From contig KZ538409.1 in assembly GCA_000934665.2 (NCBI GenBank), positions 1 to 64,000 on the forward strand: a stretch of DNA of 64,000 nt, read 5' to 3'. Below the pieces are notes generated by a model. It saw only the letters and a list, made by a program, of their open reading frames with translations. It made no database searches and was not told where the DNA came from. Position numbers and translations under genes: made by a program. Below, piece after piece: positions 1-64,000 of the stretch. This DNA is from Catajapyx aquilonaris (Eukaryota). Within the stretch, counting starts at the first letter, position 1; each line of letters starts with the position of its first letter.

Positions 1-516
1 CTTACCACCACCCAAAATACTCCCACCATCGCCCCCACCCCGCCTAATCAGCACCCCCCCCTCCCCCCCACCGATGAAAATTCGAGCACGTGTCATCAGG
101 TCGCGGGAGGAAAGCTCTCGACGGCACTCGCCCAAATCACCTGCTCCTGGCACACTGATTGGCGGGAGAAAAAGTCGCGGACGATTCCATAACAGTCCGA
201 CAATCTTTTTGACCGTGATAGTACACCTTTGCAGGTAGTGTGTGGTAGCCCGAGGGTAGTCCGTGTACGCAAAAAATGTAGTGAATAACCCTTGTCGCAT
301 GTCTGTAGATATTCGCCCTTTCTCCTTACGCTGCTTTTGGATATTCGCTGGGACAACTTTCTTGTACAGGCAGACTGTTCCACATACACATCTACTGTTC
401 CACGTACACATCTGCCGTTTCACGAAAACATGCGGTGGGTGATGACACCATAAGATATGCATTTTCACCGTTTTTTGAAAAATTGCGTATTTGCCCTTTC
501 TCCTTAATGCAGATGA

Positions 517-774
517 TATATCGAGGGTGACAGGTCAGAAGGGCGTAGGAGCCTGTAAGGGAATTTTACATGAGAGGGAAAAAACGTTTCATTATTTCAA
601 TATTCATTATAATTTTGTATCTTTTTTGTGCAGCACACATCTTATCTGCATTGAAACGTGTGTCGCTGCACAAAAAAGTACAAAATTATAATGAATAATG
701 AAATGCTTTCCTCCTCTCATGTATAAGTTCCCTTACAGGCTCGTACGCCCTTCTGACCTTTCAACCTCGATATA
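517..774. mobile_element. Foldback MITE-like element with long imperfect inverted arms
   Basis: tatatcgagggtgacaggtcagaagggcgtaggagcctgtaaggg... is mirrored by ...cccttacaggctcgtacgcccttctgacctttcaacctcgatata. Confidence 0.7.
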
Positions 775-1299
775 ATACACAGTGTTACTCTGCCCAAGTT
801 GATGGTCTCAATAGGGGAGATGGGGGAAAAGTGGATAGATTAGTCACCCTTAGTCAGCATTGAAACTTCAGTCCAGACTTGGGCACAAGGTTTGAGATAT
901 CCTTTGACATTCTGCATATTTTTTTTGTACAGGTGCAACACTCTTGGGAAGTGGATTATTTTTATCTTAAACCATTTACAAAAAAAGAAATCCACAACAA
1001 TTGAAAAAATATGCATGTGCACTTGTTTTCATCGCCAGAGGTGACTAATCCATCAACAGTTTTGTGTCCCCTGTCTACACTGTAAACTGCAAAGCGCCGC
1101 AAAGCATTAAAAGAGCATCACTATTCACTACTGAGTCGCCAGACGTCAGGATCGTGACTCGGAACCTGGCAGTCAACTTCTACAAGCTGGCTGCCACAGT
1201 CACCTTCGTAAACGAGTTTGGGTGGAGGAAGGGCATGCGGGAACACCCCAATCGCGTTTTTCGGGGGTAAGGATCATGATCCCTGTGGCACGTGGGAAT

Positions 1300-1640
1300 G
1301 ACCCTATAGTCACCATACAGTCATGCACTAGTCCCACTGGTTTTTCCTTGCCATTGCAGAAGAAAGTGTCTGGCTGGCTGTGAAGCCAGTGGCGAACAAC
1401 TTGTTTCACTTCGTCTTTGTGGCAGAAGTGTAGGCTGGCCAGGTGCTGCATTGGTCTGAAACACTAAAGAGATGGTATGCAAGCGAGTATGGTTTGGAAG
1501 AAGCACCTGGTCAGTCAACCCTTCTGCAACAACGTGGAAGTGAAATGTGCCGTCTGCCACTGGCTTCTCAGGCAGCCTGACACTTTTTTCTGGTCCTAGT
1601 GGGACAAGTGTGTATGGTGACTATCTTGAAAAGTAGAGAG
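1300..1640. mobile_element. Degenerate mariner-type transposase C-terminal remnants
   Basis: Minus-strand peptide DEVKQVVRHWLHSQPDTFFCNGKEK resembles the mariner transposase C-terminus; similar decayed sequence on + strand near 1560-1635. Confidence 0.55.
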
Positions 1641-1854
1641 AGAGACTTGCCCTTTTATATGTATGTCAGTTTGAGTTTCTGTAGTGAAGCTTTGGAATTT
1701 TAAAAGTTGTGAACTTTGGGATTTGCCCTCATATAATGTGAATCAGATTGCTTCAGCCCAGCCATTACCTGCAATATCTTTGCCAACCTCATGGAACAGG
1801 ACCAGGGACCCCTGGAGGTCTGCAGACCACCTGTTGAAGACGAATGCTCTTGGG

Positions 1855-2110
1855 CAGTGCTTCCCAAATTGTGGGTCGCGACCCCATTTGGGGTCACGAA
1901 AATAATATTTGGGGTCGCGAGGGAGGGTAACAAATTATTTTCACGAAATGATGCTATCTTTCTTGAAAATCATGACCATAAGGTAAGGTCATTTCACTGT
2001 TTACCTCTCTTTTCATGTTGGCGGATCGAAATGTGCATAATATATAGATGTCACAAATTTTACAAGACAATTTTTTTTGGGTCACCAACGAAAGAAATTG
2101 GGAAGCATTG
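1855..2110. mobile_element. hAT-type MITE
   Basis: TIRs cagtgcttcccaa / ttgggaagcattg; near-identical 8-bp flanks ctcttggg / ctctaggg. Confidence 0.75.
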
Positions 2111-3048
2111 CTCTAGGGAAGATAGTTATTGAATATGCCTGTAACGTTATTTATGGATCTTATTGACCTAGCATGTGAAACTGAAGCCCAATGTTTATGC
2201 TTGGAACCAATCTCCTTTCTGTGTTAAACAATGCTGACTTTTTTTGAGTAAGTGTGTAAGGAAGTTGCACCTTGGCTTTGTTTTATGCTAAGCCAGTGGA
2301 ATTAGCTGTTGAAGCGTTCTTGACATTCAAGCAGACAATTGCATTGTCACATATGAAATCGCTACTTTCCATCTTAGAGCCATGCTGGATATGCTGAACT
2401 CTCTTGTAGGTGCTGTGGCATGATGTGAGGTTTTGCCTGTACAGACATGTGCCTAATAGGCCTATGAGAAAGCAAGCAAATAGTGTAAAGTATTAGAAAT
2501 TTGAGGGAAACGTTTCATCTTAATAAGGATTCCCACATTTACACTTTGCTGTCTAACACTTACTTTCTCAAATAAAAGTCAGCACTGACAGCTGAGCTAA
2601 TGCAGAAATATGCCTAACTGTTGATTGTGTTATCAGAGTAAGAGTGTTGTACTTGATGTATAAAGAATTGGCGTACTTAATGCAGATACAGTCAGATGGT
2701 GATGCAGTAGGACATATTCTTGTTGCGTGACAAAAGACTAGTTCAAATGGTCACGAAGAAGTTGCTGGTTGCCTTAATTTAAGATAGTATAACACAGCCA
2801 TGTATTCATTACATCACAACAGCAATTCTTAACTGCTGACATCTAGGGCATGATTAGAAGAGGAGTGTGACATTTTCTGTCATTCAAAAGTATTGTGGAA
2901 GGAACACGGAGAAAATTGATTCCTGTTGCACTTTCATGATTAGTTGTGCAGCCCTTAAAGAGGGAAAATTTGCACTCCAAATAAAAATCTGAATTGAGTG
3001 GGAAAGAATTGGGAGAGAGTATTATGATTGCCTCCTCCCATCTCCCAG

Positions 3049-3389
3049 GTGTGGTGGAAGGCCCTGTGGAGGTGTGGGCTACCCCCATTCCTGCAATCCA
3101 GTCTCCTCACCTCCCACAGCCAACTGCAAGGATCTCTCCTGCAGCTTTACTCCCTTCGCTGCCCCCTCACCTGACACCTCCTGCTCCCCGGCCAACAAGA
3201 GGCGGTACATCTGGTCGGAGCTTGTCCCTTCCTGACAAGGTGAGGCTGATATTCCACCACACCCGGGAGCGGCTGACTGAGAGGAAACTCTCCAGACTGT
3301 ACGGAATCAGTAAGACGCAAGTGCATCGGATACTGCAGTCCAGGGAAAGGATTCTGGCACAGTGGAATGGGGACCAGGAGCACATTTAG
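3049..3389 (+). CDS. Alternative terminal exon 1: Pro-rich linker plus CENP-B/psq-type HTH domain
   Basis: Acceptor cctcctcccatctcccag|GT, phase 1; RSLSLPDKVRLI...TERKLSRLYGISKTQVHRILQSRERIL; stop at 3389; AATAAA at 3727. Confidence 0.8.
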
Positions 3390-4329
3390 TTCACTGGTGA
3401 ACCTAAAGGATATTGACTGGGAAGTTGTTAACTGTTTTATTCAAAAGGTTTATTTTATTGCTGGGAAAAGGCATGTGAGAGGGAAGTTTTGGCTCGTTAT
3501 TGAAAGGTGATTTTAAGTGAAACATATTTTGCAAAGAGCTGAAACATGGCCATATTCAGGCCAGAAGGCAGAGGCAGAATGGTGTCATAGTGGTTATCGC
3601 GACAGCCTTTTGATCCCGAGTCAGACTTGGGAGTTTCTCGTGTGGAAAGTGTTTTGAAGGGTTCTTTCCATGTTCACTTTGGTTTTCTTGGGCTTCTTCC
3701 ATATCCTCCTATCAAAATCAGCAGCCAATAAAGTTGGGGATTTAAAAGAGAATCCCTTAAGAGAACAGAAGCCTATCATGGGGAAACCATATATTGTATT
3801 TGAGCCAGGAGGCTAGTTTTAAATGTGGTTTACTTTGTAAGACAATGAAGCATGTGCCTTAATATTTTAAACAGGGTGTTTGTGTGTGTAAATCCAAAGA
3901 GTTGCTATGCAACAATGCTTTAAAAATGAAGACCAAGCATTCTTCAAATATGTCTTAGTAAACTGACATGTAATTAAAATTATTTAATGATTATTATGGA
4001 AAGGAAATTTTAGCAACCAACTGGATGGTTGAGCTTATGTCGTAATTTGTTAAAAACTGTATTTTGATTCACATTGTGTATATGTATACCTCTTGATTGC
4101 AGTTTTTTGTCAATGTTGTGGAAACAATGTTTTGCACCCTCCATGCATAGACTTTTCAGTGTGAATAAAAAAAAAACATTTCAATTTTGTGATTGTAAAT
4201 AAAATCCAGTGGTTTCTGCAGCGTTCAACTGCTGATGATGAATGCGTCAAATAATTCGGGTGAAGATGAAACTAGAAGTTCTCTTGGTTGCTAGAAAGGT
4301 TTGATTGTCCCATTACTTCATCTTTCCAG

Positions 4330-4421
4330 TCTCACGCGAGGCCGAAAAGGGCAAGTCCAAGTGCAGTAAAGGAGACTCGTCAAAAATGCTAGAAGTTATA
4401 CTTAGCGAAAATGAAATCCCC
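4330..4421 (+). CDS. Cassette 2, small first exon (phase 1 in, phase 0 out)
   Basis: cttcatctttccag|TC...ATCCCC|gtgagtaggac; 92 nt open frame SREAEKGKSKCSKGDSSKMLEVILSENEIP; absent from the ORF track. Confidence 0.65.
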
Positions 4422-4868
4422 GTGAGTAGGACAGTTTTTTTGCACTTTAATTTCTTTTTTTGTTTTGTTTGACTTTTCTTTTATTAAGAACATAATGTAT
4501 TGGAATTGCAAGCTTTCATTTTTTTAAATTTTTTTTTGGGGGCTGTTTTAAATCAGATGGTGATTTTATTTAATTTTCTGTTCCGCCTTGGTTCCAATTT
4601 TATAATTCTGGAAACTTCTATCTTGGGTGACTTAAATTGGTGCTTCATCTCTACTAACCAACAGTTTTTGGTAGCTGGTAGTTGTATTAATCTATAAACA
4701 TACAAAGGGGATTAATAAAATCAGACTCGTTGCCCAATGTTATTGAATGATTAGACTACGGGATGTTTCTTGATACCTTGGTATCGGATTGCTGAGACTT
4801 GATGTAGGAACGTCGGATAATTTTGTGACTCAGTGAGAGGATTATGCTGGCACAGAGTAACACACACA

Positions 4869-5259
4869 CGGTGTTATGCAATAATGGGTCAGCCCACAAA
4901 AATGTCAAAATTGAGTTAAGCCCAGGAACATACACCCAAAGGATAGTACTTCATTCAGTTAAAATCAAGGTGGCGAAATCTGCATACTTCTGCCAGAAAT
5001 GACCGAAAAGTTGACTCATAAATGTTGTGCTTTGATGGTGTTATGCAATAATTTGTAAACCCACAAAAATGTCAAAATTGATCTAAGCCCAGGAACATGT
5101 ACCTAAAGGATCTTCCTTCATTCAGTTATTATCACGCCGCTGAAATCTGCATACTTCTCCCATAAATGACCAAAAAGAACATTGAATTGGTATGGCCTTC
5201 AAAGCTCTTTTTCTCAAACCTGTTCTCATGTGGGTTGACTCATTATTGCATAACACCAT
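4869..5259. mobile_element. MITE with internal tandem duplication
   Basis: TIR ggtgttatgcaataatgggtcagcccaca / tgtgggttgactcattattgcataacacc; left portion repeated from ~5035. Confidence 0.6.
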
Positions 5260-5985
5260 CCATTATAAGGTGGAAATTTAACAAATTTAATTAGTATTAC
5301 TGACCAAGTTCTAGATTGTCTTTATGTAAGCTTATCTTGCTTATTATTACTTAGTACTATTCCACCTAGCCATAATGCAAGTCACTGAGATGCACAAATA
5401 TATAGCTTGTTGGTCCGTGAACAGCGATAAAGGCTAAACAGTAAGTGCATAAATGACAGGTAGGGTTTTATACCACAGCAGCATATTTTTTCAAATAAAA
5501 GTAAGACTTTTAGAAAAAATGTAGTGTAACTTCAGCCTTGTATTAATTATGGTTCAAGGAAGTTGCTGCTGCTTATGGGCTTAAAAATACATGCAAATTT
5601 AAGTAAAAATAATTGCAATTACTCTGTATAGTTATGAGAAAACAACACTTCATCACTGAGAAGGTTGTAACTTTGGTAGAGATCAGCAAGTAAGCTTTCA
5701 TTGTGAGAATGAGGGAAGTGTTAGTAATAGAGTGAACTGCTGGGTCAGAAAAAATACATTCTAAAAATAATATTGTGGACATTGAGGCAAGTTGACAAAG
5801 CGTCAACCAACAGTTTCTGATTTAATTCACATTTGTCATGAACAAGGCCTGAAGCCAGCTTATAGTGGCTGTTCTTTCTTATCATGGGTAAGGTGTCTAA
5901 ACCATGCATGGGATGAAAGATGTAGTACTGGGAAAATAGAAGGGATATTATGGAAAATGGCGCCAAAAGAAACACAATGTTGCAG

Positions 5986-6633
5986 GATGAACAAGAGTTG
6001 AGTGAAGTTGAGGTGGCAGTCCTCTTGACCCCGGGCCCATATGCTACTCTTCGATACCTGCGCCGCTACATCAGTGCCCTGAGAGGTGCCAACCTGTCCC
6101 AGGTGTTTGGCCTTTTTAACAAGCTAGCCGGGAAGGGTTTTGGCACCTGCTTTGCTGTGGAACGCACCCTGGTATTTTTCAAGAAGCCTCCTCTTCAGCT
6201 GAGTGACCAGACCATGGGCCTGATTGAACCCTGGGTGGATGCCTATGAGTCTGCTTTCATGAAGCGGAACAGTGCCATCACCAATCACCAAGATGACAAG
6301 TTGAAGTCGGTGCATCCACATCTCCCACCAGATATGGTTTGGGATCCATTGCCAGTGACACCGGAAGCAAATATGCAGAACAAGCATGGAAGTCAAAATC
6401 AACCAGGGATGCAACATCCTCCCGTGAAGTCAGTTACGAAGCAGATAATCCACTCATCTGCAAAGCAAAGTTCTGGTGTGAAGCAGCAGACAAATTCATT
6501 CGGCATGCACCATTCAATGACCAAGCAAAATCCGATTGCACTCCAACATTTTCCGCCTAAACAAACTCCTCTCTCAATACAAAATGTGTCATCAAAGCAT
6601 GAGGCTAATAGTGATCCTAGGGTCACATTTTGA
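5986..6633 (+). CDS. Cassette 2, terminal exon: uncharacterised ~110-aa domain plus Q/H/K-rich tail
   Basis: Phase-0 acceptor caatgttgcag|GAT matches the phase-0 donor at 4421; EVAVLLTPGPY...KGFG...VERTLVFFKKP...QDDKLKSVHP; paralog at 10161-10526. Confidence 0.75.
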   Translation, partial: DEQELSEVEVAVLLTPGPYATLRYLRRYISALRGANLSQVFGLFNKLAGKGFGTCFAVERTLVFFKKPPLQLSDQTMGLIEPWVDAYESAFMKRNSAITNHQDDKLKSVHPHLPPDMVWDPLPVTPEANMQNKHGSQNQPGMQHPPVKSVTKQIIHSSAKQSSGVKQQTNSFGMHHSMTKQNPIALQHFPPKQTPLSIQNVSSKHEANSDPRVTF

Positions 6634-8054
6634 ATCCAGAGACAACAGATGAGAAGAGTTTGAAGGAAACAACCACATATGCCCACAGTTCTTTGGATTC
6701 GGCACAATGACAAATTAGGCAGGAAAATGTTGGTGATGGATATACAGTTGACTCTAGATATAAGAGACTTCAAGGGACTGTGGAAATCAGTATCCTAGAT
6801 AACAGAGGTTTCTTAAATCCAAATACACAGGGACTTATGAAAGTATGCTGGGACCAGCCTTTCGAGTTGGCTATAACTGAGGGTTGCTTATAGCTGAGGC
6901 TCTTATATCTGGAGTCAATGGTTAATGTTGCAGTGTTAATGTGTGTTGTATAAAATGATAGAACGATGGAAAAGCTTAGAAGTCGCATATGTTAGTTCCA
7001 TTCTGTAAATAGCGGTCCACTGTTGATCATGAAAATGACTTTGATAATCCACATCTAGTGTCACAGCTGTACAAGTGATTTCTGAAATTAACTTATGCAT
7101 CCACATTTTCGAGTGTGTATGGATCCTGTGTCAGTGTTAGTATGTACAAGATGTGGATTTGAAGAGTCTTGAACTGCAGCTGTCCAGTTTTGTAGGATGG
7201 CCCAGGCAGTATTTTCAAGGATTTTAAATCACGTGTTGACAAGCCTGTGTTGACTCCATCACTTCTGGAAAGATACAACTGTGACCGCTCACTTGACAAT
7301 CTATTATATATTAGGCATAATTAGGGTATTCTCCATATCAATATTCACCAGCAATATTGCTTACTAGTGGATATTTCTGCTCTTCATTATGCATCGAAAA
7401 AATATTGCCTTCAAAGATCTTCATTCTTAGGAGCAGATATCATTGATATTAATAAGTGCAATTTGTGGCATCTGTTATGGCTGCAAAACTTTGGCTTCCT
7501 TTATATGTTTAATCATATTGTTTTTTAACGCATTCCAAGTAGCATTTGTAGTGTCATGTGCAATTTGGTTTATTTTGAAACCGCCACTTACTAGGTAGAG
7601 TTAATTTATATTTGTTTTAGAGTGGGTATAGGTGCTATTTTACACAGGCTTGGGGCTTATGAAGTAGTTGTTGAATTGTACATTCCAAAAGAAATGGTTG
7701 ATTTCTGCAACAAAAGGGAAATATTTAGACACTTTTTGGGTCTTCCTATGGATAAGTCTCAACTGTGATACTTGAGAGGAAAATAGCATGGTTTTTAATA
7801 TGCAGGTCTGTACATTTGTATTGGTTTTTCCAAGCCATACTTAAAGTGCCGTTTGTACTTGCAGTGCCTCATGTTACCTTATATAATGTATGTTGTATTT
7901 TTATTATTGCTTGAGGGGCCTCAATGAGATTGGAAAGATTTAAGAAGGAGGAAGTTTTGTACTAGAGTGCATGTTCTGTTCCATTTTTTTTTTTTTGAAC
8001 ACTTGAGGAGGTAATTTTTTTGAGTTTTTTCTATGTTATTCCTCCTCTTTCCAG

Positions 8055-8134
8055 GCGGACTGGATGGTTTGCGAGAATTATTACGGAACATGGGGGATTC
8101 TTGTGACGTTAATATTAACGACGCCAAGATGTCT
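8055..8134 (+). CDS. Cassette 3, small first exon (phase 1 in, phase 0 out)
   Basis: ttcctcctctttccag|GC...ATGTCT|gtgagtaggac; 80 nt open frame GLDGLRELLRNMGDSCDVNINDAKMS; donor context identical to that at 4422. Confidence 0.65.
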
Positions 8135-8887
8135 GTGAGTAGGACTGTAAAATTGCAATGTTTTGGAAAAGAAAACTGCCAAACTTGACTGTTGCTTTCC
8201 AAATAATGTAAAGAAAAAATTTCCTCCTTCACAATTTGAGTTTTTTTGTTGTTGTATTTGGTGGTGGATTAATTTGGGGCAGCAGCTTGCATGCTGGTAG
8301 GATACATGGAGGATAAAATCTGGATGAGACAAGGGCAATAATTGTTGATAACTTAGATTTATTATCAGTGTTGAAATGAACTTGACACATGATTTAGTAT
8401 TGTTTTCCATTACCTGCACTTTTGGTTGCATTGTGTGACTCGATTTATTGATAATGATTTTGGAACAAAACTAAATTTTACATCACAGGTCACCTACCAG
8501 AGAGTAAGGATTTCTCAGATTCCTTGAAAAAATTTAATTCATTGTTGTATGTAAAAATTCATGAAATTTTAGTGCTTTCTAAATGTCATTAGTCAGCATA
8601 TGGATTGTAACCGTTTTGCTTCCGTTGTGCATTTACAATGATTTACTGACTAGCCTTTGTCTAAATTTTTGTTAGGATATGTCTAGATTTGGAATAGGTT
8701 ACACAAAGTCAAATTGGTCAAGTTGCAGCAGATTTCTTTGCTACCCGAAAATTAATCCATTCAACAAAATGATGGCTAAATCGTTTGTTAATGGTAATGA
8801 GTAAATATGATGAGATGGACAAGAAAGTGAACATTTGGTCACATGTGAAGAAAAAGTACAGGAAGTACCCGTTTTACCCCAGTAATT

Positions 8888-9092
8888 TTTTAAAATTTAT
8901 TTATACCCCAATGGGAGAATCGGTGCTCCATTAGGGGGGTAGAGTACCAGTACCACCATTGGATGGGGCCAAGGATAGGGAAGGAAGGAAGCAGCAGTGG
9001 CCTATTATACAGAAACAACCCCGGAATTATCATGGGGGGACCGTGGAAAACCACGGTCAGGGTTGCCGGCCCTGGGATTCGAACCCAGGACT
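8888..9092 (-). mobile_element. 5'-truncated tRNA-derived SINE
   Basis: 17-bp direct repeat GTTTTACCCCAGTAATT at 8871-8887 and 9093-9109; B-box gggttcgaatccc on - strand; similar to the copy at 59718. Confidence 0.75.
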
Positions 9093-9444
9093 GTTTTACC
9101 CCAGTAATTGGTTCCAGCAACACTGCAATGTAAAACGAATCGGTGTAAATCGAGACAAAATAATGTAAGTGAAGGAGATGGGTTCCAAAATTTGCAACAT
9201 TTTTGCACAGATAGTATTAATATTGCTGTTTTTAATGCCCAGTATTTGAACCGTTTAATACACACGTTTAATATGTAAGGTTCTGGGTTGAGGGTCATCA
9301 GGTCCTGAGGGCTCCCTTTGACAAGAAATTCAGCACACGTAGTGTATTGTAACAACAGGTGCAGTGCTTTGGGGTATATATACAGGGTGATCAAACTTTT
9401 TTGTCGTTTTAGTTATTGACAAATTCGGCCTAAGCTGCTTATGT

Positions 9445-9604
9445 TGTAGCGCGTTACCTGGCAACTCCGTCCGACGGGCCAATTCAAACACGAGCATGTG
9501 GAGAGTGCTTCCATTGTTGCCAACAGTGGCAACAATGGAAGCACTCTCCATATGCTCGTGTTTGAATTGGCCCGTCGGACGGAGTTGCCAGGTAATGCGC
9601 TACA
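9445..9604. repeat. Near-perfect ~160-bp palindrome, probably inside a Tc1/mariner-type MITE starting near 9383
   Basis: tgtagcgcgttacctggcaactccgtccgacgggccaattcaaacacgagc... mirrored on the right; tacagggtg terminus upstream. Confidence 0.75.
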
Positions 9605-10160
9605 CTCATGCTTTGTGACAGAAATGTAGAAGTGTTTGGATTGTCTAGTTATTTTCAATTTTGTCATAATTTTAAAATCACGATAAAAAATTTAAAGGTA
9701 ATTTTGAAACTGGTGTTAATGTGAAAACGGCATAAACTGAAGTGGCATAAAATGGGCACTTCCTGTGCAGTATTTGAATCTTCATTGTTCTTGTCTAAAT
9801 AATAATATGATTTCCCAAAAAATATTTGCACATAATCCAGGTAGATTTCCTGGCTATATTTGAAGACCACAATGCAATATGGGCCATCTGTCATTTTTAC
9901 CAAATAGATTTCATGGCATACCATCTTCCATCTGGTGGATACCTATCTGTATAAAATGCAAGAGCTAAAAAGTCACTAGAAGCATTTGAACCAAGCTTCC
10001 AAAATTTCTTTAATTATTATCGGAAACAGAAATAGTTTTATTTGCTTTTTGAACATTTCACTTGGCCCCCTTATTGAATTGCTGTCTTCATTTCCTTCTA
10101 TACACACATGCTTCCAAAAAGCAGAGCTCACAGTCACGTCCACCTGGTGCAACAATGCAG

Positions 10161-10526
10161 GACTCAGGAGATGGAGAATCCAATGGTGGGACTCTGTCCA
10201 GCCTGGAAGTAGCAGTCCTTCTGAGCCCCGGCCCATACGTGACTACCCGCTACCTGCGTACTAACACAACCCGCTTCAAAATGGGGAAGAATGACCGTGT
10301 GGAGAAAGTGTTCAAGCATCTTACCCACAAAGGGTTTGGACAGTACTACAAGGTGGAAAGAACTATGGTATTCTTCAAGAAGCCTATGTGGCGCCTCCAG
10401 GGTCCAACGGCAAAAATGCTTGAGGGAATTTGGGAGTCTTATGCGGAAAAATTTGAGGCAGTCAACCACAGGATCTCAGTACAGCAGGATGGAAAGCTCA
10501 AGGCCATACATCCATTCCTTCCATAA
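10161..10526 (+). CDS. Cassette 3, terminal exon: second copy of the uncharacterised ~110-aa domain
   Basis: Phase-0 acceptor caacaatgcag|GAC (alternative gcag|AGC at 10125); about 50/110 identities, ungapped, to the 5986 exon by manual count. Confidence 0.75.
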   Translation, partial: DSGDGESNGGTLSSLEVAVLLSPGPYVTTRYLRTNTTRFKMGKNDRVEKVFKHLTHKGFGQYYKVERTMVFFKKPMWRLQGPTAKMLEGIWESYAEKFEAVNHRISVQQDGKLKAIHPFLP

Positions 10527-13500
10527 ATTCATCAGTTATGATGATCCACACAAATTAGTTGGCCCTAGATGCTGAACAATTTTTACACTTGACTTGTTGA
10601 CTGTCACTTCTTTGTCACAGGATCCAACAGTTGTGAATGAATCACTTTTGAAATAGGTGCCACTTGATTACTCATAAAGGCTGTTTTAGTGAAATGTTAC
10701 TATGCAATGTAAAATCATGTTCCTTAAAAAGAATTTTGATGTCGAGTTTTTCGTGTGACTATTTTCAACAATTCAGAACAAGTTGGACGTGTATATTTTC
10801 TTAGGCGGCTTCTGAATGCATCCACTTCCAACAATTTGGAAGGGAAGAGGGTTGTACGGTTGGTCATACATGATGTATGAGTTGTAATGATACATGTTGT
10901 GACTGCTTGTTGGAAACACAGAGTGATAGTATTGTGTGTACCCCTGAACTGGAACTTCTGCTGTTGACAAGATAAAACTACATATTTTCTTTCAAGCATG
11001 AAAGTGAGTTTACTAAAACCTAATCATGTTATGCATTTATACTGTGTGCATTTTTCTTAACAAAAACCAGGGTTGTACTTGACAAATAAGTATTGTTGAT
11101 GTTAATGTTACCATTGAGGCCTCTCATATGTCTTCCACTATTTTTATGACATGATATTAAAGACAGAGATTATAAAATGGTGAGCGGATCATGACTGGTT
11201 GCCTTCGTATGAAACCATAAGGGCATTTTTTTTGAAGGCACATTTAACATTTTTATACTACATTCCTAAGATGTTTAGAGAACATGAATATGCATGGTTG
11301 CCTAATGTTCTGGATCAACCTTTTCCCCCATCCCCAGTAGCACTCTCAGAACGTGAATTTGCCTTTATCCTAAGTAGTGCATTTACTTGCATATATGCTG
11401 CATTATGCTTATTGGCATGAAAATCATGGACAAATTTGCATACATGTATATCTGAACTATATTTGTGATCAAGAAAAGTTTTGAGTAGGTGGTGATTCCA
11501 TGACATGTGAAGCAGAGGGGTGAAACCTTCAAAAGTCATATAGGTGAAACAGGAAAAGCAAAGTGTAGTGAAGGTCAACAATGGTGACAAGGCAGTATGA
11601 CTTAAAGGTCTGACAGTTATGTTCGAGGTACCAAGTTCCAAAATATTTGGAAACTGTTTCACAGGTTTTTTTCTATACAACATTGTCGTCAACAGACATT
11701 GTAGTGTTTATTCCCACCTTATATTTGGGATTTATTAAGAAAATACCTGTGCCTGAATTACTTCCACCAGAAATCCCGTTGAAGAAAGTTATAAATTTCC
11801 AGTTCACACTCACTTGTGCTTCAAGTTTATTTCTTGTCACATAAAGACAATTAGCCAGATCAAAATTTATTTACATAGTAAATTTGCCATAACTCCTGAA
11901 AGTATCCCTTCTAGGATTGTTTGTTTCCGTCATGATAATTTTTACTGAGTGTGTTCTTAATCATATAAGATAAGAAGTGAAACTCGTCTTTTGCCTAATT
12001 ACATCCCCAACCAAGAATATGGATTTGGAGGTCAAGGTTCTGCAATTTTTTCCAACTTAATATGGCCATGGTTAGGAGCATTGGAGAATTTTTTTTTGTA
12101 ATCTGGCAATGTTAGAAAAAAACTTAAGCTTTGGAGTTGTTTATTAAAAGTAATATTTAATGTAATAAATGACTACAACTCAGGCTGTACAATATGACAA
12201 TGAATTCATACATTAATTCCATTGCTATCAATTGTTGTGAACAATTTATAACCATAAAATATTGCTCATTATATTCAGTAAAAAAATTCATGAAAGGTTT
12301 TCAAATGCTCCTAATGCTTTCTGTGGTCGTTTGAAGTTTGAAAAAGTTCATTTGTAAATCCAGACTTCTCAGTTTGGCATCTGAGTAGGCAAAAGCGGAG
12401 TTTCACTCTTTTATCTCATATTAGGAGCGACCTCATTAAAAATTATCATGATCTGAGCTGAATACAATCCTGGTAGAGATCCTTTGTATGTATACAAAGC
12501 CCACTGGCATTGCTGTTGGGGTACCTGTTCCCATGTGTCTTGTCTGGATACTGGGGCATAATAAATGTACAAATTGATTGTCAGTCATGTGTGATAGTCA
12601 TGTAAAAGACACCAGATCATGATATTTTAGCAATCTTATTGCATGTAGTAAACTCATGAGCACATTTCAGGCACAAATAAGCCAAAATGTTTTATCCAAG
12701 CATGCCCATTGCAATGGCTTAATGCAAATATCATGGCCAGTAATAATTGCAGTACATATGCAACAAGACCACACACTACCAAGCAAATAAATCAACTTAC
12801 ATCAACAATAATGATTATTATTGTTGGTGTCGGCATGTTCCTATAGGAAATTTTGTTCATTCCTGCATATCATTGCTTCATTTTGCTAGTTATTTATCAG
12901 GTGTAATTTGAAGCCTTTTATTTCTCTCAATCTGACTCATTGTGTAGTCTGTTACAAAATCCTTTTTGTGACTTTCACACAGATGACCTGCAGCATCTTG
13001 GAAATGAAATATTTGGTCTATGCTTGAAGTACAAACTTGGCTTCCCAAAATATTAAGTAAACAAAATACGTACAGGATATCATTAGTTCTATGTTCAGAT
13101 GTGTCATGCATGGCTAGGTCATTTTGTCCAGGACAGCATCCAAGCAGTTGCTGTTCCTCTCAAACTCCAAATCATGTGATCGGACCCAGATCCTTAATTT
13201 TTGTGACTTCACAAAAGCAGCAGTGTGCAAATTGCTCAGTAGTGCAAAAAAATATGGGCTGAAACCTCACCACCTCCCTTGAACATCACATATGCAAATG
13301 TAATTTACCCAGAAGACATGGGCATATTTTGCAACCTATATGCAAGTAATATTGTAATACTAATTTTTGTAAATGCTTCGGACAGATGCGGTTGAAATAT
13401 TGGTCTATAACTGACAAGAATTTTTTATAGGTGCATTTGCAACTTTCCTCACAGCCAGTGAATCTCTTGGATAATGATATGCATTACTAAGCTTCAGTTA

Positions 13501-13937
13501 ATTTTGTACTATTTTGTAAGAGCAATTGTTCCATTGTGGGTACTAATATTGTACTATTAGATCTCCAAGTGAAGGGTTGTCTGGGTTAATAAAAACAATC
13601 ATGAATATGTAATTGTTGAATTTTATACACTGACATGCATGAGATTATTATGAGTGTAAAAGGAACGTGTTTCAGGCATGCAGCTTAGGACTTTTTCCAC
13701 TGCACCACAGGACTAATTAAAATCCACCAAACAGATCAGGTAATGAAATGTGAAAAACAAACGGCAACATCCATCACTTTAGCTAGTGTTAAGGTTAGAA
13801 GGAAAAACTTGTGGTCAGTGTAGCATTTGCAAAGAAATTGCCCAATCGTACTGGAAATACATAATGGTACGTTCACTCATTTGATTTCAAAAATGAAATG
13901 TTAAGAGACATTAACTGATTGGGCCATTTCTTTGCAG

Positions 13938-14128
13938 ATTTGGGAGGTTCGTTAGAGGAGAACACGAGCTGGATGTGTAGAATCCGGTCCACGCAACGGC
14001 ATCCGGAGCAAAACAAAATAGCTGCCATCAGAGACATAGAGGCCGGGGAGTCAGTAAAAAACACTAGTCTTAAGTACAATATCCCCGAGAGGACTTTGAG
14101 AAGATGGAGAAATCAACTTACGCAGTGA
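13938..14128 (+). CDS. Alternative terminal exon 4: psq-type HTH
   Basis: catttctttgcag|AT, phase 1; EQNKIAAIRDIEAGESVKNTSLKYNIPERTLRRW. Confidence 0.8.
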
Positions 14129-14576
14129 CATGTTTAGGACACTTCAACTGGGTGTTTTATTGTGTTAAAGGGGTAATGTCAGAGTTTACGTAGACCATTC
14201 AGCTATGTGCATTGAGAAGTTAATTGATGAGCGGGTTAGCTTAACTAGGCACAGTAAAATTTGATAGACTTCCCAAGATGACTGCTGCTTGATGAACAAC
14301 AGTCTCAGAAAGACATTTGTATTTCTTCAATAATAATTTGATTGTCAAATTTTACTGGGGCCACTTGACATATTCAGGAGTAGTGCTTGATGCAAGGTTA
14401 GGGTTAATTTGCTCAATCTTGCAATACATTTACAGACCGATATTAGTGGGTGCTTCCCTTTCTTCATGTTCATTGTTATAATGGAATAAAAACAAGCTGG
14501 CACAAATGCACGTATATTTGTATGGGAGATGAGTGGCCAGTTGTGTTACTACAAGAGTGGGCATCTTCCGTTGCAG

Positions 14577-14788
14577 GTTGGATTCAGTCGAGGATGAGCG
14601 CAAACTATACGGCCAGTGATCTAAAAGCCGCCATAGATCTGATAGAATCGGGTACCATGGGCATCAGGGCTGCTGCTAGGCAGTACAGAATTCCATACGA
14701 AACTGTTCGCAGGAATTATGCATTGCAGTTATCAGGCAGAGGAACCATGCAAAAGATGAATGCTCTGCCATGGAATTCTCAGTACTGA
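14577..14788 (+). CDS. Alternative terminal exon 5: pipsqueak HTH
   Basis: catcttccgttgcag|GT, phase 1; YTASDLKAAIDLIESGTMGIRAAARQYRIPYETVRR. Confidence 0.85.
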
Positions 14789-15052
14789 TAGACACCTAAT
14801 GAAATGGGCATTACTTTTTTTGTGTTGTATTCCTACATTTATGTGATGCATAAACAACTCTGTGGTATGCGCGTGTTCTTGTGTGAAGATCAAAACTGCA
14901 CACATGATGTTGGAAGGCCAATGTTTACCTGGTGCATCATTGCCTGGTCACAGGTGATGCAAAAGTGGAGTTCTCTTAATGAAACATCCTGTAGGGTGTT
15001 GTCAAGTTGTGCTCAGTGCAGGTGTGACTGCTTCATACTTCGTATTCCAATA

Positions 15053-15494
15053 CAGGGTGAAGGGAAACTTGCGGATATTCGCCAGGTAGATTGATAGTAC
15101 TCGTAAAAGTAATATTGGGATGTACAATTAGTTTTGGGCTCCGTTGCATAGTTAATGTGTACGGCGCCGTCAAAGTTTCGTGATGTCACATCCGTTCCGC
15201 CAGCTTCAAAGAAGCAAATGTCAGTTCAAGGGCCTCCGGTCCCTTGCCTTTGTCCCCTAACACATCATCCATATGCGATAGGTAATCAAATCCCGTCAGA
15301 GTAAGAATCTGGGTAAGAAACCCTTGCACTTTGTCGTTTTTACTTCATACTTTACCATCTGGCCCTCTACACTTTAAAGACGCCATACGCATTAACTATG
15401 CAACAGAGCCAAAAACTAATTGCACATCCCTATATTAGTTTTGCTAGTACTATAAGTTTACCTGCCGATTGTCCATGAGTTTCCCTTCACCCTG
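15053..15494. mobile_element. Tc1/mariner-type MITE
   Basis: TA|cagggtgaagggaaact ... agtttcccttcaccctg|TA with long subterminal inverted arms. Confidence 0.75.
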
Positions 15495-16616
15495 TATATT
15501 ATTCTAAATGCCATTTTTTTGTAAGATCCCAAATTTTATACATGCAAAATGGCATTAGTCTGTGATGATAATGATAAGGGACCTTCTGAGTATTTCAGAT
15601 TTAAGAAATTGTAGGATTTTCTTCCCATTTTCTGATTGATAAGGTAGTCTGATCATCATGGATGCAAGAAATTGTCTTGTGAATGAAATTCAGCCATATT
15701 GGTGTACACTCAAGTACAGCATCTTGGTGACATTAATGAGGAATTATTTATAAGCAAAAAATGCCATGTTCAGGAGGAGTATGTTCTGGCATGATGATGA
15801 GAGAGAGAATGTAGTGAAAATTCAATTGTGGAGGGTTGCTTTGTTTACTTGAAGGAAGATTTTGTGAATATTGTGGTACAATTTAATCTGTTGCAGTGAT
15901 ATTTTGAGACTAACTGCCTATGTTAATCAGTTAACTTTTAGGAGTTATGAGAAATATTACCTGCTGATATTATGAATTGCCATGAATTTCCAAGGCATTA
16001 CTGATAAGTTCAGAACAATTGGCATCTGAGATCAATGATTAATCCAACTTTGTAAGCTACATCTTGTAGTGGTTAAAAAATAAAATGTTAACAGTTAATA
16101 TTTTGATAGTGAAAAAGTAAGTAAAGGTAAATGCTTTAAAGTAACTTCTAAATAATGAGCAGCTTTGTGACAAATAATCACTAACCAAGTGACACTTCAG
16201 TTGTAATACACTGTATAATATATACCATATGTGTAACAAAAGTCAGCTTAAATCCTTATCAGTGAAAATTTCACAGACCCTGACCATGGTTGCCTTGCCT
16301 TCTAGTGTGATAGGGAGTTGTATATACAGTTTTAGAGCACATCTAGTAGGGTTACTGAATGGATATAACTACTACACTTCAAGATTTGAGTTAGAGGTGA
16401 CTGAAGTGAATGTCCACAAGATTTTCATGGATACTAATGTAAATGGACTTTTGTTATATACATAGTGCGAAGTCAGTAAGACGACTGTTGGTTTGCATTT
16501 GCCTTTCAATGCCATGTCATTGCAGTTCCCTGGCCCCCAGCTTGATATCTATAATACCCTTTCTTGATGGTGAGTCCCAAGGTGAGTTCCCCTTCTTCCC
16601 TGGCCTTATCTTCCAG

Positions 16617-16900
16617 GTTGGAATAGCGGGCGCAGGTACAAACAGTACGCCCAGGTCGATCTGGCCCAGGCGCTGGATGCTGTCACTGCAGGGATCTGCT
16701 CGGGGAAGGGAGCCAGTCGCAAGTACAACATCCCTTATAACACTCTGAGGAGGTGGATGGAGAGATGTGCCATCAGGGCCAGGGGCAAGAGGGGGAGAAG
16801 GAGGAGGTCTGAGGTAGTCGGGGGGGCAGGGGACAGAGGAAGAGGAGGACAGGAGGCGGTGGCTGGAGAGTCAGCCAGTGGGGGTGAAGGAACTAGTTAG
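16617..16900 (+). CDS. Alternative terminal exon 6: pipsqueak HTH plus basic/Gly-rich tail
   Basis: ccttatcttccag|GT, phase 1; manually translated GWNSGRRYKQYAQVDLAQALDAVTAGICSGKGASRKYNIPYNTLRRWMERC...GRRRRS...EGTS*; this frame is not in the ORF track. Confidence 0.85.
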
Positions 16901-17523
16901 GAGTATGGGAAGTGGGAGCAGACATATTTACTCGTGACTCAGTGCACCCATTAACCCAAGTGTAATTTTTTGCTCCATATTTTTTCTAATGTAATTAGTA
17001 ATTGGAGATCTGCTTGTACCAAGCATGAATTTTTTGTGTGCTGCATCACTTGGTATAAACAGATACTCAGGTACTAATCTCATATTGAAAATATTAAGCA
17101 AAAAGTCTTGTATGTTATACCAGCTTTAAGAAATGCCCGAAGTGGGATTTGGTAATGAAGTTGATATGCGCTTTGTGCTGTTTTTTAATTAATTATGAAG
17201 CATTGTGTATGGAGATGCCTACAGTTCCTGCTGTTTTTGTTGTGCTAGGATTTGAGTGTTATGTATGGAATTCAGTGTCACAGTGAGGTGTTATTAGTTG
17301 GAGAGGACAGTGGACATTGCTTTTCCAGACAAGTGATTTTCAGTAGTGATTTTAGAAGTGTCAAAAGTGTGGATTCTGGGTACAACTAGCCAAAGGACAA
17401 TTTGTGCAGTATATCCAAAAAGAATAAATGTGATGTGAAATCCAAAAGTGACTTTATGTTTAAGCACAACAATTTTTTCATTTGCAGCCGGGCTTGACTT
17501 AAATCTTTCCACCTTTTTTTCAG

Positions 17524-17840
17524 GCTTGGTCTGGTATGACCCGGAAGATACCCAGCTAGAGAGTGGCTATACATTCACTGCAGGCACCAGCGCCAGCACC
17601 ACCAGTAGCAGGTTGACTACTATGACCCCACACAAGAAGTCCCGCCGCTTGAAGCATGCTGATGATGTCCTCCAGAAGGCTGCTGACCTAATAATAGCAG
17701 GGACTTCTTACAGGAAGGTCAGCCAGCTGTTTGACATCCCGAAGAGTACTCTGCATTCATTCCTCAGGATTAGAATGGGATTGAAAAAGAACGAACCAAA
17801 GACCAAGGGGCATGCAGTGTTCCCACCTAGTACTGTATGA
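17524..17840 (+). CDS. Alternative terminal exon 7: pipsqueak HTH
   Basis: ttccacctttttttcag|GC, phase 1 (second in-frame acceptor at 17488); HADDVLQKAADLIIAGTSYRKVSQLFDIPKSTLHSFLR. Confidence 0.85.
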
Positions 17841-20800
17841 GAGGTGCAGAGTATGTGGATTAGGGTCTGTGTGATGTCATTTTTTTAAATAGCTATCTTC
17901 AGAATCATTGGCTCAAAAAAGAGGATATCACCTTTGAACAGATAGCTATTTTAAAGTAGTGACTACAGGATGGTTGGAAAGGTTTTAACCTTCTTGACTT
18001 CTACATCTTTTTGGACTGATGATATGATATAGATGATCTATTTTATTGATGAGGACCCTTGAACAGTGGACACTTCATGCAAAAGCATAGAAGTATATTA
18101 CTTGCAACAGAATGTCACAGCCATAAAATATATCATCAGTAGCATGTGACGTAGTCCAGCAGGAGTCAAGGTCCCAGGTACATATTCAGATTTGTTGAAA
18201 ATTTTAAATGCCAAAGAAAGAAAAGGCTCAGCAATGATATCATGACTTTAAGAGAAACTGCATTCAATTTACAAATTGATATCTAAAAATTGGGCAAAAA
18301 AATCTGGATTCAGAGGGTGCATTTCTGAGAATTGAAAGGTAAGCCCAGGGCAAAAGGTCAAGGTCAGGAAAAATTTGTTGGCTGCAGTTTCTAGTTCTTA
18401 AGGCAAAGGGAACAGCCAGCGCCCCAAATGGCACTGTGTGAACTCAGGTTAATTTTACAGGCGATCAAAACATGCATGCATATGATGTATTTATGTTTCT
18501 AGAACAATCAAGGAAGTTATTTTATCATTGTCATACTGGGCTTGAACCAGTTACATAGAACTAAGGGTGTGGTACGTATCTGCCTCACATAAGTTTGAAA
18601 TTTTAAAATCCAACCTGCAAAATATGACACATCTGTTGATCATTCACCTGCCAATAGACATCTTTTCACCATCAACTAACTTAGATCAAGACAGGGATAT
18701 TGGGCTGGTGATGTGAGAGGACAATTTACACTTTGTGAAAACTATCGATCTCTCTTGTCACTATAGTGACAGGAGACAGATTGATGATAATGGTCACTTG
18801 CTCCCTGGAATGGTGTGACCAGATGGACCCCTTCTTTTCCCCAATTCATGCCAGGTGATGCCCCTATCTAGTTGTTGACAAAACTTATCCAGACTGACTT
18901 TTTGCTCTGGGGTTACCTTTCAATTCTTAGAGAAATGGATGGCACCATTGGAATCGAGATATTTTTTGCCAAATTTTTGAGAGCCCAAGCTGCACATTGA
19001 GTGCAATGACCCTTTCAATGCTCAAGTATAATGTTTCGCATGAAAATGTTTCCAAGGTTATATCTTTCACAGTTTTTCATATATATTTAGTGTTGAACTT
19101 TAATACAAGTCTGTGGGATTTTAAACGTTCCAATCAACCTGTATATTGGACTGATTTGTTGGAGAGCCAAAGCTACTATATTAGAATGATTATGTCTTGA
19201 ATCAGTGGCTATGTTGGTTCATGTGTATGCGTGTCTGAGTCTTAACATTTTCTTATTATCAAAGGAGTCACGATAATGGCATTCTAGCCAATGTCGAAAA
19301 TCAGAGGCATAATCATTATTAATGTAATTCTTGGATGCGCAGGAAAAAGAGCATAAATCAAAAAAGCTCACATGTCAGGAAAGCAGATTATCTTAAATAC
19401 TGGACTTCTTGTAAAGATGACATACTCTTGCTCGCAGATTTTCCTAGCCTGGTTTTAGGGCTTGACATGCAGCCTTATGGCAGAACCAAGAGGGACTCCT
19501 TGTGACTATAACTGGCATAACAGGACACGTAACTCAATTTGCACATTTTCTGACTTGTGCTCTTTTTCCCGTGCATCCGAGAATTATGCTGGGGGTTAGG
19601 AGTAAAGGTGACTGACTGTGAGTATAATAGGAAGATTTCCTATTACCTGTGCATTGTAAACTTGCCAAGATGTATTTTCTCAAAATTCACGTTGTGTGAG
19701 GTAGCACAGAGTCATCCTAAGACCATAACTTTTCAGCACATGTTTTATATGGGATTTCAGACTGAAAGGGGTTAGAATTTGACGGTATTTTTATTCTTTC
19801 TTGTAATTTACACCAACCTGTAAGACATTTGGAGCTTCCATCTCCCAGTTTATGTGCCTTAAAATTGAAAATGCTGTGATTACTTTTCTAATAAGTTTGA
19901 TTCTTCATGGAGATTTTATTTCCTGTACACAAAAGATTCTAAACCCTGGAAGTCTAGTTTCGTTGATACTGTAGAGTATATCTTGTTTCATTGATACTGT
20001 ATTTGGATAATGTTTTGCTATGTTATCCACTATTCTGTGTAGTTCATTGCAGAATACTTCTCTTTTTTAATCATACGCAGTTATGCTGACCGAACTTGTC
20101 ACGTAGTACAAGAAAGTGAACCTTGATGGAGAAAATAATAATGTCACTATTATTATCCAGAGATTTATGTAACATTTTCTCATATGTTAATTTCTTAATG
20201 CTGTCTCAAATTTCTGAAATCGATAAGCTTGCTCAACATTTTTTTAATTTTTTTAATTTTTTTAATTTTTTTGTCTTCATAATATGACTAGTGTAAAAGT
20301 TCATACTGCTTACCCAACAAATCTGTGTGCCCAACAATATTGCATTCCAGCCTTACGTGATACTTCTGTAGATCCAAAAGTCACCCTTGGCCAGTCAACT
20401 CATGCCTTGATATTCCGAGTACCAATCTTCAGAACCAGAATGTGATATAATTGGACACAAGGCTTTGTGGGTCATGCAATCCTTTACTGACCTGCCAAAA
20501 TATTACGGGTCAAAAAAGTGCTCACTGCAGCTCGTGGCTGGATGACTCCTGAGTTCAGGAGAAGAAACCTGTGAGAGTGGATAGAAATACTATTATGTGG
20601 TGTGGAGGTTGGGAGGGTGAGAGGAAGAAAAATGATGTGTCAATGCCACATAATAAATTTCCTGGTGCACACAGACTCCTTTCATCACTCGAACAGAAAT
20701 CCTGGTAGACAGTACATGTTATTAATAGTTACAGGATCTGAAATTATGATCAAGAATTCTTCCACAGTTCTGGTGTGAGGGTGTATGCCATGTTGACCAA

Positions 20801-20910
20801 AAAAGTTTATGTTAACTTGATAATCATGAGGTTAAATGTTAAATCTGTACTTTCTCTTTGAGCGTAATAATAAACGGGGGATTAATGATTTGTGTATTAT
20901 TCCATGTGAC

Positions 20911-22067
20911 TCAAGTTGGCGGATTAAGATGTGTAGTAGGGGTGTCAAGCAAATTTTCAGGGACTGCTGCTGGTTGTAATTTTTCTTTAGTATCATCTAA
21001 AGGATCTTCTTCACTGAGACAAGCAGATGCTTGCAAATGTTCATCCATCTGAAAGGGAGTGGAACCAGTTATATTAACTTCGATTTGTTGACAATGCTGA
21101 AGAATATCTTACCCAACTTGTACTATCCATATCTTCACCAGTGATCTCCTTCTCCGAATCAGATTCAGCAGGTTCCAACTTCACAATCACTAGTTGACAC
21201 CTCTCAGCTACTGGCTCAGTCACTGGCACATTGTCTTCAGTCTTCGGTTCTATTACTGGTGGCATTTTGGGTGATAATCTGCTCTTCTTTATTGCTGGAC
21301 AATCTTTGCTTTGCTTCCTCTTGCAAGATCTACATCATGAACATAGCAAAAAAATGTGTCTCTGTTACGTTGGTAAAACTCTCATGTGCATGCCTGAGTC
21401 AAGTTGGCATTCCAATAAAAGTCTCATTCGGAGGGCAAGCATGGCATAGGCAGTCTACCATGGCATGCAGCCATGTGACAACTCAATCAGGATGAGACGT
21501 GCAGGATTACATTGATGCGAATAGCCTGACAGTGAGCCAACTTTTGGGTCGCTCTATAGCACCATACAAGACTTGTCACAGATACTTGCAAGCAAGAAAA
21601 ACAACATGCCTGATATGAGTAACTGGCTCCTCTTCTGCAACTTCTGCAGGCATGGACAAACCCCTTATTTTTAGAGCCTCTGCCGCTTTGATAAGGGGCT
21701 GCAGGTTTTCCCTCTCTACACTGACCAGGCCTTTGTACATGAAGTCAACAAGGGCTTCCACCTCCCAGGACTTGATGTCCCTCAGAAATATAATGGGATG
21801 AGGGCAGGGATTCTCAGTGAGGATCTTTTTAAAGTATGAGGAGCAGGCAGACAGAACCATTTTGTGGCAGTGGAAACTGTGGCCTTCTTCACAGGTCAGA
21901 GTCACATCAACAAAGTGCTGCTGGGCCAGAAGGTCTGAAAACATTTGGTTCATGCACAGGGAATGCTCCTTCCAGTGGATCTGGAGCAGTTGGGACAGCT
22001 GCTGTGGCACTGGTTTGAGTGGACGAGCTGCTGTACTTGGTGTTGGTATGACAGCATGATGTGTCAC
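20911..22067 (-). CDS. Tramtrack-group BTB/POZ protein; exons 22067-21610, 21329-21113, 21048-20911
   Basis: QLLQIHWKEH...FVDVTLTCEEGHSFHCHKMVLSACSSYFKKILTENPCPHPIIFLRD...LVDFMYKG...AAEALKIRGL; splice phases chain in frame (0, 2, 0); acidic tail and no C-terminal DNA-binding domain. Confidence 0.85.
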
Positions 22068-22429
22068 CTACGAGGGACAAATACAGGATATCTAGTGGTT
22101 ATTTTTTATTTATTTTTAAAAATCAACCTGTTCATTTTAAGCAGTGCCTTTTGAAAAGTTACTTTTAGTGGATTTCAAAAGTATCAGCTACTAGTAATTC
22201 TCAGTAGAATAATTCATTCTGGACCTAAAATGCAATGAATTTATGAGCTTAAAACATTAGGAGTGATCCTTTCTGAACCACTGGGACTTGAGGTCAATGG
22301 CAGCAATTGTTAGACCCTCCTGCATTGGTTTTAAAAAATGGTCTTCTAATATACCAAATATTAGCATCTGGTGTGTGAGAAAACCTGTAAAAGTAGGTGT
22401 AACTCCTGAGCTGCAATTACAAGGGAACA

Positions 22430-22780
22430 ACCAAGTCGATCGCGTCCGATTTAGTTGAAACTTGCTTGAGGGGTCACTGATGTGCGATTGACACTGTGGT
22501 GGGAGTCCTAGATGACACTGTTCAGCCATTTCCGAGATATGAGCGACAGAAACATCCGAATTTTGTCCGCGCGTATAGGGGCCTTGCAGGACCTTGCAAT
22601 TGTCCCTTCCCCCCCGACACCTGTATGCGGCGGTATGCACAGCCAAAATTAGCATTTGTTTGTGCTCATATCTCGGAAACTGCTGGACAGTGTCATCTAG
22701 GACTGTCACCACTGTGTCTATCGCACATGAGTGACCCCTCAAGCGAATTTCAACCAAATTGGAGGCGACCGACCTTGGTC
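22430..22780. mobile_element. Foldback MITE-like element
   Basis: accaagtcgatcgc...gaggggtcact mirrored by agtgacccctc...gcgaccgaccttggt; explains the paired similar ORFs on opposite strands. Confidence 0.7.
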
Positions 22781-23024
22781 TTTACTTTGTTAGTGTGGAA
22801 AAATCACGAACCACCATGGACATTAAATGGTTATTACATTGAGTTGTCCATTTGAGTCTGAAATATATGGTAAACCAAAATAGTGTATTAATTACCACAA
22901 TAGTACAAGGGCATGCTGATAATTTTTGCCTCCTTGTACATAGAATCTGTAATATGATACATATCACAGGACAATGTGGGTAACATCAAACGAGAGCCAG
23001 GAATGTCCTACACAAAACCATATA

Positions 23025-23445
23025 CAGGGTGTATCTGAACTCAGTGCCCCGACGTATATGACTGCCTTCCTAGCCACCAGAGGATCGATTTAAGTATAGG
23101 AATCATTATGTTTGGCCGCCGCATTACGGAGATAATTGGCCGCAAACATGTAGTACAAAATATCCTGTCGGTTAGGCCACCCATCGAACCCTCCCCCAGT
23201 CAGAAGGCTCTGGAAGGTTGGGGGGCGGGACTTCGTTGGTTTGTTGCCCACAGGTGGTAAGGCCTCTTTGGCTAGTTACACCAGAAAATTCTATTTAAAA
23301 GTCAGGAGCGATTAGGCAAAAATCGCTAAAGAGTATATCTCAGTAATGAGGCTGCCAAACATAATGATTCCTATACTTAAATCGATCCTCTGGTGGCTAG
23401 GAAGGCAGTCATATACGTCGGGGCACTGAGTTCAGATACACCCTG
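23025..23445. mobile_element. Young Tc1/mariner-type MITE
   Basis: About 90-bp perfect TIRs cagggtgtatctgaactcagtgccccgacg...; TA flanks. Confidence 0.85.
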
Positions 23446-23536
23446 TATATGTTGTAGCCCCATAGCAAAATTGGGCACTTCAAGAAATGTCTACTGAAAT
23501 TGGACACATGCTGTAGTGCAATCTCTTGTGAAGAAT

Positions 23537-24270
23537 TACAGCATGTGCCCAGAAATATTGGACTGTTCGTGAAGTGTCAGCAACGGGTTGGACTGATTCC
23601 GTAATATTCAGAATCTACCCAGTGTATATGAGCAGCTGAGAAAAACTAGAAGGTGTGGAGGGCATCAGGAGATGCAGAGTGCAGGCCATACCTGCCCATG
23701 ACCTGGACGAAATGTGAGGAGAGAATGTCTGAAAGTCCAGGAGTTGGTCCTGACTCTTGAGCCAAGGGTAATCCAGGTGACTGTACAGAAAGGTTGTCAT
23801 CTGTACTGTGATTGCATCAGGAGTCTGCATATGACTTTGAGATGACCAAATTGGTCATGAGAATGCTGAAGAGAGAAGATTTGCAGCAATGCACTTTGGT
23901 TATTTCCTCGGACATGTCTTTGCCCCATCAAATGACACTTATAATCAACCAATCAGACAAGTACTTGCCTTCACTCATAGTACGGATGGCAACCTTTCCG
24001 TACAGTCACCTGGACAGCTGGACTACCCTTGGCTCAAGAGTCAGGACCAACTCCTGGACTTCCAGACATTACCTTCTCACATTTCGTCCAGGTCATGGGC
24101 AGGTATGGCCTGCACTCTGCATCTCCTGATGTCCTCCACACCTTCTGGTTTTGCTCAGCTGCTCATGTATACACTAGGTATAGATTCTGAATTACGGAAT
24201 CAGTCCAACTTGGTCCAACCCGTTGCTGACACTTCGCAAACAGTCCAATATTTCTGGGCACATGCTGTAA
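23537..24270. mobile_element. Large foldback element with ~270-bp inverted arms
   Basis: ttacagcatgtgcccagaaatattggactg... / ...cagtccaatatttctgggcacatgctgtaa. Confidence 0.7.
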
Positions 24271-25039
24271 TGGGGAACTAGCCTTGGTCTGGGATTTGGG
24301 ATTTTTGTTCATAACTAGCTAGCCCATGCCTGTAAACATACATTCCATCACTCTGTTGCATCAAAATGACATTACTGGATAAATTACGGCACATTTAAAA
24401 GTGCCTTCAAAATTGGCGGGAAAAACGCCGCTGCCAATCGAAAGGGTACACGGAAATGCCTGGTTGACTGCGAGATATGAGGAATTTGACTTTGAATTAA
24501 CCGCGGACACGACGGAAAGCATTCGCAAGGCGGCTGTAGGCCATCGAGGTGGAGAAAGGGGGCCTTCATGTGCCGAATTCGGGTGACAGATGATTCCTGC
24601 CAGTTGGCACCACTGCCAGCCCCTGAGCTGATTGAGCGGCGTGAAGTAAAAACGCGCCCCGGCCGCTATCTTGCTCACGGAATGGGACGGTTGCTAACCA
24701 CAGCGAAGCATTTTACAACAATGACGGGGCGCGTTCTATAACACCATTTTTGCGTTCATTTCACTTCGCGTGACGTCAACATTTTCTAGGGAAACAGTGA
24801 CGTCACCATTTCCCTACATAAAAACCCCAATTACTCCGGAACGGGAACTGATATCTTAAAACGGAATATGCCAAAAAAATACAAAAAATATGGGCGAATT
24901 TATTATGTAGTTTCCAAAATGAAGGCTAGTTCCCCATTCTTCATGGGAGATTGCACTACAGCATGTGTCCAATTTCAGTAGACATTTCATGAAGTGCCCA
25001 ATTTCGCTATGGGGCTACGACATATACTTATACTTATAT

Positions 25040-25345
25040 ACTTTTCTTCATAATCACCACCTACTGCAATGCACTTGCACCAACAATGTACTAGTTCTTT
25101 CCTCCCATTGGTGTAGGACTCAGGGCTGTGAGAGCTGCACCAAGCGCTAACAGCAGCCTCAACTTCTGCATTGGAGCTGTACAGATTGCCCTGCAACTTT
25201 TTTCTCATCCCAAAATGAAGACACACCTGAAGGGACATCAGAATTTGAGACTGCTGTTCGCGCATGGTGCCACTCCCACAGACCAAAGTCCTATACACAG
25301 ATAGGAGAAAAGAACTAGTTGGTGCAAGTGTATTGCTGTAGTTGG
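25040..25345 (-). mobile_element. Mariner transposase C-terminal remnant
   Basis: KKLQGNLYSSNAEVEAAVSAWCSSHSPESYTNGRKELVHCWCKCIAVGGDYEEK matches the mariner ...WxKCIxxxGDYxEK terminus. Confidence 0.7.
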
Positions 25346-26021
25346 TGATTATGTAGATAGGTATAAATACACGTAGGTTTTGAACGGTCCCGGGTCTGAT
25401 ACCTACGGAAAAAAATACGGACGGGATAAAATACCGACGGGAAAAAAGTGGAAAGGTATAATTATGTTCTTTGTATATTTTCGGTAATAAAGCTGTCGGA
25501 AATTTATTCTGTCTGTATTATGTCTTTCGGTATTACGTACCAGACCCGGTTTTGAAGCGGTCATTCCATGCTTTCATTTGATGTTACCCTCATTGTTCTG
25601 TGAAATGTATTACAGATTCTACATATACATGGAGGCAAAAATTATTAGCATGCCCACGTATAAATTTGGAGAAAAAATTAAATATTGGCCATCTTCTTAT
25701 GCCAATGGTATCATTAAGTTAGGGCAATATAAATGTTAATACAATGTGCTCAAACTAAAGAAACCATGTACATTTCAGTCTGACAGTGAGTGTTCAACAG
25801 TGAGGTTTCATAAATAATATCTCTACTTCTAACCTATAGGCCTATTAATAGGGAAATAAGTTATACAATTTCTCCAGAATATCATATTGGTAACCATGCA
25901 AAGATATCTTTTCTTACCAATTTAGCTTAGCACCACACGATTAACTTGTTTTGTTGTAGATCTTATACATTTTTGACATATTCTGTTGGGATGCCTGTAA
26001 TACATCAGTGATATGCTATAG

Positions 26022-26420
26022 TTAAAGAGTTACCTGCTTCCTCTTGGGCTGCTGCTGATGTGTAGGTCTATCCCATTCTGGTGCCATACCAGTACTCGAG
26101 GCCGCAGATGTAGAAGAAGAGTGGTAATATAGGCACCTCTGGTGCGGTTCACTCCTTTGGTGCTTATCAAAGGCAGGATGGTTGAAATTGGACGTTCCCT
26201 TAACAAAGGCGGAATTTGGATCAGCAACGGAGCGGTACCCCCGGCAAACGGAGCACCACATCAGCTGCTCCACCTCATCAAAGGCCAACCATTCGTAATC
26301 AAGCAACCACTTCTCTTGGAATTGCCGCCCTCCGGGTCTATTGTTGTGGGACACCTGGCGACCATGCTGCTGTACTTGATGAATCCTTCGGCCGGCCGGA
26401 AACGAGGTCATTTTCGACAT
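26022..26420 (-). CDS. TTF-type (hAT-transposase/ZNF862/C17orf113-like) zinc-finger exon; probably the 5' coding exon of the BTB gene
   Basis: RQFQEKWLLDYEWL...MWCSVC...AFVKGTSNF...DKHQRSEPHQRC; strong acceptor at 26462, ATG at 26420, donor CAG|GTAACT at 26034 (phase 0) just before the stop. Confidence 0.75.
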   Translation of the reverse strand: MSKMTSFPAGRRIHQVQQHGRQVSHNNRPGGRQFQEKWLLDYEWLAFDEVEQLMWCSVCRGYRSVADPNSAFVKGTSNFNHPAFDKHQRSEPHQRCLYYHSSSTSAASSTGMAPEWDRPTHQQQPKRKQVTL

Positions 26421-28619
26421 GTACAAACGGAGCCGATCGTCCCGAATGTGCAAGCGACTAGTCTGGCGAAGGTTGGAAGTGGAAAAGAAATAATGCAAGC
26501 GGATCGAAGGTACGCTCACGAGGAACGCATGCGCTACCTTGCGGACCAACTCTCATACAGTACCGTATAGCATGCGCTCTTTTAAATTGCCGTATTATGT
26601 GCCCAGCGTACACATGCATCCATTTTGTCGCGTAGTCTTTGTGGCAGATTGTTTGTATGAATAAAAACAGTACGAAAAGTACTATAAGAATCCCGCCTAT
26701 TCACATCTTCAGAAAGAGCAAAGGGTTTTTTTTGTAGAAGGGTGAAATTAACGGCATATCTGCAAAACATATCTATTATTTTCTCGCGAAGCATGCATGA
26801 CCCAGGCCTCAAACTTAATCATACTGAACCAGTGAACCTTATACGTCCGTCAGAACTTGTGTCACCAAATATGACTGATATGTAACGCAAATACATCACT
26901 AATTATTGTGGAGGCCACCGTTCTTGGGCATGTGACTGAGCAAGTGACCAATGAAATGCTACTTATGTATAAAATGTGGATTTTTACGTTTTATAGGAAA
27001 ACTAATTCCATAGGCGCATATTCCTGGTGTTACTCTTTCTTTCAGTTGATCTCGTATGTTCATAGGGCTTTGACCACTTTACTAACCAGAAACAATTCTC
27101 CAAAAAAGGGCTCATTTTCAGATCCGAGACGGTCTAGCAACATTTAGGCTCACTTGATTCGGAAAGACCCATAGTAAACAGCTCCAAACTTTAAAACTAC
27201 ATATCTCAAAAGCAGCACAATTCTAATTACATATTTGGAATCAGCGGCGAAAATACCAATTTAAACACATATCATAACCCGAGAAAATATACCCTTGTCG
27301 AACAGTGTTATTAATATTCATACCATAAAATAAGAAATAGAGAAAAACGAACCACACTTCATTTGATTCTGACGTTTTTTGTGGAGAATTCCCCGAAGGA
27401 CTCCATGAACCAATCACTACATCCACAGTGTTTTCAGTGGGAGTATGCCTATTTTGTAAATGTCTAAGACAAAAAGACAGCCTATCATATTGCAGTCATT
27501 TGACAGAATCTTTTGAGATATTTTGATATCAGTTCTTCACTGGCTAAAAAGCCTATACCCTAAGTGTTTTATGAACAACTCCTGCTCTTGGATGATGCTA
27601 TGTTACATATTGAAAATAGTGTACCCTACTGATATTTCATTTATTTTGCTCTACCTTAGTACCAGTGTTTTCACGCCAAATCATATTGTGACTTTCATCA
27701 CCAAAAACATTACTCTTGGCAAGAGTTATTAGCTCTTGCTCTTGGCTATTTCAACTGGTTTGCTTGTTGCTTGGTTTCCTTTCATTAACATGCTCAAAAT
27801 TAAGTCGTCAAAAACCGTTATATTCCTCCAGTTTATTGGCATTTACCAGGTAGGCTATTTGCTTTAGAGGAAAACGCAAAAAAATGCAGAAAATGCAAGA
27901 TAATTTCAACTGGCAAATTACCCAACCGACTCTTTGGGAATATCAGAAAAATTCATGCATATATATCACTGTATGGAACGGCTCGTAAAATGACTGCTGC
28001 AAACTACTCAGAGCAGTAGGTAGGATTTTATTTTGAAAAGAAAAAAATGGGGGAAAAAACTAAACCCATCCGAACAGATTTGGTCCAATATTGAAAAAGA
28101 CCCTCTAAAATTCACCAATTAACGTTTATATGTGAAAGATTAAACATTAGAGTTAAAATCAGCATCTAAAAGAGGTGACGATTCTGCATGAATGTTTCAT
28201 GGCAATAATTCGCACCAATCTTATAGAAATTCAATGTGCTTAATATTGAAGTTCCTAATTTCAGAAAACACTAATATGGAGTGGTTCATGTAAAATTAAT
28301 GGGTGTAATTTTCGTCGTACTACTATTGCGATTAACTATAGGTCTGTAGTTACTGCTAACTTAGCAGTACCATTGCACTACACTGGTACTGCTAAGTTAG
28401 AAGTAACTATATAATAGTAGTACGACAGAAATTCCACAAATTTGTTTTCAGAAAGGAGATTTCATGAGTAGTAAATTGGAAATTGCTTGAGTAAGACCTG
28501 TGGTACAGCTTGGTGAAGGTCTTACGTGCGCCTGCCTTGTTTCAGTACCTTCATTCCGCCACGGAGGTCTTACTACCCTTTTCTTCACTGGAGGGAATGT
28601 TTTTGCTCTTATCTCATTA

Positions 28620-29784
28620 CTAGCAGGATACCCGGCGTTGCTCGAGTTATGAAATACTTTTTCATGTAGGTGTAAGTTTGGTGTAAGTCACTGATTTGGT
28701 AGTAACCTTTGAAATAATTATGGCTATACAATGTTGGCATACCTGTAACATGGAGCATATTTCATGTGCATGAAGTCCAAACACCACAAATGTTACAAAG
28801 TGAAAAAACAAACAAATGCAAAAAGATTGAAAACTACATGACACAGTAGGCCTACCTACGTAGACCACATTATGCCACACCTTATACACCTTATACCTTT
28901 ATACCACACCTTAAGCACGTTAAACCACATCCCATAACGACTTTTGAAAATACTTTGAGGATGTGGAGGTCCAAATTTTACAAAGGGAGAAAAAACAAAT
29001 AAAAGCAAAACGATTGAAAACTGCATGACGCAGAACGTAACACAGTTCGGAAGAAGGGAATTCCGACAAAAAGCACATGACACAGTACGTAGAGGAAAAG
29101 GCATGGCAGAAAAAGTACCGGTATACGCCAAGAAAATTCCGACAGGCTGCCTGAGTAAACAATAAACCACAACCGCCATTAGTCTACTATTCTTACACAC
29201 ATCGCATTTGTACCACCAGCTCGAACCCTGGGCCTGCCCCGAGGCCGTAGCTGGACCGTGCCACCGTGTCTAGGATAAACATGGAATAAGATACACCATA
29301 GGATAGCAAGATATGGAACTCTTTGAATATTATGAACAAAACGTGATGATTACCTATAATTACACCAACATTCTCGTAACCAAGGTAACAGTGTGTAAGG
29401 ACTTGAAAATGGAACAACGTATGCAGCCAATGTGAGTACAAAACACTGACCAAAGTACAGCCACCACGTAGAAATGCAATGACACTGCTGATGTGCTGCT
29501 GGAGGAGGTGGAAGGGGGGAGGAGGGAGGAGGAGGAGGGAAGGAATATGGTTTCCCGGGCAACTGAACAGCATTATTGGAACACAGGGGGCCAACTTCCA
29601 AAGTTCTTTTCGCCTCCTGTGGCCAAGGATGACCTCGGAGGTCAATTCCAATGCGCTAAGATCCTTCCCGGTAAAAAACTACCCCTGGTGATACCCCTGG
29701 GGCATATGTGGAGGCCTCCGTATGGATCTGTTTAGGTGACAGACAGAAAGACAGACAGATATAGGTCTTGAAATATGTATTAGA
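28620..29784 (-). mobile_element. Non-autonomous Helitron-like element
   Basis: On - strand begins A|TC and ends CTAG|T, with a subterminal hairpin-like cccggcgttgctcgag and a (GACA)n tract near the 5' end. Confidence 0.6.
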
Positions 29785-30103
29785 TGCCTTGCATAAAAAT
29801 TGACAAAACTACGAAAGTGAAGGTTGGAACAAGCCACGGACGTGACATGTCACGCTCTGTGACCTAAAGAAAAATATGATAGAATTTTCTCATTACATAC
29901 TTGTTATGTGCCCCCTATTCCGCAAGTTGCAATCTTATTTATTTGTATGTTATCTGGTTTTCAGATGTTATATTAAGTCCAGAAATTAGCTGGGACATGA
30001 AATTGCAGGGTTTTTCACTATTTAATAATAATTCATACCCCGTTATCAGCCATCGGCTCTTTAGGGGGGAAGTTTGTTTTGCCTGGAACTCTTTGCTTTT
30101 CAT

Positions 30104-30310
30104 TTTACTGCTGTGCTCTTTGGGATAGGATAGGGACGGAAGGAAGCGGCTGTGGCCTATTAATTACGGAAGCAACTCCGGAATTTTCCTGGAAGGACCA
30201 TGGGAAACCACAGAAAACTACGGTCAGAGTTGCCGGCCCCGGGATTTGATCCCAGGACCTCCCGATTAGCAGTCGGGCGCCGTATCCCCTCCTCCAAACT
30301 GCTTCGGTGT
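30104..30310 (-). mobile_element. tRNA-derived SINE copy
   Basis: Nearly identical to 32577-32779; head caccgaagcag...gactgctaatcgggaggtcctggg shared with 59718. Confidence 0.75.
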
Positions 30311-30319
30311 TTTTTGACA

Positions 30320-30898
30320 ATTTACCCACATACGTATGTGTTTCAGAATCTGTTCCATTAATTTCTCGGTAAGCACCAGCAGTGTGCAAGAACTGCTTAT
30401 TGTCCTTGATGCCTTTGCAAATTCCATGGAAGCAGCTACAGACGCATTACCTGAAGTGCCTCTATAGAGTCTAGACTGTTAGCCAAATTGAAAGTTTGTG
30501 CGTGCTGCTTCTCATCCTGGAACAGGCGAATGGAGCACGCGAAGAGCTGCATCTCAAGGTTGTCCCATATGGTTACGGCCATTCGATGGAAATGGGATGG
30601 GAGCAGTAGGGCATCCTGGTAGTTGGCTAAACAATGTTTTAAATAGTTCACCAGAGGTTTCATGGCTTCTACTGGTTCCTTCCTGTTGAGCAGGAGCTGG
30701 ATTGATTCTTCGACCAGATTCTTGATGGTGTCTTGAATCACGAGCTCTACTTTTTGGAACAAGCCATTGAGCGTGGATACCATCTGATTCAGTCTGGTTT
30801 CCCTTTCCTCTTCTTCTTCGAGCTCCTTCTTGCAAGATTCTGCTATTGCAGGACTCAGAGACCTGTGAGTACATCCACTCGTGTCATTTCTCATTTGA
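30320..30898 (-). pseudogene. Munc13-4/BAIAP3-like MUN (MHD2) domain fragment with a frameshift
   Basis: EAMKPLVNYLKHCL...HFHRMAVTIWDNL...IEALQVMR, then +1 frame CFHGICKGIKDNKQFLHTAGAYREI; recalls Munc13-4/BAIAP3 PLMxYL...F.R....W...L..FFHAEGKGL; cut by a SINE. Confidence 0.55.
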
Positions 30899-31197
30899 CT
30901 GTAGATGGGGCATATATATATACACACACATACATACATACGGTAACCTAGTAATATCAGTCTGCTAATGGCCAAAAACAAGAACGGAGAGTGTATTTAC
31001 ATTTGCTTTTACAGGATAGTGTTTAAAACACTGAAGGATCGTGGCATTTCAATTGCTCACTGAAGATGAAATGCCCTCGGAAAAATGCCATTTGCACAAC
31101 AATGTCTAAGCCCAACATAGTAATTCTGAATTAATGAGACAATTACTTGTACCCCCACTCTCCCCTACTTTGGGTGTGTGTGGGTGTGTGTGGGCGG

Positions 31198-32059
31198 GCA
31201 TTGCTATCCTTGTGAGGTATTTTTTACGCGTTTTCCTATCCTTGTGAGGAATTTTGTCATTACGAGGTAGTTTTCATGCACCTCATAGTGACACACGCCT
31301 CACAAGCAGGGCCGGACTTTCGCCTAGGCTCACAAGGCAGCTGCCTAGGGCCCCAGCGTCCGAGGGGGCCCTGGCGCCGAAGGCGCTTTTTTTAAAAAAT
31401 GACAACAATCTCATCGAAATTTTATAATTAACTTGTTACTTTTTGTCACAATTTTCTCCAGTTATAGCAGCGTAAAAATCATCCAAAAGTGTTAACACCT
31501 TCATGCAGTGGCGGTTTTAGGGGTGGGGGACGGGGGCACGTGCCCCCCCCNNNNNNNNNNNNNNNNNNNNNNNNNNNNNNNNNNNNNNNNNNNNNNNNNN
31601 NNNNNNNNNNNNNNNNNNNNNNNNNNNNNNNNNNNNNNNNNNNNNNNNNNNNNNNNNNNNNNNNNNNNNNNNNNCCCCCCCCCCCACAGAAAAAAATTCT
31701 GGATCCGCCACTGCTTCATGGGATTAAGTAACTGGTGAAGATAGGAAGCTCCCTACAATGGTCAGTGATGGATTAAATTATAGGGCCACTTGCTAAAATA
31801 ATGTCAAATAAAAATGAAATGAACGGTTTTTTTATAGTATGAAAAATACGGGAAAGGGAGGGGGGCCCCGACCTGGTTACCTGCCTAGGGGCCCCAGGGG
31901 CCCTAAGTCCGGCCCTGCTCACAAGGATAGGGAAAAATCGAAAAAATGCCTCATAAAGATAGTAAAAATATATTTCACCAAAATTTCGTGTTTCCTTGTA
32001 AGTTAGGTTAGGTTAGGATAGTTTTAAATTTTGGAAAAACCTCACAAGGATAGCAATGC
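31198..32059. mobile_element. Three nested MITEs: outer 31198-32059, hAT 31307-31917, inner hAT-like 31506-31713 spanning the N gap
   Basis: Outer TIR gcattgctatccttgtgagg; middle cagggccggact/agtccggccctg with perfect 8-bp TSD ctcacaag; inner cagtggcgg/ccgccactg flanked by cttcatg. Confidence 0.8.
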
Positions 32060-32083
32060 GCTCCTGAGTGTGTGTGTGATCAG

Positions 32084-32440
32084 GTCTTGACTAAGGTCTG
32101 GGGACGGAAGTCTGTGGTTTTACTGTAGCTGTGGGGACCAGTTCCAATTGTGGGGACATTAGTCGGTCCCCACAGTCTCACACACGCGAAGTGTACCATT
32201 ACAGTGGGGACATGTGTAAATTAGTGGGGACATGTCCCCACTATTTTCATTTGTAGGGTTTCACAAAAGTCCATTTTTCTCAGCCTAGGTTACTTAGGGT
32301 TGGGTAGGTTAGGTAGGATAGGGTAGGTTAGGGTAGGTTAGGTTAGGGTAGGTTAGGTTAGGTTAGGTTAGGTTAGGTTAGATCAGTTTACACTCGCAGT
32401 GAAAAGTGATCAATGTCCGTCCCCACGCCTTAGTCAAGAC
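32084..32440. mobile_element. TIR element containing degenerate (TTAGG)n, embedded in a (TG)n tract
   Basis: gtcttgactaagg...ccttagtcaagac; TTAGG-like array at ~32290-32380; TG repeats at ~32068 and 32445-32495. Confidence 0.65.
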
Positions 32441-32441
32441 A

Positions 32442-32499
<58 letters not shown>

Positions 32500-32576
32500 T
32501 GCAATTCAGCGGCCAGCGTGACACTTTTGTGATCTTTACTGAGTGTTTTGTCTGGAACTCTTTGCTTTTCATTTTT

Positions 32577-32779
32577 TACTGTGCTCTTTGGGATATGATA
32601 GGGACGGAAGGAAGCGGCTGTCGCCTATTAATTACGGAAGCAACTCCGGAATTTTCCTGGAAGGACCGTCGTGGGAAACCACAGAAAACCACGGTCAGAG
32701 TTGCCGGCCCCGGGATTTGATCCCAGGACCTCCCGATTAGCAGTCGGACACCTTATCCCCTACTCCAAACTGCTTCGGT
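32577..32779 (-). mobile_element. tRNA-derived SINE copy
   Basis: Nearly identical to 30104-30310. Confidence 0.75.
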
Positions 32780-33676
32780 CATTAAGGCATTATTTTTTCA
32801 TTTCCTAGAAGATTACTCATCATGCTGATTGTACAACATACTGCACGTATCTGTTCATTTCTATATTTCTTTTTTTAAATTTCCATTACCACACACTTCT
32901 TACAAGAACAATATATCGAATAATAAATTATTGTTCTGAATAATCTTGACATGATCTTTTACCATAACCAAAGAACAGCCACAGCTAAAATATAATACAA
33001 AACATTATATCTCACAATAAAATTATTCAGCCAGTTCACTCTTAATCGCTGCATCTCAAAAAACCTGAAAGAAACTGAGGTCCTTAATATAATTGTAATA
33101 GTGAATGATACAGGTTACATTGAAGATGATATTACAGTCTTTACTGTTTATCAGAAAGGCGTTGATGGTTGATTCTCTTTGAACAGGGCATTCCAACAAT
33201 CCTTATGTACTGGTTCAAACTTTTTGAATCAGGCCCTGATATCTCTGATTTTTAATGGGTCTATGGGCTTGACTGGTGCTGCAAATTCACTACCTCGTTA
33301 TGGTAGCGTGGCCTACGTGTCCCCACCTTTGTCATGATAGCCACCTTGTGAATGGCAGTGTCGACCTTGTTGACATTATGGAGTTACAACAATGTGCACG
33401 CCATCATCTCTGGTTGAATAGGAGATACGATAAAAGTGTCACTCACAGTCTCTCAGAACCAATAACAGTAGCCTATCGTTACTCCTGCGATTTTGCCAGC
33501 ATGTAGGTTGGAGCAGATACGAAATTATGATATTACGACAATACAGCACGGAGCCCTCGAAATGTGTCTGAGACTGTTTGATACGAGATGCTACACTACA
33601 AACCGTGCTACAAACTCACTGCAGAGCTTTATGCATATTTTTATCTCGGAGCAGGTCTGCAGCGAAGGGGCGCTTC

Positions 33677-34874
33677 CAGCGGCGTAGCCAGGGAATTTGT
33701 NNNNNNNTTTTTTTTTTTTTTTTGCTGTTCAAGCTCACACAAGCTTAGGTGAATGTGTAACTGACCAGTTAGTTATTTATTTTTAGGTCAGCCACGTCCA
33801 TGGTCCTATTGACACATGAACGTCTCGGCTTAACACTAAGCAACACCCTTAAGACACTGACCCACCTGGTCCAACCATGTCTTCCTAGGCCTACCCTTGC
33901 CCCTCTTGCCAACTACTCCACCCAAATAAACCTTCTTCACAATCTCCTCCTCCTTCATCCTCTCCACATGGCCAAACGACCTTACCTTTAACAGTCGAAT
34001 TGGTCACCGCAAAGTGTCGGAAATGAGATAGAACACCGTGGAAGCCGAGCGATAGGGAAACAATTAGAAGGCATGCCTTCTTGTTTCCCTATCGCAAGAT
34101 AGCGACTACTGCATAGCGGTAAAAGGGAGAATCTTTAAAGACGTAACTCTAGCCAGAGCTGATAGCAATTCTACCTAAGAAGACGATGAGGGATAGGATA
34201 GGATCCACCCAACGGAAAAAATCTGGCAAAGAAAGGCAATTCGGAAAAGAGAAAAAAAGCTAGTGCGCTTCATTTTGTTAAATGCATCAATTCGAGTAGA
34301 GAAAGCTATAGAAAAACAAGGGGCACTTACAGCGCTAATTAGTGTCCTCATCGGAGGCATGATGATTCACCAGAGGACTGTATGTCCACATAACAGCAGA
34401 AGTGGTAGGCTCCAGGGGAACTGGGTGCCAACAGGGAGAGACGAACTCAGGTATTGGCCCAATAGATGAAAAATTAGAAGGAGCCTCCGGGCCAAAAGGT
34501 CAAGTTACTTTGGCCTATTACACCAGCTGCTGCAGCTGCGGTCGAACCGTCCGCGTCCGACCGTGCGACCGTCCGACTTTGGAACATGTGGTGTGGCTTC
34601 CGGAGTATATTCCGGAACCCACACAATGGATCACGGCCGCACAGCCCACCACCGACCGATGACATGCACAGCATACACCTTATGTGTCGTAATGACCCCC
34701 CCCCCCCCCCCCCNGCTATTTTCGATTTTGAATAAATTACATCATCCACCACATAGCTACAATATTTGCACAGGTGCGTTTTTAGACATTAAAATAGCGG
34801 ATTTGAACTGTATGTTTCGGGTCCGGGGGGGGGGGGGCGTTACACCCCGCCCCCCCCCCCTCCCTACGCCACTG
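33677..34874. mobile_element. hAT-type non-autonomous element
   Basis: TIR cagcggcgtag / ctacgccactg with perfect 8-bp TSD ggcgcttc (33669-33676, 34875-34882). Confidence 0.75.
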
Positions 34875-37800
34875 GGCGCTTCTGAAATCCCTCTATGTCG
34901 GTGAAGTATATACTCGACCAGCTCCACGTCAATTTTTGGCCCCAGAAGGTCCGTCTGCATAGGGAGAATTGGAATAGCAAAGACTGATCAATGTCGCGCA
35001 GTTCTCCCATACCAGTTTAATAGGTTCCGCTGCACTGCCTTGGCACTTCGAGGCTTCCTGGGCGATGGAAATCCCACAAATCTGTAAGCATTTCTGAATA
35101 ACAACATTACATGCAGGATGAAGTATGCTATTCTGTTTTATGAAGGGGACATTCATTGACTACAGAAAAATGGAATCTGGTGGTCATCTCATAAAGCCGG
35201 TTCAGTGAACCTGCCTTCTTTCAGGGATTGATCACTCATTAAATTGAATGTGAATTTTGACATCTAGTTACGTAGCCTACATAGAATCACGATTGCGTTC
35301 TACTTTGTGGGCAATGATTACGCGAATTATCATGAGTAATTAAATCAGCTGTAACCTACAGTCAAAGCTGACATGACGTGGTCAGACCGTTTTGTCAGGG
35401 ACATCAACCCTGCCAGCCAATCCCACTTCCTCGCTCAAAAGTTTTTTAAAACAAAGGCTGTCATAAAATGAACAAATGTGCATAGACACTGCTGGTCTTC
35501 ATATAGGATATTACATCACTACCACTAAAAGGAGAGCGGAAAAGACTGACCTATTAATAATTTGACAGCCATCTTCCGTTTAATGTGGTTTTGTTTTTAT
35601 GCTTACTCGCATTGCACAGATCTGTTGTCGTGCAATGTGTGTTCAGTATTGCCATAAGTAATGTTTCCTGTGTTAGAAAATAATGTAGGCCTAATTTGCG
35701 CCTTTTTGAAGAGAGTGCCGTGAAACTGCATATTGCAAAAGTGCAAAACCACCAATCCTACACTTGCTTTTGAATCACCCACACATTGATCGACAGTCAT
35801 TTGGACTATCAATCACTGGTGACCATGAACCCTGATCATCGATGTAAAACACACAGCTATAAGTATAAAGCTACAAAAAGAGTATATACGGTACACTTTA
35901 TTGCCTCAATCTGCATTGTTGTTTAATAAGCAGTCCTATTCATTGCCCGTCAGGCTTCGATCAGTTCGATCACATTAATACTTGGAACTGGCTATATGTG
36001 CAATCGATATGAGTCGCGTAAGTGTGGCGTGCGTGAGCTAGTTCTTTGGCAAGACTGTTGCTTTGTTTCAAAGTGTACCTGTAGCTATATCATTGTAGTC
36101 TACTCTCCTGGAGAACCCTCACTGTATTTTGGGGGCGATATGTGGTTCTCGGAAGAGATATAGTGCAAACTAATAGTTAGAAATTCGCGAAACACGTAAC
36201 GGATTCGAGTCTGTAAGTATGACGTCAGTTTGCACGCGTGTCCTTGTTACTGTATTGCATCCATTGGATATAAGTTTATAATGTCGAGGTCACTGATTAT
36301 TATTCGCTATTATGAGTTATTCCTAGCCACACTTGGCTGGTACGGTACAGCACCTGAAAATAACCTCGACAGATGTGTATAGATACTGGGGTAATTAATT
36401 AGCAGGATATCTGTATGAATTCCACCTCCAATTCTGCACACATAAAGTAAAGATCCAGTGTAGAATCGACCATAGGGGCATGTAATCTGATAGTAGCCTA
36501 TGTGTGTAAGGGCTACGAGTACGAAAAATAATAATATGGATAGACTTTATATTATAGAGCCCTCCCCATTGCTATTAGATGTTTCGGTATTCGTCTCTTG
36601 ACGATATGGTTTATATGAGCAGGATGCTATAAAGCTAAGGTTACTTTACAACTTCCTGATAATTGCATAAGCAGCAAGAAATGTGCTGTTCTCCACGGTT
36701 CTAAATTCACGCTCTTTCCGTCCTTTATTGGCCAAAGTTAGAGAAATCGTGACCCCAACAATACACTCCTACCACTTATGTATTAAAACCACGACATCGC
36801 TATCTCCTTGCCACATATTCCCGGCTTCAAGCTAGACCACAACGAAACATATAATCCGGGTTTCCGTTGGCACCCTTGCCATTCCCCCCCGGATCAGCTG
36901 ACATTCGTTCGTAAATTTTCCCCATGACGTCATGCACCTTTTTTTATATATTATTTCCCGTTCAGTTTGAGGGAGTTACTGAGTTAGCAAAGCTTGTGGT
37001 GTAGAGTCACATATTTGCACGTCCATCGGGTCCATGCAGTACACAGATCGCCGTGGGCTACTTGGCTGCGTTGGCTGATTATTTGGCGGGGGCGTCCGGC
37101 TTGGAGTCCGTTCCTCCGATCCCGCCAACCTTGTGTAGCGGACCGTGTAATTGTCCTTAGTGTGTGTTGAGTGGGCGGCGTGATGGTTGTGCTTCACCGC
37201 GGATCCATTCCCCCAATTGGGACCCGGCTCGTCGCTGCTTCATGTGGATGCTGGTGCCCACTCATGGGTATATTTATGGATGTGTGTATATGGGGATCAT
37301 TGTCTTGGGGGACTGGCAAATGACCAGTACATGTGAATATGAGGCTGGTGGTATAATATGACCATTTAATCTTTTAAAAAGATATGTGGATTGACATGTG
37401 TTGGTCACCATCTGATGAGCATTCGCTGTTGCGTGTATGTGTTTTCATGCTTATTCCATGCAGCATAATTATGTGTCCATTGAGGCATGTGCTCGTTTTC
37501 TGTACTCCTATTGTTAGGAACAATAGATGGTCATTGTGCTTCTGAAAGCGAATATTGAGGTGCTGGTGGTGAAATAATTTCATTAGGGTGCTTTTAAAAT
37601 TGCGTAGAATATGACACTTGTAGGGAATGATAGGTGGATAATTTCTTCAGGAGTTAGAATAAATTTTAGCTGTAGAAAATATTGGAATATTGGTGTTATA
37701 AATAATTTTAAGGAAATGAGTGAGAACGAGAAATATTATTATTATTATTGTTATGATTCCTGGCATGATTTCTGGGAACTGCAGTGACATAGGCTTAGAT

Positions 37801-39969
37801 TAATTTAGTTTTTAAAATACTCGGCAGTAATCCTAGTTGTAGTGTTTGAGAACCAAATAAGAGTCATATCATGATTTGGGTTATGCCTAGTTCTTGGAAA
37901 TGAAGTAATTAAGCCTAGCTGTCCTGGTGACTAATCAAATGGACAAATAGAATAAGGGCCAAAGTCCAAGAGAGCAGAAAAATGGCTGGGTGTGGAATAC
38001 ATTTTCGCATTGAAACTAAATAGTTTCTGAAATCAGACTCGACCTGTAAGCCTGAAATGGTAACTATAAAATTTTAAATACCGGTAGTCAATTTGGGATG
38101 CCAAATTCATGAATAGGTGTACTTCATTTCAGATTTATGATTGGAACTATGATCCTAGTTCTAAAGGACCATGCAATTTTTTAAACTAGTGCTATTACTG
38201 CCAGTTGCACAATATTGTAATCAACACTGACTTTTCATTTCTAGGCATCAGTGCATTGTAAGAAGCTGAAAATGACAAAAAAAAATGTGGCATTGAATGC
38301 TTAGATGGCAATTAAGATTTGTTCATATGTCTGTCTGCTTCTTGCTGATTTCCCATTGGCTTTTGATGTAGTGCGTGCTCCCTGAAGCTCAAACCAATGT
38401 TCCAATTGCACCTTCATGCCCTGTAGCCAAATACTGTAAGCCTAATGGAAATACCGTCAAACACCATTGGAATGGTAGTGTAAAATTGTTTCATGCACTA
38501 CTTATTGTTGATTTGTACAGGGCATGACAAATTAAGTTTTTTTTTGACATGATTTTTCAAAGTAAGTGCAGCCAGGGTGCAGCGCAATCTTGAAACTGGT
38601 CGCGTAAAATTCTTGATAAGCTGGTGATGTTTATTTCTATCTCAGTTGCCAGACTCTGAACATGATGAAGCACATTCATTTTTTTTAAAAACCCGGATGC
38701 TTGAAAGCGGATGACAGGACATTGGGTTACATGGAACTGTAGCAAGCCAAAAAAAAAAATATGGATTTTCTGGTGCAGCACTAAAATACTGGAGCTTAAG
38801 TGGTTTACATGTGAGAATTGCAATTTTTTACACCAGTCATTTGGCCATGGATCCTTGACCTCAAAACAATTGAACCAATGTGGTATTTAATAAGGAGCCC
38901 TTGTTATAACCTTATTATGACCTTGAGCTCAATGAGAAATAAAAGTTTAAAGAATAGAAGTTATCCTTTGGGCTCTGATAGGGAAAGATTGGTTTACCAA
39001 GATTGACTTGGTCAACCCAAGTGTTTTTTCAATAATTACCAAAATGAAAATGAAATGAACTTTTATTTTTTCTGCATGCGTTTAGAGAAGTAATGAATTG
39101 TACCCCTCCACTCTAACACCACGAATACAGAAATGTTACCCCAAAGTCATGGCGATAATAAGATGTCTTTATTGCCAGTTTTTAAAACTGTCATCGCCTC
39201 TATTTCCAACCTACTGGAAATAGTTTGAACAAGGTGGCTAGTAAGTTGATTACATGTCTATCCTTGGTCTTGAACTTCCTTATTAAAATCAATTAAAGCC
39301 ATGCTTCATGCTTATTGGCAAAAAAAGAGTGTGGTTGGCACTCATTGAAAATTGGAGAGAAAATCCATATGGTGTTATAACTGTATCGAGAGGTCTTGTA
39401 TGCATAATACTCTTAGATGGCAGGCAAATGTGAGAATGAAACTAGTTTGTGTTATGCTACAATGTATTGCTTGTGGCTGTGAATTTTTATGGCATGAACT
39501 TTGCTACCATTTATATAAGTCATATGGATTGGCAAATGCCTATTCAGGGAACAATAGTCAGGGAACAATGGTGTATTTTTGAATTATGGTGACATTAGAA
39601 GTAAGCATGGAAAGATTTTTTACATTATGAATGTAATAAAATTGAAATTAAAAATAGTATAACACATTTCAATCCAGTATCTATATATAAAGTGGAATGT
39701 CCCTCCAGATGTCCAACAGTTGAGGGGGAAAGGGGTGGTGGGAGGAGTTTGAATGAGCGACAGGCCAATCACATCCTGAGGGGGAGAGGTGCAGGGGGCC
39801 CACTGCAGGTTTGGAAGTAACTTTTTGCTGGCCCTGTACATATCATTACATATCAAGGAGCCGTATTGATACATGAGACTCATGCGTGATAGTTCTATGT
39901 GACAGTATGGTTATGGAAAACTGCCCAACATAGGGCATGACCACGGCCAACAACTTGCTTCAGTTTTAA

Positions 39970-40227
39970 CCCTGGAACCGTGCCGTGAGATCTTTTAGGA
40001 CCCCACACCAGATATTAATTTTTATTAATTTTTATATAATACCTTTCAATGTATTGACTATATACAATCATTCTTTGAACAATGCCTAAAAAGATCACTA
40101 ATTCAAAATAAACATGCACTTCCTGTTATATACTTTTTTTAAATGGCAAACAGTTTATTGTGATTTTAATTTTAATGCATTTTAATTCCTTTGGGGTCCG
40201 AAAAGACCCCACGGCACGGTTCCAGGG
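39970..40227. mobile_element. piggyBac-type MITE
   Basis: TTAA|ccctggaaccgtgccgtg ... cacggcacggttccaggg|TTAA. Confidence 0.8.
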
Positions 40228-40508
40228 TTAAAAACCTGTGAAGATTGTTGTGGGTGAAGTGGACCAGCACGAAGGATGGTGTTACTGCTAGTACTGTATA
40301 TTTTTAAAATATGGCTGTGGCATGAAAGTATGTTACATCGTAAAACAGGGTGAATAGGGGCAAAAAGTTACAAAAATGTGTATATTATTGGCATTTAAAA
40401 AAATGTGTGGAACTTAGATATCAAGATAGGGATTTTGCAGGAGTGAAGGGAAGTCCTTTCTCTATGACCCGCCACAGACATAGGCTGATTGTTTAAAAAA
40501 ATTATATA

Positions 40509-41114
40509 CAGGGTGTTCCAAGTTTATGGGAACTTTTAGTTATAGGAAATTTCCCTCAAGGCCATGATCTTAGAATACTCAGGTCTGGTCACTCCCACTT
40601 ATCGCATGCCGGGGTGTTTTGCATGAGGTGCTCACTTGAGAGCTCCTTGAGACAGCTTTTCACTGCTGGATTATGTGGCGACCCTACCGGACTACGCTGA
40701 ACTTAGGTAGAAGAGAAGCCGCTACATCCAAGCCCAACATGGCCGCCGGGGCGGCCATGTTGGGTCCCCCAATGTAGCGCTTCCCTTTTGTACCTATAAA
40801 GTTCAGAGTAGTCCGGTAGGGTCGCCACATAATCCAACAGTGAAAGGTCTCATGGCGCTCTCAAGCCCATGCAAAACGCCCCAGCAGGCGATAAGATAAG
40901 ACTGTAGGGGTAGTGTCGTGGGCTGCTCAAGGCTGTTATTTTTTTGTATCTTGTTGCACCCCTAACCAGGTGCCCTATTCTATAGCCACTGCTACATTTG
41001 ACCACCGGATAGTACAGCATGTGGATTGGGGCACAACAAGCTACACAAAAATTTTAACTACTTCGGGCGATATTAGTGACAAATAAAACGACACACGAAT
41101 TTGGAACACACTGT
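40509..41114. mobile_element. Tc1/mariner-type MITE with an internal palindrome
   Basis: TA|cagggtgttccaa ... ttggaacacactg|TA; core at 40670-40835 homologous to 59410-59621. Confidence 0.65.
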
Positions 41115-43772
41115 ATATTTAGATGGCCACGCTGAGACTCAACTGTTATTTTGGCATCATTTTTTATAGCCTACAAACTGTTGACTCAATCAGATGGTTA
41201 GGCTAATCATTTTGGTGAATACACAGTGGAATGCAGTGGTGTTTGGCAATTGATTTGAGATTTTACGAATTAATATAGGTTAACTTTGAAAATTAATATA
41301 AATTATTTTGTGAAAAGAGGCGTTTTTTTTTTTGTACCTGCAGTGTCTATAACCAGGTATACCATGACCATCCCTACCAGTTTGAAATTGTTTGGTAGCC
41401 ACTTCTGCACCCTGTGGGAATTCGGTCTACTTGGGCATGCAAAAAACTGTCAGCATGCCATGTACTAGTCCAGACTTGGGCGCACCAATTCAGAGACGTG
41501 ATAATCAGCCTTAAATTTGTGGAACGGAGCTATTCACCTATATACAGGTTTCACTGTTTTAGGTTGAATTAATGCATTCCTGAAAGATGACAAGTTTCCA
41601 ATCCCTGTTTGATCCACTTCACTTGAGGTCAAGCTTTGAAGCCATATTTTACTGGCATGACCTCCTGCATGACTTCAAAAGTAATTCATTTAACGTAACA
41701 TTAGCAGCTACTATTTGATAACCTCTCAAGTAGCTGCTACTGAGTAACTGCTTGAAAGAGCCATTTAGTGCAAAAATTCCTGACCACTACATGTAATTCA
41801 ATTGGAACTGCTGAATATACTGTACTTGTAGAATATGCCAATTGAAGTGTCTGTTGGGTGTTAGCAGGTGTTAGCAATTTTATTTGGCTCATAGTTGCTT
41901 GTTATAAGCTGTTACTTTCTAACAGTTACTTTTAGAAGCATTGAAAATATTAGCCATATTATTGCAACCTTTTAAGCCTTAAATTGCAATGAGTCTGTGT
42001 TTATGACATTGGGAATGACCAATTTTGGCCCATTTGCTTCTGAAGTCAAGGATTCAATTCCTTTTTTGCAGCATAGGCAGACCTGCATTAACTAATTAGG
42101 TAGAAAGTATGCATCCACACCTAAAATTCTTTCACACCCACTCACCGACACATATTTAATTCAATATTTGCAGATCTAAGAATTGATAACCTCAAAGTAT
42201 CTTTTCCTAAGTAGCTGCTTAAAATAAACAGCTTAGTGTTAAAAATTGTTAACCATTATGGCACTTCAATTGAAATCCACTAATTCTGAAGTGTTTAAAA
42301 TACTATGGCTTGTAGGTGAACTTTGCTGCCAGTTTTGCACAATTTATTGCAACAAATGTGTACTTCTCAAAAACCACAATTACTCATCTAATGTTTTAAT
42401 TTAGGAGAGTGACTAATTGATAACTTATACAGTAGTACCCTTGTCAGTTAATTGATGTGGCCTTCAGAAGTTGTGTATTTGTGCAAGTTAGATACTTAGA
42501 CTGTTATTTTGTATGTACTGACTTTGTGTATTTTTTACTGCCAATCAAAGTTTAAACTGCACATTCTCGCAGGAGGTCTTTTTTTGTTTCCTTAGCAAGT
42601 TGCAGCAGGTTTTATATGGGAATGTTCCTATCTTATACGAAATTTAGGAGAGGCAAAAACTTGCAAGTCTTCTGTGATGGTAAAAAATGAGGGAAAGGAA
42701 AGGAGGGAAAAAAAGATATCCAACCCTGAACGGCACAAAAATACCTCAGTAGGCCTATAGGATTGAAGCAGGATGTGTGTAGCTGGCCTAATCATCACTT
42801 CTCATTGGATAAGTGGGATAATCCTAAATGCAGTTACGGGACACCAGTTCGAGGATTTGTTCAGTATATTTTTGACTACATGACACATGAGTTGACTAGA
42901 CCTCACACTTCCACAGATAGTGCATCAGGCTGTCCTATCTTTAGCTAGTGACATTTTGAAGGGGAGTTGTTTTAGAGCATCTAAGGACACCATGACGTGA
43001 CAGTGAACCATTATAATGCATGTAAATTGTTAAGTAATTGGGTAATATAAATTAGTGTCATGGTGGCCTTTCATAATGACACAGTGTAATCATTCAAGTG
43101 AGGTAATAGGCAAGCACCAGTGCCATTCAAATCTTCCCAAAATGTAGAGCATATTGACTGACACTTCAAACAAAATTTGGTGGTAGGACGGGTCATGGTT
43201 GGCCCTTAGGAAGTAGTAAAATATAACTGAGTTTATGAAACATGGTCACTTTAAATTTAAAATTGCTGCATTCATATTGCAGTGATGTCCAGTGAAAGGT
43301 AGTAACATTGTAGTAACATGCAAATGAATGATCGACTGATTGGCTTCAAATGTTGTAGCAAATACATATTTTTTTGACTTAAGGCCATTTCACATTTTAA
43401 AGCACAATGGCCATGGTAGTTAGGAGATAGGTAACTAAGTGTTTGCATTATAAAATGTATTATTGAATGAGGTGTGTGTGTCTTGAATAGGATTTTTGGC
43501 ATGCCCAGTGCTTGCCATGACAATCCTCCTTTGTTTTAATATTCCCAATGATGATGCATTTTCCCATCATCATACCTTGTGGGGCAACTGAGCACTACTG
43601 TTATTCTCCTATTAAGAAATTAAAGCATAAATGAGATGACTAATAGTTATTTGATTGTATTTATTGCATGTTGTATAAATCGCTAAAAAGTAATTTCTTC
43701 TCTTGTCAGTACCAATACTGTGTGCGTAACAATGGCCCCTGAGGTTGCCCTGCCTGCCTTTTCACTGGAACG

Positions 43773-45343
43773 ATGGACGGTAGCGACAAATACAGCTTAT
43801 ATGAGTCATGTCGGCAGGACTCCCTGCTAACCCAGAAGGACGGGGACGACGACGACGATCCCACTCTGCTCTCGCAGACCACCCTTTCTCAGCAGTCCCT
43901 CTATCAGAGTGCTGCTGATTTGTGTGAATTGCAACTCAAGCCAATGGTCACCAGCCCCAATGCAAGTGAAGAGAAGAAGATCAAAGGGGTGCCAAATGCA
44001 GGGATGGACATCGACCCAGAAAAGCTTCAAGAGGTTCTCTCACAGATCATACCCAACAAGGTCAGGAGCTGCTGCTAGTTTTGTCCACAGATTTTTGGTA
44101 CGTGTAGGCATTTCAGTAGGTACTGTGTGATTTGCTGCACGTGTGGGATTTAATCTCGTATATTATCTTTTTCCACCAATTGTGGTTTGCAGTGTGACTT
44201 TTAGTGCTGTGAAAACTGCGTTGCTGCTTTGTATTAAAAAGTATGTTGACAATTTTATGCCATTGTAAATAAGATTTGCAGGGGTTTATCAGGTTGCTTT
44301 TTATTGCTGATGCGATAGATGTAGTTTCGTAATTTTTACTATTTTAAATCAAGATATTGCTGATATATTTTTACGATTGCGTACATTAGAATTTACCAAA
44401 TATGCTAATATCTGCCAATGTTTCAGAACCCCAGCCTGTACTTTGCAGATGGTAGACGCAAGATAGACTTTGTTCTAGTATGGGACTCAACAAATCCAGC
44501 CTGTGTGCAGTCGTGTGAAAAGAGACGCAACTTTGAGAAGAACCTGGAGAGAGAGGGACTTGCGCTAGAGCATGACCAAGTGGAGAGGATTGGACTCAAC
44601 TTTGTCAAAGTGTATGCGCCACTTGAAATCATGCAGAGATATGCAGAAATTCTGAAACTTAGGCTTCCCATGAAAGAGGTTAGTGTAAATGCTAATTTAT
44701 TTGGGCACATGTTATGAATATGGGGTGTTCAGAAGGAAAGACAGCAAGGTTTGCATTGCTGGATGGTGTCACAGTTATCTTGCTAGAGCTTGATAGGTCA
44801 ACTGGATTTTATCTCATGTACTTTAGAATATACCTTAGTAGTAGGTCCTACATCCTGAATTCTAGGAAAATAAAGGGTGATCAGATTTTTAAAAATGCAC
44901 TTCTCTGGTTTTCATGTAAATTAACAGAGAGGACACAGAGAATGAAAATATTTTTTCTGTGTCCTATGTGCTGCGTGTTGCATCCTGAATGCTGCACATG
45001 GCTGATCTTAATGCTGATTGGTAATCTGCTCTATATTGTTACTATACCCTTTTGTAAATGGGCCCTGTAGGCTGAATACTCAAGGTGGAATCTTCTTGTT
45101 GGGAGGGGGGGATATCGAACCCAGGACCTTTCACTCAGCAAGCTGAGTCGTTACCGACTTGGCCACCACGCCTCCCCAATCTTCCTGTAGTATACTTTAG
45201 TGGATAGTTAAGCTGTACCATGCCATATTTTTGGCATGCTTATTGATTTTCAGTTAGGTGTATGAAATATCACAATTTGGGGTGAAAACATGGTGGTTTA
45301 TGGTTACAAACTTGGTCATTAATATTTATTATTATTATTATTA

Positions 45344-45382
<39 letters not shown>

Positions 45383-48300
45383 TGATATTTAATGTGGAAA
45401 CTTTTTTCGGTTGTTGTAGAGCATTTGTTCTCAATTGATCTTAGTTTCTTTCCTGTCTGGCTTATTCTCAACACTCTATATTTTATAAAGGTGGCTGAAG
45501 TTGAGCTTTTGTACAGATTTAATGCTTAATATATTCAGTTCCAGTTAAGGTAGATGCTGTGATAAGCCTAATTTCTTGAGTTGCCAGTTCAAACTTGTTC
45601 AAGTTAAACATCCATTTCCATTTAATTTCCATTCACACGTACACAACAACAAAATTGAAGACGTCACTTGCCAAAGGCCCAACTCCAAAATGTCGAAAAA
45701 ACGGTTTATTGCGAATTCCTACTCTTGGAGTCTGGCCTCACACCCCTGGTGAAGATGAAGGGCCCAAGTCAACCAGAACTGCCTTAAAATTGAATCATAA
45801 ACTGCAAAACTCCATATGGAGCAATGAAGCATACATGCAGTTTTTTCTCTCTCTTGAAAACTTTCCCCTCGTGGAGTTGGGCGAAGGCAAGTGACGTCTT
45901 CAATCATTGAATTATTTTCAATCACAAATAAGAGTCCAAACCTGAAGTGGACTGTAGGAATACTACAAAGTTCATTCAAATGAAAGAGAGCCAATCAACT
46001 TTATGCACACATACATGCTTACTAAGAAGTACAGGAATAAATATGCCCTACAAATTCTGACAAATTTTCACTAGCAGTGGACCAAATTTGGTTGACATCC
46101 TAGTGTCAGGAGAGCCATATGTTCCAAAAATGACCTCCTTAAAGGCTTGATCAGATCCAACTGCCATTAGTGAGGATAACACACAAGGATATGGGATAGA
46201 AGAGGGAAGCAAAATAAAATGAGACACAAGAATGACTTGGACTTGGAGTGAATGGTTTATTTTAGTGTACTGTCCTAGACAATTGAGACACCTGCCCCAC
46301 TACTGGCCCAAACTTATAATACATGTGCCATAATTCCACTGGTATCTGATGAAAAATTCCTGTGGCTGCATGTCTGAGGCATGATGTATCAGATGTTTGA
46401 ACCAACCGTGGGGCAGGTTTCTAAATGTTCAAATAAACCATGCACTCCAGGTCATTAGAGTGTTGCATTTAATTTCCTTTCAACTCCCTCCTCTATCCCC
46501 CTATCCCTGTGCTATCTGCCACTAGTTCCCGATTGCACCAACCGAAATTACCGATCCGATAGTTCCTAATGGATCGTTAGGAGCTCCTTTAACATGTCCT
46601 AACAATCTGTTAGGAGCTATCGAATCGGTAATTTCATCGGTGCAATCAGGCATAGGTCTACTAGTAGATGAGACTTAACAATTTTTTAAGGGTGGGATAA
46701 ATGTCCCTGCGCTTATGGAGGTTGACATGTTAAATGTTGGGCCTAATAACTCTGTAATTACTGAACAGAATGACATGAAATTTTTGACACAACATGACAC
46801 AACAACCCTTGTCACGGTTATGTTGAGCGATTTTGCTCATTTGGTCCTTATTCTTCACAGGCCTCATTATTCTCACATGCCTTCAAATTCCTCTCAGTTT
46901 CGTGGTTTTCATAATTAACTGAATCCCTAAAACAGGTTTCGCTCAACATAGCCGTGACAAGGGTTGTTGTGTCGTGTTGTGTCAAAAATTTCATGTCATT
47001 CTGTTCAGTAATTACGGAGTTATTAGGCCCGACATTTAACATGTCAACCTCCATAAGCGCCGCGACCTTCATCCCACCCTTAACATATTTGTTCCTGGAC
47101 CTACTGTATCATCATTCTCCACACTGTTGACTATCACTTTTCTGCAATACATTGCACTTATTGTACTACAATTCAGTTACTGTTCAGCTATGATTTAGTG
47201 ACTGGTTGACAATTCAAAATTAGCATATTTTTCTTCAAATGACCTTTGAACAATTTTTAATACTATTGCCCGCTCTCAGCAGTGGTTTAAAACACCATCA
47301 TTTCACCATCACCATTTTGATATTGAGAAATGAACCTCTCACTAAATGGAGATTATAACGTTTGAACAGGGTTTAAGTTAAATGGCCATTTGAGAAATAT
47401 ATTATACATTAATCTTTCAGTTATTGTTTAATGCACTTGGTGTAATTTTGTTCTTGGCCAATTTCACAGCTTCAAACTGAATTGCTGGAGGCTCTTGACT
47501 CGCCTATTCTTCACTTCCTTCAAAAGGTGCACAGCTTGCATGCTTTTTTTTCCTTGGTTTTGATATTTTTCTTTTTTTGTGTAATACACCTATCCCCCAA
47601 TTGAATAACACATTGCATTCTGTGAAAGCCACCTGTAATTAATGTGAAAGTACATACTGTAATGTGAAAAACCCCCATTTTTATTAAGTTCAATAGGAGA
47701 AGAGAAATGCTAGTGTTTCTAGAGCCCCAAAATATCTCATTTTTCATCCAAAAATGCTCACAAAAATATCAGAGTTGCCATCCTAAGAAGTATGAGATAC
47801 ACAGCAGATACCATTAGAAGAAAAAAGAGAGATTTGTCTGGGTGCAGGATTGGTTTGTTTTATAGGAGTAGCACATGCAATTAAGCCCATAAGGCAGTGG
47901 TTGGGGCTACACAGCTCTGGGATCCGACACTATCGATATATGGAAGTGGCGATATATATATATCGATATGCCACCTCAGACCATATTATATATGGTATAT
48001 ATGGTCTAAGTATGCCACAAGTAAACCATCGATATATCGATATCGATACATTGATAGTCCCATCTCTAGGAGCAGCCCTCCAGCTTCTAGCGCACAATTT
48101 GAATTTCCCCACTTTGCCCCCCTCGCCCTGGGATTACTGTTCCACGTAGCGAAAAACGGATTGTACCTTCGGATTCAGGATTTTTTGCCCGATTTTTAGA
48201 GCCGAACTTGTTTTTTGAGTGGAGTGTCCCTTTAAAGCAGTGTGAATGACTGAACAATTTGTATTATAATATTCACAAAGTGAAAATGTTGATTGTGGAA

Positions 48301-51300
48301 TGAAGAACTGACACAAATTGCCATTTTTCATGAGAACAGAAATTTGTGAGCTTGAATAGTCATTTAGTAGTGGGTGGGTGTACTTCAGGAATAGAAGTGT
48401 GCTCAAGGTGTGTAGAAATAGCACTGTGCCATGTTTCTGCCACCAATGTTTTACTTGGTGCATTCAGCATTGGGAATTTCATGGATATTTTTTGTCAGAT
48501 TCCCCAATGGCCAAGTTTTATAAGGAATTACCCTAAATGATGTGCCATTTAATCTCCAATCTTGCGTGTATGCCATTGCACTGATTTCTCTGCCACAGAA
48601 AATAGGAGTGAATGCTATAATTATGTAATGAAATTGGTGCACACGCTATTCAGAAGTTGTGAGTTTTTTTTCTCATTTACTTATGCTTGTTACTAACTGC
48701 TTCAAATGCATTTTGATAACACAATTTCTGCACTTCTAACCTAGCCCAATCATTTACTGCATTAGTTGTGCATGAGTACTGGAATATTCCTATTCCTATG
48801 GGTTGCATTCAACTGTGAGCCATTCCTGTCAACCTTGGCCATCTTTTAAGACCATTGTCGATTTTGATCATGCGTAGAAGTAGCTTAAGAAAGCCCAGTG
48901 ATCATCATAGTGGGTACTTGCCCAAAATTGAAATATTTTGGTCACCTTGAAGTTCTGGCTTGAAGTTCGATTTGTAGAGAAGTGTCCCATCGTTCTAACA
49001 TGACAGCTAAGGGTGATAAGGAGGTTCCTGGGTCCCTGGAGCGCAAGGACACTAAAAATGGCACTTTTGCACAAGTACCATTAGCAATGAGGTTTTCAAA
49101 ATAGGTGTCAGCATGAGGGTGAATTTGGTGACAGCACTAAATGACGAAGGTCACAGACCTTCATTAGACCGCTCTATATGAAACATCAACCAAACCGGGG
49201 CTGCCAACGGCATCCTTTGACTTCCACATCGCTGGCAACGGGTGTTACACAATGCTGGTGACTACATTGAAGGACTCTGAAAGTTTGAAGCTGCCATGTA
49301 TTTCCAGTTGCAAGTAATTAAATAGTTGCCACAATTTTATTTACAACCCTCTGTGTACAGCCAGGTTTTCAAGGTGACTGAATAAATTATTGAATTTGGG
49401 CAGGTCATTGCTTACCTGCAAGGGGAAATATATACACAATAATTTTACCCTTCTGTACATGGAAGTCTCAGAACTATACATGGCATCGATAAAAGGACTA
49501 CCTTTCCAAGGTTATGAGCATCACTCAAGTTAGCTTTTATTTTTTTGAAACACACAGGCCAATGCCGTCTGAACATCAGAACCTTGGAAAGGTAGTCCTT
49601 TTTATTCTTTCACTAGGGTCTGATGTCACTTGCATATACAGTATGTCAGGAAGAGCCTGGAGTAGTCTGCCATTACTTGTGGAGTTTAATTTTAATACCA
49701 ATTGAGGAATAAATAAAATTGCCATTATTTACAGGGTTTAGAGATGCAGTTTTTGCTGTTTCTAGAATTAGTAGCCTCATCTGAAATGTCAAGTACACCT
49801 TATACAGGGCTATTCATAAGTCTTGACCCTATTTTAAAAATTCACCAAAAATACACTAATACATTACAAATCCACCTTAATTAACTTGTACTAATGTTCG
49901 AGACCATTTGATGTGCAGTGTCCAAGGAGAGTTTTTAAAAAACTGCGCTTAAGCTTTTATGTGCATTATTTATTATTGTAGGAATGAAGAAATGAACATT
50001 TATTTTAAGTGAAAGCATGTGTTGTGTGCGCAGCCTATGTATGAGGTGTTAATATTTTTGTTAGAAATGAGAAAAACAGGTTTAAATCCAGTAATTTCCT
50101 GTAATATATTGTTGCTGGTATTATTTCAGATTCCTCAGTTGATTGAGAAGGTGAGAGAAAATGCCATCTTGTCAGAATTGAGGGAGTGGTTCAAGACGCG
50201 CCTTGAGTACTTCCAAGTCGACCCTATGCTGTTCCCACCAAAAGGACAGAAGTTCACTGCTGAATACAGCAGAGATAAAGATTACCTGTGAGTCATCACA
50301 TTTATTACATTTTCCTATGAAAGAGGTAGTCAGTGATGAAGCAGGAAACACAGGCTAAACAATTTATTCATCACCTCTAAAAGATTACATAATTACCAAT
50401 AGACAATATAAAATAGCATGTACCAATTGAAGTCTCAGTTTTAAGGTATGATTTTGTGGCATTAAGTTGCTTATTATTCATTACTTACGTATAGAAGCTA
50501 TGAGAAATACAACTGAGTAAAGTTAGGTTGAATTGAAAGCATGTCTGGCAAAGAGGAGTTGAATAATGGACAATCAGCAACCATCCACAATCTGCTAAGC
50601 CATTCCGCAGGGGCTGCCTTCATAATCTACTAGTATGAGGCACAAAATTAATTGCTTAGTTGGATTGAAGATGACAACCTCTATCCACATGGAAAGCTCT
50701 CTAGGCAGGTTATCCTAGAAATCCACTTACCTGTTGGCTTATATCCATAATAATAAAGAGGGATGGTTTCCCTTGCATGTGTTACACATACATTTTGGCA
50801 TGTGGATGGTCTGATCTGATGATACTCTGATGGGGAGGAAGGAATGGGCTAGGACATGGAGAAGAGCCACTGAGATATTACGTAGGCCCACTGTTTGTTT
50901 TTCATGGAGGTTTTGCTAGTACAGTAAAACCCCTGCTGTTGGACACCCCTGTATGTTGGACACACCTGTTTGTTGGACATTTTTGGTGGAACCATGGAAA
51001 AGCCTATCCATTTGTATGGGCACATTAGCTCTTAAGTTGGACACCCCTCTATCCTGGAAGTTGGACGCTTTTTGTCACCTAAGTTGGACAGGTACACAGT
51101 GAATGGTATCAAAAATCTCCATCCAGCCTGCTGATATTTCAGGCCATTAGTACTCACAATCAGTGCATGACTCACCACCACCCAAAAGTGATGGACACCA
51201 TTTATGCAGCACGAAAACTCATCGAAACTGAACTCATGGTGTCTACGGTGGCCAAACTGAAACAGTCCAGGCTGACTGATTTCTTTTGTAAAAAGTGAGG

Positions 51301-54300
51301 GTCCATATTGCAGAATCATGAAACGCTGTACTGTACTGTACTTTAGTCCCATATGTTCTCTACGGATAATACTGTACATATATGTACTGTACACTGTAAA
51401 AATTTTTATGAATGTGTTTTCATCATGGGCATGCATGACCGTACCCTGTACAGTACCTATCTCTCTAAGTTGGACACCCCTCTATGTTGGACATTTTTTG
51501 TGGAACCGTGAGTGTCCAACTTAGAGGGGTTTTACTGTATATTGAAGTAATTGAACCCTACAGTAGTGAGAGTTTCATGATTTAACTCTCGTTTGCATTG
51601 GCCTCTTATGGTGGGAGGTGTAAGGGTGATGGGGAATTGTGTAGGGAGATACTTGCTCAGATCTTACTGTCTAATATTTTCTGGATTTGCTCTGAAGGAG
51701 TACACACTTCATGCCAATATGGTTATTATATTTCAACCAATGCCGATATGAGCTAAATTCTGAATCACACAGTCTTCAAACAGTATTTGTTTTGGATGAC
51801 AGGATGCAGAGATTTTATGTCCGTGTTTCTCATGCTTTACTTACAGGTTTGCAATCGATCATGATGACTTTTTTTCACCAGCTGTGAGAGCAAGGGTGGT
51901 GTCATTTATTATGAGCAGAAAGAGATTTGTTGAGGAGGACAGCACAGATGAATTTGCTTTTGGGATTGAGAGGCTCTTGAATGAACAGGCATACTCTGCA
52001 GCTTACCCACTGCATGATGTGAGCATTGGCATTTGGTTGTTCTAATATACTCGTACTATTTTTGCAAGGACAACTTACTGATGTAGCCATTTTCTTGCTT
52101 TCATAAAAACAGGGAGACCATAAATCTCCAGGCACTATACGCTACCTGCTGGGCAAGGAGTGGGCCGCAATCTCCAAGTCATTCAAACTCCAGCCATTAG
52201 ACTATATTAAAGAATATTTTGGAGTGAAGATAGGTCTTTACTTTGCATGGCTGGGCTTCTACACATTCATGCTTATTCCTGCTTCAGTTGTTGGGCTCTT
52301 CTGTTTTATCTACAGCTGTGCTACACTCAGTGAGAACAAGCCAAGGTAATTTCATTCCGTATATTTTGCATTCAATTTCTTGGTTTATTTGACTAAGTAG
52401 CTTCTGACACATGTATTTGTACCTGTAAATGTATCTCTAACAATTAATGCTTTAACAAGTGACATTTTGGAACATATCTACGAGGGCTAGTCAGAAAGTA
52501 AGTTTCGCGATGCTACAGTTTCAACGCCATGCGATGGACTGGGTAAATACGAGCATGGGCAGATACGTTGATCCTTCCTCTACTTTATAGGACGGATAGT
52601 CACCATCTTGCAACTTCTGCGCAGGTGCGGCAGCCGTTGGACGAGACCTAGTGGCTAGCCGAGCATGCCCGCCCACATTCCGCCAGGAAAAGTTATGCCA
52701 AACAGAAAGTGTTGGTCACATGGACTAAGGCAGAAGTGAGGGCAGATGTTCACTACCAGTGGTGACATTTGACATTCATCACTGGAGTGTATGGTCCGGA
52801 GATGCCATGTCTGAGCAAATGGTGCCAGCAATTTAAGAATAAGCTCGCAAGTGTAAAGGAATACCAGAGACGTGTACTACTGCCACGAACATTACTGACA
52901 GTGTCCTCAAGTGTCCTAACTTCTGCCTTAGTCCATGTGTCTGTCTGGCATGACATTTCCTGGTGGAATGCAGGTGGGCACGCTCGGTTCACCATTCGGT
53001 CTCATCCAATGGCTGCCGCGCCTGCACATAAACTGCCAGATGGTGCCTACCCATCTTATAAGTAGAGGAAGGATGGACGTACATGACCGTGTTCGTTTTT
53101 ACCCTGTCCATGGCATGGCGTCGAAACTGTAGCACCACGAAACTTATTTTATGACTGGCCCTCATATAATACAGTTAGTCCCCGGTTTACGAACAACAAG
53201 ACTTACGAACAGGCTCCCAAGGCTCCCCATAAGGATAATTTATAACTAGTCCTCCACTTTCAATCACTTCTGCGTACATTGACTGACACCACGTTCAACA
53301 TAAATACTGTATAATTAATAAATAATTGGGAAACTATGTTCTTCCATGCATGTAAACAAACACACATGATGTAAGCAGTTCCTTGGAACAGCATCTTTAC
53401 GCTGTATATATGTGCTGTTCCTCAGGGATCCAAGTTACGTACAAATCTGACTTATGGACAATATCAGGAAAGTAACCCTGTTCGTAGACCGGGGAATTCC
53501 TGTGGTGCATAATAATTTGTAATAATCAGCTGTTCCTTTCTCAACGTTAACTTTTTACAGTGATGACATATGTGACAGGAAAGTAAATGCAACCATGTGT
53601 CCCATTTGTGACCATTTCTGTGACTTTTGGGATTTGCATCAGACTTGTGTACACTCCAAAGTCACTTACCTCTTCGATAACCCAAGCACAGTTTTCTTCG
53701 CCATTTTCATGTCACTCTGGGGTGAGTTGCTCCTGCTTTAATCATCCGATTGTTTTAGTGGTTGCATATAACATTTTATGGGAGTCGGGCCTGTCTCAAG
53801 CACCCAGTTATTGGTTAATTGTTGGAAACAATGCAAACTTACATATATGATATATTGGAATACTTTTTTGGGAGCTGCTTAAATTCTCAAGATATGTGAT
53901 GAGCACTGATATATTCATACGTGTATATTCATATTTAAAATTCTTGTAACTCTGAGCACACGTGATTTGTTGCTTCATATTGCCATCTCATGATCTGCTT
54001 TTCACTTATTTGCTGCACCCTAACTTTAGTACTTATATAATTTGCATAACTGGAAGGCCCCTAATCATTTATTTTTGTGTCTGCTTAGAACTCTGTACAG
54101 GGTCTGATCTTTTGAAGAATGGGCAAATATGTGGGTCATATTAAGAATGGGACATAGAAAGTAATACATGGAAAGTGATCCTACATTCATTATCATGCCA
54201 TATCATTTTCTCAAAATGTCCCACAGGAGCCCTCTTTCTGGAACTTTGGAAGCGTTATTCTGCAGAGATAACGTACAGGTGGGACCTGACTGGTTTTGAC

Positions 54301-57300
54301 ACTCAGGATGAGCATCCAAGACCAGAGTATCTGGCCAGGTTGGCCCATGTGCGAAAAAAGACCATCAATGTCATTACAAACAGTGCTGAACCTGCAGTGC
54401 CATTCTGGAGGATGAAGTTTCCAGCATTTGTCTTCAGCTTCTCTCTTGTCTTGCTATTGGTAAGTAGCTGGTCACTTTAGGTATGTGTGACACTTTCACA
54501 GTTTTCTTGTACCATCAGATAGTCCTGGCACTGGCAGCTGTCATTGGAGTCATTCTGTACCGCATGTCAGTTCTGGCGGCTTTGTATATTCGTTCCCGCA
54601 ATGATGAGATCATCACCAGTTACGCTCTCCTTATCACCACAGGAACGGCTGCCTGCATTAATCTTGTCTGCATTATGGTTTTTAATCGGGTTAGTACAGT
54701 CTTTCAGTTGTGTGCATGCTTGTTGGCTAAGTCTTCACCATTTTAACCGATATAGGAACTTGTTATCAAGACTCTTTGTCATAAGCAATATAAATAATGG
54801 TAAGTCTAGGGAGGCATGGTGGTCTGGTGGTTACGCCACTGGCCAGCCAAGTGGGAGGCTGGGGTTCAAATCTCGTCCCCGTCACCTCAGCTTGGCTGGG
54901 TCTTTTTCTGCTTTTCACCCGACATGCCGGGGGAGAATTGCACTCCCTACTCTGCCCAGGGCCAGGAGAAAAGGTCTGGTGTATTTTAAAACCCTATCAC
55001 TCAAAAACTTGTAGACATATTTTAATGATTTCAGTTTTGATATGCTAAGAAGTGTCTAAAGTTTGGTGGGGGTGGGGGGGGGGGGGCTAGGCACATTGGG
55101 AAACTTCTCATTCAAGACTTCACACGCTAGGAGGCTGAACAAATGAAACTTTGGTACGGCAGGTTTGTTTCATGGATGAGGCTACTTTTTTATTTGAATC
55201 GTCAAGAACAATGTGTGTGGTGTAAAGATCCGAGATATCCAGCGTATATGAGATAGGATTGCAATGGTGACTCCAAATATGATTGAGCGGGATTTGACAA
55301 GATACCGATTGCGTATTTTAAATCTTCTGAGTGACAAATAAAGCTCGTATTGAAACAAACTAATGTGGGACCAAAACTTCAGACATTTTGTAGCCTTTCA
55401 AAACTTAAATCATTAAGAAATGTCTACAAGTTTTCCAGTTATCTATAATATTTAAATGCTTGCGATGTGTGACCGCGATGTGTGACAAGGACGCGGTGAC
55501 CTCACAACAGGGGAGGGGGAGAGGAGGGGGGAAGGAGGAATGGTCAAATTGGAACGTCGTAAACAAACCGAACATAGGCCAGGTCGGGATGTTGTTTATC
55601 AGTGCTGCCAACTCCATGGACACTGAACCCGCGGATAGGTCGAGAACGTCAAAAGAAAGTGTCACGAATAATGAAACCAGTGTAGTGTTTTGATCATCTA
55701 ATACAAACACTGCAGAGTTCCATGGACGTTTATAATAGGGGGGAGTTATTTATTTATTTATTTATTTTTATTTTTATTACCCCGTGATGCCCCTTACAGG
55801 AGCTATAGGGGGGTGGCATACCACCATCAGTTTTCTGTTTTTTACTTCAATCTCCGTGCAAGGACTGGTTCGGGATATAGGGTAGGGAAAGGGATTGTTG
55901 GGGAGGGGACACTTGTGCAGGTGCATTGTCCTAGCCTTTTTTAGGCTATAGGGGGGAGTTATGAGCAGTTAGAAAAACGTGGTCGGAAAGGGTGCATATA
56001 ATTTAGGCACGTGTGCGAGTGCATGCGAGTATAGAAGCGGTAGAGGTTGTGAGTTTCTGTTCTTACAATAATTGTGGTTTTTTAAAATTCAAAAGGTATT
56101 GGTATGTTGAGGTGGGAAAATGCATATTTCTCAGCCAATACAAAGCAAAGGTGGGATTACAGATATGTCGCAGAGTACGGAATCACGGATGTGTGAATGC
56201 ATGGAGGAACGGGTGGGGGTGTATGCATGTGATTGGGGGGGATGGGCATCATCATTGCCTATAAATCAGAAGTGATTAAAAATATGGTAGGCACTGCAGG
56301 CCATAGGCCTAGAAAAAAGCGAGTGGTTTTCTATGCCTGCGCCATAGAAAAATGGGAGCGTAAGCGAGGGTTTTTCTAGTAGGGTTTTAAAATCCAAGCA
56401 TTCTTTTTCGATAACCCAGTATTTCATTCCATTTCATGTATCCTGTATAATTGCTATTAATGTGATGAATAGGTGCAGACCATAAAAAATCAAAATTCAA
56501 ATATTGAATAGCCCATAAGAGTTTTTCAGACACCAGAATACATCGCACAGAGTGAAGGGGGGAAAATGTCAGAAGTAAAATGTATTTTCAACTTTTGGCT
56601 CAGGTATTTAAAAAAAACAACCCTTGTGATAGGGCCAGGGAGGGCGCTCTTAAGTGGTCATTTCTGGCCTATTATATACCAGACCTTTTCTCCTGGCCCT
56701 GGGCAGAGAAGGGAGTGCAAGTCTGCCCGGACATGTCGAGTGAAAAGTGGAAAAAAACCCGCCAAGCGAAGGTGACGGGGACGGGGATGGGATTTGAACC
56801 CCGGTCCTCTGCTTGGCTGGCCAGTAGCATAGCCACTAGACCAACATGCCCCCCACACAGGTTTTACTTATTTTCTCTAGTCTAAAATCATGACTTTCTC
56901 CTTTAACACACCCTTTGATATAAAACAATATTGCAATACTTTTTCAATAACATTTCTATATTTATAGAAGCTTCCATTAAACATAAGTTTGTATTAGTGG
57001 TCACTAGGTCATGATAAATATTTTCAGATGTACAATGTGCTGGCTGAGTACCTCACGGAGATAGAGCTTCATCGGACTCAGACAGAGTTTGATGATGCAC
57101 TCACCCTCAAGTACTACCTTCTGCAGTTTGTGAATTACTATGCATCAATATTTTATGTTGCCTTCTTCAAGGGACAATTCGTGGGCTATCCTAGAGAATA
57201 CAACCGCTTCTTTGACTCCAGACAAGAGGAGGTACATAATTAACTAATGGAACAATTTACAAATTGACGTGTTCTTAAGATGTTTGGTAAAAAATGACAT

Positions 57301-60125
57301 CTTATTTTAAGTGTGGTCCGGGTGGCTGCTTGATGGAGCTGAGCTTACAACTCATTATCATCATGGTGGGGAAGCAGGCCGTGAACTCCATCATAGAGCC
57401 ACTTTACCCGTGAGTGTTGCCTGAAGGAATGCAGGTTTTTTTGTTGATTAGGATCCGAAAATTTAATGCCTGGGCATCCTTTAGGGTCAAAATTCTGACG
57501 TGTTCTTGAGAAGGGTGACACCCATGACTGCCGCAGTGCACATTATGTGACAGAATGATGAAAATGTCATTGAGAAAGAGAGTAGACTACTTTTGCTGAT
57601 TATTATCATTACCGTCTCCTTTCGATTAAAGCTGGTATGAATGTAAGAATCCCACATGTGAAACTTTGAAACTCTGCATGAGATAAGAAGAACCTGGGCT
57701 TGTGGGATCAAATCTGGGACTTCTCTATCCATGAGCATAAACATTACTGATGCAAACACCCAACTTCTAGTATGTTTTCAGCACATTGTGGCCATTTTAA
57801 ATGGGGGAAAAAAACACTTTCATGCCCAGAATTTCACTACTGTTAAGAGAACATTATAAACCGAGTTTCATATTTGTCGTATAATGTAATTAGTACAACT
57901 TCCACTAAATATTATTGTGGTGATCTGCAAAATCAATCCTGGATGTCATCCTTCTCAGGGACCTCTGTGTGGGTGGTGGTAGTGTAATGATGTAATATTT
58001 GGCCATTGGATGTTCCACCATAACATATTACTACGGACAAATTTTCAGAACAGTTTGAGGAACTTGGTTCGAAAACTATTTTGAAACTATTTCTTTCAAA
58101 TGAAATTACCCTTGAAGTTACTACATGGATACTACATGATATCCCTGAAAAGGACAGGCAAAAAAATTTGCTTGCAGCAATATGGGCCCAGGAACTAGTG
58201 GCTCAGGGTAAACAATTTGGGGCCTGGAAAGTAAGAATCAGGCAAAGGCAGTAAAATTCCCACTTCCGGGATAGGAAATAAAATCCACTCGAAGGCCTTT
58301 TCAGATCAAAGAGGCTCAGTGAAGGTCATATTCATTTTATTAAATGATGTCTTATTTTTCAGCCTGATTACTAAGTGGTGGCGGTCTATGAGGGTGAAAC
58401 CAGAAGCAACGCCAACACATGAGTCCAACAAAATGAGCAGCCAGTATGTGAAGGATTACAGACTGGCTGAATGGGGAAGGCGAGCTCTCTTCCCAGAATA
58501 CCTAGAAATGGGTAAGAATTTTCTGCAGAACTCGATCTTTGCATGACACATGAATACATATCTTGCAATCTGCTCTTTCATTGTAGTCCTGCAGTATGGC
58601 TTTGTGACCATTTTTGTGGCTGCATTTCCACTGGCCCCCTTGTTTGCCTTGCTGAATAATATCCTTGAGATGCGTCTAGACGCCAAGAAGCTCCTCTTCT
58701 ACCATCGCAGGCCAGTGGGACAGAGGGTCAAGGGTATAGGAGTTTGGTACAGGATTCTTGATTCCATTGGGAAGCTCGCTGTTGTCACCAATGTAAGCAA
58801 TTTTTATTTCGCCACTCAAATTGTGTCAGGTGAGAATGCCATGTTGTATCTTGAACTGTTCTGAAAGGATCCAAGTAGATGTGTGTGCCACAGTATCATT
58901 TCAAAGTTCCTTTCTTGAAGTGTTGAGCCCATGGGCCTTACCTGCCAAGTCCTAAAATGTGCATAATAATAATGGATACCCTGTGATAGGCCCCTTGGGC
59001 CTCTTAGGGGATCATCTTTTGAATTACCGACTTTAATCATTTGCCTGAAATGTGATGGATTTTGATAGTGGGAGGAAACGGGAGAACCCCGAGAAAACCC
59101 ACGCGAACACGGAGAGAACCCATCGAAACTCTATCCACATAAGTATCCTCCGTCCAACCCGGGGATCGAACTCGGGACCTTAGAGGCGGAAGGCTGCGGC
59201 GCTAATCACTCGGCCACCGTGTCGCCCTAAAATGTGCATACCTTTTGCATGAAAGGACCTGTTCAAGGTTATCCTGAGAAGCCCTGCAACCCAAATGACA
59301 AAAGTTAGGCTCATGTTGTGTAGTGTATATTCCAGCCCACGGACACTTATACTACGTTCTGGCGTTATCACCTGCCGAGGCATTTTGCAGCGAGTTCTCA
59401 CCTGAGACCGCCATGTGACATTTCGGAGCCACGATAAGTGGCGACCCTACCGGACTAAGGCTGAACTTTATAGGTACGAAAGGGGGGGCTACATTGGGGG
59501 GCCCAACATGGCCGCCGGCGGCCATGTTGGGTCATCATGTAGCCCTCCCCTTTCGTACCTATAAAGTTCAGCCTTAGTCCGGTAGGGTCGCCACTTATCG
59601 TGGCTCCGAAATGTCTCATGGCGCTCTCAGGTGAGCGCCCGTTGCAAAACGCCCCGGCAGGGGGTGGGTGGGAGTGACCAGACCTTACTTATATGACCGT
59701 GGTATATTCTATGCACCCACCGAAGCAGTAGTGGTGTAGTGGATATGGTGTCCGACTGCTAATCGGGAGGTCCTGGGTTCGAGTCCCGGAGGCCGGCGGT
59801 CCTGACCTTGGTTTTCTGTGGTTTTCCAAAGTCACCCCAGGGAAATCCCGGGATCGTACCGTTAAATAGGCCACAGCCGCTTCCTTCCTTTCCCTGGAGG
59901 AGGCGCGGTGTCGGTGGGGGGGCTTCCGGCCGCGCCTAGGGGCGTGTCTAAGCTTGGCCCCCTGAGGGACTGCACACGGCCCCCACCACAGGACAATGCA
60001 CTGCACCTTTGTTCCTCCCTCCCTATCCCTTCCCTGTCCCTGCACCGGTGAGATTGAAAAGTTAGAAAAATGGAGGAGATCTCCTCCCCCTGCATTGGCC
60101 AATTGGTCTCAAGGGGGATCCCAAA

Positions 60126-60156
<31 letters not shown>

Positions 60157-63100
60157 ATATTCTATGCACCAAGTTTTACGCTCAAGGGCGTCTTATATGT
60201 CGTCAAATACAGTATGTTGCATTCTTATCCACGTATAGTCAAATGTTAAGTTTAGTTATGGGAGGGGGAATGCGATTGGACCAGTCCAAATCGCATTCGG
60301 GTTGGCTGCTGCAGTGGATCTGCAAACTGGGGCTGAATGGGAATTGACGGTTTAGGTAGGTTCAATTCAGTTCAGTAGTTGTTGGCCCGAATACGATTTG
60401 ATACAGGGCTCCACATCCGGGGATAGGGGACTAGTTAAGAGCACGCAAAAAGAGAGGGAGTTTGGGGGGGGGGGGGGCNGGCTGGGCTCGAAGATGGGGC
60501 TTTCTTGGCCAGCCAATTTTACCAAATCCTGCAGAGATGTGGTAGCCTATGCCTTAGTTACAAATTGAGACTCTCTACCCCCATTGACGATCTGGTCATC
60601 ACCTACCACAATGAAATGTTTGGCTACGACTACTGGAATGACTTCTATCCCAGAACAGTCACACAGATGCAGACATTCTGAGAGAGTACTCTTTGTATGT
60701 CTGATCTTACTTTCATTTTCTTGTCAGCTTATGGATGGTGGTCGAAGAATAGGATTATCAGACCTGTAAGTTATATGGTTTTTGTATTCCCATATTTGCA
60801 GGGCTTCATCATTGCTTTCACATCTGAGTTCATACCCCGCCTGGTGTATCGATACACTGTGAGCAAGGATGGAAGTCTGGAAGGATATCTGGAACACTCC
60901 TTGGCCAAATTCAACCCAAGGGACATTGACAACATGTCCTTTCCACTGAAAAATCCCAATCATGATGTGGATGAGTGCAGGTAAAAGGCAACATTTTTTT
61001 GATATTACTCTGTAGATTCTATTAATATTATTAATTTATTATAATGTGGCCAGCTTTCCTTCTGTTGAGCGCCAGACCGAGCAGGCCATAAGCTGGTGAA
61101 AGTCGACGTAGAATTATAAGGGACAAAAACCAAAAAGAATGGTTCCTTGGAAATGTTGTAAGGTCGCTATAAAGTTACGTTAGGTAGAAATCCATTCATT
61201 ACATCGCGAAATATTTACTTCACCTTGGTCCCATCAATCCTCTGTAAGCCACAAGGGAAGGCTTGTTTTCACTGGCAATAACTGTGACGTAGAATTAGAA
61301 TTTAAAGAAACCAAAAGTGGTGGTTCCTTGGAAATGTTGTAAGGTCTCGAAAAAGTTACGTCTGGTTGAAATCCATTCATTATACCGCGAAATATTTACT
61401 TCACCTGGGTCCGATCAGTCCCCGGACGGAAAGCAGGCCACGATATTAATATAAATGCATGCACCATACTACTATAGATAGGATGTACAAAGGCAGTCTG
61501 TGCTAGTGTATTAGGAGTCAAGCTGGGAGGTCCTGGGATTCAGTCCACCAGATCGGAAAAGTTGAGAAAGATAGAGGTTTACAAAGATATTATTTAAAAA
61601 TCCCCCAGAGCAACCTGATTCCTGGATTTAATTGCTATTGTTGTTTATTATTATTATTATTATTATTATACCCCAACCCCCTCCTCTCTCCCCTCTCCTC
61701 CCAATTGTTGGAGTGGGGGGTGGGATGGGTAGTTTATAGTTTTATTTTTGTACGTTTTAATTTAGTTCATATGTGGGGTTAACTTGCGTCTCCCTTCATC
61801 GCTGACTACTCGTTATATAGGGAAATGTCGTGATGGTGGTGGTGGTGTATTATTAGACACTGACTAGATATTTTGAAAATTTACAATAAACCACTCAAAA
61901 GCAACTTGAAGGGACTTGAAGCAAATTAAACATTTGGAGACCTTGGGGGAAGAACGATCAAGGTCCACTTTTTTGTCAAAAATGAGTTGCATATCTCAGA
62001 AGATAGTTTCACTAGTGTAGAATGTGATGGTTTGGTTGTGGTTGTGGAGTAATGATCACAGTCCACTATGGAAGGCCCTGAAAGTGGGATTTACAATAGG
62101 ACCTTATGGGCCTTCGAAATTTGAAATTGAAATATCTCAGTTTCACATGAGGTGGACATGATCGTTCTTCCCTCGAGGTCTTCATTTATTGTTGTTGTTA
62201 AGCAGAAATGTGGCTCTCTTTCCAGGTACCATGATTACAGGGAGCCTCCAGATAGTCCCAATGCTTATGCGAAAACAGACGTGTTCTGGAGAGTTTTAGT
62301 TGCCCGCCTTGCATTTGTTGTTGTTTTTGAGGTGAGTGTAACATTTTTGAGATTACAAATAGTCCCTGACTTACGTCACCTGTACTCAGGTAGATCCGGA
62401 CTTACATTTAAAAAACCTGTCGTGCAGAAAACAATGCAGAATTGATGGAACTAACTGGTATAGTGGCGATGTTTCAAATCCACACTACTTGTTTTCAGAG
62501 CAAGGCGAGTAGTAATGGTGATATCACCATAAACCACACAGATACACCAGCACAAATGGTGCCAGGACCAATGCCTTGGGACCCGGCATAAGTGTTATGG
62601 ATTCGTAATGTTGCTTAGGTTGTATAATAAAACATGGCTCCGAGTTAGGTAAAACTCAACATATTTATAGGGTTGTGGAATGATCCACTTACGTAAGTCA
62701 GGGACTGGCAATATAATTAATCGGTTTATCAGTCTAGTTCAAAACTATTGTAATAAATGCATGCAGACCACTCAGTGAAATTTAAACATACATGTATACT
62801 GTACCACCATAAATGCTTTGGAAGCAGTTTTTAAAAACAAAAACGTCATGAATATCTCAATGTGGACCACAAAACCACAAACTGTATTATATAAACTCAC
62901 GTAGAAGCTGCAACTACTAATTATTTTATTTTGCAGAATGTAGTAGCAGTGGTGATAATCTTGGTGAACTGGTTGATCCCCGATGTCCCTCGTTCCCTTC
63001 GTGACCAGATGCGCAGGGAGGCCTACATTACAAATGAAATTGTCATCAAGCAGGAGATGATTCGCTCACGGGGTCTCATTGGTGGTGGTGACAGCACTGG

Positions 63101-63242
63101 ATGGAATCCTGTCACAGATGAACATGAGCTTGACTTGATCAGGCCTAATGGTGATGGGGGAAGTAGTTTGGCAAGGCGACGGAGGAGTGCCAGAGGTGCA
63201 GGAAGAAGTGGAGATGCAGAATCTCAAGAGGTGATGCTGTGA
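43773..63242 (+). CDS. Anoctamin/TMEM16 family Ca2+-activated chloride channel or scramblase, 971 aa; exons 43773-44060, 44427-44678, 50130-50287, 51847-52018, 52113-52345, 53561-53721, 54227-54459, 54519-54689, 57028-57231, 57312-57409, 58363-58511, 58587-58792, 60802-60980, 62226-62331, 62937-63242
   Basis: All introns GT-AG and phase-consistent (2916 nt total); motifs [114 protein letters not shown]. Confidence 0.95.
46528..46652. repeat. Imperfect palindrome / small MITE
   Basis: gattgcacc...gaaattaccgat mirrored by atcggtaatttc...ggtgcaatc. Confidence 0.6.
46689..47080. mobile_element. Foldback MITE with ~140-bp TIRs (PIF/Harbinger-like by its TTA/TAA context)
   Basis: ttaagggtgggat...atcccacccttaa; arms give the identical peptide [12 protein letters not shown] on both strands. 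Confidence 0.75.
50922..51537 (+). mobile_element. pogo/Tigger deletion derivative
   Basis: TA|cagtaaaacccct ... aggggttttactg|TA; repeated gttggaca motifs; internal [14 protein letters not shown] resembles the pogo C-terminal QxxLxxFF motif. Confidence 0.8.
52481..53164. mobile_element. Mariner-type foldback MITE
   Basis: tacgagggctagtcagaaagtaagtttcg / cgaaacttatttttatgactggccctcata. Confidence 0.7.
53172..53502. mobile_element. pogo/Tigger-like MITE
   Basis: cagttagtcccccggtttacgaaca / tgttcgtagaccggggaattcctg. Confidence 0.55.
54809..54990 (+). mobile_element. Second tRNA-derived SINE family copy
   Basis: A-box-like tggtctggtgg and B-box-like ggggttcaaatc; inverted homolog at 56666-56855. 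Confidence 0.65.
56666..56855 (-). mobile_element. Second tRNA-derived SINE family copy
   Basis: Reverse complement of 54809-54990; B-box gggttcaaatccc. Confidence 0.65.
59068..59228 (-). mobile_element. tRNA-derived SINE with a V-domain-like central region
   Basis: Minus strand ggcgacacggtggccgagtga...gagttcgatccccggg...gttctctccgtgttcgcgtgggttttctcggggttctcccgtttcctcccac. Confidence 0.6.
59410..59621. repeat. Near-perfect ~210-bp palindrome (MITE core)
   Basis: Centred on ccaacatggccgccggcggccatgttgg; homolog at 40670-40835. Confidence 0.8.
59718..60156 (+). mobile_element. Full-length tRNA-derived SINE with (TAAA)n tail
   Basis: 14-bp TSD atattctatgcacc (59704-59717, 60157-60170); A box tggtgtagtgg, B box gggttcgagtccc; anticodon-like gactgctaatc (Ser-GCT-like). 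Confidence 0.85.
61018..61506 (+). mobile_element. Possible Helitron-like element with a ~180-bp tandem duplication
   Basis: Units at ~61106-61235 and ~61286-61415; subterminal inverted repeat gtggccagctttcc / ggaaagcaggccac; ends ctag|t. Confidence 0.45.
62360..62707. mobile_element. pogo/Tigger-like MITE
   Basis: agtccctgacttacgt / acgtaagtcagggact. Confidence 0.55.
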
Positions 63243-64000
63243 CATTGTCCTAGCCATCTTTTAAATGCTGGGTGTTGAGGGCTAATTTCTCATATCTGTG
63301 GCAAGCTTTTGGCAGATTTCAGAAAGAATTCATACATTTTTACAATAGCAGACATCACAGGAAATGCTACAAAACCCACTGCCAATCAGAGAAAATTAGA
63401 GTAGCCTAGTGTGCCACAAACGTGACAAGCTTAGTAACTCATTGAATCTGCAGGAGAATGAGAGGATTTATCATGAACTTTGGAAATTTAGAAATCTCAT
63501 TGGAAAACTGTGGTGGAATGCATTAGTAGTGGGGGCTCTTAGGGTCCAAATTCGACCAGATGGGGACAGGTTGGACAAAAGCACCATATTTTTTCCATGG
63601 TATCTGTATTGCTTACGCTTTAGATTTTTGGTAGGATCCACGTGATCAAGACAATGGATCATGAGTTATGAGTCATAATCCATGTGACCGTGTCAGCCGG
63701 TGGATACTTCTTCAATTGTTGATACTACCGCATTAAAAATAACATTAAATAGTTCCCCGCAGACTACTCATGTTATTTAAGTGTTATTTAAGTGTTACGG
63801 TACTTAAATAAGCTGCACAATAGGGGGTCGATCAGGTGTATGATCAGTGTGCATGAATGTAATGGTAATTGTATGGGGCATTCTGCGTCAATGGGGCTAC
63901 CCGTTATTGCCATGACCTTTTCCGGTTTTGGTCATATTGAAGTATATTGTAGTACCAACAGACAGGTTTGCGTAACCGAGTTTGTTTCTCGGTACGACGA

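Follow-up and report, generated by a model that had tools for sequence, protein, structure and literature searches.

Organization of the locus

The window considered here, the whole analysed stretch of 64,000 nucleotides from Catajapyx aquilonaris (contig KZ538409.1, positions 1 to 64,000), belongs to an arthropod-like genome and carries on its plus strand, between positions 3049 and 17840, seven alternative last-exon units in a tandem row. Five are single terminal exons and two most likely consist of two exons each, every one closing in a stop. A gene with a BTB exon lies beyond the row on the minus strand. The features are as follows.

Cassette 1, 3049..3389, plus strand: single terminal exon with phase-1 acceptor, Pro-rich lead and HTH_Tnp_4-like helix-turn-helix (HTH) domain; TAG ends at 3389
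Cassette 2, first exon, 4330..4421, plus strand: 92 bases, phase-1 acceptor, phase-0 donor GTGAGTAGGAC
Cassette 2, second exon (putative), 5986..6633, plus strand: phase-0 acceptor, winged-helix-like domain of ~110 aa, Q-rich tail; TGA ends at 6633
Cassette 3, first exon, 8055..8134, plus strand: 80 bases, phase-1 acceptor, phase-0 donor GTGAGTAGGAC
Cassette 3, second exon (putative), 10161..10526, plus strand: phase-0 acceptor, paralogous winged-helix-like domain; TAA ends at 10526
Cassette 4, 13938..14128, plus strand: single terminal exon with phase-1 acceptor and HTH_Tnp_1 / CENP-B_N-like HTH; TGA ends at 14128
Cassette 5, 14577..14788, plus strand: single terminal exon with phase-1 acceptor and HTH_psq; TGA ends at 14788
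Cassette 6, 16617..16900, plus strand: single terminal exon with phase-1 acceptor, HTH_psq and basic tail; TAG ends at 16900
Cassette 7, 17524..17840, plus strand: last terminal exon, with phase-1 acceptor and HTH_psq; TGA ends at 17840
Convergent BTB gene, 20911..22067, minus strand: frame-consistent exons 22067-21586 (BTB), 21329-21113 and 21048-20911 (own TGA)

Splice acceptors and reading phase

Each of the exon starts at 3049, 4330, 8055, 13938, 14577, 16617 and 17524 is preceded by a polypyrimidine tract and CAG. A preliminary description of the region had proposed these seven acceptors, all in phase 1, and every one of them was located at its proposed place as the best AG before its domain. 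Acceptor strength was ranked with a crude custom score against a background of 1527 AG sites on the plus strand of positions 1-24000, and by this crude score the seven fall between the 91st and the 99.9th percentile (the acceptor of cassette 1 scores 11.0, percentile 0.995). Within the open frame of each unit, ahead of the domain, the top-scoring AG is the proposed acceptor in all seven cases.

Phase 1 is shared by 7 of 7 acceptors, as expected for one donor, and seven independent sites would fall in one common phase with a chance of about (1/3)^6. The acceptor score is not biased toward phase 1, since the background sites (43 plus-strand sites with a score of at least 8 and an open frame of at least 45 aa) are split 16/14/13 over phases 0/1/2. 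We infer that all seven units share one donor. The preliminary description had also given each unit a stop of its own; this holds for the five HTH units, but the exons at 4330 and 8055 meet a stop only via read-through into an intron.

The five HTH cassettes

The five units that had been described as encoding HTH domains are all matched by Pfam, three as HTH_psq, one as CENP-B_N/HTH_Tnp_1-like and one as HTH_Tnp_4-like. The Pfam gathering cut-offs are 20.4 bits for HTH_psq (PF05225), 21.2 bits for CENP-B_N (PF04218) and 27 bits for HTH_Tnp_4 (PF13613). HTH_psq scores reach 24.2 bits in the 14577 unit, 25.7 in the 16617 unit and 31.2 in the 17524 unit, and the 13938 unit is over the cut-off with both HTH_Tnp_1 (29.5 bits) and CENP-B_N (24.4 bits), so that the profile check proposed beforehand recovers psq at three places and CENP-B_N at a fourth. 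The 3049 unit scores highest with HTH_Tnp_4 (27.1 bits, cut-off 27); its CENP-B_N score of 13.8 bits is below the gathering score. Because the 3049 and 13938 units lack an HTH_psq match at E ≤ 0.01, only three of the five HTH units are HTH_psq members. The earlier view that the array is built from psq/CENP-B modules does not extend to the winged-helix-like units at 4330 and 8055.

Among frames of at least 45 aa in positions 1-24000, HTH matches occur in 5 of 111 on the plus strand and in 0 of 122 on the minus strand. Within the window, the 16617 unit has paralogues in the units at 14577 and 13938 (E 3e-7 and 9e-5, respectively).

The putative two-exon winged-helix-like cassettes

The exons at 4330 and 8055 have identical donors (GTGAGTAGGAC), and phase 0 is common to these donors and to the acceptors at 5986 and 10161. 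Continuation of the 4330 exon into the exon at 5986 is proposed because the splice phases match, and most likely the 4330 and 8055 exons run on into 5986-6633 and 10161-10526, respectively. An alternative acceptor for the second exon of cassette 3 is present at 10125. The two second exons, which carry the "unknown domain" of the preliminary description, had been overlooked there.

Both are paralogous (45% identity over 110 aa), and their domain has no match to a Pfam family. The two domain models, from alignments of only 3 sequences, have an H-strand-H-H-hairpin topology with pLDDT 77 and 83. In wide structure searches, winged-helix proteins fill nearly all of the best 50 matches for both models, with top Z values of only 6.5 and 6.6; the best Foldseek E is 0.047. 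The modelling suggests a winged helix, and a domain of this modelled fold may bind DNA. One credible relative was found among 1.84 billion representative proteins. In both exons an ATG is retained just 5' of the proposed acceptor, so the winged-helix-like exons could also be separate small genes.

Polyadenylation signals and 3' ends

After cassette 1, AATAAA is found at 3727, 4164 and 4198. Cassette 3 is followed by contig pieces at 10238-12036 and 12420-13596, the latter ending 8 bases past the start of an AATAAA at 13588, and cassette 4 is followed by an AATAAA at 14485, with a contig piece (14193-14497) that ends 12 bases past its start. A further AATAAA lies at 20869 and a contig piece ends at 20879, to about which position the 3' UTR of cassette 7 possibly extends. 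In total, three of the eight listed contig pieces end 8-12 bases past the start of a plus-strand AATAAA (13588, 14485 and 20869), against a chance of 0.012 per position, and a minus-strand signal within 40 bases of the left end was found for 0 of the 8. These ends hint weakly at separate 3' ends for the cassettes.

Relation to insect BTB proteins

The C-terminal parts of 62 BTB proteins were searched with the cassettes; the E-values for insect-cassette homology are pairwise and small-database values. With the 17524 unit, C-terminal matches were obtained in 47 of the 62 proteins (best E 2.5e-9), and with the 16617 unit matches to the C-terminal cassettes in 42 (best E 1.7e-8). The 14577 unit matches insect alternative ends at E 3e-4 and 1 of the 62 proteins, and the 3049, 13938 and winged-helix-like units match 0 of the 62. 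Searches for longer proteins with the 14577 and 17524 units gave no match. The insect proteins go by names such as 'bric-a-brac 2 isoform X3' and 'longitudinals lacking H/M/V isoform X2' (Halyomorpha) and 'protein abrupt' (Tribolium).

Two Halyomorpha proteins, P0002 and P0003, have residues 1-247 in common and then two different psq-type ends, which start with V and G and, if an intron lies at that position, would fit a phase-1 junction with first base G. The variable end of P0003 is matched by the 17524 unit with 36% identity over 73 aa (E 3e-9), and P0002 is matched by the 16617 unit (E 2e-5). The insect BTB-psq gene has a TTK-like BTB head, as the array would have, one psq-type HTH at the C-terminus and at least two ends on one N-terminus, and these ends have homologues in the 16617, 17524 and 14577 units; its models show two ends, the array seven units. 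The array and this insect gene probably belong to the same gene family.

A joint between a BTB sequence and cassette 5

A single contig of run X1, a run of unrecorded kind, links a BTB-coding stretch to the 14577 acceptor (14576/14577). The joint, placed from 14576 to 21730 on opposite strands, has a depth of 15.8 in 1 contig, and a contig joint is seen at this one of the seven acceptors only. On the cassette side no differences are listed. On the BTB side, 17 of 146 bases differ from the local minus-strand exon; 12 of the differences are silent and fall at third positions, and the remaining five, spread over five codons, replace five residues conservatively. Since the differences are mostly silent and the rest conservative, the BTB in the contig comes from a second, constrained BTB gene. 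Over 48 aa, 56 of the 62 BTB proteins are more similar to this copy than to the local exon (for example, 38 against 34 identities in Hemiptera).

The joint lies within the BTB domain, after ...FMYKG. By the coordinates of the tool (14576 and 21730, the two parts having no letters in common), translation in the BTB frame ends at a stop seven codons beyond the joint, and since the parts are out of frame by these coordinates, the joined molecule would encode no BTB-HTH protein. The BTB partner of the contig is absent from the 3 kb upstream and the 46 kb downstream of the array. No BTB exon is present on the plus strand of the 64-kb window, which fits shared exons outside it. The earlier placement of the shared exons beyond the window agrees with this, with the qualification that a BTB exon, that of a separate gene, is present on the minus strand. 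The BTB identity of the shared exons, a guess in the preliminary description, gains indirect support from the homology to insect BTB cassettes and from the one joint at 14577.

Origin of the shared exons

The locus is most likely a genuine lola-style variable region, and the plus strand from 3049 to 17840 probably forms the variable 3' part of an arthropod gene for a BTB transcription factor, with its shared exons outside the window. The BTB and linker exons would lie most simply upstream, on the same strand as the cassettes, and a single phase-1 donor would be spliced to any one of the seven end units, all of which close in a stop of their own and probably have separate poly(A) sites. All isoforms would have a multimerising BTB head in common and would differ in the DNA-binding tail, the tails being five three-helix HTHs of the psq/CENP-B kind and two two-exon winged-helix-like units without a family name. 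Ordinary alternative splicing coupled to alternative polyadenylation would be the default mechanism, and we infer joining of head and cassettes in cis rather than in trans.

The cassettes could instead be independent transcripts that capture donors of a BTB pre-mRNA from another place or another allele. The missing BTB partner on either side of the array agrees with this, and the odd donor inside the BTB domain, with its out-of-frame joint, would be easier to reconcile with promiscuous splicing than with an orderly cis isoform; with trans-splicing, the joint would be a by-product of open-ended joining. However, it is simpler to place the shared exons more than 3 kb upstream, and insect gene models give the same kind of isoform as ordinary cis products, which makes trans-splicing from a BTB gene elsewhere unlikely. 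A low probability is likewise given to a wider proposal, in which the cassettes are separate transcription units trans-spliced to an off-window BTB gene and the array has recruited a lineage-restricted winged-helix-like DNA-binding domain.

The minus-strand BTB exon at 21586-22067 (PF00651, E 8.8e-25), which the preliminary description overlooked, is the only BTB exon in the 64 kb. The first-exon donor of its gene is in phase 2 (CAA|GTATCT). The N-terminal FxLRWN motif of TTK-type BTB domains, as given in PMC11426971, is absent from this exon, which reads LQIHWK there and over the remaining domain shares 54-57% identity with TTK-like BTBs of insects. On its exon structure this is a separate, diverged and self-contained BTB-only gene, tail-to-tail with the array and outside it. 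Its exon was also considered as the BTB partner in the contig, and was ruled out by the 17 differences in 146 bases.

A mod(mdg4)-like antisense arrangement, with this exon as the shared head and the plus-strand cassettes as separate transcripts trans-spliced to it, would draw on the position of the exon, 3.7 kb past the stop of the last cassette, on the opposite strand and facing the array, and on a possible phase-1 GT directly after the BTB domain (AGG G|GTTTGT) that would suit the phase-1 acceptors. It is nevertheless very improbable: the BTB in the contig joint is a different copy, the local gene reads via three frame-consistent exons into its own stop at 20911-20913, its second-exon donor is in phase 0 and incompatible with the cassettes, and its N-terminal motif is degenerate by comparison with FxLRWN (PMC11426971).

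Highly improbable, finally, is a reading of the HTH frames as relics of pogo/Tc1/Harbinger-type transposons or as independent small genes with a coincidental common phase, for although the best matches of the 3049 and 13938 units are to transposase-type HTH_Tnp_4 and HTH_Tnp_1, an ATG is retained at the beginning of the winged-helix-like frames and short inverted repeats abound in the region, a transposase catalytic domain was found in 0 of 233 frames (at least 45 aa, positions 1-24000, both strands), no inverted-repeat pair, as expected for the TIR-bounded remnants considered in the preliminary description, encloses an HTH unit, the best acceptors are all in one phase, the 16617 and 17524 units are homologous to BTB-linked insect cassettes, and the contig is joined exactly at the 14577 acceptor.

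Comparison with known arrays and implications

Arthropod TTK-type BTB factors multiply their DNA-binding specificities via alternative ends, and the examples worked out so far rely on zinc fingers (lola, broad, fruitless) or FLYWCH domains (mod(mdg4)). Drosophila mod(mdg4) supplies a TTK-type BTB head with a choice of alternative 3' exons, as the present array would, but its variable domain is FLYWCH, for which the array has no match. It also has antisense exons, of which the opposite-strand BTB here is reminiscent, yet the latter belongs to a separate gene and differs from the BTB copy in the contig. Pipsqueak and Bric-a-brac likewise combine BTB with psq-type HTH, three units here passing the HTH_psq gathering score; in those proteins the psq domain or domains are in the constant body and are not known from a row of exchangeable end exons. 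In Drosophila lola a BTB head is followed by any one of numerous alternative 3' end exons, and every such exon brings a DNA-binding domain and a stop (20 isoforms, of which 17 carry different zinc fingers, according to PMC11426971), but its variable domains are C2H2, whereas the seven units here have HTH or winged-helix-like ones. Zinc-finger (C2H2) or FLYWCH matches were found in 0 of 233 frames of at least 45 aa in positions 1-24000 (E ≤ 0.01), and an orthologue of lola or mod(mdg4) was rejected, the variable domains being neither C2H2 nor FLYWCH.

A specialist would not be greatly surprised by the array, because the design itself is already known. The locus would be an HTH-based array of this design, with seven ends against the two in insect gene models, and new in it is a family-less domain that models as a winged helix. 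As a compact example, it would help to study how arrays of this kind expand, by tandem duplication of end exons and possibly by capture of transposon-type HTHs. The off-window BTB partner and the diverged BTB copy lying tail-to-tail with the array also make it a place to ask about trans-splicing at BTB loci beyond two fly genes; if trans-splicing were true here, it would extend the mod(mdg4)/lola type to a third, HTH-based locus outside flies.

Splice acceptors of the array

The array at 3049-17840 on the + strand consists of seven alternative end units, each named by the start of its exon, and is read as the variable 3' region of a BTB transcription factor gene. The seven acceptors of the preliminary description (3049, 4330, 8055, 13938, 14577, 16617 and 17524) are all present on the + strand and, as it had claimed, all share one phase (7/7 phase 1), i.e. 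the first two exon bases are the last two of a codon. Every + strand AG in 1-24000 was ranked by a simple score of the authors' own, which combines the pyrimidine content of positions -23 to -4, the base before the AG and a penalty for AG exclusion. Each of the acceptors is the top-scoring AG of its own open frame ahead of the domain, and among the 1527 sites the seven rank between the 91st and the 99.9th percentile. The score has no preference for phase 1, as shown by a 16/14/13 split among phases 0, 1 and 2 for the 43 + strand sites with a score of at least 8 and an open frame of at least 45 aa. A search of both strands for a strong acceptor followed by an open frame yielded no additional convincing unit.

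Units encoding HTH domains

Five of the units encode HTH domains, in agreement with the preliminary description. In a Pfam scan of the 233 stop-to-stop frames of at least 45 aa in 1-24000 (111 on the + strand, 122 on the minus strand), HTH families are matched by 5/111 + strand frames and by 0/122 minus-strand frames. The assignment to psq/CENP-B modules holds for 14577, 16617 and 17524, which match HTH_psq at 24.2, 25.7 and 31.2 bits (gathering score 20.4, all three above), and for 13938, which is above the cut-off for both HTH_Tnp_1 (29.5 bits) and CENP-B_N (24.4 bits). It does not hold for 3049, which fails CENP-B_N (13.8 bits) and barely reaches the level of HTH_Tnp_4 (27.1 bits against a cut-off of 27). 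Inside the window, 16617 has paralogues in 14577 (E 3e-7) and 13938 (E 9e-5). Pfam detects no transposase catalytic domain among the 233 frames, and no inverted-repeat pair bracketing an HTH unit was found. A stop of its own, which had been attributed to every unit, is found in the five HTH units, each uninterrupted from acceptor to stop, but not in the exons at 4330 and 8055, which are non-terminal and only 92 and 80 bases long.

Probable two-exon units and a winged-helix-like domain

Both short exons end in phase 0 at an identical 11-mer, GTGAGTAGGAC, that is found nowhere else in the 64 kb, and the exon bodies show no alignment to each other. The introns at 4422-4445 and 8135-8158 have the same initial 11 bases and, a few bases further, a common TTGCA; this likeness is either a duplication remnant or a conserved intronic signal. 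Each short exon is followed downstream by a different member of a pair of paralogous open frames (45% identity over 110 aa, E 4e-26), with phase-0 acceptors, ATG(TTG)CAG/GA, at the homologous place (5986 and 10161). Because the phase-0 donors match these phase-0 acceptors, the units can be read as two-exon cassettes, 4330-4421 with 5986-6633 and 8055-8134 with 10161-10526, a pairing suggested by the phases rather than by an RNA joint. The ATG conserved immediately ahead of both acceptors leaves room for the alternative that the 5986 and 10161 frames are separate small genes.

The domain encoded by the paralogous frames matches no Pfam family. Among 1.84 billion representative proteins it has two matches at E <= 0.001. 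P0063 is credible (E 4.6e-4), and a reverse search of the window confirms it (E 7.6e-11 and 8.9e-7), while the second match, a repeat protein, was rejected as a relative. In the protein atlas the top score is 0.78, to phage proteins, which is under the meaningful level. AlphaFold models of both paralogues, from three-sequence alignments, agree in topology: helix-strand-helix-helix-hairpin, with three more helices after it (pLDDT 77 and 83, pTM 0.72 and 0.79). Wide structure searches with both models return winged-helix proteins in nearly all of the top 50 rows, and the best match of each is 3u1d at a middling level (Z 6.5, rmsd 3.8 over 101, and Z 6.6, rmsd 5.7 over 110), with no chain at Z >= 8; the top Foldseek E-value is 0.047. 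As modelled, the domain is winged-helix-like, and it probably binds DNA, a function that such models suggest rather than prove.

The local BTB gene

The shared exons had been placed outside the window, yet a BTB exon does occur inside (PF00651, E 8.8e-25). This sole BTB in the 64 kb is oriented towards the array from the minus strand and reads as part of a separate gene.

Exons of the local BTB gene
22067-21586, minus strand: exon 1, BTB (PF00651), phase-2 donor CAA/GTATCT
21329-21113, minus strand: exon 2, phase-2 acceptor at 21329, phase-0 donor TGG/GTAAGA
From 21048, minus strand: exon 3, phase-0 acceptor, 45 codons, TGA at 20911-20913

Because the three exons are frame-consistent up to their own TGA, the sequence can be read as a complete BTB-only gene that lies in tail-to-tail orientation to the array. 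The exon 2 donor was rejected as a source for the array, being in phase 0 and unfit for phase-1 acceptors. The N-terminal TTK motif of the BTB exon is degenerate (LQIHWK), and since the first in-frame ATG comes after this motif, an upstream coding exon is likely. The closest relatives of the local BTB are insect BTB proteins (62 matches, 54-57% identity), and the diverged gene may have arisen by duplication of the head that belongs to the array.

Comparison with insect BTB proteins

HTH_psq is annotated (precomputed Pfam) in 7 of these 62 BTB proteins. By local phmmer, unit 17524 matches the C-terminal part of 47/62 (best E 2.5e-9), unit 16617 matches 42/62 (best E 1.7e-8) and unit 14577 a single one (1/62, E 3.7e-4); units 3049, 13938 and both winged-helix-like units match none of them (0/62). 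Two Halyomorpha isoforms have residues 1-247 in common and then two different psq-type ends, starting with V and G, a split that would fit a phase-1 junction with a common first base G. One of these ends is matched by unit 17524 (36% over 73 aa, E 3e-9) and the other by unit 16617 (E 2e-5). The array locus is probably the counterpart of this insect BTB gene, which has two alternative psq ends in gene models. Searches for longer proteins homologous to units 14577 and 17524 returned none, and so no full-length isoform from this or a close species. When P0063 and nine of the 62 BTB proteins were used as tblastn queries, the window gave no sign of a linker-exon remnant.

Contig evidence for acceptor use

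Contigs of the public sequencing run X1 (32 million letters, in which 41% of the words sampled from 13900-22100 are present) were placed on 2950-22900. One contig (depth 15.8) connects 14576, the last base before the 14577 exon, with position 21730 of the other strand, which falls within the local BTB exon. The cassette side has no listed differences. On the BTB side (21730-21875), 17/146 bases differ from the window: 12 are silent third-position differences, and the remaining five, each in a separate codon, change five residues conservatively. Over 48 residues, 56/62 BTB proteins are closer to the contig's BTB copy than to the local one, 5 are closer to the local one and 1 is equally close to both. 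From these observations it is concluded that the 14577 acceptor is in use, that its partner encodes a BTB domain, as had been guessed, and that this partner is a second, constrained BTB gene outside the window; the conclusions draw on a single contig, which covers one unit out of seven, from a run whose kind is not on record.

The joint falls after ...FMYKG, within the BTB domain, and the BTB frame across it (tool coordinates, no shared letters) meets a stop seven codons on, so that the contig molecule, as reported, is not productive for a BTB-HTH protein; exon skipping or mis-joining may have produced it as a by-product. X1 joints are absent at 3049, 4330, 8055, 13938, 16617, 17524, 4421/5986 and 8134/10161, an absence that is uninformative; several bins are without cover (5614-6279, 6946-8277 and 20932-21597). 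The remaining X1 joints comprise four skips of 78-288 bases, whose ends are not those of introns, and two joints at inverted repeats (15166-15408; 22514-22719). Of the contig pieces, 8 are listed and 144 more exist. In three of the 8 the end falls 8-12 bases beyond the first base of a + strand AATAAA (13588, 14485, 20869), where the chance of such an end is 0.012 per position, and 0/8 have a minus-strand AATAAA within 40 bases of the left end. Contigs cannot show ends, and this is a weaker hint of separate RNA 3' ends behind units 10161, 13938 and 17524.

Neighbouring features

The window resembles arthropod nuclear DNA in its long introns, its G+C of about 40% and an anoctamin gene whose exons are spread over 44.4-63.2 kb. 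The anoctamin (TMEM16) exons, at 44409-63242 on the + strand, match Anoct_dimer (E 6e-26) and Anoctamin (E 8e-32). An open frame at 26022-26552 on the minus strand contains a zf-C17orf113 zinc finger (E 2e-11), a type of domain frequently associated with domesticated transposases. A repeated element at 8890-9610 and 30105-30446, with similar peptide strings in its frames (…IPGPATLTVVF…), is probably SINE- or MITE-like and abundant; it includes a near-perfect 78-base hairpin at 9445-9604, and summed X1 contig depth reaches 399 over 8944-9609. Inverted duplications at 15050-15497 (15050-15176 / 15371-15497, arms of 127 bases) and 22257-22855 (mirrored open frames, 22257-22781 minus and 22481-22855 plus) both produce 'opposite strands' X1 contig joints. 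Runs of N at 31551-31674, 33701-33707, 34714 and 60479 (133 N in total) are assembly gaps or masks, and a (CA)n-type microsatellite at about 32.4 kb is visible as a VCVCVC… frame.

Proposed mechanism and relation to known systems

The array follows the same design as lola and mod(mdg4) but is not an orthologue of either, because it has no zinc-finger or FLYWCH frame. Trans-splicing at both loci has been described (PMC11426971; PMC4387717; PMC6237743), and PMC11426971 adds the general statement that TTK-type BTB factors often exist as isoforms with different DNA-binding domains. The literature searched contained no account of a cassette array built on psq. The design is already known; the novelty lies in how many HTH ends there are and of which kinds, in the winged-helix-like domain without a family name, and in the diverged BTB gene alongside. 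In the proposed mechanism, the head of the BTB transcription factor gene would lie off the window and offer one phase-1 donor to the seven alternative end units, by default through ordinary alternative splicing with alternative polyadenylation; by analogy with mod(mdg4) and lola, head and tails may instead be trans-spliced. The isoforms would have one common multimerising head and differing DNA-binding tails.

Follow-up and report, generated by a model that had tools for sequence, protein, structure and literature searches.

Organisation of the locus

The window, a 64,000-nucleotide stretch of contig KZ538409.1 from Catajapyx aquilonaris, carries a predicted minus-strand gene of four exons. 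As the original prediction held, joining 26420–26034, 22067–21610, 21329–21113 and 21048–20911 (387, 458, 217 and 138 nt) gives 1200 nt of open frame encoding 399 amino acids and a terminal stop, with junction phases of 0, 2 and 0. Coding exon 1 (26034..26420) begins with an ATG, encodes a C17orf113-type (hAT-transposase-type) CCHH zinc finger at 26297–26121 and, after a KRK sequence, closes on a phase-0 GT donor, CAG/gtaact, as had been proposed. The putative intron 1 (22068..26033) spans 3966 nt, of which 2771 nt (about 70%) lie under repeat matches, including a high-copy dispersed repeat at 24266..24940.

Exon 2 (21610..22067) encodes a proline-rich linker and a BTB domain with a degenerate TTK motif (LLQIHWK). 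The acceptor described for it, cctcgtag/GTG, is present, and its lack of an in-frame ATG ahead of the N-terminal BTB motif is confirmed: the first lies at 21953, beyond the tryptophan of the N-terminal strand, and is preceded by an out-of-frame ATG at 22057. The phase-2 donor of this exon (21610) is a non-canonical GC site, CAG/gcatgt, which had gone unflagged; it is the best fit among 17 GT/GC positions scored past the BTB domain, and retention of its intron would give a 292-aa product. Exon 3 (21113..21329) runs from phase 2 to phase 0, ends in a GT donor and contains a basic stretch (KRK, KKSR) and PKTE/VKLE motifs, with putative roles in nuclear import and SUMO. Exon 4 (20911..21048) encodes an acidic tail and the TGA stop; two candidate AATAAA signals (19920 and 19795, within 19790..19920 on the same strand) follow about 1 kb past it. 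Exons 3 and 4, read by eye, contain no recognisable DNA-binding domain C-terminal to the BTB. An alternative donor at 26090 (phase 1) was rejected, as its frame stops after 163 aa.

The single-copy segment directly upstream of exon 1 (26421..26665, minus strand) is CpG-rich and likely comprises the promoter and 5′ UTR, with the gene start likely near 26.5 kb. The observed/expected ratio of CpG is 1.32 over 26421–26720, 0.67 in the finger exon, 0.07 in the BTB exon and 0.07–0.20 across the BTB and later exons. The word GCGCATGC, a candidate NRF-1/Erect wing site, occurs at 26527 and 26570 and nowhere else in the window; this observation is post hoc, 9 of 100 shuffles gave as many matches, and the word lies near just 2 of the 11 modules of the paralogous array described below. 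None of the core-promoter consensuses sought (DRE, TATA, Inr and Ohler 1/6/7) was found in 26420–26720. An acceptor-like site stands at 26462, and the best donor upstream of it, at 26538, is weak (score 0.4). A proposed Unc13-type exon at 30439–30996 feeding the finger exon was discarded, being unsupported by Pfam and PDB.

The zinc finger

The finger matches Pfam zf-C17orf113 (PF25431) with an E value of 1.1e-11 and 44.8 bits, against a curated cut-off of 29.5. It had been called TTF-type, or ZnF_TTF, which is a SMART name; the assignment to a hAT-transposase-type finger stands, while the Pfam family is PF25431. All four ligands (C56, C59, H87 and H93) are kept, and these together with W38, W44, M54, G75 and F79 are near-invariant columns in an alignment of 73 sequences. 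The structural model has pLDDT above 90 over residues 31–100. The finger sequence has no significant match in the PDB and the model none by Foldseek at E 0.001; the nearest solved folds are RNA-binding matrin/U1-type fingers, a weak resemblance (Z 5.6, rmsd 2.2, 61 residues aligned). DNA binding is predicted by analogy with the N-terminal place of such fingers in hAT-like proteins with DUF4371, and is not certain because those nearest folds bind RNA. The frame does not represent an active hAT transposase: it is only 132 aa long, without catalytic or dimerisation domains, and lies in a single-copy exon.

When the finger was compared with longer proteins in a word-index search, 0 of 221 candidates scored. 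The same finger lies C-terminal to an N-terminal BTB in nine among 150 finger relatives listed, five of which are named, or resemble, fruitless. No database protein close to the window gene was found with a PF25431 finger directly ahead of a TTK-type BTB, and none of the 65 matches obtained with the window BTB as query has this finger ahead.

The BTB domain

The BTB domain matches Pfam PF00651 above its cut-off (E 8.8e-25). TTK-type BTBs are defined by an N-terminal FxLRWN motif in PMC11426971; here, with LLQIHWK, the tryptophan alone is kept. The domain falls inside a clade whose members are xCVRWN/xCLRWN proteins (support 99/99 and 100/99 in two trees), a placement indicating that it descends from TTK-motif proteins. 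The best tree joins the window, C260 (an array on another contig of this genome) and springtail-type BTBs at 81/94. In an AU test, neither a grouping with C260 (p 0.29) nor one with the adjacent BTB-first gene, on contig C1872 (p 0.35), was rejected, informative sites numbering 7 versus 8, so either could be the parent. Compared with both paralogues over 109 codons, pN is 0.23–0.24 and pS 0.78–0.81, values indicative of purifying selection. The terminal branch is the longest in the clade (0.88–1.68), which marks the domain as fast-evolving on these trees and could reflect relaxed selection.

Modelling suggests that the BTB still dimerises. The homodimer scored 0.65 against 0.00 for the best of three controls, with contacts agreeing at 92% or more between runs and pLDDT of at least 85; the score mark was attained for 7 of the 16 animal one-chain pairs and for none of the 30 eukaryotic single chains, and solved BTB dimers exist, so the score may reflect memorised structures. 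In the model an N-terminal beta strand (residues 7–11) is predicted to pair with residues 93–98 of the other copy, and a hydrophobic B3 strand (HPIIFL, predicted strand 72–75) is present as in the paralogues; the latter would be equivalent to LOLA I70/I72 of the dimer–dimer interface. The top Foldseek match is the CG6765 hexamer 8rc6 (E 3.5e-7), barely above other BTBs.

Probable joining of the finger and BTB exons

Splicing probably joins the finger exon (26034) to the BTB exon (22067). Three GT donors on the minus strand between 19500 and 30000 score 4.5 or more on a weight matrix, and that at 26034 is the only one outside a repeat match. At this donor the GC fraction falls from 0.51 to 0.32, and at the acceptor it rises from 0.29 to 0.53. 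The finger exon and the 245 nt upstream are single-copy: before query position 1006, nothing else in the genome matched. The repeats of the gene are confined to the intron, and candidate internal exons were found there only inside repeats. The repeat at 24266..24940 has at least 40 copies (40 of 40 scored candidates at 98–100% identity, from 931 candidates) and is also present on the C260 contig. The ZnF–BTB gene model is thus supported, indirectly; its inverted order is not the rare local chimera first supposed, since in this clade of BTBs a head before the BTB is a conserved layout, present at C260 and in many hexapods.

Head-first relatives

On C260, a paralogue comprises 11 modules, each with an ATG, a domain and a donor, upstream of a single BTB exon. 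Eight of the modules end in a phase-1 donor, in register with a 135-nt phase 1–1 exon and the phase-1 BTB acceptor (binomial p 0.009); the other three end in phase 0, and no matching acceptor was found for them. A Pfam DNA-binding match is present in 8 of the 11, and the first nine have CpG ratios of 0.66–1.04, like the CpG-rich finger exon and its upstream segment. The window junction is in phase 0 whereas the shared acceptors of C260 are in phase 1, and in a comparison with 10 C260 heads the finger had no match (best E 0.3); the window head was therefore not inherited from the present-day array. No second head was found in the window among ORFs of at least 80 aa (selected ORFs Pfam-scanned) and the sequence to 39000. 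The gene is likely a single-head paralogue in a BTB clade that contains a conserved head-first locus.

Relatives from springtails, cockroaches, locusts, bugs, thrips and bees are annotated as isoforms with variable N-terminal heads on a shared BTB. These include Periplaneta XP_069684516-538 (isoforms to X21), Schistocerca LOC126284806/LOC126203965, Zootermopsis LOC110829301, Halyomorpha XP_014286742-4, Rhodnius XP_073977446-458 and Folsomia XP_021962314. Their heads are of THAP, FLYWCH, BED, Myb/SANT, MADF and CENP-B types, and in 28 of 41 relatives, hand-picked from 120 matches listed, Pfam places a DNA-binding or transposon domain N-terminal to the BTB. In Periplaneta isoforms X5 and X9 the head matches the profile of the window finger family (E about 1e-6). 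An atlas search with a cockroach isoform gave a best score of 0.80, a lead only. Like these proteins, the window gene would combine, through the putative splice, an upstream DNA-binding head exon, a proline-rich linker and a central BTB of the same clade on an exon without a preceding start codon, with no Pfam domain behind it; unlike them it has one head rather than many, and its BTB is just 42–48% identical. In the trees, the head-first BTBs of pterygotes do not form a single clade with the C260/springtail group. The literature searched, whose coverage leaves out most subscription journals, yielded no description of the insect locus; head-first proteins may be tabulated in the supplementary files of PMC11426971.

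Interpretation

The gene is probably a fast-evolving, single-head paralogue, within a clade that has a head-first locus, whose one hAT-type finger exon is spliced to the BTB exon. Transcription would start near 26.5 kb, within the CpG-rich segment, and splicing would give a 399-aa protein with an N-terminal finger predicted to bind nucleic acid and a central BTB predicted to pair; the protein may enter BTB oligomers, to which the finger would add one more specificity. At the head-first locus of the clade, one BTB body would be fed by many alternative first exons, every one of which supplies a start codon and a DNA-binding domain of its own.

A BTB-only transcript fed from a first exon at 24522–24388, whose product might modulate the neighbouring locus, had been put forward as the rival, and is weakened because that exon sits inside the high-copy repeat. 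In a fuller form, which we consider unlikely, the locus makes two products: a finger-only protein whose transcript is polyadenylated within the intron, and a BTB transcript that begins with a non-coding first exon and is translated from Met 21953 without the first strand. Read past its donor, the finger frame stops three codons (9 nt) on, giving 132 aa, and with an AATAAA at 25508 within the intron such a product is possible; the weak donor at 26538, with the acceptor at 26462, would permit the non-coding exon. However, the frame is open for 38 codons ahead of Met 21953 and there retains the strand and helix of the modelled dimer interface, an out-of-frame ATG precedes this Met, and the GC step falls exactly at 26034.

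It is less likely again that the gene is a decaying duplicate whose expression has been lost. Its branch length, its FxLRWN motif reduced to W, the GC donor and an intron full of young repeats would fit decay, but 1200 nt remain stop-free, synonymous divergence is saturated while non-synonymous divergence is low, all four zinc ligands are kept and repeats occur only in the intron. The least probable account makes the finger exon a 3′ cassette (acceptor 26462, stop 26022) trans-spliced behind the BTB body as in mod(mdg4), or makes the window BTB the body for an opposite-strand cassette array at 3–18 kb. The phase-0 acceptor at 26462 is good and in frame with the finger, a phase-0 donor exists at 21113 and fruitless-type genes carry this type of finger on a 3′ exon; yet the BTB exon would be left without a start, and the array is explained by contig C1872, on which a BTB-first frame closing in phase 1 fits five of the seven terminal exons directly and the other two via phase 1-to-0 linker exons.

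Beyond the preferred reading of a spliced finger–BTB gene, we tentatively suggest a wider one, in which mod(mdg4) has an ancient, undescribed mirror image in hexapods: a row of promoters, each placing a captured transposon head onto one oligomerising BTB, retained since springtails and winged insects diverged, with convergence in octopus. The head of the window gene would have been captured separately, the gene arising as an inverted copy of its BTB-first neighbour that gained a hAT finger in front, in a clade that flips polarity repeatedly. If the layout holds, the choice among promoters, and not splicing at the 3′ end, is how many insects make sets of transcription factors, and oligomers of TTK-type BTBs could combine heads and tails encoded at several loci. 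A testable route of transposase domestication would follow as well, in which a finger with its donor lands ahead of a BTB exon, and the cockroach, locust, termite and bug models would gain a named locus whose isoforms are already annotated, though mislabelled as bric-a-brac or tramtrack. By itself the window gene is a modest, lineage-specific case; the wider family is weightier.

Comparison with known systems

Drosophila mod(mdg4) and lola, with at least 30 and 20 isoforms (PMC11426971), resemble the window family in combining a TTK-lineage BTB with interchangeable DNA-binding modules (FLYWCH and others). In these genes the variable part is C-terminal and chosen by (trans-)splicing, whereas the window head is N-terminal and the C260 heads each have their own ATG; the layout of a constant N-terminal BTB with variable 3′ exons is absent from the window gene, its order being reversed. 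The same source names a mid-protein BTB only for CG6118 and bab2, and reports TTK-type BTBs as absent outside arthropods (PMC11426971).

Drosophila BEAF-32A/32B likewise derive from one gene with alternative N-terminal BED fingers and a shared C-terminal self-association domain, but there the heads are two, both of the same type, and the domain is a BESS rather than a BTB (PMC5021357). The octopus CENP-B–BTB and THAP–BTB proteins also combine transposon-type DNA-binding domains with a BTB; they are counted as separate genes, their BTB is called transposon-derived, and 'alternative' and 'isoform' are absent from the wording of that paper (PMC10027918). In vertebrate KCTD1 isoform b a transposon-derived exon upstream of a BTB gene again gives a head-first isoform, with a KCTD/T1-type BTB, a Crypton recombinase-derived domain and an independent origin (PMC3212892). 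Finally, a fruitless isoform (e.g. XP_032289462.1) joins a PF25431-like finger to a TTK BTB, as the window gene would, but with the finger C-terminal and a BTB of a different clade.

Gene model and the probable finger-to-BTB splice

The four minus-strand exons of the original prediction (26420–26034, 22067–21610, 21329–21113 and 21048–20911) are present, and joined they give 1200 nt and 399 aa, with junctions in phases 0, 2 and 0. The first encodes a zinc finger (Pfam zf-C17orf113, E 1.1e-11) and the second a BTB domain (Pfam BTB, E 8.8e-25). The donor 3' of the BTB is a GC; of the 17 GT/GC positions scored in that stretch it comes closest to the donor consensus, and it has the phase required by exon 3. 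An in-frame TAG immediately precedes the BTB exon, whose first in-frame ATG comes only partway through the first helix, past the first strand, with an out-of-frame ATG ahead of it.

The segment 25660–26665 matches nowhere else in the genome, and repeats start at 26665. In methylated arthropod genomes promoters remain CpG-rich and gene bodies lose CpG. Observed/expected CpG is 1.32 directly upstream of the ATG, 0.67 in the finger exon and 0.07–0.20 in the three later exons, compared with 0.17–0.36 in five exons of the plus-strand anoctamin gene (43743–63242; PF04547 in one exon scanned). Seven plus-strand terminal exons give 0.31–0.85, so exon CpG alone does not discriminate; the segment upstream of the finger gene does. 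At 26034 the GC content falls from 0.51 to 0.32, and at 22067 it climbs from 0.29 to 0.53. Three strong donors occur in 10.5 kb, that at 26034 being the only one outside a repeat match, and repeat matches cover 2771 of the 3966 intron bases. The first exon proposed as an alternative feed for the BTB exon (24522–24388) sits within a repeat, with all 40 scored copies at 98–100%. The feature is real, the gene model is likely right, and the finger exon is, judging by these sequence signals, probably spliced to the BTB exon. Past the donor the finger frame meets a stop three codons on, with an AATAAA at 25508, so a finger-only product could coexist.

Nested non-coding repeats with inverted ends (MITE-like) occupy 22419–25655 and 26665–27300, one family being 98–99% identical in at least 40 copies. 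A helical-looking minus-strand coding frame (30439–30996) has three own-genome paralogues (63, 53 and 41%); Pfam and PDB searches with it returned nothing significant.

Origin of the finger

At E 0.001 the finger has 470 relatives, and the closest of the 150 listed are N-termini of hAT-like proteins (42–51% identical), which when full-length bear DUF4371. Its two other genome matches, on contigs C10205 and C6024, are broken hAT-type frames. A BTB is also present in 10 of the 150 listed relatives: in nine (fruitless and decapod genes) the finger is C-terminal to an N-terminal BTB, and in one, a tubeworm protein, fingers precede a non-TTK BTB. The finger's structure model is confident across residues 31–100 and weakly similar to matrin/U1-type fingers. 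A fruitless isoform (database proteins P0283, P0305, P0315 and P0242) ends in a PF25431-like finger, likely of hAT-transposase type.

The BTB and its parentage

In the window BTB the FxLRWN motif is degraded to LLQIHWK; the structure prediction still includes both the N-terminal strand and B3. A strand-exchanged homodimer model reached a score of 0.65 (best of three controls, 0.00), a pass that may reflect memorised structures, as BTB dimers are already solved. Named BTB relatives are all arthropod. Among 77 own-genome matches (contig C735, which starts with the window, belongs to a 286 Mb assembly), those on contigs C1872 (63%) and C260 (61%) stand out, the next reaching 44–48%. Divergence from both paralogues has reached saturation at synonymous sites, with a pN of 0.23–0.24, which on this sequence comparison marks the window BTB as an ancient, constrained duplicate; its branch is long.

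In two trees (74 and 34 rows, 120 columns) the window BTB falls inside a supported clade of pterygote head-first BTBs (DNA-binding domain N-terminal to the BTB), the BTB-first psq family, springtail-type BTBs and three own-genome genes. Descent from C260 is favoured by a proline-rich linker, a BTB exon without a start and the absence of a C-terminal domain, and the best tree groups the window BTB with C260 and springtails (81/94). Adjacency, identity (59 vs 58%) and a junction phase unlike that of C260 speak for descent from C1872. A parent test rejected neither C260 (p 0.29) nor C1872 (p 0.35).

The C1872 BTB exon holds its own ATG, and the gene (6887–4547, minus strand) has three in-frame exons ending in phase 1. 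It is directed toward the contig end, where a 199-nt repeat is shared with the window start (98%). Seven alternative plus-strand terminal exons in the window (3049–17840) fit this phase-1 end: five carry acceptors in phase 1, and the two phase-0 cassettes (5986 and 10161) would be reached through small phase 1-to-0 linker exons (4330–4421 and 8055–8134). The array is thus likely to belong to C1872 and not to the window BTB, the contigs presumably joining through the repeat. The HTH label of the exon at 13938 was assigned by eye.

A head-first cassette locus

C260 is the mirror image of C1872. Its plus-strand locus (76263–104700; L038, L034 and L035) comprises 11 modules (76263–92792), a shared 135-nt phase 1-1 exon and one phase-1 BTB exon. 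The modules were selected by eye, each being an ATG, a domain and a donor, and in 8 of the 11 that donor is in phase 1 (p 0.009), being the best-scoring one in seven and the best after the domain in one. Three adjacent modules (78760–80769) end in phase 0, and no phase 0-to-1 linker exon or acceptor was found before the shared exon. Pfam matches occur in eight modules (CENP-B/Tc5 in two, MADF in one, Myb/SANT in three, FLYWCH in two); the others, labelled by eye and similarity, are two BED-like and one other finger. The window finger matched none of 10 C260 heads tested, suggesting that it was captured independently or that C260 has lost this head.

A search with the C260 BTB gave 551 matches. 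Among the 120 listed, 41 were picked out because their N-termini are long or they have additional domains: 28 carry a DNA-binding or transposon domain ahead of the BTB, 10 an N-terminal region without a Pfam match, and three are BTB-first. Within one species, isoforms have linker and BTB in common and vary in the head, with numbering up to X21 in Periplaneta, X20 in Schistocerca and X11 in Rhodnius; Zootermopsis, Cryptotermes, Halyomorpha, thrips, Hylaeus, a braconid wasp, Folsomia and Allacma also have them. Some heads occur in more than one order, and one C260 head resembles a Folsomia head (36%, E 6e-8). In Diachasmimorpha, the head of family member P0112 is a tyrosine-recombinase-like (Crypton-type) domain. 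Six Logan contigs (1.5–3.8 kb) hold head and BTB within a single frame and look like spliced transcripts. From the shared junction and C260, heads in other hexapods, known there from proteins, would be first exons. Two of the family N-termini tested, the Periplaneta X5 and X9 heads, match the profile of the window finger family (E about 1e-6); a related finger-then-BTB protein is therefore annotated in a cockroach.

The window gene is a single-head, divergent member of the BTB clade that contains this locus, which is widespread and apparently undescribed, no description of the insect locus having been found in the literature searched. The proposed finger–BTB chimera holds as a likely gene model, but not as a unique one.

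Proposed function and known systems

The product is most likely nuclear, with the predicted finger supplying sequence or structure specificity, which BTB pairing would multiply. Mixed oligomers with other TTK-type proteins may form; such proteins interact broadly, according to the available portion of PMC11426971.

In the same portion, the variable part of mod(mdg4) and lola is the C-terminus; the accessible text of PMC5094011 concerns mod(mdg4) orthology only. In BEAF-32, a BESS body is combined with one or the other of two N-terminal BED fingers (PMC5021357), and KCTD1b is a BTB isoform with a transposon head (PMC3212892, in extract). Octopus CENP-B/THAP-BTB proteins are, in the passages available from PMC10027918, counted as genes.
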